62,670 bases of DNA, filler included, from Dimargaris cristalligena (GCA_003614675.1; 6 parts of 6 records of this genome joined end to end with filler, not necessarily neighbours in it), one strand, 5' to 3'. Shown: positions 1 through 62,670, counted from the first letter of the whole stretch. Notes: a model not told the origin generated them from the letters alone. Numbers and translations are program-made.

Positions 1-685
1 TCACCCAGTGTTTTACCCAGCATCAGCCAAGGACTTCAACCAGAAGTCAATTTTTTGTTTTTCTTAATTTGTTTATCTTATTTTTCAGTATGTAGCCACT
101 GTGGCTCCTCCAGCACCTAACTCTGACAATGGGAGTTTAGGAACATTTCATGTGGAGCATTTTGCACTATACCCTAGTTTGACCTCCAAGTACAGTTCTA
201 ATCTAACCCAACTAGCTGAAGGACCATTTCCTAAGTTCTCCATGTTGCACCCAGGTGCCTTGAGCCCTCCAAACCTGATGTCCAGTGACCCTACCAACCC
301 CTGGGAGGACAAGGGGTCCAACCCCAGCCTTAGTCCCAGAAGGGAGGGGCCTCAAACCACTGGCCCAATACCAGCCACCATCCAATGAAATAGGTGTTGG
401 AGGAGCATGAGCTGGGCTTGTACTACTGATGTATCTTGTGTAGCACCAACCAACTAGTGAGTCTTGCCATTGGTGTAACTTGGGGCTGGGATTGTCCATC
501 TCTAGTTAACTACTGACTGGCAGCATCCTACCTATAGGTTTCCTATATAAAAATAAAACCAAAGGCCACACTCATAGGTGGAAGTGAGGGCACAGTAGCT
601 AAAATGAGTGTTGTGCAATCTTTACAGGACTTGGTAGGGAGCTATTTTTTGTAAAGTTGGGAGCAGCTAGGGTGAGTAAATGGTA
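1..685. other. CpG-free stretch, probable decayed repeat/transposon relic
   Basis: No CG dinucleotide in 1-685 despite moderate GC; only short unrecognisable ORFs; same composition as the Tc1 relic at 48431-50350. Confidence 0.4.
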
Positions 686-1623
686 CGGATGGCACTGGGG
701 GATTTATTATAGCCAGGTCAAAATAGGACTATAGAGAATTGTACTCCAGTCCTCGATTATAACTATAAGGGAGAGGTTCAACTAGGCTACATAACGAAAT
801 AATCATTTGGATGAAGCAAAGATTACTGGTTAAAAGCAAGTCACCCACCTATTTTCCGATATACATAATCCATAGCCCTATACAGTTGGGCCGAATTCCA
901 CTCATATATATGCCACTTTTATAGTGATTTTAATACAAATTGTTTTTTCAACTTTTGCCTTGCCAATGGGCCATACATGTACTCAAACTTAATGTACGAT
1001 AGTCAGTTTTACACATGCGCATCTATAATACCGCAGTATGCTTTTTGGACTAATTTTACTGTTTCTTTTATAAATACAGCCTAGTTTACTACCCACTTTT
1101 CATTCCAAATACTTTACAGTGCGATAGATTTCGCCCCTATAATTAATATAATATAGTCGCTGACCCTTGGGAAATTAAAAGGAACGGGGAGACAGCTCCT
1201 AGGACTGATTTATTTGTATTGGGAGGATTACCAGATATCTGGGCCCAATAAATCTGCCCAAAGCAATAGGCGGGAGGGCCATTCCCTTGTGTTGTGACTA
1301 TGCGGAGCGTAGTCTTTCAACGTATCCTATCACATGGACAGTAGAAGGGATAGAAATAGGCCAGCTATGTACTATTATACCCAATTCCGCCCCGTCTAAA
1401 GGATTCCCTTCTCCTCACTATCCACATCTCTGGAGGGGATTACCCTCCCACTGACCTGAGCGAATTCCCCCTTCCACAAGGGTTTCTAATTCCAACCCCC
1501 CAAAACTTCATTCCCATTTTTTACGTTTCCCACTTTCCTGCATTCTATTTTCGCCTGTAGCCCCTCCATTACACCTTCTTTTACTACCCCTAATTATTAT
1601 CATTTGTCGCAAAATTTCCCAGC

Positions 1624-2745
1624 ATGTCCAAACCACGGTCCGACACCACGGCCTCCTCGTTCATCGACAGCCTGCCCAGTATATTCCGCGAACGCACCCG
1701 CACGACCATAGGCACCCCTACTACCACATCTTCACCCGCCGATACCGTCCATCGTTGGTTATCGAATCGGTCACGCACGGCCTCGGTGGACGACCTCTCC
1801 GTTCGGGCCCGGACACGCACCGTGAGCGGGACCAGCCACTATTGGGACACCCTCATTTCCCAGCGGGGTGGCGGTGGGGGAACACTAGCTACCGCAGCGG
1901 CGGCGGTTGCTGCTACTGCTGGTGAGGGCGGTAGCGGACGTGTTGGTGGACATGGTGCGGGGATGCCGGGACATGGCCATTCCGTCACTGCCCCAACATC
2001 CTCCCAAGGGGGTGGTGGGCCCTTGTCCCCAGATATTAATAACCCCCACCAATTCCACACCACTCAAGTGCAGGAAGCGACCTTTAAACTCGCCAATAAT
2101 ATCGAACACGTGGTTCAGGGCGAACTATCAGGTAGGGAAATACAACAATACTAAGCTCCGAAGTAATAGGGACGCCTTAAATCCCAATCTAGTTTCCCCT
2201 CCGGAGGTGTTAATGAGAGGGGTGAGGTGGTCTTGTGAGATGTAGAAACGTAAAGAAAGACATAGGTCACTCCCCTCTTCTCCCTATATTTGCACCGGTG
2301 CACTATCCATCACCACTCCCAAAAATCAACGCCCGTTCATCCAAAGCCTGGATTTCTGGCTTGGCGATTTATTACGGGTCTGAATGCAGCGGTCTAATTC
2401 TAATTCATTTATGTATAAAACTATCCGATATACCACGACTGTTCGGGGGGCCATATGACAATCCGGGTTTCTTCATTCCTTTCCTGCTCCTCAGCGGTAA
2501 CCGAAGACCTCCGCCTTATCGAGAAAATCAATATTGTCACCCAGGACAAATACGAAGGCCTATCCGCCACCGTCCAGGACATGATGGTCACTTCCTCCAA
2601 GATTCAGCAGGCCTACTCAGAAATGGAAGAGTACATGGATCAGGCTGATACTGTCTGTCAACAAATCCAGGACCTCGAGGACATGGCCAAGCAACTGGAG
2701 GCATGCTCGCGACAATTGGAAATAAAGTTCCGTCGTTTCGATTGA
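1624..2745 (+). CDS. BLOC1S2: BLOC-1 complex subunit 2 (BLOS2) with long disordered N-terminal extension; exons 1624-2131, 2495-2745
   Basis: Spliced C-terminal coiled coil VQGELS/AVTEDLRLIEKINIVTQDKY...YMDQADTVCQQIQDLEDMAKQLEACSRQLEIKF matches the BLOC1S2 pattern (GELTATSEDYKLLENMN...LEAKYK); GTAGGG..TCAG phase-1 intron keeps frame. Confidence 0.85.
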
Positions 2746-3428
2746 CCTCTCTCCCCAGTTTGGTTTTTGGTATATACGTATATGTATGTTCTCATGGTCT
2801 CTGTCTTCGTTCGAAATTAAAAAATAATCAGGCTAACACGACAATCTGTACACTTTCACCTAAAACAATGGGGCTAGGGAAGGACTTCTATGCTCTATAC
2901 ATGATGGTTATAAACTATAGGTGATCAAGTTCGCCATATCGTTTAATGATACAATTCACTCCAGGGGTTAAGCAAATTTAATGACTAGCCATGTTTCTGA
3001 CACTGAAGAGTGAGTATCCATAACCATCCGAATCTCAGCTCCACCTCCAACTATTCTTTGTAAGTCTATTAAACAACAACAGACATTCCCAAAGACAAAA
3101 TGATGTCAATTTATACGATTTTATTGCCAATCAAGTCAACCAGCCCAAATGCACCGCGAGTGAGTATGTGCGGCGTAAATGAGGAGATTACAATGGTCAT
3201 GACACCAAGGCATCTATATAATTACGTAGAAACCACCCAACTCAAGTGCCCGTCATCGTATACGACTATGAAGAAAGACGGTAGTGGGGAAAGGGGGGGG
3301 GTTTATATGAGGAGGGATTTGAGGGGGGGGAGGTAGAAGATTACACTTATGACGGGAAGGGGGGATTCGAACAAAGAGGCGGATATTCTCCCCAGTCGGA
3401 GCCAGAGAGGTCAGCAATATGAAAGAAT

Positions 3429-4367
3429 TTACTGGGCTTCCTCTTCGGGGGCAGTAGCAACGGCACGGGCTGTAGTAGACGATAGATAGACAAACATGGG
3501 TAGAACAAACAATTAGCAACCATTTCTCATGGTGAGTGGGTACGAAACATGAGTCGGGGGCCTTGAAAGCCAGCGCGATGAAGAGATTCCCTCACGATGT
3601 GAGGATAGGATAGTAGAGCGATTCCAACCAAAAATAACGAAACCATATAAACTAGTTCGACTACTTACTGTAGATCATCTGAGAGCTGTGGCTGGACACC
3701 AGGCGGATGGAACCCAAAGTTTCCAATTCGCGGAGGGCAGCACGGGCCAGGGAGCCGGAGATGCGCAGACGGTCGACGAGGACGGAGGGAGTGATGAGCT
3801 TGTAGGCGGGCACTTCCTTGGTCAGCTTCTCGAGGGTAGGCTGGTCAAAGGTGACGGCGTTGTTGGCCTTGTCCTTGACCTTTCCCTTGGACCACTTCTT
3901 CTTCTTGTTCTTGCCACCGCTGGAGGCGCTTTTTCCGGCAACGTCTTTCTTCGCCTGTAAAACACATTAGAGAATTCAAAGGAAATAGGTGAAAGATTAC
4001 GAGGTGAGTTAACAAGAATGGTATGGGGTGTAAGGGGGGAACAGCCGATATTACGTTGGGGGTCAACGAACAGCGCTCTAATCAGCGTGCCGGTAGGTAG
4101 TCAGTTCTATGCATCCATCCATCCATCCAATGGTCGATCGGATAGGCAACAAACGGTTGGCGTAATCGCGTCACAGGGACATTCGAGGTGGGTTGGGTGA
4201 TTCCCTGATATCGACTGGTAGTGCACAAGCGTATCGAGAGCATCGGAGTGTCACAGGAATCGGTCGAGTAGTCGGGGCAGACGGATGGATGGATGGGTGA
4301 AGCATAGTTTGACGGGTGCTAGGCTAGGGTGGGCCGGATATTTCGAACGGGCGTGGTAACCTACCAT
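3429..4367 (-). CDS. RPS25: 40S ribosomal protein S25 (eS25); exons 4367-4365 (ATG only), 3954-3669, 3469-3429
   Basis: Minus-strand translation [38 protein letters not shown]...[32 protein letters not shown]...QMIYTRA; canonical GT-AG introns. Confidence 0.97.
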
Positions 4368-4780
4368 TGTCAATGATAGTCGATGTAAAAGTAACCGAAG
4401 AATACGATTGAGAGAGAGAAAGTTCGAAGGCCCCAGGCACGCCCGGCTGTTTTAACAATAGAGAGTAACTTGTTGGATTCTTCTCTTCCTTGCCAATATG
4501 TGGAATATGGACTAGGTTATGATGGACTCTCTAGGTGGGGGGAGGTCACCACCTGGGTCACGTGCTAATAATATGATTCGGCGGAGGTTATCCTACATAA
4601 GACGACAACGATACCCACTCCTCCGTGTATCTGGCAGCCTTCTCACCTAGAATCTCTCATCCACATTGTGGAGTGTCGAATAGTATATAGTATACACGAA
4701 AAAACCCAATGTGATGGAGTGTTTATTGTGGTCGAAAGTAGCAGTGTTCTATTTGTTGGCATATATCAACTCCTGTATTT

Positions 4781-7115
4781 CTATAGGGTTGGTGGGGATT
4801 TCGAAACAAACCCGGAGGATGAGATACGATAATCGAATTGAACAGTGGGAACAATAGGGGATTTGGCTACGGTGATGGTACGGTCGAGCGGGGTGGGGAT
4901 TGCATTCATGGGGGTATGGGACGCCGGAATTTTTTCGGTGGTTCTTCGTTCGTCACTATATCGTAGTACGAGCCGAGTGGTCACCAAGTGGGCCCAAGTA
5001 TTGCCCAGGGCCGCCGTCACAGCGGATTCATATCGGTCTAAGATAAAGGTCCAAAGAAGGGGAAATCATAATATTAAACGCGGGTTATATCCAATTTCGG
5101 GAGTCGGAGCGGCTTGGAGAAAGAGAAGTGGTGGTGTGGAGATGTAGAAGACTGACTATTTCCCGAACTCGCAATATATGGCGAAAATATCAGATACCGC
5201 GCGAAATGACTTGGCCAAACTACTTCTTACCTGAGGAGGCTATGGATGGAACACCCATCACGGTAGGCGGTCGGAAGCGGGTCGTGATTTGGTTAGTAAC
5301 GACCACGGGAATTTGAAAGGTTTCGGCGATATATTTGAGATTACTCGCTTCCCACGTCAGTAGATCTGACATTCCTTTATTATTTCCCGAAGGAGGCCCC
5401 CCACCGAACCGATGGGGCGGCTGGTTGTTGCTGGACAGTGCGTCGGGCTGGTAGTCCTGCCTGCGGTCCGCTAGATCCCGGCGCATGACAAAGGCGATGG
5501 AATCAACGATAATCAAGCGAATGCGGTGCTGAATGACCATCGGTTCGATTGCCTCAATTCTAAAATATCGTATACCGAGTTGGTTTTTCAATATGCAGAT
5601 GGCCAGTATGAAAGCGTGTATTCCATCAAGTAAAAGGCATCAGACTAAGTTAATATTATAAACAACCGGGGCGGACCCTTTATACTGTTGCTGTATTAAG
5701 TATACGGACCAAACGAATGCGGGGACAGTCGGATAGGGTTAACCCGATAAAAAATTAGGAACTAACCTGGAGCGCAGTTCGCTAACGGTCTTCGCTGATA
5801 AAACGTGAATCTTGTCTGTCATATTTTTTATAATGCTCGCTAATGTCGAATCCGGTCGACCTTGAGCACTGACAACTTGGGTCGCGATTTCCCGAAATCT
5901 AATATTTAAACACGCGGTGTTATAGGGGTTAGCCTTCTACTAAAAAGAAACGCTATATCTGATATGCCGTGGAAATAAATCGATACCCAAGTAGTAAAAC
6001 CGATTTTTGAGGCGCTACTGTAAAATAGGCGGGTATTAGCCACGTCCTCGTGGCCATATGGATTTATGACAATATGCAACTATTGGGTGTAGGTACCTTG
6101 AAGCGCTAAAGGAGCCCTCGGTATCAATATAGAGAACGCCGGCGTCCCACCCACCGAGGGCATGAGGGAGTGTAGTGGTGACTGCCACGGTTAAGCAAAA
6201 TTGGGTTTTGCCCATTCCCGCTGCGCCGACAATCTAAAGCGTTACCGCGTTTTATAAAATCAATAAAAATTAGGGCTAATCAAGCGAAGTTAGTACCGTA
6301 GGCCGTAAAACTTAAGCTCCTTACTCTAATTCCAACCATGTTATCTTGGTGGTGGGATTACAACAAGATTGCACAGATAAGGGCTGTTGCCCAACATTTT
6401 TTTAAAAATATTGGCTGAAAGTGGAAGTTACTTCCAGTCGGCACGTTAGCTAGAACTATTCGGTATATACTGCACACGTTAGTTACCTCTGATACAGAAC
6501 CATTGGGAAGGCCTCCACCCAAAGCCCTATCCAAGGCCAAATGGCGGGTCGGAAGATAACTCGGTGCTTTCCCCAACACTAGCTCGCTGTACATATCCCG
6601 TACCTGGGAGAAGAAGAAAGGAAATTAAATAAGGTTGCTAGTAGTATTAGTACAATCCCTTGGGGAATGGTAGTCACGCATAATGGTTTTTCGTTGTGGT
6701 TGTTGGCTGATTTAATACCATTGGAGGAAATGCGGATTTTTGACATGGGGTGTATACGTTATATCCTGGAAAATTAAAATAATGGGCATATACCGCAAAT
6801 AAATGGCGTTTATTCCTCATTGCCAAGTATGCTCTCTATGGATGCTACTTGTCGGTATTTCTCTTAAGAAGCCGAGGAGGAACTTACACTCGTGGCCCGG
6901 CTTGGTAGAGCATATACCACGGAACAGACGTTACGGTGAAGCTCGGCGGCTTGGGTTGAATTTAGGTCGCATAGCTCAGCAAGGTCCACTAGGGATAGTC
7001 GTAGCAGGTCCCCACAGGTCGCTACGCGGTGGGGTCCGTGGGCCGGAAGTTTGGCAAGTATGGCTGGGGCAATTTGTTTGGCGGGTGGAAGGCGATGCAG
7101 AGGACGGTGGGCCAT
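4781..7115 (-). CDS. RAD51B: RAD51 paralog, RAD51B-like, about 6 exons
   Basis: Spliced motifs LDRALGGGLPNGSVSE/IVGAAGMGKTQFC (Walker A), VLYIDTEGSFSASR, LIIVDS (Walker B), EASNLKYIAETFQIPVVVTNQIT, AALGNTWAHLVTTRL, VAKSP; these resemble RAD51B more than RAD51/DMC1. Confidence 0.88.
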
Positions 7116-8203
7116 TCTAGCCAAGGAAGAGGCGGCTGGTCGGGGGAGGACTACACTAGTGAAACCGAAAACATAAAATAGTCGTAAAAGTAGGTAGGTG
7201 GGAAGGGAAGCTGACGGTTAGGACCTGGAGGGTCTTGGTTTTTGTATGCCGTAGCCGATATTGACAGGTTTAGCATGGTCCAACAGGGAATGGGATCCCA
7301 TGGGCTCTTTTACTTTGTATGCAGTCCCCCACCCATAATAATTACACTGTCGAAAACGATGCAACCAAAGACTGTGGCGACTTTCGGAGTTTTGGCTTAT
7401 TTAGGGCCGATACAGAGGTGTGCTACTGGGCCACTCTAGACTGAGCCTATTTTTACAGGGACTAAACCCTAACCTATATATGTAAATACAAAGATTAGAA
7501 ATGACACTCAGTTGGCCAGGATCTAAATAATTAAATAAGGCTTGGTATAGCTCTATCCTATTGCGGGATGTTGTGTAGTTGTGGACTATCCAGACAAATG
7601 CTTATAGTAACTAATTCGACTACATTGGTAAGTAGTAAACGGCCACCGAGTTACGAGTTCAGCATTCGTTGAGTTTAGCCCCAAAGTCGTAAAATAGTGA
7701 TCAATGGACTAATTTGAGCCGGATAGGCATGTAGTCCCGCCATGGTCGTATCCTCTCCATATAATTAACATGATACTGACGTCGCATGAGCAACGGGGAC
7801 TGGTCATTACATATACAGAGATGGGGTTCTTTTCTCCCCTAATACGACATTGCGTAAATGGCCTCCAAGCCAATACCTATAATAGATAGTAGACCTAAAT
7901 AGTTCTTGGAGACCACAGCATGGGTGATATGGTGGGAAAGGGGTGGAATCTATACTATGTATAGGCGAGGTGTCACAATACCAACTCCTTTGCACACGAC
8001 CGCGGAGGGGATGCGGGGAACTGCAAGTCGCTCTGAAACCCCCTAAGCCAGAGCCCGTGTTTCGTTAGTATTCTACGTCCCATCACCCTTTCCTCTGTTC
8101 ACTTCAGTACTACCCAACCCCATTCTCCCTCTCTAGTCCCTTCTACTCTATCTCCGACCTATTTTTTTTATCTAGCTATAGATATTTTTCCCTAGCCACC
8201 ATT

Positions 8204-9673
8204 ATGAAGGCCTTGAAGGATGTCACCGCCGCCGAGCTTAAGCCGCTAGCCAGTGATGCCTCGCCGCAAGTGGGCCAGGCCCACCTCCAACGCCGCGCGC
8301 TCATCGCCGCTCAGCCCACCATCACCGTTGCCGAGGCCCTGAACATTCTGGCCACCCACAATATTATCTCGCTGCCCATTTACAGCCATTACCAGGCCGA
8401 CAAAATCGTCAATATCGTCGACATTCGGGACATTCTGGCTTATGTGACCAGTCTGCCTCCGAACCAGACCCCTGACCCGAACGTCGCCCACGCCCCTTCA
8501 GCGGTGCCCGAGAGTTGGAAGCAAAAGCTGGAGTCCAGTATCGAGGCAGTCATGACCCTCGACCCGGCTAAGGAAAGCTACCGTTTCTTCCAGTGCGAGG
8601 TGCAGGACTCTATCCGTCGGGTAAGTGAGAGGCTTGTTTATATATATCCATATATATATATATATATAAATTGGTTAGGTGTTTTCTAAACCAGGTACAG
8701 AGGTGTCTACATCCCCGGGCCAACTCGAAAATCGGGCGTGTGTAATGATATCGTAGGGGCCTACCTAGGAATATACCAGTCAGAACCACTGTACAAGGGG
8801 GAATACCCCCCCCTTCTCCTTCATCTCTAAACCCTTCGGAACGCTTTCACTAATTGTTGTAATTTTCCTCGCTGCTAATGTTGTGTATCCCACCCTCCCC
8901 CCTTCCCTATCATTAGGTCATTGCCGCCTTCAGCTCGGGTATCCATCGGGCTCTAGTCGAAGACTACTCGGACTCGCCTCGCCACCCCCATCCCTCGTTC
9001 CTACTGACCCAGACCGATATTATCTGCTACGTCTTTGAACATCCCGACGTTGTACCTGCCAATCTGCTCAACGCCTCCCTACGCGAACTGTTCCCCAACG
9101 CCTTTAACCACCCCTTGTTTACCGTGCGTAACACTGATACGGCCCACTCGGCCCTCCAGCGCATGGACTGCGAATATCGCACCGCAGCTGCCGTCCTAGA
9201 CGAGTAAGTATAACCCACAGGGTGATTGATGTTTGACCACATACGAATATTTACGCCTGGGGCATATTGGATCACTACCTTTTAATCCCCGACTCGGCCG
9301 GGGCTCGTCTATTTAGAAGCACATCTGCCCTCCCTAGATCTAACGTCGTCCATCGGGGACCTATTTAACCCACCACTGTATGTTTCCCCTCAGATCCGGC
9401 CGCATTGTGGATAACATGAGCGCCTCCGACCTGCGCGGCCTTACCGAATCCGCCCTGTTACTGTTATACGCACCCGTGGTCAACTTTTTGGAACGGCTCA
9501 ATCCTCGCCGTGGATCCCCCATTACCGCCCAGGAACACACCACCCTGCGGGATTTGATTACCCAGGTGTGGGAGAATCGGGTTCACCGCTCGTGGGTGGT
9601 CGACGACCAACAACACCCCATCGCAGTCATTACCCATACCGACATCATTGCCCTCTTCAACGAACGACTGTAG
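8204..9673 (+). CDS. Tandem CBS-domain protein (Sds23/AMPK-gamma-like); exons 8204-8620, 8917-9203, 9394-9673
   Basis: CBS motifs TVAEALNILATHNIISLPI, IVDIRDIL, SGIHRALV, LLTQTDII, NMSASDLRGL, RVHRSWVVD, VITHTDII; in-frame GT-AG splicing. Confidence 0.85.
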
Positions 9674-10375
9674 AGTCGGCTTTTTCACCAATTTCCCTAA
9701 CTAATGCTCGCCCACATCTTTTCTTTTTTCTCAGTTCAACAGGGGGTTTAGCCAAAGTTGATTAACCTACTAAGGAATCGGGTCCATTAATTGGTCGTTT
9801 GTTATTTTATTACTATTGTTTTTTACTATACCTGTATTTGTGTTTGTTCGGATCGCTTATGAGGTTTGGGTGGGTCATCCAAATTAACGGTTGGAATTGG
9901 CAAAACCGGAATTCTATCCGAGCCAGGCGGAGTTGGTTTCTATTTTTATAAAGTACTATCTAAGTCTGCCCTATTGATCATTAGCTAGTGTTGGGTGCGT
10001 TTGCCGTCCAGTAATTACAGAGGGACCATCAGGGGAAGGGTACTATGCCCAAGGGGTTGATTCTTAGCTTGACACGTCGGGTGAAACCAGCCTTAAGTAT
10101 CGGTATATCGAGAGGGGTACGAGGTCTTACTTTATGCCCCTAACTCCGCCCTTAGGTCTAATATCCGAAGAACTAATGTTACAAATCTTGAGTAGAGCCC
10201 GTCCCTCCTCAAGGGATAATACAATAATAATAAAGAAACAAAGTTACCCAACGCACCTCTTCATTTTGATATTCTCTCTAGCGCTTTTTATTCACCGCAC
10301 TCACCACCGCTGACCTTGGTCTAAGTTCGTTGACGGTTCCGCGTTCTCCCATACTGCTCAGGGCTCATTCCCGCT

Positions 10376-10475
10376 NNNNNNNNNNNNNNNNNNNNNNNNN
10401 NNNNNNNNNNNNNNNNNNNTTAATTAATTAANNNNNNNNNNNNNNNNNNNNNNNNNNNNNNNNNNNNNNNNNNNN
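10376..10475. other. Artificial contig linker
   Basis: N44-TTAATTAATTAA-N44, with stops in all six frames. Confidence 0.98.
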
Positions 10476-12575
10476 AGAAATAGGTGAGGTGATTGAATAA
10501 ATAGCACTTCTTGACCATGAAAACCCAAACCACCTTCCAAATTACCATTGTATATCTGGGACGGGGATTCCATTATTGGGGCTAAGCATGCCTACTTGTT
10601 TGGACATCTGGAAGCGTCGCCTCTACTTCTATCAAAGCTGCTCTAATTACACCCGCCATAGACACCTCTACTGCGCAATCCTTCGCATCGCCGAACGACA
10701 GTTAATATAATACAAAGCATAATATAGCTCCTGGAGGTTTTACGGCTACCCTTAATATTATATCTGAATTAAAGCCCCCACAACCCAAATTGCCGTGGTT
10801 TTTAGCATTGACTTATCCTATCGACTGCTCTGCGAGTGTTAATTTTTGAGTATAATGTTTTGGAGCCACTAACCCAGTAGCCAAAAAGATTATAGGTAAA
10901 TACACGCTGGATGTCATCTTTTCAACTGACTATTGAGCATTTTGACCTGGTTCTGACCCGAAGATAGGCAAGGAACATAGTTGACCATTTCGGACCAAAA
11001 TGGTTGCTGCAAAAAAAACGCGCGCAATTGCAATGTCGCTCTAAAAGACTATTCACCCACCAAGGAAGATAAACGATGCATAAATATTGGGACTTCTCCA
11101 GCCAATAGTAGGTCCAGCGGGTTAACTGGAATTCGAAATCGTGAAAAATATAGGCCAATGAGTAGTAATAATAGAATCCCCTCCCCATTATCGCCAAATG
11201 GTGTCGCCCTTCCTTCCCAGCAGTTCACAACTAATCTTCTTCAACTCAAAGGCATGAGGCTGGGACTATAAACGGCCCCCAACAACTCTAAAAGGCATAT
11301 TAATAGTGATAGATGAACCTGCGCCTCGAGGAAGCTGACCCCGGACACCAAATAACCCGTTGCTCCTTTTTATATGAATGAAGTTGGAATGGATAATAAA
11401 CGAAGCGGGGCGTATGTTGGGGGGGGGGCTTGCACTTAGCTGGTATTGGTACACCAATATCCCAGCTCTCTAACGCCCGAGTGCAAGCAAGGAGCTAAAC
11501 GAGCGGGGCTGGACCGATAACGACTACACACCCTTTTTTATCGCCCGTCTCGAACTGTACACGGGGCCATCTGCAAGCGTAACGAGGAATCGTGTCCTAC
11601 GAGTCACAGCCATCTCCCCTGTCCCTCAACCACGGACCGTTGTACGACACCTGACCATGCCATGTGCCACAGCCAAGTCCCTGCTGCTGCCCTCTTCATT
11701 TCGGAAGGGTGGCCAGTGTGCGCCTTTTGCCTCACCAATCATATGTAAAATCTCCAAGACATCCTCACACACTGCCTTTGCCGTTTCACCCCCCTCTACA
11801 CCATGTATGGCACTTTTTTTAGAAGAAAAAATGCGTAATAAAAATTAGAGGGACAGTGTGGGCAGTCCTGGTTTACTGCCATCGTGAATCGCTCGTTAGC
11901 CCAGTGGGCCGTCGGCGAGGTTTGAGTGTGGCATGTGTAATCCCAGCCGGTCACTTGTGCACCATTAAATCCTCCGTATCCCTCCCCCCTAGTGAAATGG
12001 TTATCTCGCCGCTACATCCCGCTTTCTGCTTATGGCTCTACAGCCACAGCCTGACGGCGCTTTGCCCTGCTATTGGTTGCGAATTGGGGTCGATGTCATC
12101 GCTGTAACGCGGTGGGGCAAGGGTGGAGAGAGGGGATACTGTACCTGCCCTTTTGGCAACACAACGCAGGGATTTTGGCACTGTCCCTTTCGGTCTCTGC
12201 TGTCCGACGGATGTACCATGCTACCTTCTCCGCGGCCCTCAGGGGTTACTGCGCTGCTCTGGTGTCGTACCCCCTTAGCTATTTGGGGTTTGTATATATA
12301 TAGGTCCTCCGTCGCACCCTCCAGTTGTACTTCATCGCACACTTTGGCGTCCCCCTTCCCCCGCATTTCTTATCTGCCCACCTACCGCGGTACAGAGTAC
12401 TACACGGTTTATCTTATCTACTTTTAGACTCATCTTCATATCCCAACACACCCCTACTTAGCATTAATAGGCTGGCGTCTTACCACTAGTCCTGTCCGAA
12501 AGCACCCGCCATATTCGTCATATATAGACTGGCTATCCCTTGCCTCTTAACCCCATTGTACAGTCGACCTCTATA

Positions 12576-14432
12576 ATGGTCCATTTCCGTCTATTCATCG
12601 CCTCCGTATTGGCCTTGGGAGCTTTCCTTAACCCACCGGCCTCTGCCGAGCGTGTCCAAGACCCAATCAATATTTCGACACTGCCTGGTAACCACATCCA
12701 AAATATGCCCATGAAAAAGAAGTGTCCCCCCAAAGTTGCACCTCCAGTTCACGCCGAAGCCCACTACAACAACAGTCAGCCCATGACTGGGCCAATCGGT
12801 AGCCACATCCCTTATAACAGCAGTCCCGCTTCCGCGATTAATAGCGGCTCCGGGTCGAACCTGCAGCTCCGCGTAATTTTCACCAACGATATCCACGGCC
12901 GCGAAGACGAATTTAACCGCTTCGGCACGGACTGTGTGCCCGACGACTACCAAAACCAGACCTGCTACGGCGGTGTGGCCCGCATGAAGACGGTGTTTGA
13001 TTCGCTGCGGTCTGGCTTCAAGAACACCCTGCTATTCGATGCTGGCGACCAGTTCCAAGGTACCATGTTCTACAGTCACTTTAAAGGCAACTCCACCGCC
13101 CGCTTCATGAATGCTCTGGGCTACGATGGTATGGCCATCGGCAACCACGAGTTCGACGACGGCCCTTCGCACCTGGCCCGTTTCTTCGCCCAACTCAACT
13201 TTCCGGTGGTCTGCTCCAACCTGGACCTGACCGAAGCCCCCGACCTCGACCGGTGGGTCAAGCCCTACGTGCTCTTCCCCGAGTACGAACTGGCCATTGT
13301 GGGGTTCGTGACGGTCACTACCCAGTTTATTTCCAACCCGGGTCGCACGGTCAAGTTCCTGGACCCCGCCGAGTCGGTCCAGAAATACATTGACCTTTTA
13401 CGGGCCAAGGGCTACAAGCGATTCATCGCGTTGAGTCACAATGGGTACAAGCAGGACCAGGCATTAGCGGAACGCACCGAAGGGTTGGCCATGATCGTCG
13501 GTGGTCATAGTCATACCTACCTTTCCACTGACCACCCCAATGACCCCGACTCCAAGGGACCTTACCCTACCAAAGTGTTGAACCAGGGTGGGCGATACAC
13601 CTACATTGTGCAGGCCAAGAAGTTCGGGGAGTACATTGGCTACATTGATATGGAGCTCACGTCCGATGGAGACATGGCCTGGCTCGCGGGCCAGCCTATT
13701 CACATGACCACCGCCATCCCCAAGGACCCCTACTTCTCCCGCCAGGTGTCCCAGTGGCGCGAGTCGTTTGACCGCATCGGTGGTTTCTCCATTGGCGAAC
13801 TGGAGGTCGATTTGCCTCAGGAACCCTGCAAAGTGGGCGAATGTCTCCTGGGCAATATGGTCACCGATGCCATGCTGGAGGTGGGCCAGTTCTACAAGCC
13901 CCAGATTGCCCTCATGAATAGCGACGGTATGCGTAGTGGTATGCGCAAGGGCAATGTAACCATCAACCGACTCATTAACGTCTTGCCCAACGACAGTTAC
14001 CTCGTACACCTCAATATGACGGGTAAGGAAATTCGGGATACCTTGGTGGGCGCGGTCAATGAAATTCACCCCGTCGATCAGAAACCCGTCACCGTCTTTA
14101 TTCAGTTTGCGGGTCTCAAAATGGAATTTAATTTCCAGGCCAAAACGATCAAGTCCATCTCAGTGCGGGCCTCCCCCGCCCCAAGTAGTAGTAGTGGTAG
14201 CCAGAGTACGAATGATCCGGCGGCTAATGGCGACAGCCAGTGGGTACCCCTTGATGATGCGGCCACTTACAGTGTTATATCAACGGACTTTATTACCAAA
14301 GGGGGCGATCATCTCTTCGATAAACCCAGGCCCGCGACGAACATCACGAAAATGTACAACATGCTGTACGAATACGCGAAGATTCGGCCGCAGCTCCGAC
14401 CCCAGCTCGACCAACGTATGGTATCGGTCTAG
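12576..14432 (+). CDS. Secreted 5'-nucleotidase/apyrase (metallophosphoesterase plus 5'-nucleotidase C-terminal domain), single exon
   Basis: Signal peptide MVHFRLFIASVLALGAFL; motifs FTNDIHG, DAGDQFQGT, GNHEFD, GGHSH, LGNMVTDAM, NSDGMR. Confidence 0.93.
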   Translation: MVHFRLFIASVLALGAFLNPPASAERVQDPINISTLPGNHIQNMPMKKKCPPKVAPPVHAEAHYNNSQPMTGPIGSHIPYNSSPASAINSGSGSNLQLRVIFTNDIHGREDEFNRFGTDCVPDDYQNQTCYGGVARMKTVFDSLRSGFKNTLLFDAGDQFQGTMFYSHFKGNSTARFMNALGYDGMAIGNHEFDDGPSHLARFFAQLNFPVVCSNLDLTEAPDLDRWVKPYVLFPEYELAIVGFVTVTTQFISNPGRTVKFLDPAESVQKYIDLLRAKGYKRFIALSHNGYKQDQALAERTEGLAMIVGGHSHTYLSTDHPNDPDSKGPYPTKVLNQGGRYTYIVQAKKFGEYIGYIDMELTSDGDMAWLAGQPIHMTTAIPKDPYFSRQVSQWRESFDRIGGFSIGELEVDLPQEPCKVGECLLGNMVTDAMLEVGQFYKPQIALMNSDGMRSGMRKGNVTINRLINVLPNDSYLVHLNMTGKEIRDTLVGAVNEIHPVDQKPVTVFIQFAGLKMEFNFQAKTIKSISVRASPAPSSSSGSQSTNDPAANGDSQWVPLDDAATYSVISTDFITKGGDHLFDKPRPATNITKMYNMLYEYAKIRPQLRPQLDQRMVSV

Positions 14433-15000
14433 TGTGTATTTAAGCCCCCTCCCTTCCCCGCTTCTTTTAGACATACTCGATTGGCCCATGGAACCATCGG
14501 TTCTTGCGGTTGATCCAGTTTCATTTCATTTCCTTTTTATTCTAGTCTGGTTCCTTCCAGGCCCTGTTGATTAGGGCCGCCTGTATATATTGGTGTATAT
14601 AATTAAAATAAACGATTACGCTAACCAAATGTCATTACGGTTCATGGGTTGAAGAAAAGGGAGTGCTCTTATGGGGGCTTTTAGATGAAAACTTACAAAA
14701 TATATAGCATTTCAACTTAAGCACTATCACCCGGCTGACGGCCTCATTGGGTTACTTCACTTTGGCAAGAAGTAAAGTAGTAGGACCTTGAGGGACTGCC
14801 ACGAGTGAGCGACATCAGGCGATTCCATCCACCGATTGTCTCCCGCTAGTCGGCATTTTCGGCAACAGCCTCCAGAAGCAATTGAACCCCATCCGTCTTA
14901 CCCTTACCTGTAATACTGGGAACTTGGAGTTCGGTAGCCCGCCACATTCCCCACCATTCCACTCGTTTACTCCTCCTGTACGTATCTTACTCCGCCAGCC

Positions 15001-16857
15001 ATGGCGACTCCGGGCACGGAGACTCCGACCCCTAATGCCCAGCGACTTCTCAAGCGCTCCCTCACGGGGGCCTCTTACCTCGTGGTCCTCCAGCTCTTCT
15101 CGCGCCTATTGACGTTTATTCTCAATCAGGCCCTCCTCCGCTTTACCGACCCCCGCACCCTGGGGGTCGTGTCCATTCAACTGGAGCTACTGCTATCAAC
15201 GATTCTCTTTTTGTCTCGTGAAGGCGTGCGAGGTACCCTATTGCGCGGCATCGGTAACCGACAGGTCGCCCTGAACCTTTCGTTTGTACCCGTTTTAGCG
15301 GGCTTGGGGTTAACCCTGGTGGTCTGCGGTTACTATACCGGTTGGGCCGACCCCGCCTTGCATCGGCTACCGGGGTTTACTACCGCGATTAGCTTGTACG
15401 GCCTGGCGGCTTGTCTGGAACTTGTCACCGAGCCCCTCTTGATGCTTAGCCAGGTACATTTGATGTACCGGTTTCGGGTGGGTCTAGAGGGTCTGGCCGC
15501 GGTGGCGCGCTGTCTGGTGACTTGTGCGGTGACCATCAACGGCTATTACCGGACCAAGCCCGGCGATAACAACCCATACGGCATAACGGCGTTTGCGGTG
15601 GCCCAGCTGGTTTACTCATTGGTCACCGCACTGGGATTTGTTTTCTTCTTTACCCTCTTGAGCCCCCCCTCCCGTCTATCCGGGGTCCGCAATAGTGGGT
15701 GCATGTCTTCGCTAGCGAAGCGGGCGATTGCCCTGTCCGATTTATCAGCGGCCGATTTGGCCCAACTACCTTCATTAGACCAAATAATGCCCCGTCCCAT
15801 CGAAACCGACCCCGCCCAGCCCCTAGTCAATCGCTACCTTTCGCCACCCGTGCGCACATTGGCGCTTACCTTAACCAAACAGTCCCTGCTCAAACACTTC
15901 CTGACCGAAGGTGACAAACTGGCCATCGCTTGGTTGTGCGACTCTACCATGCAGGGAGTGTACGCTTTTGTGGGCAACTACGGTTCACTCATTGCACGTA
16001 TCCTCTTTCAGCCCCTAGAGGAAACCAGTCGCGCCCTGTTTAGTCGGCTTCTAGGCCCCCAGAGCGCCAGTCCGTTGGACGAGGCCGCTGAAACACAAGT
16101 CAGCCGACCGACCGAAGTTTCTCAGGAGCGCGCCCTTGCCCTCGAAACGGCCATCGATTATCTTGAAGGTCTGTTGCGCTTCCAAGCCCTACTAGGCCTG
16201 CTCTTTATGGGGTTTGCGACCAACTACACGGGAATGTTAATTGACCTATTGGTGGGTCCCCGGTGGTCCCACACCTCCGCCCCACTGGCCCTGGCCGTCT
16301 ATTGCCTTTACATTCCGATGATGGCCTACAACGGATTGACAGAAGGGTTTATTCAGTCGGTGGGCTCCAAGGCCGAACTCGAAGCCCTTAGTCAGGCCAT
16401 GGTAGGCTTCTCAGCCGCTTTTTTGGGGACAGCCTGGCTGTTAATCGATGTAGCCGATTTAGGTACCGTTGGCCTTATTGTCGCCAACATGGTGAATATG
16501 GGCCTGCGAATCATCTACGCGACCAGATTCATAGATTCCTACTGTGAACACTCTCAAGTCTGCGAGGAAAAAGGGAAGGTCGGAAGTAAAGGGAGGGACC
16601 CCCACCATAAAGTCGGGGTCCGGGTGAACTGGGCCAGCCTGTGGCCGAATCAGGCGACGCTGGCTCTTTTCGCCTTGTCGTGGACAATCACTTTTTACTC
16701 CAATCGGGTGAATGGCTGGTCCACTTGGTCCGCGAAAATAGTCCATGGAAGTGTAGGGGCTGCTTGCGTTGTAGCCACTGCTGCGACCGTCTATGTCTTT
16801 GACCCTAAGACTAAGCTGACTATCCTCCGCCTCTTGGTAAAACGCAAGAAGGACTAG
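15001..16857 (+). CDS. RFT1: Man5GlcNAc2-PP-dolichol translocation protein Rft1
   Basis: LQLFSRLLTFILNQ, QLELLLSTILFLSREGVR, QSLLKHFLTEGDK, NYGSLIARILFQPLEE, NGLTEGF; multi-TM. Confidence 0.95.
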   Translation: MATPGTETPTPNAQRLLKRSLTGASYLVVLQLFSRLLTFILNQALLRFTDPRTLGVVSIQLELLLSTILFLSREGVRGTLLRGIGNRQVALNLSFVPVLAGLGLTLVVCGYYTGWADPALHRLPGFTTAISLYGLAACLELVTEPLLMLSQVHLMYRFRVGLEGLAAVARCLVTCAVTINGYYRTKPGDNNPYGITAFAVAQLVYSLVTALGFVFFFTLLSPPSRLSGVRNSGCMSSLAKRAIALSDLSAADLAQLPSLDQIMPRPIETDPAQPLVNRYLSPPVRTLALTLTKQSLLKHFLTEGDKLAIAWLCDSTMQGVYAFVGNYGSLIARILFQPLEETSRALFSRLLGPQSASPLDEAAETQVSRPTEVSQERALALETAIDYLEGLLRFQALLGLLFMGFATNYTGMLIDLLVGPRWSHTSAPLALAVYCLYIPMMAYNGLTEGFIQSVGSKAELEALSQAMVGFSAAFLGTAWLLIDVADLGTVGLIVANMVNMGLRIIYATRFIDSYCEHSQVCEEKGKVGSKGRDPHHKVGVRVNWASLWPNQATLALFALSWTITFYSNRVNGWSTWSAKIVHGSVGAACVVATAATVYVFDPKTKLTILRLLVKRKKD

Positions 16858-18035
16858 TTATAGGGGACTGTGTGGCCGTGTGGCATAAGCCCCGATATTT
16901 GAACATAAATATAGGGGGGGTCAATTGTGTAAAATGGATGCTAGGTAGGCCTACTATAACTGTCCCTATTTATACCAAATAGCCTTATAATAAAGCTACG
17001 GCAAGAGACCCTAATAGTGCGCGTCAAGTAGCTCTATAGTCCGATATTTGATACTGATATTTTGGAATTGGCGACAGTGGGTTGTTGCTAGAGTGTTGTT
17101 AGGCCTGTTCCTAAGTGAAGCTGCGAAAATAGGAAGGGCCTAGGGGATGGCTAATGGTGGCAAAGTTTCTCTATGTCCTTATTAGCGAGCAGTTATCGTC
17201 ATATATCAGAAGAGTTGGAGTACCCACATGCTTGCTTGGACACCCCTATTCCGTTAACTAATTCCAGCTTATGTGAATAAGAAGTTGACCTAACTTTACA
17301 CCCAGTGCCAGGCCTCTAAATTGAGAGGGGTGGGGGTTGATAAAATCCTTCAGCCAACTGGTTAAATATTGGGGCCAATGTAGTATTTAACAAGTAAATG
17401 GGGGACAGTGAGAGGGCCCCCAACACAAATTTCCTAGCGCTGCTAAACGAATAGCCAAACTCGTTTGAATGAAGGTTAATATGGTTCTACGATTGCAAGG
17501 GACCCTGGCGGACCCACTCAATAAAGTGAGTAAACGGGCGCTTAATAGATTATGCAGAGGCAGCTTGGCTATATGGGCCCTTTTTTGGTCAATGGCACCC
17601 GATCCTACTCAGGGCCCGTTCGATATTACCGAAAAGAGGATGCAAAGCCCTCCTTTCCCACCTCTTCTCGCCACAATTTTTTTAATCAATGTCCCAGTTA
17701 GTTTCCCACAAAGGTGAAGTATCTGCTGGTGGTAGGAACTGACTTACTACCTGCATCAAAGCACTGCTGAAATGCGTTCCCATATAATCATAATGAACCT
17801 CTGTGACTCTACAATACATAAATATATATATATGCCTGCTTAGCAAACCATCACCCACCTCACTGTTCTGAACTATTCCCTTGTTGTAATAATTACAAAG
17901 ACCGCCTATTAACTATTGATACTATCCATAGCCATACCCTCACTTGAGCCTACCCCTTCTTTTAAATTTATGACCCAAACCCTGTGCACCTTGGGCATCC
18001 CTTTTTTGCCTTGTTGAAAGTCCGGCATTGTCATC

Positions 18036-19541
18036 ATGAAGGTTGCGAATAGCATCTTCGCGCTTGCTTTTGCTTCGGCCAGGATTCCCCCGACTATATC
18101 GATGCCGTCCTACCAAGCTACCCCCGAAGCCGCAAACAGGCTTCCCAAGGAAGTACAGCTGATTATAGGGAAATATGCCGACGGGGTTACGCGCACACAA
18201 CTCGCGCAAACCAATCACAACTGGAAGGATAATATCTATAAGTCGGCAGTGGAATCTGTAAGTGTTTTATTCCCCATTCCGCATGGGCCGTTTTATTTAA
18301 ACATCGCAATTTTGGAGACCTGTATATATTGTGGAAAGATATTCCGTTCCCGTATGGGATATAAACTTGCAATTCGGGATTTGAGCCCTTGGGTCGATCC
18401 ACTTAATTTTTCGGCCAAATCCTAAACTAACCATGTCATAAAACTGAACCTTGACACGTTGTTAAACATGAAGGCCGTCCATTTAGCCGAATCTCTAGCA
18501 AAAAGTATCCAGTACTTCGGAGCCATTGCGAGCCCAGGAGATCACCCTATTATTGATAAGTATATTAAAGATGACGTTAACAACGCCGGAATCGAAGTCG
18601 CCGACGCCTGGATGGCGCTATTTAAACAGGAAACCATTTTCGAATTAGTCAACCGCATAGCTTACGGATTAGAGAATCCCGACGGTTTAACGCGTTACGC
18701 AAACCTTCTCCCTTGGGCCCACAAAACCGCCCCCGTCACCGAAGTTCTACTCGTCGAGAATCTGGAAAAGGAGACGTTGGCCGTCAATTTTCCCATTCTG
18801 GCCGTTGCCACAACTAGCGGAGCGGTAGAGTTTGCCAGCTATTTGCGGGCGTTTTTTCATGGCACAAACTCCCAAGTAATCAACCGGGCTATAGCTACAA
18901 AATTTTCCGTCCAGTACCAAGTCACTATCCGTAGCATATTCAGCCCGGTACTAAGCCATATTTTCCGAGCCAGTATGTACCATGTAACGTGGTACCTGTA
19001 CAAGTACGCCCCTTTCCCGAAGGTGCGCGATTTCTTTGAGAATGCACTACATATAGATAATACTAAGGACATTTCAAGCAATGATGAGCAGAGCCGAAAT
19101 GCCCGCTTAGCGCTCGTTTTGGCCGCTCACAAGTTTTTAGCCACAGTGGATACGGAGATGCGGGAGATTATTCGTGGTGAAATCGCCTATTTCAATCAAA
19201 TGGCCAAATGGCCAAGTTCGCTCAATGAGGAAAAAGAAGACTATCTGGACTGTCTACTCCACTACGAACTGCATAATGCACGCCAGGTCCTCATTCAACA
19301 ATGGGATCCAAGGAAACAACTAGCGGGACTGATTGCGAAAGAAGATCCGGATATTGATATTAACGAATGCTACACCCTCCTGTACCATCCTGGTCGGGTC
19401 AACTTCTGGGAGGATGACGGCTTCGGTATTAACGTAATCCAATCCCTGTTGTGGCAGTCCCCTGATATTCGGTATACCTTTCAAGATGAGCAAAAAAAGG
19501 GACCTCTCCCCCAGCTACCTAATGCTCCTGCCAATACCTAA
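18036..19541 (+). CDS. Orphan putative secreted protein with N-terminal F-box-like motif; exons 18036-18257, 18474-19541 (~429 aa)
   Basis: GTAAGT donor at 18258, ACTAAC branch at ~18426 and AAG acceptor at 18473 join the 18036 and 18459 ORFs in phase 0; hydrophobic N-terminus; RLPKEVQLIIGKYADGVTRTQLAQTNHNWKD resembles an F-box. Confidence 0.7.
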
Positions 19542-20848
19542 AGATGATTGTTGCTCTATACAACGGCTCTAAGGGTCTCGTACCACGTCTTTTTTATATC
19601 AGTGACGCTTCAACGTGTCACTGATATTATTTTATTTTGAATGAGTCAACTTTGGTTTTTTATGAATGTATTACCTGCCATCGCGGCGCCTCTCAATATG
19701 TTATTCAAACCACCTTCCTTACCCGAACTATTGGGCGTGTTATAAGTTAAATTCCTAGTAAACGTTTGAAATGCCTATGTTATGAATTAACATCCTTAGG
19801 AGTACTTAAAGAAAGATTTCTAGATATGTATTATAATAAGATGTATACATTAGAATGGCGATATAAATTTAGCAAGTAAGTCAGTGCCGCTTAGGTTTAT
19901 CTACACAATTAAATCGAGACATCTTACCTCAGTTGTCACCTAAATTCAATATCATCATGTCTTTGCACCCACCCCACAGCAACACTGGTGTCATGGTGAC
20001 GAATTACTCAACCCCGCCGGTCCTCGATGGATATCTCAGATCTCTCTCTATTGTCAATTTGAAGGCTCTTCCAGATACCAATAGATTACCTCCAACGCAG
20101 CTATTTATATTACAAGGCAGCTATCTGAAATTTTTCTCGAGTATAGCTGCCCCGCTGGGATACAACCTTTTCATTTATTATGTGATACCCATAAAATTTT
20201 ACTCGGAAATTTATAATAAACCCACCCCCGTTAGCACCCAACACTATGGTGTCCATACATTGCTATACTACATGCCCCCTATCGATATGCCCAGGTTGAG
20301 ATGATCCCCGGTGCTGGATTCTTAGAAAACATACCAATGTGTATTTAGATTCGGTATTCGGATGACTGGCCACTGCGCCCGGATTAAATCTGGTTTTTAT
20401 ATACTACTACATTTGCAGTATTCTTTTTAAATATGTCTCTATCGATGGCCTATTTACACGCCCGCTCATAACAAAAAGCAACAAGCTGTTTCAACAATAG
20501 TAGTTACGGCATGGCCGTCTAATACAATTATAATGTTCGAAATGGAGACCATTAGGGCCACATTTTCTTATGCAAACCCGCAATACAAAAAAAGACTGCC
20601 AGTCCCTTGCTAATTCTTGGGGAGGGTGGGGTGAACAGCCGGGTTAGTTACATCTGCCACATAATCACTAGTGTCAAAAAAAGGCCATATAGTCCTTACC
20701 AGAGCTAGTATAACAGTTCAGCAAGATGAGTAAATTTTCACCCATTGGTGGCTATTCAGGCTAGTATCTCCCAACATTTTTATATTATAGGACATTCCTT
20801 TTGTTCATTATTCCAATACCAATGAATTTAGGTCACTGTACCCTATTT

Positions 20849-20948
20849 NNNNNNNNNNNNNNNNNNNNNNNNNNNNNNNNNNNNNNNNNNNNTTAATTAA
20901 TTAANNNNNNNNNNNNNNNNNNNNNNNNNNNNNNNNNNNNNNNNNNNN
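20849..20948. other. Artificial contig linker
   Basis: N-TTAATTAATTAA-N spacer. Confidence 0.98.
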
Positions 20949-23316
20949 CTGGTGGCAGAAGATGGGAGGTTCACGGAGTGGGATGAGACCAGGGCAGAAT
21001 TGGGCATTGACATAGTGGGGTTTCGGAGGGGGTGGGTGGTCAGTGGATTGAACGGAGGATGGGAGGAGGATATAATGAGTGTCACAAGAGTTTTTATTGA
21101 AAATAAATATAAGAAATGGTGGTGTTAAATAATAAGAAATAATCAATAAAAAAATTAGGACTGAGTTCAAGGAATCATGGAATTTGAGTTTGAAATAAGA
21201 TGAGTGATGATTGATTCCTCTAACAAGTGGGAATTTGCTGGTTACTTATATAGCCATCCCAAGGGCCTTAGGGGCTGCTAGGTGCAAGAAAAAGGATGTA
21301 GAGAAAGGTCAAGAAATGGAACAAGATGGAATAACCGGGAATCCACCAAAAAATAGGTCGGACTTTTAGAAGCAAGGAAAAAACGGTGGGCTTTTTAATG
21401 CAAACCGCGAGTATAAAGGAATGAATAATATTTTTGTTAGCTTTTGTGTATGCCACAGTGTAGGCGGTATATATATATTCATGGGTAAATGGTGGGAGTG
21501 ATACTGCTATTGCATGTCATGGCATATTCTGCCCTCTGACAATGAGGACTGGCTGCCCATAGTCTGGGGATAAGTGCCGACCTCCGGATGGCACTACATA
21601 TACACAAACTCCAACAATAAGAGTAAAAGATGGGATATGTGGTTTTTACCAAGACTGCCGGCCTCACCAAACGGATGGTTTGTTGCACTATCCGGCTGAG
21701 CCTCTCCCATATACTCTCCATTCCCAACTTTTCTGCCTAGTCTGTAACATCACTGTTATTATTCCCCAAGTCAGGGTTGAGCGGATTTCTTGCAGGTCTC
21801 CCAACCCAGGCCACTTATAGGTAACCAATCTATTACGTATTTCCTTTGAATTGCCACTTTGCTATTTTTGCAGGAATGGCCATTTTTGGGGTATATACGT
21901 AGGTACTGGTTTTGGAAAATAATATATTCTTGTTGAACTGGTGTTGCGTACTGACCTGGATATCTAGTAAATTTATTTCTAGCCGATGGTAAATCACCTA
22001 AACCCCCCAAAATACCCAAGGCTCGTGGTACATATTCTGGCAAGGCAGACCATTGCTATAGCTAAATCTAATTGTAAGATCCATTGAAAGCTATGTCTTT
22101 CACCTCGATTTTTAATTGTTTTCGAATACATGGTGTACTCAATGGTCCACGCATGAACCTATCGAGCTTAACAACAGCTTATCAAGGATGGCCAGGTGCT
22201 TATTCATTTCAACCGAGACGCTGGCATTTTAAACTGTAATCAAATAGCATTTTTCGAATTTCAATAAAAGGGACTATAGTCCGCTCTATACAATCCTATT
22301 TTATGCCACAACCCTCACGATTCCCATTGGGATACGTATTTGAAGCTCTATTGTATATTTGGTAACATATTATAGTAGAGAATAGTCACAATCACTGCCG
22401 TATAGAAGTTTACTCCCCGACCATTAGATTTCGCCTAATCGGGCCATGGCCTTTACCCGCCCTTACAGCACTATCGTAGCCCTTCATCCACCAGGGGTTG
22501 TCCTTTTTGACCACCGTAGAGTCGGGCTGTGATATAGTAAAATGGGTCCTATTCATGCCCATCCATGGACCCTTTTTCCATGTCCTCTTCCAAACCCCAG
22601 TTCTACAATTGGTCGACCCTTTAGAGGACATAAGTAACGTATTGTTTTCTGTGATGGAAACCTGTAAGGTTAGCTGGCTCATTATCCAATAGACTATCAA
22701 ACGCCGACAGCTTTATCCCGGAATTTAACCCATGGCTCCATTTTTTTTTTGCTGCTCCAAAGTTGGGCTACCCTTTCATCGGCAAAATCTCGATGTCGTT
22801 TTTACGATGGGTAGGTCCAAGGCGCTTAGTGACGTACACAGTTTCGCTGAAATCAAGTGTAGACTTTCACTCGGGGGAATTTTGGCCAAGGTACGTAACA
22901 ACCAATAGGCCTTTTATTTCCTTTACAACCAATCCATAATGCCCTTCCCCAGCACCATAAAGGCGCCGCCGCCTTTGCACTATTGAAATTTCAACAGGAA
23001 GTGCATCTATGCTGTACTACTGGTGATCCTCGTATTTACCCCTTCAACCAGCACAAATGGCATATGCGGAAAAGAGCCCAAGAAGAGTGATAGGTATTTT
23101 TAATACAACTGAATACATAATTTTTTTTCGATAACTCTTGAAGTCAACATAGAAACAATAACTTAGTAATCCAGCGGTGTCTAATGCTAGTCAGCCGATA
23201 GGCCTAGAATCACTAGGGCACAGGCCAGGGTTGACGAAGGTCCAAAGGGGAGAAAACAAGGGCGACAGTGGGATAATCAAATATATATATATATATATAA
23301 TATAAAAAACAACTGT

Positions 23317-24855
23317 TTACTCGGCCAGCAGGGACTTGCCAGTCATTTCTTCGGGGATAGACAGCCCCATGTAGTCCAAGATAGTGGGGGCAACGTCGCA
23401 TAGAGCAGCGTCGCTGGTATCGGCCTTGAAGTGACGCTTAGTGCTAGTCATCACCAGCGGCACTTGGTTGGTAGTGTGGGCTGTATGGGGATGGCCATCT
23501 TCACTTTGCATCTTTTCGGCATTACCGTGGTCAGCAGTCACGAAGAGAGTGTAACCATGCTTCTTGCAGGCCTTGTAGATAACGCCAATGGCGCTATCGG
23601 TGGCCTCCACCCCCTTGATGGCGGCGTCGTAGACACCGGTGTGGCCAACCATATCGGGAGGCGCGAAGTTGCACATGACGAAGGGGAACTTGCCGGAGGC
23701 TACTTCTTCGGCCACCTTTTCGCCCACATCCTTGGCGCTCATTTCAGGTTGAAGATCGTAAGTGGCCACTCGGGGGGACGGGATCAAGTCGCGGTGCTCC
23801 ATGGGGAACTGGGCCTCGGTACCACCGTTAAAGAAGAAGGTAACGTGGGCGTATTTCTCGGTTTCGGCCACGTGGCACTGGGGCACTTGGAGGTGACCCA
23901 ACCACTCGGCCAGGACGTTCTTCATGCTGTGCGGGGGGAAGGCAATATTAAAGGGGAAATCGGCTTTGTAGCGGGTCATGGTGGTGATGTTAAGGTTCTT
24001 GGGGACGGGGGAGTCAAAGGGGGTGGGCTCGATACCGAAAGCCTGGGTGATTTCGCGCATGCGGTCGGAGCGGAAGTCAAAGAAGAACAGGGTATCTTCA
24101 TCCTTGATCTGGCCGTCGCGGTTCACCACGATGGGCTTAAGGAACTCATCGGTCTGGTCCTGGGCATAGCGGGCCTCGATGGTGGCAACGGGGTCGTCGG
24201 AGAACTCGCCCTTGGCCTGAGTCAGGCCGTCGAAGGCGATCTGAATCCGCTCCCAGCGCTTGTCGCGGTCCATGGCGTAGTAGCGACCTACAATGGTGGC
24301 CAGCTTACCGTAGTTGAGCTGCTGCATAAAGTCGAGCAGCTCACGCAGGTACTTAGTGGCGGAGCGGGGCGCGGTGTCGCGGCCGTCACCAAAGAAGTGA
24401 ACATAGGTCTCGGGGACGCCGAGTTCCTTGGCGGCTTCTAACAGACCAAACAGGTGCTTGATGTGGGCATGCACACCACCATCGGACACCAGCCCCAGGA
24501 GGTGCAGGCGACCGCTGGTGTTTTTGGCGTGTTCGAAGGAGGCGCGAATGTTAGGGGTGGTGGCGAACTGCTTGCGCTTGAGGGCCAGGTCAATGCGGAC
24601 AATGTCCTGGTAAACGACGCGACCGGCACCGATGTTAAGGTGGCCCACCTCGGAGTTGCCCATCAGACCCTCCGGGAGACCGACGGCATTACCGTGGGCG
24701 TCGAGCTTGGCGAAAGGGTAGTGGGACTCGAAATTGTCCATGACGGGGGTGTCGGCGTTTGCAATGGCATCGCCCTTGGTGTCGGGCTGCGGGTTGATAC
24801 CCCAACCGTCGATCACAACGAGGCAGGTCGGGCTAGTGGGCTGAGCGGCAGGCAT
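23317..24855 (-). CDS. gpmI: 2,3-bisphosphoglycerate-independent phosphoglycerate mutase, single exon
   Basis: LVVIDGWG, GLMGNSEVGHLNIGAGR, SDGGVH, GRYYAMDRDKRW, AETEKYAHVTFFFNGG, PDMVGHTG, TADHGNAE. Confidence 0.97.
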   Translation of the reverse strand: MPAAQPTSPTCLVVIDGWGINPQPDTKGDAIANADTPVMDNFESHYPFAKLDAHGNAVGLPEGLMGNSEVGHLNIGAGRVVYQDIVRIDLALKRKQFATTPNIRASFEHAKNTSGRLHLLGLVSDGGVHAHIKHLFGLLEAAKELGVPETYVHFFGDGRDTAPRSATKYLRELLDFMQQLNYGKLATIVGRYYAMDRDKRWERIQIAFDGLTQAKGEFSDDPVATIEARYAQDQTDEFLKPIVVNRDGQIKDEDTLFFFDFRSDRMREITQAFGIEPTPFDSPVPKNLNITTMTRYKADFPFNIAFPPHSMKNVLAEWLGHLQVPQCHVAETEKYAHVTFFFNGGTEAQFPMEHRDLIPSPRVATYDLQPEMSAKDVGEKVAEEVASGKFPFVMCNFAPPDMVGHTGVYDAAIKGVEATDSAIGVIYKACKKHGYTLFVTADHGNAEKMQSEDGHPHTAHTTNQVPLVMTSTKRHFKADTSDAALCDVAPTILDYMGLSIPEEMTGKSLLAE

Positions 24856-25759
24856 GACGTAGAACTAGAGTATACAAAAGGGTAGAGTGTGGAGAGGGTG
24901 CTGAGGAATATAGTATACGAGAAACAAGAACCAGGGTGACTGAGGAGAGTGAGCGGAACAACGGGGTTTATATTGGGGAGGGTAAAACAGCACGTCGAAT
25001 AAGAGAGGTTATAAGTACTGATTAGAGGAGTAGGGGGGGGTGTGGGATGGGATAAGACGAGTGGGTGGGTGGGGGTGTATTACAAGGTACACCTCCTCCC
25101 CCAACCTTTCTCCGCGTCCAGCCGGTTGCAACGGTGAAGGGGAGACTCACCCGAGTGGGCGATATCAACCCGCTTGTGCAACGTGTTCGTCAGGCCAGCC
25201 CTTCGGAAGTAACCTAGTAACAGAGTGCGGTATTGCTGCGCCTTTGCTCTCGATGCTCGTCGACTGATCAACGGAACGGGGTGGGTTAGTCCCGCCGGAT
25301 TAACACGAAGATATAATGATAATAAATCAGGCAGCACTCTCTCTCTCGAACCCGTCTATAATTAAGCAGGGGCGTATTATATATATATATATAATGGGAA
25401 AGGGTGATGATGACATACCCCCTGGTATTATTGGCCACTCTATATGCGCATACAAATCCGATTTCCGCCGTTGGCATATATGGGCATCACGAGACCACTG
25501 CCACCACCAAATTGTACTGCCCACCAGCCAGTCGCCTGAACCGCAATGCCAAGCCTCGCTTACTGGCTTCCAAGCTTTCTTATATTTGCTCATAACTAAC
25601 TCCTTGCCCTCAGCCCTGACTGCCTCTTGGTTCTTCAACTACTCTACTCGTTGCTCTTGTTCTCTCCTTCGCTGATAATTCCCAATCCCTTGTCTCATCT
25701 AAACCCCTTCCCGTCTGTGCCAGTTCTTTACTCCACAAACCCCCCTCACCCAGTCGCAC

Positions 25760-26137
25760 ATGTCCACCATGGTCCTTACCAGTTCCGACATTATTCTCAT
25801 TCTAGTGGGCTTTATCTTCCCGCCTCTCGCCGCTGTGCTTAAGCGGGGCTGTCGCGCTGACTTCATTATCAACTGTGCCCTCACCATGCTCGGTTATGTG
25901 CCGGGGGTTATCCACGCCTGGTATCTCATCCTCAAGTACCCGGCCATCGCGGACTACCAGCTACCCACCCATGCCTATCCCCAATCGCCCCATGGCCAGG
26001 GTCACATTGTCGTGGTCACTCCGGGCTCCCAGTATGCGGCCGCTTCGTCCAGCCAGCAGCCCCACGACCCCCCGCCAAGCTACGGCAGCATTGCCCGCGA
26101 CGGAGGGGATGCCAAGCCCCAGGACCGCAAACCCTAA
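25760..26137 (+). CDS. Pmp3/Sna-family membrane proteolipid with C-terminal PY motif
   Basis: IFPPLAAVLKRGCRADFIINCALTMLGYVPGVIHAWY matches the Pmp3 pattern; the tail contains PPPSY, as in Sna3-type proteins. Confidence 0.9.
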   Translation: MSTMVLTSSDIILILVGFIFPPLAAVLKRGCRADFIINCALTMLGYVPGVIHAWYLILKYPAIADYQLPTHAYPQSPHGQGHIVVVTPGSQYAAASSSQQPHDPPPSYGSIARDGGDAKPQDRKP

Positions 26138-27381
26138 TTTCACCCGGTGCACAAGCCCCGCGGAGTCCAAGCCGCGTACAGTACTCTTCCCCTCTAACGT
26201 GGCCCATATAATAATAATACACGGGTTTCTCTGCTTTTGCCTAGTCACCCAGTTGTGCTGGCCCACTTCTCCCGCAAATAACATTAAACCTCGCTAATCG
26301 GTGGCCCGTTTCCGGCAGCTGTGGTATAATGTATTGGCAGGGACTAAACCTTCGGTGCAGCTGATTTTATGTTTGCTTTTGTTTAATTCGTCTCACCCTG
26401 GTGGCGTGCTTCTTTCTCTATTGCCTGTGCCATGATAGGGGAGTCTCTCGACGCGGGGCTGGAACGTTGCTATTCTTATGGGAGAATCACTCTGCCTCTA
26501 CTTCTCAATCCCTTCACCGAATCCCCCCAATATAGGTCGTTTGGCCATTTTATTTCATGTATCCTACAATCCCCTCTATACCCGAGCTTTACTTATTTCC
26601 CGTACATAAATATCGCGGCCTTTAGTTTCAATCTGGAGAATCACCCACCACCTTCCAATAAATTAGTTTGCTTTGTATTACCATTATCCATAATTCGTTT
26701 AAAACAGGAATGCGCCAGCGTCTGCATTTGTGATCAGCTATATATGTATGTATGTGTATATCTGTGCTGGCATAGGTCGCGTGTCATTATAGAGGCGAAA
26801 AATAAACTAGGGGGGAATGGGGCACGTCCTATTGTGATGACCAACCGGGTTACTGTTAAGGAAGCTATTGTTTGGGGTGGCTGGACTTGTCTTATTTTCT
26901 GGCACCTCTCGAAGTAGGCCAAACTGCCTCCCAAAATTCTACAGGTTAAACATCCCCCCCCTTTCGGGATCGGATATCAGCAATCATCGCAATTGTATGT
27001 CCAGCCAATAGGAGGCCACCATTATACCTGCAAGGGCTATTTTTTGTACTCCTTAGGCGCTTTATCAATACCAATGGCAAATTAGATTTTCAGTGAATGA
27101 AAAGCCCGTTCAACAACTGCCTCGGACCCATAGTCCTTTTCCCCCGTCCTTCAGCCATCCCCCCGCAAAGGACATCAATGTGTTGGCCCATATAACAACC
27201 CCCCCGCTTCTCCCCCTACCTAGACTACTGTCTCTTCTCATCCCCATTGCCCTATATATCAGTTGCCGTTTTATTGCATACCTTGTCCTCAGTAGTTATA
27301 TTTATCTTGTCGTATACTACGTGCCTCCATCCCACTCGTAACCCCTCTATTGGTACATCAATTTTCGCCCTCGAATTCGCC

Positions 27382-28572
27382 ATGCTGGCCAACAAGAAAC
27401 CAACCGCCGCCCCCGAGAACCCAGCCGTCCAGGATGCCTGTGATGGTCTCGCCCAGTTGAAGGTGACCAACGGTTCTACTCCCCGTGCCCTATTCTCTGC
27501 TGACCTTGTGTCCGAGGAAGTGCGCCAGCTCTTACCCACTAACTACACCATTCGCCCCCTTAATGAATCCGATTATGCCAAGGGCTTCTTGGACTGCTTG
27601 GCCCAATTGACCGTCGTTGGCGACGTTTCAGTTGAACTATTCAAAGGTAAGCATCCTTTGTCCAGCGTGGATTGTGCCGTAGGGCCCTGTCTGGATAGAA
27701 TAGCAATGAACCTCAATCGAGTGCTATTCTAGCATTGACCATCCAATGGACTCCCTCAGCTACCCATCCCGCCCCTAAGTCCGTTCTATCCAACCGAGCC
27801 CTGGCTTGTGTCACCCTTAGTCGACCAACTGAATGAACGTCCCCCACAGCCCCACCGGCCCCGCTTATTGACCCTTGTCCTAGTCCAAACAAGGCGACCC
27901 CCTATCACCGACCTTCATTTGGTATTCGACGCTCAGCAGATACCATTATATTGGGAACGAGCCTTTCTAACCATCATCTCCTATACCTCGTATTGAAATC
28001 TCTAAAATGGGTCGACATCGCATGGCCCTCTTCATTATTTCACTGCACTCGTATAGAAACGTTCGAGGCGATGCTGCAACAGAAGTCCAATTATGTTGTT
28101 GTGATCGAGGACCTTGATCGCTCCCAGGTGGTAGCTGCCGGCACCCTAGTTTTGGAACGGAAATTCATCCGCGGCTGTGGCAAGGTAAGGTCTATTTCCC
28201 TCTGTAACACCGAGTACCTCTTTAGATAAACCAAATATGGAACTGTGCACTACTTACAAGAAAAACGTTGATTACAAGCCCTATTTACTAACCTAACGAC
28301 TTGAGATTTAACATGTAATATACCTACTGAATATCTACCTCTAGATTGGTCATATCGAGGATATCGTGGTTTCGTCCACCGAGCGCGGTAAGCGCCTGGG
28401 AATCCATATGATCCAGCAGCTCAAGCACATTGCCCGGGAAATTGGCTGTTACAAGGTTATTCTTAACTGCGCCGAAAAGAACATCGCCTTTTACGAAAAG
28501 TGCGGCCTTGTCGTCAAAGATGTTCAAATGACCGAGTATTTCACTCCCTCTGTGCCCAAAACTAGTTTGTAG
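27382..28572 (+). CDS. GNA1: Glucosamine-6-phosphate N-acetyltransferase; exons 27382-27646, 28057-28184, 28345-28572
   Basis: IRPLNESDYAKGFLDCLAQLTVVG, GTLVLERKFIRGCGK/IGHIEDIVV, RGKRLG, GCYKVILNC, FYEKCG; in-frame GT-AG introns. Confidence 0.95.
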
Positions 28573-29709
28573 GCAGACCGGGCAATGGTCGTAGTGCTTC
28601 TATTTGTATTCCTATTAGGAAAAATGTGGCATAGAATCCTATTTATTTAAATCTAGTGAATAATGAGGCTTTGGTTTGCCTTGACAGGGTTATAACCTAA
28701 ACAGGCATATTACGCACCCTATTACCCCATCTATCTATTTTCTTTAGTATCTCAACTAGAGGGACTAGCCATCCTTCATTTTTGTCTCTACGTTATAGTC
28801 AGTCCAACATATACCCGATGGTGCACCTATTGTACTTCTTTTGGCAGACCTAATTGGCTGCTCCAGTTTCCATCTACTTACTATCCCTCTTGAATCACTA
28901 CTATTCAATCCAGTCTTATAAATTAGTACTCAACCACCTACCCGCCGGACTGTTATTTCTTTTTGAATGAAATCATTTTTAACCCCCGCGAAAAGTTCTG
29001 GTCAAATGTTTGGTAATTTCGTAGCCATCAATTGTCAACAGCATTCCTGTAAATCAAGGTCTGTGGTAAAAGGCGCCGTAGTATATGAATCTCATCAGCA
29101 GTGTCGATAAAACGGGAAACCTCTGTAGTACGATAATGGTATAAAAAGTAAAATCCCAACTCATGCGAGCTAGAGCCATTTATCAATTATTTCAGGGCAA
29201 CAGGCCTGGTACGGCAAGTGGCGCTGAAAGGGCCACCAAAAGCCCCGGAACCTTTCCAACGTGATTGAGTGTGATAAGGAAAACGGCTGGAATGTATCCT
29301 AACTGCAAGTATGGCTGAGTGGTCCCTCATCAAAGTGATTAAACCGGCACTGACCACTTGTGAAGTACTGGATTACCATCAAACGCACATGTGATGTTTA
29401 TGAAGTTTACGGAAATGTGACTGCGCTCTGTGCTAGTACTTTGATCTTTGATTCCATAGGCAAAGCGACCTTGTATCGCCTGCATGGGCCTCATCAGCAG
29501 CGGGTCGCCCATTTCTAGACTTTGAAAGAAGTGGCTTGACAAGCATATAAAAAGCAGCCCTCGCCTCCCCCAATGGATTCTTCAGTCCGAGTTGAATCAT
29601 TCCATCATCACTACAGCCCACCCTATTCCCTCTAAGCCGCTTCAATTCCCAATCCTATTACTTTTACTACACTTTTTTCTTTTCACTCCCTACCCATCCC
29701 ACCACCACC

Positions 29710-30735
29710 ATGGCCTGCCTCCGCTCTAACAAAATCACCCTCTGCGTCACCTCCTGCGACCAGTGGATCGGCTTCAGCTTCTGCTATGGGATGCTGCATG
29801 GCAAGGCCCGCGACTGTATCGAGAGAATCTACTGTGGTGTGACCGATGAGAACCGCGAGTGGGCCAAGATGCTCCGCAAGGAGGACCGTGTGCACCTGTT
29901 CAAGTACAGCGAGGATCACATGCAGGATATCGGCAAGCACTTCAAGGAAGCTGATGCCGTGATCCTGGTGCCCGTCCACCAGCACCTCTCCCAGTCCGGC
30001 GAACAGCATGTTCCCAAACTGTGGAAGTGTTTCCTGGAGTGCGCCATGGAAGTCCAGGTGCGGTGCCTGACCATGCTGTCGGTGCTTAATCTCGACAAGG
30101 CCGAGGGCCAGCACCTGAAGATGCTCCACCACATGGAGAAAATGTTCAAGGAGTGCATCGAGGGAGGCGGCCACGGCCAGCACCGTGGTCACCAGATGCA
30201 CGGCCTGGTCCTCCGGATGGCCCTGCCCATGGAACACCTGTACTTCTTCCAGGACCGCATCCAGGGTGAGAGCCAGATCCCCCTACCCCTCAAGGACCAT
30301 AAGTTTGCCCCCATGGCCATGTTCGACTTGGCCACCGGGTACCTGCGTCTGGTGGGTAAGCACATGAAGCAACATGAGGTAATCTGCGGTGTTGATGAGC
30401 AGGATATCTGGCTGTCCAAGGGCAAGATGCACCTAATCTGTGCCACGGGCCCTGAGAAGGTGACCGGCAAATGTATTGCCGAGGAGGCCAGCAGTGCCCT
30501 GGACACCAAGTTCGAGTTCAAGCGCATTTCCATGGACGAGCTCAAGCACTGCCTCAAGGAACACGGCTACCTGCGTGAGGAGGAGATTTCATGTATGGTG
30601 GAGATTTTTGAGCACATCAACAAGGGCCACATGGATGAAGTGACCAAGGACCTCGAGAAGATGCTGGGCCACAAGCCCACCACAGTCAAGCAGTTCTTCC
30701 AGCACTACGAGAAGGACTTTACGCCCAAGTATTAG
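29710..30735 (+). CDS. NmrA-like / atypical SDR NAD(P)-binding Rossmann-fold protein, His/Cys/Met-rich
   Basis: ADAVILVP, LPLKDHKFAPMAMFDLA, TGPEKVTGKCIAEEAS, VTKDLEKMLGHKPTTVKQFF are typical NmrA-like segments; strong codon bias; TATAAAAA upstream at ~29547. Confidence 0.75.
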   Translation: MACLRSNKITLCVTSCDQWIGFSFCYGMLHGKARDCIERIYCGVTDENREWAKMLRKEDRVHLFKYSEDHMQDIGKHFKEADAVILVPVHQHLSQSGEQHVPKLWKCFLECAMEVQVRCLTMLSVLNLDKAEGQHLKMLHHMEKMFKECIEGGGHGQHRGHQMHGLVLRMALPMEHLYFFQDRIQGESQIPLPLKDHKFAPMAMFDLATGYLRLVGKHMKQHEVICGVDEQDIWLSKGKMHLICATGPEKVTGKCIAEEASSALDTKFEFKRISMDELKHCLKEHGYLREEEISCMVEIFEHINKGHMDEVTKDLEKMLGHKPTTVKQFFQHYEKDFTPKY

Positions 30736-31305
30736 GCAGATGTAGTGTGATGATCTTATTGACTTGGGTATACCGGGTGACGGCCATATCATGTTGCGTC
30801 CCAAAACTACTCATTACTTTGCTATCTAGCTCATTTTACACGATTACCTGGGGCATTTATCCTACGGTTTGTTGCATGTAGCCTTGCTTAATCATTCATG
30901 ACCTTTTGTAGGTATGTTTTCGACAATAAATTTCACATGATTCTAATGAGTATATCTGTGTATTAGCCTGTGTTTTACATTGGGAGCAGATTAATCCTGT
31001 GAAACTGTTCTACTATTACTTGAAGTGCTCCAGATGATATCTGATAATAATAGTGGTTTATGAGTTCTTGTTATTCTTTACCGACTTTGGAAAGTCTAGT
31101 TGCTGCCAAACACCCACATGTAGTGGACTGTGCATACTAATAAAATGTCGTTTTGCAGCTGTCGCCCCTCCTAATCCGTCCTAACCCAACTGATATGACC
31201 GCCGTCATATCAGGCCGTATAGCGCCATAGTATACCCCCCGGCCCTAACCAGGCCGAACATCATTGATAGCCCCTTAACCGGCCAGGCCTCCCAGAGTTC
31301 GCACT

Positions 31306-31405
31306 NNNNNNNNNNNNNNNNNNNNNNNNNNNNNNNNNNNNNNNNNNNNTTAATTAATTAANNNNNNNNNNNNNNNNNNNNNNNNNNNNNNNNNNNNNNN
31401 NNNNN
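31306..31405. other. Artificial contig linker
   Basis: N-TTAATTAATTAA-N spacer. Confidence 0.98.
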
Positions 31406-34400
31406 ATAGAGACTGGGAAATGGAAGGCACGGATACCTTACTGGTGAAGGAGAAATTAAGGGCTGTGGTGGGGGAGTGAACCTTGGGACCCGTCGCGGCT
31501 ACAGCGGGTGCTACGCTTAGGGCGAGTGGGGCGGGCCTGGCCATTCCATTGAGGGGTTGCGTGGCCGTACTACCCGAGGACCGATGGAGACCTAGGGGCG
31601 ACCCCCCCCGCGTCGCCGGAAATGGACGGAACCGGTGATGATGCCGAGGAAGCGGACGAAGCCGTCGACACGAGGGTGTTTTTGACGGCCGTGGCCAGGG
31701 GGGGTATAGACTGACCCAGTTTGGTCATGAACAATTTGTCATTAAGGCTAAAGCTCCGTTTCAGAGGTTTATGAACCAGGATGTTCGTTAAACTGTTCAG
31801 CGTCATACCGGCCTTTTCCGGCCCGGGACCCGAATTTCCTGACCGGCCGTCTCGATCGGGACCATGGGCGGAGGGTTCTTCAACTTCCATATTAACCCGC
31901 CGGGTTTTCGCGTCCAGTAGTGAGCTGAGAGAGGCTTCGTGGTTGTAAACGGCCTGCAGGATCCGCTCAATAGCGAGCAATTGGTCGAACGTGGTCTGGA
32001 TTTGATCGTACCCCCAAAGACGGCTAATGGTGCAGAAAGTGCTAATAACCTAATCGGTCGGACATTTTGGAGGTATCCGGGCACCGGTTATTGATTAAGG
32101 GTCAAGCGAAAAAGGGGGTAATGCTGACAAGTTAGTTGACGAAGGCCTGGTAAAAGTGGCATAGGATGTTAGGCTATATGGCGACCGCTGGATCAAGTGA
32201 AGAGTGTAAGGAATATATCGGACCTACCTGGTTAAACGGCATATAATTCGGCTTGTCAATCACGTGGGATTCGTACAGCTGAATGAAAATATCAAAGTAG
32301 AGCCCCACCAGAGGAGCTACATCGGACTCCCAGCTATTGGGTTCCAGGTACTTGGCCGCATTTTCCAGAAACGTCATGAGTCGCTGACTGGCCCACCACT
32401 GTTCGATTGAACCCGTTGGTTGCGCCTGGACGTAGGTCAATACCCGCTGGAGCGTGACTTTCAGACCAGCATTAAACTCCTCGGCGACAAGTTCGGGTGA
32501 CAGAATAGTTTGGAACTGCACAAAGGTGACCAGGGTAATAGTGCATGTGTAAATGGGCCAATAATTGTTTATAGAAAATTAGCTACAGGGTACCGGCTAG
32601 CTATGTACTGTATAGTCCAGGACAGGTAAACCATTGAAGATGTCACTTGATGGTTTCATGAATCTTATTCGAATACCAGTTTGATCAATGTCCCATGGCC
32701 TACATTTCAGAGCTGAATTGAACATTATTGAATAGGTAAGAGTAACTTACCTCAAGCAGTAGAGATACCAAGGCAGCGAGACCAGGAAGGTCCGCTGGCC
32801 GGTTTCGTTCTATAATACCGTCAATAAACGCCACCAATCGATTAAATTGGGCCAGTGTAAAGACGCCGTCAAAACGCAATACCAACGAATGAAAGACCTG
32901 GGCCACGAGACCAACTGCGGCTGGGGTTTTGGTGACCACCATCAGCAGTTGCCGAATCAGGTGCTTGGAACAGAGGATGGGCCCCAGGACATGGCAGATG
33001 GCGTCCAAAGCCTGGACAAGGGTGGTGTGCACTACGGCGACTGAAGAGTCCAAAGAGGATACAATCGATGCTGGACGTTCGGTTTCGGGGGGGTCGTGAA
33101 CGCCGGTTTTATTATGCCCGGCCTCTTCCGAATCGGGGCGCAAATCCGGGTTCGAAGTAAAAGGGTCAGCAGGGCGGAACGGCTGGGCCAGTGGATTATA
33201 CGGGTTTTCGATTAGAATGGTAGCCGAGGGAGGGGGGTCGTTCGAAATCGCCCCATCAGGATCACGGTAGCGTACGATGCTGGCATTATGGAATAAATCC
33301 AGATAGCAGCCCAGGAGTTGCTGAACGAACGTAAGGGGGCCGAACGTCTGCACCAACATGTCAACCGTTTTAGCATCCGCCATAATTGCCAGGGTATCTT
33401 GGTCGGGATTTTCGAACCAGGTTAAAAAGAGCTTGAGGAGGGTATGCCGACAGCGGGTTCGGTCGACCCATTTGGTCACATGGGGCAGTAGACGGACGAC
33501 CCGGACACGGGTAGTCGGTTCGGTGAGCATCTCGACAAACACAGGCAATACGAGACCCATACCGGTGTCGTCGAGGTACTCCAGCACGGGGAGAATACGC
33601 TTCGTGGTTTCGACAATGGGCTGGGCGTGATCGGAGAGACCGCTTTGCTGTTTATATTCGGCTAGAAATTGGTATACGTTAGGCATCCAACTAGGGACAG
33701 CTAACGTAGCCCCGGGAACTTTGGGCGGGAGTACTGATTCCATCTCATTGAGTACCTGGTCAATAGTCGGCCGGTCCGCCCAGTCCGGGGCGAACATGGC
33801 AAACAGGGATCCGCTCAGAGGAATATCATGGACCTTGGCCCGATGAAAATGGGCGGCGAAGGCGGCGCGGGGAAACAAATACTGGACCAAAGCCCCGAAG
33901 GCCAAGACATCCCGGGCCTGGCCGTGGGCCACTGAAATAAACGTATCGGACGGGGCCCCGTTGGGCGATTGTGGAACGGGAATGGGGGGATAAGTGCTGC
34001 GCAAAGGGATAGTGAGGGTCGGCTTCCCGGGATTATCGGACGGGCTTTCCTCGGCATCGAAACCCGACCGGTCCTCAGAGGGGAAGTATTTGGACTCGAA
34101 CCGTAGAACCTGCTCCAGGTGCAATAGGCTCTGACTGAATGAGTCCTGCGGAGAAAGCCCCTGGAGGATGATGGGTTCGGAATTGTCCATAAATGTAACT
34201 AAATTAAGCGCATTGTCGGGAAGTTGGCTAATACGAGCTAGATCACTGGCAGACGACATGGGCGGACCGGTATCAAGGGCGAGGGGAGCCGATCCAGGGA
34301 CCGTATGGGATCCACCAGATGTGGATCCCCCCGTCACTGGGGCTCCAGTATTAGAGCCGCTGGGCGGGACTCCCGCTGAAGACGTCGTCGAATGGAACCG

Positions 34401-37122
34401 TTCCCCGGTCGACCGGTAATCGGTATCCCCCATTGTTGGATCCAAGCCGATGGGTGAAGTTTGATTAGATACCATGAGGGCCGAGAACGACTCCCCCCCG
34501 GGCGCTGACGGGAGAAAAGGTGGGTATTGTGGGGATGGTATCAAGATCCGATACGGTGGCGATCGGGGTAGCTAACAGCGCCTGGTCAAGCGGTACCACT
34601 GTGGTAAGTCTCGGAGTTCGGATGGAGGTGCTTGGACTGGCGGAACGAATCGGGTCGGCCAATGTACGGGCCCCTGTCCCAGACACACCAGGGATATTGG
34701 GAATGGATTCGCCTTCGGCCATAGAAGATACCGAGGTTGAGGCTAAGAGCTGATTCTGAATACCCTCACCGGACCACATAATCGAATGGTCTAAACTGAC
34801 GTGTGGAGAGGTGGTGAAGTACTGTTCGTCCAGTCCCAACGAATAAGTGGACGGGAATCGTTCAATGGGTTTAGGGGACTGGGCTAGCTCAATACAACTG
34901 GAGTCCGAACTCTGACTCAAGCCTGCCCCACCGGCGCCATGATCGGTGGACATCCACGGCGGACGGGGACTATGGGCAGTCGGTCCGGAGGGCGGGGTTT
35001 GCGAAGGCGGGGCCACGACCAACCGGGAAAATTTAGGGGGATGGGGTTCAAAGAAAATTTGTTTAACCCCGTGCTTACGGAACGTGGGTTGGTTGGTCTC
35101 CACGAGAGGCAGGGCCACATTTTTGGCACGCACCGCCGCCTCTCCGGTCAGATTATAACCAAAGGTGAGGTCAATCCACGTGTGTAGCCGGCTGGAAACA
35201 TGGTCACTCTCCAGGGCCGCGGCGTGCTGGGCGATGAAATCTTCGGGCGACGTGGCCCAGTTGGGGAGTTGTAGGTCCGGCATATCCAGATGAATCGATC
35301 GGAACAACCCGGGATCAGTGTAGAATTCGGGAATACACTCGTCGGGGGTCCAGTCGTAGAGGCGGGCCAGAGACTTAGGGTATTCGTGGGGCTCGTAGAT
35401 GGATCGGACAAATTGGCACAGGACGGCGACGGGCGTACGGCGGGCCGTGTATACGAAAAAGGTAATGTCGGACAAGATATCCGAAATGTGGTGTGGAGTG
35501 GGGCCTTCGAAGGTAAAATCCAACTGCTCGTCCCCTTTATTGATACGAAACTTGGTTTTGCTAAAGTCCCGCCAGTGGCCCACTATGCTATCCCCGGTAA
35601 AGTCGGTGATCCAGGGCAGAATAGGGTAGAAATTGGGGTCCCCCACGCGGCGCCCGGCGTAGTGATTGAGCAGCATCAAGTACTGGAAATTGGATATTTG
35701 GCCCTGGGTCCAGAGACTAACCGGATGGGTCGGCGGGGGGGACCGCACGAGATGCAGTGGGGGTGATGAACCCCGAATTTCGGGGAGTCGGCTCGGGATG
35801 GGGGCCAAATCTCGAAGGTGAACCCAGCTATGCTCGTCCACCCAAATGTGGGCGGAATCCAGGTGCCCGAGGTAGGCCCCCCGGTGGTGTAGGGCGGCTA
35901 ACGATCGAGCCACTTGGTATAGAATAAAGGTTCGACGTGAGTCTTGCTCAACGAATTTGGCCGAAAAATTTAGCATATCGGCTAAACTCACGGCATGGTG
36001 GTGGTACAAAACAAAGTGGGCGGTTGGCCCTTCAATGACACAGAGCGGTGTGCCAAAATTGGAAGCCTCCGGGAATGCAAGTGGCGGTTTGATGTTGGGT
36101 TCCCCTAAGGATAATGGCTCAAGGACAAGCGTCTGATCGGACGCATCAACAGTTAAGGACTCGGAGGACACGCTTTGGGAGGGGTGGGGTGGGTCCCGAA
36201 TACGGAAAAAGGGCCGGTGGGCGAAGAGGTCGCGCAAAAAATGGTGGAAATTCCCGGCCAGGGACATAGATTTAGCCACGGATTTGGAGGCCGCCTTCGT
36301 CGGTGGGCTTGGGTGGCCGTGAACCCCCTCAAGGAATGCTTTGGCATGCTGGGGCAACAATGGTTCGGCAGTCTGGTGTAGAGATGGCCGGGGTTGATTA
36401 GGAGTGATGGTGGGCTCCGATGAGCCAGGCGAAGGTGGTGGTTGAACCTTGGGAAACACCGCAATATCAATGGCCGCAAATGAAAATCGAGGCCGTTTGC
36501 CGGAGGAAGCCTCGGGGCCTGTGGGCTTGGCTGATGGATAAGGCCACTGAAATCGGGACAGCTCGGTTAATTGGCTCATTGAGGTGGTCGGGGTTTGGGC
36601 CATTGGTGCTTCACCCGGCGACGGTGGTGCGTCACTTGGGGAATTGCTTGGGGGCCGAAGCAGTAATTTTTCGAGCCATCCATTCTCGACCTAAGGAAGT
36701 TAATTAGTAAAATACAGATAGGTAGAATGGGCCGGCCGGCAAGAGGTCTGTTAGGGGTGTTGCAGAGCCAGGCAAGGCTTTAACGATAGGTAAGAACAAG
36801 CAGTGGCTGGTTGGACTTTACCCCAAGCTTAATAAAAGGGAGTAGCCGGAATAGCAGTGTCAGGGCGACCAGTCACCAAGCCAGCCTTCAGTCACTGTGA
36901 CGGCCTCAACATTGCGTAGGTCGACTGCCACATTGTGGCGAGGAAGCCAGGCTCAGTTGCTCACCTGGAGCCACTTCCAAACAACTGGATGGGTTTGAGT
37001 ATACTTACAACAGCACACACTGAGATGGGAAGGTCATCGGAGCGAACTGAGTTGTATACGAATGCCACGTCGATGCCCAATTGGTTTTCGACGAGCTCCG
37101 CTAGGGACGAGGTTTGGGCCAT
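31406..37122 (-). CDS. WDR81: WDR81-like pseudokinase-BEACH protein, 3'-truncated by the contig end; exon 1 37122-37009, exon 2 from 36690; frame change near 34500
   Basis: FILYQVARSLAALHHRG (pseudokinase), WTQGQISNFQYLMLLNHYAGRRVGDPNFYPILPWITDF, KFRINKGDEQLDFTF, YEPHEYP, WTPDECIPEFY, LHTWIDLTFGY; exon 1 LAELVENQLGID resembles the WDR81 N-terminus. Confidence 0.85.
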
Positions 37123-37903
37123 GGCTAATACTTTCCCCTGGGGAAACGATAAAAAACTGACGTTTACGGACAAATATGTTGAGAGAAAGTAGTGAATTGG
37201 CCAAAGGAACTGTTCTAAAGAGGGAGCAGTGTGTAATAGCGGAAAAGAAGGACGCTTGGCCCTGGCTCAGGGTCTATAGCGCGACATCTCGTATCACCCG
37301 TGCATGGCATAATGAGCCCACCTCGGCTTCTGAGGGATTCTATTTTCGCAGGCCTTGTTTGCCAGCTACGTATCACCTACCCTTGGGCCTATTCAGCGTC
37401 TCTGGGAGAGTGACTAAGCAGCTAGACTAACATTTTCAGAAGGGACCCCCTTTGGTGACACCAGTCTAACGTGGGTTGCTATAATTGGTGATTGGCAAGT
37501 AATATAGAGTAGTAGTATTAGCCACTACGCCCATTAGGGGCGCTTGCAATACATATAGGGTAAAGTAGGGAGTAGCTACTGAGGTGTAAATACAAAAAAC
37601 CCATCGGAGTTACGCCTAACCGAGTCCTCGTTACAGCGGTATATTATAGGCCAGTTGGCTTTACATTTCCAACAGGGCGTAGAAATAAAAGGCAGTAGCT
37701 CAGTTTGGAGGAGCGTCGGCCAGGTATTATAGCACCCACAACCGCTCGAAATAGTACATCCTCAGCTCGCTCAAAGGGTACCCCATTCTCTAGTATTCCC
37801 ATTTACACTTTCTCCCTCATCTGGCTTGAGACAACAGCGCACCATTCTCTAACGCCTTACATCTGCAACCCAAACCGGCCGCTGAAGTCGAACTACGTCT
37901 GCG

Positions 37904-40900
37904 ATGCTGCAGGAAGAAGAGGACCGCGTCGTAATAACCTGTAAGTCCGGCCTCTCGAGCTCATCCCACCCGCATTTCTCCACCAACAGCCATAAACCAC
38001 CCACCCATGGGGAAACGACAGATTGGGGATGGCCATTCCGCACTGGACATGAGCCCCGGGGCAATGCATACCTCTACTTACCAACTCCTTCGAACCCTAC
38101 TCGGTTATTTAGGAAGTTCAATTAACCTCTGCCCGCTCACGCCATAAAACTGTCCTACTACCATTCCCGCCTCGCACCAATAGATAAAGATGACTTTCGA
38201 ATTTGGCCATCCATAAAACACGACTTTATGTCGTATCTCCCGCTTCGCCATGTCATCTGTCGGTCGGCCCAGCGTATCCCCCTCAAATTCATCCCAGCTC
38301 TGCCGGTCCATATGATCCCCATTGCATCGGACGACCAAAAATCGAAGAGCGTGCCCAATCTTCTAACCACCGAGCCCTATCTCAACCTTTACTTTAGCCA
38401 TTGCGAGGTAAGTGTGTCCTTCACGGACCAAGACCCGCCTATCCTTTTCGAAAAAAGGCCCTTGCAGAGAGTGGACCCCCCTAGTACACTACCACACCAG
38501 CATATCCGCTTTCTAACGTTGCCAACTTAATATATTTCTATCAACAGGATGCCGACACCTATCGCCAGTTGGTCAAAGCCAAAATCCAGGAATGGCTCAA
38601 CCAAGTTAGCGGCCGTAAGAACCAGGAGTGGTTGATTGTTCACGTTACCCGACGCAGCGGCGATTCCCAGGCCAAAACCGCCACCAATAAGCTCTTCCCT
38701 CGCACTGGTTCCGTGATTGACAAAATCCGGGCCGATTTCAGCCCCAAGAAGGACGAACCCCGAATCCTTGCGCTAAATTTCAGCGACTCGGGAGGAATGG
38801 ATATGGAGTCCTGGAGCGAAGTATTTACCCGGATCAAAGAGTGTGTGGTTACTGGGTTCAATGGCCAAATTACACACTACGAGGAGGATGTGCGCCGGCT
38901 CGATGCCCAGCGCATGATGCCGGGTTGGAATTACTGCACGTTTTTCATTCTCAAGGAAAAAATGGTCCGGGCTTTCCAAATGATGGGTATGTATGATGAG
39001 GCCCTAAAGCAATACGACGAACTGGAGGCCGCCTTTTTCCAGGTTCTCAAAGACCGTACCCTGTCTTGGTTCAGTAGCTTCGGCGGTACCACCCCCGGCG
39101 ACGACAATACCAACCTGCTTGACTTTGGCAAGAAGAACTACCGGGAATTAATCCTACAGAACAAAATCACCGTGTTTGATTTCCGGATGTATCTATTCGG
39201 CCGCCAGTGCCAGCTACTTATCCAACTGCAGAAAACCCGGGAATTTCTGGAACGAGCCCGGAAATTTGTGCCTAGTTTTAAACACGCCATGCGGGAATTC
39301 GAAAAGGGCCTGTCGCCCATCTTCTTGTCCGCTTGGACATTTTCAACTTGCAAAAACGTAGTCGATGTGTGCGAATCAATACCTACCGACCCTGTCCCCA
39401 CCGACGCCCATGAATCGGCCGAAATCGCCGCCATCAAAGCCGAATTTCTGGGCAACGCCCGCATTCAACTGGATACATTAGGCATACATTTTAGTGTGCT
39501 GCCCAAGTCGTTGGAGTCAACGGTCTTGCCTAGCTCCGCATCCCTCTCCCGCCCCCGTTCCACTAATTCCCTCCCTGACGCGACCGCCGCCGATGGCGAA
39601 TCCCCACCTAAACCCGAACCCGAACAACTGGCTAAAATCAATCTAGACCGAGAGGCCATCTCCAACCCGGAACTGACCCATGGCCTCGAACAGCAAGCCA
39701 ATTTCGACAACCTCTATGTAACCATTACCAACAAGGCTATTCGGTACTGCGAGGACTGTAAACGGTTCCGGTTCGCCCAGGCGCTGCGCAGTAATTTGGC
39801 CAACCTCTACTTTTACCGGGAGGCCTATGCGGAAGCCTCGGCCATTTATGCGGCCCTCCTACCGCCCCGTACCCAGTACCCCCCGGCCTCCCCCTTGGAA
39901 GCCGCCTTCCTCAAGAACCAAATTGTGTGTCTCCACAAGCTGGGCCAGTGGGAAGCCCTCTTCCGCGCCTACCACCACCTATTGGTGGATCCGGAAACGG
40001 TCCTACGCGATACCGACCGGTTGCACTGGGGACTGGCCCTGGTGAAGTGTGCCACGCAGCTACCCCATACGCTGGAGTGGTCCGGCTCCGATTTATTTGA
40101 GATTGTGGTTCAACAGGTCTGCGACTCTTCCCCCGGTCAGTTGGGTATTACGGTCCGGGTGCTTAATCGATTGGCCTGCTCCATGTCAATCGACCAACTG
40201 CGCGTCCATATGGTGGGAGGTGATATCAGCCACGACCTCTGGTTCCGCTCCGATGCAGCCCGCCTGGACTTACTGTCCGGTGAGAACGAAGTCACTTTAT
40301 GGACCGCTGACTCCGCGCCCGGGGTATATGCAGCCGAATTCGCCGAGCTGCGGCTAGGCCAGGCCCGGTTCACCTACAAGCTCCTGCACCAAACCCCCAA
40401 AACCGTATTCCGGATCAATCCCCACCCCCTCGTTCCTCCCATTCAGGTCGACCTTCACCGCGTCCAACTTGCCCAGTGCCCCACGGTATTCACCCTGACC
40501 CTCACCGTTCCTAAAGAAGGTATCCTGGGCGGTCAATTGGAAGTCATCCCCCTGGACTATGTACACAAATCGTCCCTCCATAGTCGGTTCATTCAACCCC
40601 AAGACTCGGCCAAGATGGGCCTGGGGTCTCGTCGGGGTCGACCCGCGCGCCTTCCCACCCCCAAGGGCTATGTCTTGTGTCAGTACGTTACCCAAGGGGC
40701 CGGGACTTTCCGTATTATTACCAATGAGGCCGATGGCCCCCTCTCGGCGGGTACCAGTCCCCGGTCATCGATATCTTCCCAAAACATGGAACCCGAGCGT
40801 AGTGACGCAAACCCGTCCAATAAATCGCCCCGGGTGGTGGCCGTGGCCCCCGATGCCACTATTCTTATTCAGGGCCGCTGTTATCTAGCGGAGTCGCTGG

Positions 40901-41765
40901 CTACACCGACTGCTACTGCTCGCGAGATCTGGCTGGAACTCGACACGAAAGGCCAGATCAGCCTCCCGGCCCTGGAACCGGGTACGAGGCTTGAAATCGA
41001 CTTCCTGTCCCGGTATCCGACGACCGACCATGGCAAATGGATTACCCTGGCCCGATTCCAAATTCCCGCCCCAGCCGCCTCGGCGCTGGATAACGAAGAC
41101 CAGCCATCCCAAACCGACTTAGAACATACCCAGCGGCTAATCCACACCGTGGATATGCGCACCCCGCCCCACGTTCGTTTTGCTCTGACCCCCACGGCCG
41201 TAGAGGATTCAGGGGCCTTTCTCAAGGTGACGACTACGGCTCGGGACGACAGTCCCTTATTTTTACACGGCGTCGAAATCATTTCACGCCCCCGGTCACC
41301 GACCCACCGGGTGGCCTATCAAGTCACCGACACCCACGCTACGGACCTCTACCGTACCCTTCATCAGCCTCTGGTTGGGGGCCGGGCCTCTACTGCGGTG
41401 TTTCGACTGCGCTCGTCTAACCCGGCGGACTCCCCGGACGGAGGGGTTAGCCCAACAGAAGGCCCTTCCACCACGTTCCCCACCCCTTCCTTAGTACCCG
41501 TCTTTGCTGACCTGCCTGCGATCCAATCATCACCCCTTTACTGCCGAACCCGGTACTGTACTCTGGTGGACTTGGCCGCCCACTTGGTCCGACAGAACCT
41601 CCAGAAAGTCCTCCAAGCGCAACATCTCGATGCCCACTATCCCTTCCTGGTAAGCCTAACCGTTCGGTTCATTGACCAGGCGGCGCAGCTGGACCATTTT
41701 CTACTCACCGGACAATTGGCCTACCGACCCTTACACTTAATCCAAATCGCACCCCCGCATGCCTC
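37904..41765 (+). CDS. TRS130: TRAPP II subunit Trs130/TRAPPC10, 3'-truncated by the contig end; exons 37904-37940, 38184-38407, 38548->41765
   Basis: LPLRHVIC, PYLNLYF, DKIRADF, YEEDVRRLDAQRMMPGWNYCTFFILKE, ALKQYDELEAAF, ITVFDFRMYLFGRQ. Confidence 0.92.
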
Positions 41766-41865
41766 NNNNNNNNNNNNNNNNNNNNNNNNNNNNNNNNNNN
41801 NNNNNNNNNTTAATTAATTAANNNNNNNNNNNNNNNNNNNNNNNNNNNNNNNNNNNNNNNNNNNN
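41766..41865. other. Artificial contig linker
   Basis: N-TTAATTAATTAA-N spacer. Confidence 0.98.
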
Positions 41866-41990
41866 GAAGTTCATCCAAGCTGTATAACGAAAAATCCATT
41901 AGATGGGGCCAACATTACTGGTTAAAATGGCTACTCTTCCATACACAAATCATGTAAAATGGTATACAGCTGGCTTGAATTTCACCCATA
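41866..41990. mobile_element. MITE-like element, copy A (left end cut by contig edge)
   Basis: Ends GAAGTTCA..GCTGTATA and TATACAGC..TGAATTTCACCCATA are imperfect inverted repeats; aligns along its length with the reverse complement of 42324-42465. Confidence 0.7.
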
Positions 41991-42323
41991 TTACTTATTA
42001 TATAAGCTGATTGATCCTCTCCCAGGTGGAATACTTTTTGGAATAAATGATGCAATGCCTCTTCATTAAGTGACTATATCAAAATTATACGAGTAGCCGG
42101 CCCTGATAAGTCCAATACAGTCTAAATGGCATGGAGCATGTGGGTCATCATATGGACTGACTAGTGGCTCCCTTCCCCAATCTCTGAAATATGATATAGT
42201 ATCTTTTGTATGGATATTTATGACATATCCGTGACTGTAGGGAAATTGATAAGTATTCAGACTACTGGTAGACAAAGTCCCAGAGACATACTCACCCACC
42301 AGCTACTCTCCATTCAGGAAGTA

Positions 42324-42465
42324 TATGGGTGAAGTTCAGCTTGGTTGTATAAGGTTTTAACTGTTATGTGTGTGGGAAAATCAGTGGGATGTTTATTTTC
42401 AACCAGTAGTATTTGCCTTATCAAGTGGATTTTTCGTTATACAGCCTGGTTGAACTACTCCCATA
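42324..42465. mobile_element. MITE-like element, copy B (inverted relative to A)
   Basis: TATGGGTGAAGTTCAGCTTGGTTGTATAA ... TTATACAGCCTGGTTGAACTACTCCCATA terminal inverted repeats with TA at both ends. Confidence 0.72.
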
Positions 42466-44721
42466 TTGACTGCAACCCGTCTTACTAGCGGATAGATAGA
42501 CAAGTTACTTACTATCACCTTGGAATGGCTGGAAAGGCTCCCAGTATGAACCACTCGAAAATAGTTTGCTCATGCTTAGGCTAATTAGACCTGAAATCGT
42601 GACAAGGGATCCCAGCTTCACAAAGCAGTATTTTGTCCAACCGTCCCATTTCCCAGGTCAAAGTGCGGGTACAGTGCCAGTATATGTAATGCCTACGAGT
42701 ACCCACCTATATTTACACAAAAACCACTCGGACCATGAGTATTGGATTACTAGCATACAACGGGATAGATTGCAATATGCGCAAGACCTTAATCCTATTT
42801 AAAGGTCCCCACCGAATTGCCTACCTATTGGTATACTAAAACAGCTACTGTCTGGGGACTGCGTGATATAGGCTGATACGCCCTCTTGGAATGTATAAGG
42901 TCACAGATAAAATAATTTCCAAAACCAGCCCGTAATAAAAAGCTAAGGCGCAATTCTCATCAATTTTTTTTATAGTAAATCTACTGGCAAAATCATCAAA
43001 AATGGAATAGCCTTATGAGACAATTCACCACAGTATTTCCATATTTACTCACCGAGATATTTGGCGAGATTAAATGAAAGGTTCAGAAATTCGAGGTCAT
43101 TGGGCACATTCACATGCCCCCAAGCTATTCTATGACAAGCCCTTAAGCAAAGTGCCATACTAAATATGACTAAAAACTTGTCCATATGTTACCCTTGGAT
43201 ACTGGCCGATTTGGACATGGATCGAATGTTAGGACTCCTAACAATCTACTTCATGGCTCACTTACAATGTAAATACTGTATTTTGCCCTTGGTTTTTGTA
43301 CCATCACTTACAGTAGGTCTGCGAATGGGGTTAATTCTGTAGGACTGATGAAGGTTCATCCGGCCAATAACATAAATCATGATGTACTGAAACAATTGCC
43401 AATAAATCACCCGACAATAATTCCTGGTTGAAGTGAACGGAAAAACAGGGAAAAGGCTGATGTAAGAAGCTACAGCAGAATGTGCCGTTGGAATGGATAA
43501 GACACCATTAAGAAGATCATTGGTATCGCCCTTAGGCGACTTATTTAGAAGGTGAAGCGAACATTAATGTAGGGGGCTTATTGATTTACAAGGCAACAAA
43601 GGGTTGGTTTATGGCCAATCCCCTTGTTTTGTACTTCATTATATTGATTGGAAGAGCTGCTTTGCATTGCCGCTAAGGAGTGGGCTGCCATTGTGACAAG
43701 GTCCGATTATTCCCCTGCGAATTGGCATTGATCACATAATACACGGGACATGGATAATTCAGGAATGGCTATAATCTTTCTGATACAGGTCACTACTATC
43801 CTGTCTCTTACAGAAAAATTAGGCCTAAGATTGTGAGTATATAAAGGTGTGGACACCACCCCTCCAAAGTTCCATATCAAGTAGCTTTTCCAGTCTGATA
43901 TAGCAACTCTTACAAGCGATATATACCGATGGCCTATTCTTCGATCTCAACCACACCTTTTCCAGGCCAACAGCCCCATACTACCCATCCTTGTCTTGTC
44001 CACCACAATAAACCGGGTGGCAGGACCTCTGCAGTAATGCAGAATGAAAATCTATACAGCCGTCCCTCTTCAGGTGGCACTACCCATCCCGATATGGCAT
44101 TATATCGGGATTACGATACCCGGTGGCCACAGGCACCCATCATTCGCTGGCCACCAAATGGCGAAAATTTTCCCAGGGAATAAACATTCCCGGGATTTTT
44201 CCTTACTAATCAGCGAGTGATTTTAGCTGGTTAGCACATTCTTATATCGGTGTAAATCATTATCTTTGGATAATTTACAAATATTCCCAAGGGATATCGG
44301 CCTTTTTATATTGCACATTCAGTCTAGATTAAGAAACTTTTAATGACTGGACGGTAATTGAATCTGGCCAGCAGGGAATATTGCTTGCTATTAAACCATA
44401 TATTAAAGGCGCCCTCAGTCATTGAGAAGAGTATTATGTGGCCCATTGTATGACAGTGCTATGGCGTTGGTATCGCTCGCCATATTTCTATGTCTGGGCG
44501 CATTATTTACAGTACAATAGTCACTTTCTTATAGATATTTTGGCCATTCTAATATCTACAAACGCATTTATCCTTTGGTAAATATGTTCATTGCAATCTT
44601 TTACTGCCTCCACACAAATTCCGGGCTATTAAAATGCCAAGTTGAAGAACGACCACACCTACCTGTTAATTCATATCAACCATAAGTATAAAATTCCAGC
44701 GACCTTTTACTATTTTATTTT

Positions 44722-44725
<4 letters not shown>

Positions 44726-44754
<29 letters not shown>
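44726..44754. repeat. (TA)n microsatellite
   Basis: Perfect TA run of about 14 units; shorter runs at ~8650, ~23281, ~25377, ~47085. Confidence 0.9.
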
Positions 44755-45867
44755 CCATTTTCCATCAATTTACTGATTTACTAATATTATTGTCCACATC
44801 GCGTTCCCAAAGAATATGCATACCTTCTTTACCATGCATATCGGCCCTTCTAAATAAACACTCTTTCCTACTCCATATTGTAACATATCAACAGTATTAA
44901 CCTCTATTACACTACCCCAAGACTCTGAATAAAGACACTTCATATAAAAAAAATCATGGCTTTAAAAGTACCAAACACGCAGTATGTGACTTGGCACTAT
45001 GTTAGATTCACCAGGAGACAATTTTTAGGTTTTCATAGTCGCAGTAAATGATTTATTGTTTCCTCCTCGTGCGCTTTTTCCCATGCGTGAAAGTATAGAT
45101 GGCTTTGTAGAAGTATTTACATAACGCATATTAGAATGCCCGGCCGTTAAGCAGAATAGAATAGACCTTGTGGCCAACTTCGCACGATATTGCATTCATA
45201 TATATGTTAAAAGGTCACCGCTGCCCGGGTGTTGCCATTTCACTCTTGCGCCATTATAATAACTTTTGATATTTCAAGCTGTATATCTTTAATACTTATG
45301 TAGAGAGTCTAGGTTTCCTCATGTGGATGTCTAATTTTTTAACCTATACCATTTACTCCCGGTTATCATTCTGGGCATAGCGTCTTCGAGAAAACCCACT
45401 TTTATTGTAATGATCATTTCTTATATATAGGCATCTCTAACCACCCTTTACATACCTTTCACACGGGGGGCGTCCATTGACACCACTCTTTGAAGAATCG
45501 CATATGATTTTCCAACCGTGTTCCAACTAAGCCCAACTCGGCATGAATTATAAATCGCTTACTTCATAATCACCATAGTCGCAAATTCCAGCCGCCAGAC
45601 ATCTATCCAATCTCTACTCTATATTTATCTTTTTTAAGAAAAACAGTATAATTGGTCAATTGAGGCTATAATAAGTTTACTAGGACAGTATTTTGTCAGA
45701 CCTGGCATAAAAGTTAACCCTAATTTAATAATTCAACCCTATTCAAAGATATGCTGCCAATTTGCGAGTGTATTCGAAATGTCGCCCTTGAATCCATTTT
45801 GGCACCCATAGTATCGAATGGCAACAATGCGCCATGCCTGGCTCTTGATCACAATCTTCCCACATGC

Positions 45868-47335
45868 CTAATTTTTAGATGACAGTTGGTAGGGCTTAGG
45901 GGCCCAAATCTTCAGTACCCCTTCTGAAGTTGCTGCCTTCTCGACTATACCAAGCGGCTCGGCCAGTGCGAACGGGGCTGCGACATGTAGATCGCCACTT
46001 TTATCGAGCCACTGGTTAATATTGTCTATCATAAATGCACCCATAGTGGAGGGGTAACATGTGGTCGACTTCTTCCAGTGTTTAAGAAGATTGTCCCTGG
46101 GGACCTCTAGTTGGGCAAGATCTAACGACGTCACAACCTTACAGTAATAATCATTTAAATCATCAAACACGCGCTTGCGGGGGAGGTATTTAGCTACGTA
46201 GCCTTCCACCTCGGTGATAATGGTGGTGTTTTTTTCGAAAGCTGCCAGAGTGATGATGAGAGTAGCGTGACTTTCCATATAACCGAACAGGCTGTTTTGG
46301 ATGAATGAATAGGCGGGTAGACTATCTAGAGCCAACATGGCCTTGGTAAAAAAATTGGTGATGTCCTCGAACTGTCGGTTGCGATACATCCGCCACAGGC
46401 CAATGGTCACAATGTGGTAGCCAATGGTAATAAAATGGCTGGCACGGTCCTGCGAAGACACGGGGATACTCATTTGCAGGTTGCCGAACATATCCGGGAT
46501 TTCCATATCGGACGTGTGTATTTTTTGCGTGACAACCAACACTCGCATAATTTCCCAGAGAGTAGCGCCGGTAGCATGAGTGGCAAGCGGGAATGCCGCT
46601 CCCATCAGGTTGCCTTGAAGTTTGGCGAGGTTAAGAAACACCCGCTTATCTAGGTCAGGTCTAGTTGTCGCGCTAACGGAACTGTGCTGGCTGGAGGTTG
46701 GGCTTGGCGCCTTCTTGGACCGGAAAAGACTCCTGCTGAAAGTGCTCACAGAGCTACCCTTAATGGTGCTGATCAATTGACGTGATTGACTAACCGGGCG
46801 ACTCACGAACTTCCGCACGTTATCGCTGGCCTTATCCAGTATCACATCCCAAGTTTCTAGGCCGGCCAGAGTATTCAACCGGCGCTTGAATTCTTCCCAA
46901 ACTGCTGGATTCCCGTTAGACCCGAGATTTCGGAGTACATCCTGAAAGTTGCCCGTGGACTGTAGTTGCGGTGTATGTTAGGTATATACGAAAAAATAAA
47001 AAAGAGTCAGTGACTAAGCCCAAATTCAAATGAGCATTGGGAACGGCCATACAACCATAACCGATAACTAAATCTAAATCAATAATATATATATATATAT
47101 ATAACAATAAGTTTCAACCAACCTTTACTTTGGTATGCTTTTCGATGGTGGAGGTATCCTGGTATCCGTTAACTTGGGCCTGGTGGGGGTTTGGGGTAGC
47201 GTTGAGGTTTTCCTGCATCGACATTTGCTGGCCTTCGCCCCATCGGCGCGTGAGCTCACCGGGATAGGCGGTGGCTGTTAAAGCAAAAACAAAGAGCGAG
47301 GCCGCCCCTAACAGGGTAATCTGATATGTGACCAT
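45868..47335 (-). CDS. Orphan putative secreted protein, distant relative of 18036-19541; exons 47335-~47123, 46959-45868
   Basis: Signal peptide MVTYQITLLGAASLFVFALTATA plus Kex2-like LTRR; phase-0 donor, CCTAAC branch and CTACAG acceptor join in frame to the 336-aa ORF; TATAAAA upstream at ~47500. Confidence 0.72.
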
Positions 47336-48430
47336 TTTGTAATGAAGGTAAAGGAATGATAAACGAGAAGCACGCTCTAAAGTGGGTATAGCGAACCAAA
47401 ATAGTGAAAACAATGTTTAGAGCAGAAATATCCAAAACTCATAAAATGATAATGAATGGGGGGGAGCATGGCAAGCTGGTAAGCGAACCGGCCATTTTAT
47501 ATACAGATAAAAGAGCGGCGGGCTTGGGGATATACCATGCCGCTACGCTTGAATCATTTTTTTTTTCAAATCCACTTGATTCATTGGCCACATAATTAAG
47601 GTGGAGAGGCACTAGGTTTGGGTGGTTTGGCCACGCCTCATCTCTATAACTATGAGTTAAAACGTAGTAGTAATAGCTGGCTAGGATATTCAATTGGATT
47701 GAGGGGCCATTATTCTAAGATTGGTTGGTCTCTCGTTCCCTTTTCCTGCTACATCAAATCCAACGAATATCGGGTGAAATTATTAATTTCATATGTGTAA
47801 CCACACCACCATTCCTCCCCATTTCCCCCTTGTACGGATGTAGGCCAAATTCGAAGTACGCACACGCGCAGAAAAGGGAAATAAATCTTGAGCCCAGTTG
47901 CACTGTCTGGTTCGCGTAGGAAGAGAAAAGGAGAGAGTATGTGCAGCCTTGCTCATTCCTCTTGTATTTAACCGACGGTGCGGCAGAAAACCCCAACGCC
48001 AATCTTTAGGCCCTCCTATTTGGTAATGGCTATACGCAGCCTTCCCGCCTCGTCAGCATTGATTTACGCCACAAGTAGTACAATGTAGCTGGTGACTTCC
48101 CTGCGCTACTTCAGTTTTAAAAATATTAATATGCCTCTATACATCCATAGGAATTGCTTGGCCGTTACTAAGCATGTATAATGTTTAGTGTCTGCATTCA
48201 GCAATGCCCCTCAGGTCATTTCTGGTGTAAATATATAGGTGACCGACCAGCTTCATTCAACATATACCATACGTGTAGCCCATCTCTTATGTTCAATTTA
48301 GTATTATATATAGCTAATAAATTGCTGAAACACATGCCCTATTGTTCATATTATTATCGCCTGTTTCTGTCCAATTATGGTAGTTTATTTAATTACACTA
48401 GGTCCATTGATTCTGTAGCGCTGCTAAGTA

Positions 48431-50350
48431 CAGTCATGGCCAGCAAAAATGAGACACCCAGCCTTTGCATAAAAAAACTTACATTTCAATTTAATGTATC
48501 TACTTATATACTGAACTATTTAAAGTAAAAATAATTACATTTGAAAGCCAGGACAAAGTGGAATATGCTGATTTAATATTAGGTTAGACCACCCTTAGCA
48601 TCAATCACAGCCTGGATTCTACTTGGCATGCTCTCAAAATATGGTGCCAGGTAGGTAGTATCAATAACTTCCCATATTGAAGTAATAATGTGTTTGGCTT
48701 TATCCTGGGACCAGTAGCCTAGATACTTCTTCGCCAGATACATATTTATCTAAGCCCAGATGTGTTCTATGGAACTTAAGTCAGGACTTCAAGCAGGCTA
48801 ATACAAGATTCATATTTCTTCTTAGATAGCCATACTCTCACCATTTTGGTTGTGTGTATTGTTACATTATCCTGCTAAAATATCACTGTATAACCTTCCT
48901 TAATAAGGTTATTGTCACCTGGGTTTACCACTCTTAGTCCATTAAGAGTCCCGAGGATAGGCTTCTAATAGTGGATGGGACTTAGGATTGGTCAAGCAGG
49001 TCCTAGTACTAGATAAGGGCATGGTACTAACTAATAAAGGTTTACTGGGTGTAGGTACACACACGGGCTGTGCAGCAGGCACACTTACTAGTCAGTATAA
49101 AGGAAGTGAGCATATATAATATTTATTGGGATAAACTAAGGGGTCAGAATAAGCTAACCTATTAAACCAGTCCCAATGGGGACTGGTTATATATATACAG
49201 GGGATGCCTCCAAAGGGAGGTCCCCAGGGGGAGGTATTACTAAGACTAATGGTATGATAAATAAGCCAGCTGGATGGCCATGATGACTTGGAAGACTCTA
49301 TTAGGAACTGGAAGAGTCATTAGATTAGTACAGGAGTAATTAGTGTGAACTAAAGAGTCCAGCAGGGGAATGGTTATATAATATAGGATGATCCTATAGT
49401 ACCAGGGGTGACTATAGGAAGGTTAATATGGCACTATAAGGCCTAATAAGGGTGGGCAATTGTTATGTCCAGATTAAGTTGGATTAGGGGGGCCAACAGT
49501 TTTCAATCACCAGAATTATCTGGTCCTTTAATATAGCCAAATAGATACTGCTAACCATCTCTCTTTGCTAGATGGGCATGGTAATGGGCTTCTCTAAAAA
49601 TATGATATTAGTCTTACCAAAACTGTGGATTTCCCCCCAGACCATAAGGGATTTTCAGCTAGAATTGAATGTTAGCAGAAGGTTTTAAGGTGCATAGGCC
49701 TGACTGGGCCTTCAGAGTACTCTTTAGTTTGCATAGGTATTTCCAATCCAAAACAAACTTTCATTGAAAAAAAAGACAGATTTCCACCTTTCAATACCCT
49801 AATCTTTTCACTCTTTTTCAAAATTGAGGTTCTTGATCCAGTTGGTAGGTTATTTATACAGCTTCTTTCTTACTATCTGGGAATCTAGATTGGCCTCCTT
49901 TAATGCCCTTCAAATTATCAATTGTGATATACTCTAGCCAGGAAGACAATGGCCATAGTGCCCTGATTGGTATTAAATGGATGGGCTACTACATCTAACT
50001 AGTCTGCATTTGGCATAGTTGTTGAGGATCTTATTACAGCCCCCACATTACTTAGGAACCTTTAAGCTGGCATTGTCACTTGCTTTTATTATCCAGTAGT
50101 CTGTAGCTCACAAGGTACTAAGAATGTGCATAGTTGTTGGGACTTTTCCTCCCTCTTTAGTCATGTTGCAGATAATATCTCATTTCTTAGAGGATAAATG
50201 GATATATGACATGATAAAGAGGAGACATAAATTAATCAATTATGGTATAATATATTTAAGAAGAAAGAAACATGAATGTAGGAAATTGGGGCTCAATATG
50301 TAGCTCCCCATTACATTAATTTTTTGTCACCCCTTTTCTGGCCATGACCG
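48431..50350 (-). mobile_element. Decayed Tc1/mariner (DD34E-type) DNA transposon with TIRs and TA target duplication
   Basis: TA|CAGTCATGGCCAG.AAAA at the left end and TTTTCTGGCCATGACCG|TA at the right; minus-strand relic motifs WKSVFFFNESLF, SLMVWG, F*QDN..IHT, *PA*SPDLSSIEHIW, SMPSRIQAVIDAKGG. Confidence 0.92.
48887..49430. mobile_element. ~540-bp insertion nested inside the Tc1 transposase (solo-LTR-like or non-autonomous element); boundaries approximate
   Basis: Interrupts the transposase between the MVWG region and FQQDN; starts TGTATAACCTTCCT and ends AGGAAGGTTAATA (inverted), with an inner TGTCACC..GGTGAC inverted pair and several internal hairpins. Confidence 0.6.
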
Positions 50351-50694
50351 TAGCTTTATTAGAGCAAACATGAGTGGGATCTTATATCTTCCACTAAAAA
50401 ATTGCCATAGTATATTTGACAGCTTTACTTATTATTAAATATTAATATGTAAATGTTACTACAAATGGTAGCATAAATAATATTAAAATATAATAGCTAA
50501 TAATACACATCCAGTGAAATCAGAAGCATGAACAGAAACTAGGTGAATATAAAATTGCACAGCGATCTTTATTTATTAATCAAGTAAGGGCTTCGAAATT
50601 CAAATTCAGTGACTACCGCAGGCCTTAAACGGCTACAGGCAAGTAACATGTTGGTTTAGTAACTGGGGTTGGATGAGGTGTCGCTTGGGGATTA

Positions 50695-51688
50695 TTAACC
50701 AGATTTTAAATTATATGAGGTAAAGACATCTCGAACCCGTCGGTTAAGTATATCCCAATGTTCGGTCATTGGGATTGCTGTGATCGTCACATTATCACCA
50801 AGGGTCTTGTTGGCCTTCTCAAGGGCATCACAGTCATAACCACCATCCTTATTGGTAAATGTCTGGTAACTCATTTGTTTTTTTACGGGGTCAAATGAAA
50901 TGCCGTATATGAAGGACGGCCGAGTTAACATTGGTACATTGTTGGTAATAAACCGGCTTAGTCGACTTTTAAAGCCATGACCGGTGTTCGTTTTTTCCGC
51001 TACTTTTTGTCGATAATTTTTTGCATGCGTTTGGATAGCAGATATAGTCGTTTCAGTTCTTTGCTTATTAGTAGCCCGGTGGTTAATTTCTTCAGGTTGA
51101 AATAATGCATGGGGGTATTTCACAAAGGCCAGGTCAAAAAGACGTCCACAATACTCGTGGTTGTGTTCTGTGGGCTTGATTTTTAGTTTAGCCCGTTCAT
51201 TCACTATAGCACGTGCCGAGTGCTCCCAGACTTGGCCATCGAAAGCGTCGTCTGTCTGAGTGCTAATAGGCATAGCCAGCGGGGCTTGGACATTCACAGC
51301 GATTCCCAAGGCGTTTCTTGCGGGGTTGGAGTGATAATCAGTTACACTTTGCGTCGATAGAGAGTCCTGGAATTGCGAGGACGTCTCTCCGTTCACGGGC
51401 GGACCAGCGATCTGATGGCGGTAGACGCTGGAGGTGGATGGGTTGACCGGATACTCGACATGTCCATAACGGACAGTACCAGTACTTGGGTTAAACGTGG
51501 GGCTTGAGGTCCAGCTCATTGTAGCTTCAGCTGGGCTAATGTCTGATCCCCGGCTGGCCCTGGCTGGTGTACGTAGTTGCCAATGGGTTGGGGACTCGGA
51601 GGCCTTGAGAAGCAGCCCACACTAAATTAGAGGATGTAGCCAACAGCCACGCTAAGGATAGAGTTACCTTCGGGAATACTTGGACCAT
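50695..51688 (-). CDS. Orphan protein; the signal-peptide-like 5' segment is out of frame with the main ORF (frameshift or 46-nt intron)
   Basis: 274-aa ORF 51519-50695; upstream ATG 51688 gives MVQVFPKVTLSLAWLLATSSNLV; TATAAATA at ~51815-51822. Confidence 0.55.
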
Positions 51689-52220
51689 TATTGAGTCGGG
51701 AAACAGTTGATAAACGGTAGGGGCTGGGTAAAAGAGAGTGGCTGACGAAGTGGGGAGGGATATAGGCAGGACAGAGTAGGGTTTATTCGAGTGAGCTGGG
51801 AGGAAAATGCCGGCTATTTATAGAGTGCCACATATAAATAAAATAGAAGTGCTGCTTTAGTTTATCAGGGAGGACCATGCTGTATACTTGTTGTGATAAT
51901 CACTATATTTAGACTGGCCTAGGTTCAACACGGACGGAAAGACTGAATATTCGGTGGAGGTGGACGTGTCCCAATATCCTGCCTTATTACCCCATGGTTT
52001 TTGAGTGGTTTGTTCCCCCATGCGTGGTTCCACGGAATATCACAGAACTGCTATTGGAAGACGATTACCAAGGTAATTATTTTATCTCCCATTAGCCTAT
52101 ACTATAGTGGGTTTGTAACGGTTTGGGTCGAGTGGGACCTATGGGTTAACCGATTTGCCAAAAGGGGTAAGGATTGACAAAATAACAAGGTGCCGAGTTG
52201 GGCAAAGAAAGCTTCTAAAG

Positions 52221-52320
52221 NNNNNNNNNNNNNNNNNNNNNNNNNNNNNNNNNNNNNNNNNNNNTTAATTAATTAANNNNNNNNNNNNNNNNNNNNNNNN
52301 NNNNNNNNNNNNNNNNNNNN
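52221..52320. other. Artificial contig linker
   Basis: N-TTAATTAATTAA-N spacer. Confidence 0.98.
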
Positions 52321-52435
52321 TGGTGGTGTCGGCCATCAACTAATGATTGACGGATTCCCCGATTCGAAAAAGATTGAATAAATATCATTATGCTATATAT
52401 AAACTGTACTTCGTAATAATTTATCACGCCCACAA

Positions 52436-54503
52436 TTATAATGGTCGCAAATTCAACAGGATGACCAATATTAAGGGGATGTACAGGTTATCGTTTTGGT
52501 CCGTTAGAGCTTCCCCGATTGCCGTGATGGTTGTACTCATGATAAACCAGCTTGCTCCACTAGGACCGGCGCTCGCTTGGAATGTCGGGCTAAGTGAAAG
52601 AACGCCGGTCACGATAAGGACACTCAATGTGAATGCCACGGTCCCCTCCACCGTCTTTCTACTCCCTGGCCAATGGTGTCGCCCCCAGGCGGACTGCCCG
52701 ACTATCGAGGCGGCCGCGTCACCGAGTCCTAGGGTGAGAATACCGGCCAGATTGGCTATGGGGTGGGAGGTTCGAAGCCAAATCGGGATCGCACAACCCA
52801 CAATAAGGTATAAATGTGACAGAATTGCGTAGCCCGAGTCGTGGTAGTCGATAAAGGGGATCATAAAGCGGTTAATGGGCTCGGCTAATGGTGATATCCG
52901 GAGTATTCGCGCAAGTTCAATGGATGTCAGGGCACACCAGCCGATACCCATGCTCAAATAAAGCATATCCGGCTAATTGAAATAGTGATAGCAATTAGAG
53001 GGATGGGTTAAAAAACATAAGGATTTTTTTTATGATTACATTGGGCGGTTTAGTGGACTTTACGGGGTTAACTATCGATTTTAGACATGGGGTTCAAACT
53101 ACTACTACAAAGGCTACTTGGCCGGAATAACTTACTGCAAGCCAGTGGCACGGAATAAACATAATGAGAATTAGGGCATGGTAGTACTTGCGACCAAGAT
53201 TGTGCCCAAATCTTGTTTGGAATTTTGGAACTACCCCCGTCGCCCCCCTTAGTTCTTTCGATTCGGTCATGATGTAGCGGATGCCAGCAATGGATAGGCC
53301 GATACATAGTAGCCAAAAAACCGGGAAGATCCGGTGGTGGTTATTCGATCCGAGAAACAGCCATAGCCTATAGCCAAAGTGTTTGGCGGTAATGTTGGGT
53401 AAGCACATATAGGAAATGATAAGGACAACTATAACCCGTGAAAATCAAATTGCTGGCGGTACCATTCGGTCCCATTAAATACGATGGACATACTGGCTTA
53501 TTAGAATGTAGTTCGATTTGTATTTACCATTCCAGGGCATTTTGGCCCATCAGGGCGGTCAGTGTCAGTAAGGTAATTACAAGCAGCCCAAGCCCTAATA
53601 ACCCAAATTGAACCAGGGGCATTATGGAGCCTTCTGACTTGCTCGGCTCCACCCGGCTTGACGGTAAGATATGTACGGCAAGGTACGCTAAGACTATTGG
53701 AAAGATTATCAGGGATTGGGTGGCTACGATTAAGGGGGGGCGCTCCATAGGTACCAGGGGCGCAAGAGCTCCTACCATCTGCATGTGAAAATAGGTGTTT
53801 GGTGGATAGCCAGGTCTATGATATTAGCTCATTAGGGATATACAGATAGAACAGTGATTGATGGAGCAATTAAATTGGCCAATGCACACATAGAAATACA
53901 TTAACAAGCAGTGTTTGGTCTACCTACCCGGGACCCGATTAGTAGGGCTAGGTCACCCCCAACTAAACTGATACTAGCCGAAAACGTGAATAATTCACCA
54001 AGGGTGAAGCTGCCTGGTAGTCGGTGGCCGATGGCCCAAGTGGTGAACCAGAATAGTTCATGGAAAAGTAAAAAGGGCCAGAAATGGCCATCAAATTCGA
54101 CCAGGTCCAGGAAATAGACCAGTAGTGACAATATCGAGATCGATAGGACATGGACTCGTCCCAACCAACGACGGCGATACTGTCCGAACGATGAGCGGGC
54201 AGCTACTCGCCATATAAGAAGGTGAACGAGAGCCGATATACTCAGTAGGGTGGCAACCTTCGACAATTGGTAGAGGTAGGCCTTGGTAAGCTCATAGTTG
54301 GGGTTGTCCCGGTGGGATAGGGAGTAGTCGCGGGTAGTAGAGTATACCACGAGTGGTACGGTGCTTAAACCCAGGTACAGGCCGGAACTTACACCGGGTC
54401 GGCCCTGAAATAGACCAGCGAGGGAAGTCGCTAGTGTGGACGGGGCTTCCGCTGAGAGGGCGTCCGGGTTTAGGCGGTCACTGTACAAAAAGACCGAAGA
54501 CAT
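52436..54503 (-). CDS. SEC59: Dolichol kinase, multi-exon
   Basis: LPGSFTLGE, RKYYHAL, ILSHLYLIVGCAIPIWL, GILTLGLGDAAASIVG, WPGSRKTVEGT, QNDNL (CTP-transferase motifs). Confidence 0.92.
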
Positions 54504-54921
54504 GGTCACAAGTGAGGGTGGAAAAGGGCATGTCGGGTTGCTATACAGAAAGGTTAATCTACATAGGTCCGGAGCAGTCCAGTGGCCAAATATATTTTCC
54601 TCGCTCCGTTCGGGCTGCATTCCGACCGACCTAACCGAGAAAGTTGTAAAAAAGGCCGGGGAGAATTTCTACGAGAATAGAGACGATTTCCCCCCGCCTA
54701 TGCGGTACTGCTATGAGTGTAGTGAGATAGGAGGTAGTCTATTGTTTTCATGTACCTTGGCCGAATCTATAGCTGACTGCTTCCCGTACCACATTTTGCA
54801 ACTCAGCATCCATAGTTGGTTTGACCTTCCTTCTCTGATAGACACGATTCCTACTTCCTGGTTCTCTAACATCCCCGTTCTCTATTCGACCCCAGTTCCG
54901 TTTTTCTCTGCTTCTACCAAC

Positions 54922-56838
54922 ATGCCTCGTGAAATTATTACTCTGCAAGCGGGCCAGTGTGGTAACCAAGGTAAATCGCCCCACCTTCTCACTCATTAGC
55001 CATCTGTTCGCCGAACCAAAACCCTGCCGGCTAGACACCAACACTGCCATATGCCAGGGCATATAGTACGGGCATCGCCGAAGTCCCTCCCAACACTCAA
55101 TCACAGGGACCCTGTTGGCCATTTGGTGCTTTCACTCACCACTTTATATGCACCGAAACCTCTCCATGTATATACAATTACCCAGTCGGTACCGAATTCT
55201 GGTCACGGTTATGCGCGGAACACGGGATTAGCCCGGACGGCACTCTAGAGGATTTTGCTACCGAAGGTGGTGACCGTAAAGATGTATTTTTCTACCAGGT
55301 AAGAGGTCAATATGATGCGTATATGTTCCAATGTTAGCAATCTTAACATCGTATATGCGAGGAAGTTCTGTTACAGATCGCCTCTCTTTAAAAGCCATGG
55401 AATTGTGGATGGACTCTGTAATTAATTTAAAATGCGCCTTGGTATATCAACTACACTATCTCCAATAGGCCGATGACGAGCACTACATTCCCCGGGCACT
55501 TTTACTAGATCTCGAGCCTCGAGTAAGTTACCGCCGAACTCTTTTTATTGGTTCGGTTACTAATGCTCCCCCCCTATATTCCAAGATCACCAGGTCAATC
55601 CGCGGACTTAATAACTGTGTGGTAAACCCGATACCGTCTGATACCCCATCTTCCTTTCCCCGCTTCATATATATCCATCGAATACCCAGGTCATTGATGG
55701 TATCATGACCTCGCCCTACGCCCATCTCTACAACCCGGAAAATATTTTTTGTTCGAAAGACGGCAGTGGGGCTGGTAATATCTGGGCCCAAGGGTACGCC
55801 CAAGCCGAAAAACTATGCGAAGAAGTACTTGACATGGTGGACCGTGAGGCCGATGGTAGCGATTCCCTGGAAGGGTTCACGCTATTGCACTCAATTGCGG
55901 GGGGTACCGGTTCCGGTATGGGCTCGTTTTTGCTGGAAAAACTCAACGATCGCTACCCTAAAAAACTCATTCAAACCTACTCAGTGTTCCCCAACAACGA
56001 AGAAGTGTCGGATGTTGTGGTCCAACCGTACAACAGTATGCTCAGTTTGAAGCGCCTGACTACCAACGCCGACTGTGTCGTAGTGTTAGACAATTCAGCT
56101 CTAAGTCGGATCATTGCCGACCGCCTCCATATCCCTGACCCCTCTTTCTCTCAAACCAACCAACTGGTCTCTACTGTGATGGCGGCGAGCACTCAAACCC
56201 TGCGCTACCCGGGCTACATGAACAACGACCTGGTGAGTATGGTGGCCTCCCTGATCCCTACCCCTAAATGCCACTTCCTCACCACCTCCTATACCCCCTT
56301 TACGAGCGACAATGTCGAAAAGGCCAAGACTGTTCGTGTAACGACCGTATTCGATGTTATGCGCCGACTTTTGCAGCCTAAGAACCGGATGGTGTCGATC
56401 GCGTCGTCTAAACGCAATTGTTACATTTCCCTCTTTAACATCATCCAAGGTGAAGCGGACCCCACTGAAGTACACAAGTCTCTACTGCGCATTCGGGAAC
56501 GCCGGTTGGCCCAATTTATCCCCTGGGGACCCGCTAGTATCCAAGTTGCCTTGACCCGCAAATCACCGTACATACCCACCGCCCATCGTGTGAGTGGCCT
56601 CATGTTGTCCAACCATACCAGCATTGCATCGTTGTTCAAACGAACCATCGACCAATACGACCGGCTCCGTAAACGCAATGCTTTCCTGGATCAGTTTAAG
56701 CGGGAGGCTATGTTCTCGGAGGATCTGGGCGAGTTTGATGAGGCCCGTGAAGTGGTGCAGGATTTGGTCAATGAGTATCGGGCTTGCGAAACCCCTGAAT
56801 ACCTGCAACATGGCCAATCCGGTACGGATGGCGCCTAA
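54922..56838 (+). CDS. TUB4: Gamma-tubulin; exons 54922-54970, 55186-55298, 55469-55522, 55690-56838
   Basis: [83 protein letters not shown]. Confidence 0.98.
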
Positions 56839-57862
56839 ATTGATGGCTAAGAATTACTCTATATTACATTGCCTATATACCCACATTTCGACATTCCAAC
56901 GGATCCCAACCTTAACCCAAGATAGCCCTTGGCCTACTTTACAGCTGTCTATAATCCGGATTGACCATCTGGTTAGGACAAATGGACCCGGAAAACATAG
57001 ACATTCCTTGGGCTCAGGGATTATACACTTCAAATTTCTATACAATTCATAGTCTGTACTATTGCCTATATCCACTCTCACTAATCGTATAATTGCTAAA
57101 AATGACTATTATTTAACCCTCCAGTAAACTACATTTAATATCTCCAACATTGCACTATATTGCATAAGACTCTTTTAATGTGTTCGTATACCTTGCTATT
57201 TGGTCAACAATCGCTTAGCCTAGCCCCAACTAAATACGAATTGGATAGCAGTGGGGCAAGACTAAGTGCATACCCGCTGCCAGTAAAAATACACGTCAAA
57301 TTACGATTGCGGGGCTACCTTATGCCCTATCTTTTGAGCAAACAGCCCTGGGAGACGGAAATCGGGTTTCGGGACAGGAGGGAGCAAGTATATAAGTTAT
57401 TTACAAAATTCGACAATAGATGGAGTGACTGGCCTACTATTTCTTAGCACAGGTACTGTTTTTTTTTTAACAATTTCACTCTCGAATGGGCTCAGTTGAT
57501 TGCTGTGAGAAGTCTGGCAAAGTGTTTACGGGTTCTTCAAGCGATTTCTACTAGTATTAATTATAATGTAGGCCTATCATTGGCGTGAGTTTTAGTGATT
57601 GCTTCTTGAAAGATGCATTTTACTACTGATTAAACAACCATTGTTTAGTTGGTGTAGTCAAGTAAATCTGCCACTTTATATATAGAGCGTAGGGTGGAGA
57701 AACACCAACGAATACAGGTCCGTTAAACAATATTTGAATAATAAATAATTTGGGGCCTGTTCTATCCAATTAATTCCAAAAATACGGCCCAGATGGTAAT
57801 CAAGTACAATGGTGGAGGGGCAACGATAAGCTGCACGAAATGGAATAGGAATCAAATGTAAA

Positions 57863-59755
57863 TTATTTTTTGGCAGGATCCGACGATTTCTTTGATTTGC
57901 TATGCGCTATTTGGAGTTGGAACAGATTGCGATTACATTTTTCCATAAGAACAGCATCTTTCGCGGCCTCGGCCTTTCGACTCGCGACGAGCCAGTGGGC
58001 CATGGCAGCCTCGGGCTGATTATTAAACTATATCATCGTATAGTAGGTATCCGTCAAACCAGAAAAATATTAGTTTGATAAATAAATATGCGGATGGACG
58101 TTTGATCAATCTCAAATAGTCGACAATAGATTGAATACAATTATAAACCGATGGTGAAGTTCATTTCAACCGAACTATGGTACACTAGTCCAGCCCACAT
58201 AGCGCTTGGCTAGATTGAACGCTTTCTAGGTAATGTATATATGTGAAGCAAAGCTTACCTCCGATATCCGCGCTATATGTGAATAAATAACGGCTGCGCA
58301 ACTATCGCAGGCAGGAATACCCGAGTTTCGCTCAACCACCCCCCGACTACTCGCCAACCAACTGTCGGCATCCTCCCGTTGGCCTAGGCCGTATTTGATC
58401 TCGCCGAGGTGGTCCATCAACTGGGCATCCACACAGACCCAAGGGTCCACCACGGGATATTTGTTGTGGTCTTTAGCCATACTGCGCCGGCGGGACAATG
58501 AAGCAACAGCCGCCACTGGCGGAAAATAAAATCCCGCCAAATCAATTTGGCCGTTATACACCTCGTCGTTCAACCAGAGCCAGTGGTGCGGGACCGATCG
58601 CCAGGTGGGGAGTTGGAGGTCGCCCCGCTGGATGGCTTGGTCGCGTAACGCTCGGTAGGAGTGGTATTTGGTCAGGGCATCCGAGTACAGTCGCTGGGCC
58701 GCCGGTAGCTGGGATTGCAGGGCGTAGGTATCGCCAAGGCGTTCGATTATCCGAATTTCCATGAGGTGTACGTCGTGAATATTATAAATGACCGGCCGGC
58801 CTCCCTGGCGGATGCTAGTGTGCCAGGGGTTTCCAGTCCCGCGGGATGTGGCGGACTCCGCTTCCACTAGAGAATTGAGCTGACTTATCCATAGTAGACC
58901 GGCCCCAAGTTGGGCTTTGGCGGCATCCCAACGGGTTAAGCCGACGTTAACGGCGCCGAATTGGAGCGCAAGCCGAATTTTAAAGACGAGATTGGCGGCG
59001 TCGAGGGGTTTAGGTTCGGTGGACGGTTCCGTATCGCCCGAGCCGACATGGTAGTCCCAAACCTTGGTGTATTCTCTGGCGGCTTCTATCAAACGACCCT
59101 GGAGATCCATATGTTCCGCAATTCGCTGGGTGATCTCCACAATGACGGGATCACGCTCGGTGAACCCCTGCTCTTTCAAGAGCATAGTCCGGGCCCGCTG
59201 CAGGTATAATAAGGCCGAATCGGAACTAGGCAGGATTTGTTCACGAATCGCAGCACTGAGAAGGTATTTGCGAGCGGGATCTTTGACTCGACCACTGGTA
59301 TCATCAATAGGGGACAGTTCGGTCTCGATGTAATCAAAGAGGAGGTAAAAAGAACTGGCCACACTAACGGTGAGAGCCAGGGCGGAAATGCACAGGGCCA
59401 CGGCAATTCGGTTGATATAGGTAAAATTGCCCCGGTTAGCATCGGCGCGAATACTGGCACTACGTAGCGAATAAAGGGGCGATTTGGGGCCGCTGCTACC
59501 CCAGTTAAAAAGGTTGGAGAATGGGCCAGTGGCGGTGCGGGACGTCGACAGACTACGGCACATGGGGGCGGTGTACAATGGGGTGATTGGGGTGGGGCAG
59601 ACGGCTAGGCGGAGTGGCGTTCCGATTCGAAGGGCGCTCTGAGCCCCCCTGGGGATCCCAGAGGAGAATAGGCCTGCATTAGCTAAGCCGGCCGATAACC
59701 CGGCCAATCGGTCTCGGCTGCGCATGCGGCTGGGTGCTGGAATACGCCAGAACAT
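57863..59755 (-). CDS. Probable mitochondrial membrane TPR-like protein (Mgr3-like); exons 59755-58259, 58027-57863
   Basis: Arg/Ser-rich, acid-poor presequence-like N-terminus, one TM segment (IAVALCISALALTVSVASSFYLLF), helical TPR-like body, HLGEI..G and CDSC near the C-terminus; in-frame GTAAGC..TAG intron. Confidence 0.55.
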
Positions 59756-60330
59756 GATAGCGCTTGTCAAACGGGACTCCCTAATGGTGGTGGCGGTGGG
59801 TCACAGACGAATAAGTGTATAAGTAGAGTTCAGTAAGATCGCTGGAGTGCCGTCGCAGCGCTGACTTGCTTTTCTGGGGGAGGGTTACGAACCTACATGC
59901 CCTCGGATTCTTGTAAGTTCAATTTGGGGGTTCAGTGGAGTCTTTCAGTTAGATTAGGCGCGGAGTAGCGACGTAGCGTGAAGTTATTTTGGTCACCTGA
60001 CGGTGAGGAGCGTATCGAACCGGGATAACCACCACCTCCTTCGATTCTAATGGGCCTGTGCTAACCACCCCTGCTGATGACTAAGGGCTACCTGACGCCT
60101 GGCTAGGCAAGGACATCAGATGGGCGAGGCCTAAGAGTCGGAGCTTGTACCTCTCTGTATGAACCCGGTTTATCCGCATTCCTAATACCTTCCAACTCCC
60201 TTGTTCCATCCAGCGACTAGCCCATTTATTCCTCCATTATATTTGCCTATCCAATTCCTTATTCCTTCGTTGTATACTATAAAGAACGCATTGCTTCCAT
60301 CTAGTACCTACACAGCCCTTCTCAAGCACC

Positions 60331-61521
60331 ATGGACGCCCGCATCGATCTGAATAACATTGGGTTCGATTTTGACCTTACTAAGCGGTAGGTTGGCCAGG
60401 CAATCCAGACTCCACGAGTCTATCCAATTCCTACCTCTGACTGCTTCATCGAGTAGTACACGCTTTTCTTACCCTGGCAGATACTATATGCGGTTCGTCA
60501 ACAGCATCGCACTTATAACATACCACTAACGCGTTCCCCGTAACTCCTTACTATTAATTGCACTGATGCCCCCGATATCCTCGAATGAATGCAGTAATGC
60601 TGGCCTTGAGGCCAATGGAGCGACGGCGCCCAAGGCGACCAAGACTGGTACCACTATCGTAGGCCTTCTTTTCAAGGTAGGTTAGCCCCGCCGGGCCTGG
60701 GATATATTTTAACATCGAGAGTTATCTCGCCACTCATAATCTACTATCTATACCCGATCCTATTCGAGAAGCACGTCATATACATCCGTCTAACTCATTT
60801 ATATTGAAATCTTTCTGAAATTGCCAATATTACTCCACTATTTCTATAGGACGGTCTGGTCCTTGGTGCTGATACTCGTGCTACCGAAGGCCCAATTGTC
60901 GCTGACAAGAACTGCGAGAAGATCCATTACATCGCCCCCAACATGTATTGCTGCGGTGCCGGTACAGCCGCCGATACCGAGTTTACCACCAACATGATCA
61001 GCAGCCAAATGGAGTTGCACCGCATGTCCACCGGTCGGGAATCCCGAGTAGTGACCGCCATGACCCTCCTAAAACAGTACCTCTTCCGGCACCAGGGGCA
61101 CATCTCGGCCGCGCTCGTCCTCGGTGGGTTCGATGTCACCGGGCCCCACCTGTACACCATCTACCCCCACGGCAGTACCGATAAACTGCCCTACGTTACC
61201 ATGGGCAGCGGTTCCCTGGCGGCCATGTCCATCTTCGAGTCCCGCTGGCGCAGCGATATGGAGCGCCAGGAAGCTATTGATCTGGTGAAGGATGCCATTG
61301 AAGCCGGTATCTTTAACGATCTGGGTTCGGGTTCCAATGTGGACGTGTGCGTCATTGAAAAGGGCAAGGTAGATTACTTACGCAACTATGCCCGGCCCAA
61401 CGAGCGGGCCCAGAAGGAACAGAGCTATAAGTTTCCCCGTGGTACCACCGCGGTACTCAAGACCTCCATCCGTGATTTGGTGCAGGTTACCGAGGACACC
61501 GCCATGGATATTAGTACATAA
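60331..61521 (+). CDS. PUP1: 20S proteasome beta-2 subunit (PSMB7), 3 exons
   Basis: GFDFD propeptide, KTGTTIVG (catalytic Thr), [55 protein letters not shown]. Confidence 0.97.
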
Positions 61522-62670
61522 TTTGATTTTTAGCCTTCTGACCCCCTTTCTCCACAGTTGGGACTGCTTTCGTTGTTTGGGGGATGGGGTCTGGATGCTA
61601 CCTCTACTCTTCACCTTATCCCACACCCCCATCTTTCGGACTTTGATTCAATTTTAAACGTCTATAACCACCATTCCAATGTATTTTTTTATCGAAGGCA
61701 AACCTTTTCACCCTCCTTATTCCTCTGCGTTTTAAATTTGATAAATATAAGACGTCAATCGAGCCGGCTTTCTTCGAATGCATACAGCTACCGTTTAATA
61801 CGTGGTGAATGGTATATCCAGTAGGTATACTATTCCGGGCGTACCGTATAATAGGTCCTGGATCTCTGAATCCTGTGAAGTGGGTTTTTCGTATAAATAA
61901 ATTAGCGAGTCTGGATTGCGAGTGAGACTAAGTGATTTATCGAGTGTCTATTTTGCATCCAGTGGTTAAATACATAGTATGGGCGAGTCGGGCATAGTCC
62001 ACAGGGCATAACAAATCCCGACAGTCACTAGCTGGATTCATCATCTCCTATAATCTTAAATTTATTTTTTTCGTTAATTGGTGAGATTGGGATGCTCCAA
62101 AGTTCGCAACTATATTTCACATTTTAGTACCCTTTTCAGTTGTGGCCAAATGCGTCTGGAATATTAGTAATTTATTTATACAGGGTCATAAGGAGTAGCG
62201 CCTATATGGCATTTTAGATCTCCACCCTATGTTGTGATATAGCCAAACAGCTATAGTAGTATTTGCCATCATCTTATTTGTTTTTCCTCTTTTATTGAAA
62301 CCACCATCTATATTTAGGTGATTAGTCAAGGAATTGGTGCTGCTAGCCTAAGTTTTCCCTTTTTATAAGTTATTATTATTATACAACAATTATATATTTC
62401 TTTTTGATTGGTCTATTTTTCTGAGTATCATATTTATACCCTTGCTGTACTCTATCAATGAGTATCAACTTTAGCCTTAACCAATTATTAGTACGAGTAC
62501 CTTTTTAAATGCTGTTGTTTTTGTTATACCAATGGGTATAATCATTTTACTTATCCAATTATTAGTTCGAAGTTTCCTTTCTTCACCATTATTTTGGTGA
62601 TACTAACAAATGGTCTACCATTTAAAAACCAATGATACAATTCGAAGACCCTTGTCTTTACTTTTGTTTT

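Follow-up and report, generated by a model that had tools for sequence, protein, structure and literature searches.

Genes and features of the window

Gene B occupies positions 45868-47335 on the minus strand of the window, which is the whole stretch of DNA analysed (62,670 bases), and its product belongs to an undescribed, species-restricted protein family. The parts of the gene and of its product are as follows, with coding potential given as a simple codon-usage score in bits per codon.

47335, minus strand: start of gene B (ATG)
47129-47335, minus strand: exon 1, 69 codons, +0.392 bits/codon in frame
Extending to 47123, minus strand: exon 1 in the second annotation, 71 codons
46960-47128, minus strand: intron, phase 0, with GTAAAG donor, CTAAC branch and CAG acceptor
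45871-46959, minus strand: exon 2, 363 codons, carrying the family domain, +0.292 bits/codon
45868-45870, minus strand: stop
47267-47335, minus strand: signal-peptide-like N terminus, residues 1-23, ending A-T-A before YPG
46837-46866, minus strand: AGLETWDVIL, the copy in B of the family motif APLETWD, with L103, E104 and D107 invariant in six of six members
46663-46800, minus strand: Ser/Thr-rich linker, residues 123-168, pLDDT <50, predicted disordered
46567-46593, minus strand: FPLATHATG motif, F192 and P193 invariant
46336-46395, minus strand: WRMYRNRQFEDITNFFTKAM motif, W258 and A276 invariant
46240-46263, minus strand: TLIITLAA motif, A308 invariant
46075-46113, minus strand: QLEVPRDNLLKHW motif, W364 invariant
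45973-46017, minus strand: NQWLDKSGDLHVAAP, the family motif at the C terminus, a beta hairpin in the model with strands 385-387 and 393-398

A preliminary description of this DNA had presented gene B as a two-exon gene with a phase-0 intron, and this model is borne out, the spliced product being identical, letter for letter, to P0003 (432 aa, 'hypothetical protein BJ085DRAFT_31519', Dimargaris cristalligena), which is recorded on a contig of 10,355 bases. The intron has negative coding potential in all three frames, and a (TA)n microsatellite lies inside it at window positions 47085-47103. The corresponding model in a second D. cristalligena assembly, P0015, comprises 434 aa and is identical at 431 of 434 positions, departing from P0003 by one Ser/Thr change and by two additional residues at the exon junction, the latter because the donor GTTGGT, 6 nt further on, is used. 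Since the two models match in this way, the two annotations concur on both the two-exon architecture and the hydrophobic N terminus.

The contig that carries gene B (10.4 kb) is gene-poor, with two ORFs of at least 120 aa and 39-46% GC. Its sole other ORF of that size, 308 codons at 50698-51621 on the minus strand, lacks any Pfam match at E<=0.01 and is perhaps a further orphan.

The window is not one locus, being composed of six pieces of about 10.35 kb each that are split by five pairs of N runs.

1-10375, 10476-20848, 20949-31305, 31406-41765, 41866-52220 and 52321-62670: the six pieces
10376-10475, 20849-20948, 31306-31405, 41766-41865 and 52221-52320: joins, each of paired runs of 44 N

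Since the pieces are separate contigs joined by N, distances across them are without genomic meaning. Gene A (18036-19541, plus strand) and gene B lie on separate contigs, in agreement with the earlier description of the two as unlinked.

Gene A and its putative first exon

Gene A lies behind housekeeping genes, a 5'-nucleotidase and Rft1, and its surroundings and parts are arranged as follows.

12528-14429, plus strand: upstream neighbour, 5'-nucleotidase/metallophosphoesterase
14938-16854, plus strand: upstream neighbour, Rft1 flippase homologue (E 3.9e-136)
18036-18257, plus strand: putative exon 1, 74 codons, with the signal-peptide-like MKVANSIFALAFASA followed by an F-box-like stretch at 18141-18245
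18258-18473, plus strand: putative intron, 216 nt, phase 0, with GTAAGT, CTAAC and AG at 18472-18473
18474-19541, plus strand: main exon, 355 codons (18474-19538) plus stop, +0.365 bits/codon

The architecture of gene B had been attributed to gene A as well, and this attribution holds in part: the 355-codon exon 2 is real, whereas exon 1 finds no support in the public model. The only database model of A, P0004 (357 aa, on two contigs), starts at the ATG at 18468, 6 nt upstream of the main exon, and does not include exon 1. Across 18018-19541 on the plus strand, an upstream 135-codon frame and a main 371-codon frame lie in one frame, with a single TAA between them. The putative intron takes out this single in-frame TAA (18423-18425), and its acceptor AG at 18472-18473 is the first AG after CTAAC. 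The coding potential of the putative exon is weak (+0.124 bits/codon), yet the expected frame scores best; the putative intron, read in frame, scores -0.081 bits/codon and the upstream DNA -0.193.

The contigs of two DNA runs show no difference from the contig of gene A across 15007-20671, and all 14 substitutions and both indels of the second sample's contig fall at or before 15006. Nine of these 14 substitutions and one of the two indels fall within 12569-15006. As 15007-20671 is identical in the second sample, the TAA at 18423-18425 is no artefact of assembly, nor does polymorphism inform on exon 1. Either splicing removes the TAA or it closes a separate ORF lying upstream, and on present sequence grounds we lean somewhat towards the exon 1 of the preliminary description as a plausible part of gene A.

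Members, range and size of the family

A phmmer search with P0003 over 1,835,955,588 representatives recovered six proteins at E<=1e-3, comprising B and five paralogs (E 1.4e-15, 7.9e-10, 1.2e-9, 1.7e-6 and 3.3e-4). The members, B, P0010, P0011, P0012, P0008 and P0009, are all from D. cristalligena and are found in both of its assemblies. The lineage specificity that had been claimed for the family is therefore upheld for the libraries searched by phmmer, in which five of five relatives belong to this species. The divergence that had been claimed is strong, the paralogs being 22-25% identical to B with 20 invariant columns among the six, and, since each paralog lies on a different contig, the family is dispersed rather than tandem.

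The description of the family as large is not established: six clear members and A were found, a count that rests on single-sequence search. Word-index searches with the exon-2 products returned the query alone (one of 2453 and one of 3648 candidates), and a profile search over the 8000 top word-sharing candidates returned B and A but missed the known paralogs, which makes it uninformative on size. Additionally, of 40 matches to the APLETWD pattern in a metagenome scan, none was confirmed by tblastn. PMC9866270 places the genome at about 20-30 Mb and names other Dimargaritales genomes, those of Tieghemiomyces parasiticus, Dimargaris xerosporica and Dispira simplex. The chance that one of six other dispersed members would fall in the remaining ~52 kb of the window is about 1%, so that divergent A-like members overlooked by single-sequence searches may be numerous.

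Across the family, the proteins measure 388 to 508 aa and contain 0 to 2 Cys, or 6 in the case of P0009, and no Cys position is invariant. The invariant positions are nearly all hydrophobic or aromatic, with the addition of E104, D107 and R175, and none is His, Cys, Ser or Lys. Among the family motifs are an N-terminal W...APLETWD, present in B as AGLETWD with W90, L103, E104 and D107 invariant, and a C-terminal QWLDxEGxLHVAVP ... Y, present in B as NQWLDKSGDLHVAAP and Y426.

Some of the annotations attached to the members differ from this picture. P0013 (673 aa), the second-assembly model of P0008, matches HAUS1 over its N-terminal 270 residues (PF25762, E 1.7e-32) and, judging by this match, looks like an annotation-pipeline fusion of two neighbouring genes, one of them HAUS1. 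UniRef names P0009 'F-box domain-containing' and the 508-aa form of P0011 'ER-bound oxygenase mpaB/mpaB'/Rubber oxygenase catalytic domain-containing'; neither name was reproduced by a Pfam scan at E<=10.

Putative export signal

Secretion of the family, as put forward in the preliminary description, is not established; it is suggested by N-terminal hydrophobic segments at five of the seven loci, identified by a hydropathy heuristic. The five loci, which carry such a segment in at least one gene model each, are B, A (in the model of the preliminary description), P0009, P0011 and P0012; their 10-residue Kyte-Doolittle means reach 1.95-2.73 within the first 35 residues, the top mean of B being 2.36, from residue 8. 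Small residues occupy positions -3 and -1 where inspected by eye, the putative signal segment of A ends A-S-A, and a later TM-like segment is absent in six of the seven proteins. By the same heuristic, P0010/P0005 and P0008/P0013 have no signal-like N terminus in either annotation, and at the P0011 and P0012 loci the second-assembly models are without a hydrophobic N terminus. The signal peptide of A hinges on an exon missing from the public model, and whether A would be secreted therefore depends on that exon.

These discrepancies bear on an alternative that we regard as unlikely, namely that the family consists of intracellular parasite proteins, such as lineage-specific F-box-type substrate adaptors or cytosolic/ER scaffolds, in which case the hydrophobic stretches at the N termini would come from wrongly modelled exons or would act as signal anchors. 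The lack of a hydrophobic N terminus in the public model of A and in what the second assembly gives for P0011 and P0012 points in this direction, as do the scarcity of Cys in the proteins, the F-box name given to P0009 by UniRef, and a sub-threshold F-box-like match of A's putative exon 1 (PF12937, 14.7 bits, E 0.027, residues 34-68; Pfam cut-off 24.3). However, the hydrophobic N terminus of B is present in both independent annotations, and five of seven loci carry one. Furthermore, F-box models leave B and the other five members unmatched at E<=1 (B has no match to PF12937), P0009, P0010, P0011 and P0012 have no F-box match even at E<=10, and the putative exon 1 of A is not significantly similar by BLASTP to the N termini of P0009 and P0010 (E 10 and 0.92).

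Relationship between genes A and B

On comparison of the encoded proteins, A is very probably a genuine but very distant relative of the family of B. Under the six-member family HMM, A reaches 26.0 bits with a per-sequence E of 2.2e-10, and a family HMM built without B still scores it at 20.2 bits (E 1.2e-8), whereas the top score among 3000 shuffles of A under the family HMM is 7.0 bits. Of the 93 ORFs in the window that reach 100 aa, none but A and the two exons of B exceeds the shuffles, and none of the remaining 90 ORFs appears within the 12 best family-HMM rows, the lowest of which stands at 3.9 bits. All six leave-one-out HMMs retain the signal, giving A 19.0-31.4 bits (per-sequence E 3e-8 to 5e-12); as the left-out true members reach 137-338 bits (163 bits for B), A is a distant outlier. 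Profile comparison by hhalign, which had been proposed as a check on the relationship, aligns the family with A at E 1.1e-4 over 178 collinear columns, with a probability of just 56%. Both hhalign and the HMM cover the same region of A, confined to the central core.

18756-19316, plus strand: segment of A aligned to the family HMM, A residues 169-355 (in the model of the preliminary description), HMM positions 173-363

Pairwise comparison gives a fainter signal. BLASTP of the exon-2 products of A and B yields 22.7 bits (E 0.012; 27 of 119 residues identical, 23%), and the Smith-Waterman score of A against B, from an alignment in exon 2, is 58, a value reached by none of 500 shuffles of B (36.0 +/- 4.8). 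A is absent among the phmmer matches of P0003 at E<=1e-3.

Five motif pairs had been listed as colinear between the two proteins, and four of them are found in register by BLASTP, hhalign, HMMER or MAFFT: FPILAVATT/FPLATHATG, WYLYKY.../WRMYRN..., RLALVLAA/TLIITLAA and ELHNARQVLIQQW/QLEVPRDNLLKHW (A/B in each case). The corresponding four anchors, FPL, LW-YR...FF..A, ITLAA and ...W, are collinear and similarly spaced in A and B. The fifth, 'F-box-like' pair, EVQLIIGKYADGVTR of A exon 1 with ETWDVILDKASDNVR of B, is unsupported and mis-registered. The ETWDVILDKASDNVR of B is APLETWD, the best-conserved motif of the family, so that reading its ETWD as a degenerate F-box was wrong, and MAFFT aligns it with AGIEVADAW of A exon 2, not with EVQLIIGKYADGVTR. 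The placement of A's AGIEVAD at APLETWD is made by MAFFT only, the local alignments of HMM and hhalign stopping short of it; at the C-terminal motif, the HMM and hhalign alignments end before it is reached, and MAFFT and inspection by eye give different counterparts in A.

It is quite improbable that A and B are helical orphans without relationship to each other, with motifs shared by chance or composition and B alone belonging to the six-member family. Such a reading draws on the modest pairwise BLASTP result, the absence of A from the phmmer matches of B, the intermediate hhalign probability, the one mis-registered motif pair in five, and an AlphaFold model of A made with the family as alignment, which is unusable (pLDDT 38.8, pTM 0.25). 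Against it stand the HMM E values with and without B, the shuffles, none of which in 3000 exceeds 7.0 bits, the distance of the other window ORFs, the persistence of the signal under every leave-one-out profile, and the collinear anchors.

Predicted fold and searches of known families

The claim that the C-terminal fold is undescribed agrees with the searches made, in which no known family or solved fold matches (Pfam, PDB sequences, Foldseek against PDB and BFVD). Pfam gave no match above cut-off for either A or B, nor for the five paralogs, and the family profile found nothing among PDB sequences (top E 0.2). An AlphaFold2 model of B from a seven-row alignment is fair (pTM 0.72, mean pLDDT 68.7, 261 of 432 residues at 70 or above). 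In this model, residues 1-65 and 123-168 are disordered, three helices surround W...LETWD, a helical core begins at about residue 170, and a strand at 175-179 lies beside the C-terminal hairpin (385-387 and 393-398) that bears QWLD...LHVAAP. Foldseek with the B model returned no match at E<=1e-3 in the PDB (best E 1.1, TM <=0.24) or in BFVD (best E 0.024, TM 0.15), and the statement that there is no known fold holds for solved and viral structures only. The ESM Atlas gave no usable feature match for B; for A, its feature matches are below 0.9 and serve as leads only, and its structure rows have TM <=0.35 with poor Atlas models.

It is very unlikely that the family arose as a divergent offshoot of the haem-dependent mpaB/Lcp oxygenases (PF09995) and is hence enzymatic: the UniRef name of the 508-aa form of P0011 and the mostly helical family domain speak for it, but PF09995 matches none of the six members at E<=1, nor P0011 at E<=10, no such chain occurs among the 50 Foldseek PDB matches listed (all E>=1.1, thus none at E<=1e-3), and the family has no invariant His, whereas a His haem ligand would be expected in an mpaB/Lcp-type oxygenase.

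Proposed role

D. cristalligena is a haustorial parasite of mucoralean fungi. The reading that we prefer is that of a candidate effector-like family, species-restricted and fast-diverging, whose exported helical proteins act at the fungal-host interface; taken as a whole chain, we consider it about evenly poised between right and wrong. Gene B encodes a protein of 432 aa that belongs to a small family of dispersed genes with at least six clear paralogs, and A is a seventh, far more diverged relative. These proteins would share a layout in which an export signal at the N terminus is followed by a Ser/Thr-rich stretch, variable and in part disordered, and then by a mostly helical domain of about 300 residues that, in the model of B, appears to be closed by a small three-stranded sheet. 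The product would enter the secretory pathway, where the signal would be cleaved, and would do its work beyond the parasite cell, either at the host hypha or within it. Because the invariant residues are nearly all hydrophobic or aromatic, with His, Cys, Ser and Lys not among them, the domain may be read as a structural or binding scaffold rather than an enzyme, so that the product would be a non-enzymatic binding scaffold, and selection driven by the host would make its paralogs diverge fast. The gene model of B, the family and its restriction to this species in the libraries searched, the distant homology of A and the lack of known relatives are shown; what we infer is secretion, the absence of catalysis and the host-interface role, and the function of the candidate family is to be taken in the same conditional sense.

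A bolder extension of this proposal, which we offer as a long shot, is that these seven proteins represent just the visible part of a far larger superfamily, evolving fast, of helical effectors of unseen fold that a zygomycete mycoparasite delivers to its fungal host. In this picture some members, A and P0009, would bear an F-box-like head after the export signal and would plug into the host SCF ubiquitin ligase. Meeting two members by chance in ~62 kb of a ~20-30 Mb genome hints at many A-like members that single-sequence searches fail to detect. SCF/F-box mimicry is known from bacterial effectors, and we know of no case in fungus-fungus parasitism.

Comparison with known systems

To our knowledge, almost nothing is known of host manipulation by early-diverging haustorial mycoparasites. 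The words 'secret', 'effector' and 'haustori' have no occurrences in the main text of the genome paper (PMC6784888), which describes an axenic medium for the species, and no such family appears in the titles and abstract openings of the papers listed for Dimargaris in connection with secreted proteins or effectors.

Compared with the mpaB/latex-clearing-protein oxygenases (PF09995), the Dimargaris family is alike in having an all-helical domain of similar size and in the UniRef name of one paralog, and unlike in that neither Pfam nor the fold search links it to them and none of its His residues is invariant. The likeness to F-box and F-box-like proteins (PF00646, PF12937) lies in the LPxE...I...L...W pattern of the putative exon 1 of A, with its faint PF12937 match, and in the UniRef name of one paralog; the score of A falls below the Pfam cut-off (14.7 vs 24.3 bits), B has no such segment, and a signal peptide ahead of an F-box is atypical.

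The Dimargaris proteins do not fit the class of small cysteine-rich apoplastic effectors, taken as proteins under ~300 aa with several conserved Cys, in either size (388-508 aa) or Cys content (0-2, 6 in P0009, none invariant), and membership of any named effector family finds no support in Pfam or in the fold search.

Parasite genomes commonly contain orphan families that have signal peptides, and the Dimargaris family, unsurprising in itself, is for that reason a lead for mycoparasite biology and not a discovery. As a family with putative export signals and a modelled domain without a fold match, it nevertheless supplies concrete candidates for the host interface, and its domain is worth structure determination.

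The closest general parallel lies with the candidate secreted effectors that biotrophic fungi and oomycetes possess in lineage-specific families. The Dimargaris family differs from these in that its proteins are large (~390-510 aa) and Cys-poor, carry no known translocation motif, and would meet a host that is itself another fungus; it resembles them in its signal-peptide-like N terminus, its restriction to a single parasite lineage, its dispersed and diverged paralogs, its freedom from Pfam domains, and its gene-poor, lower-GC setting.
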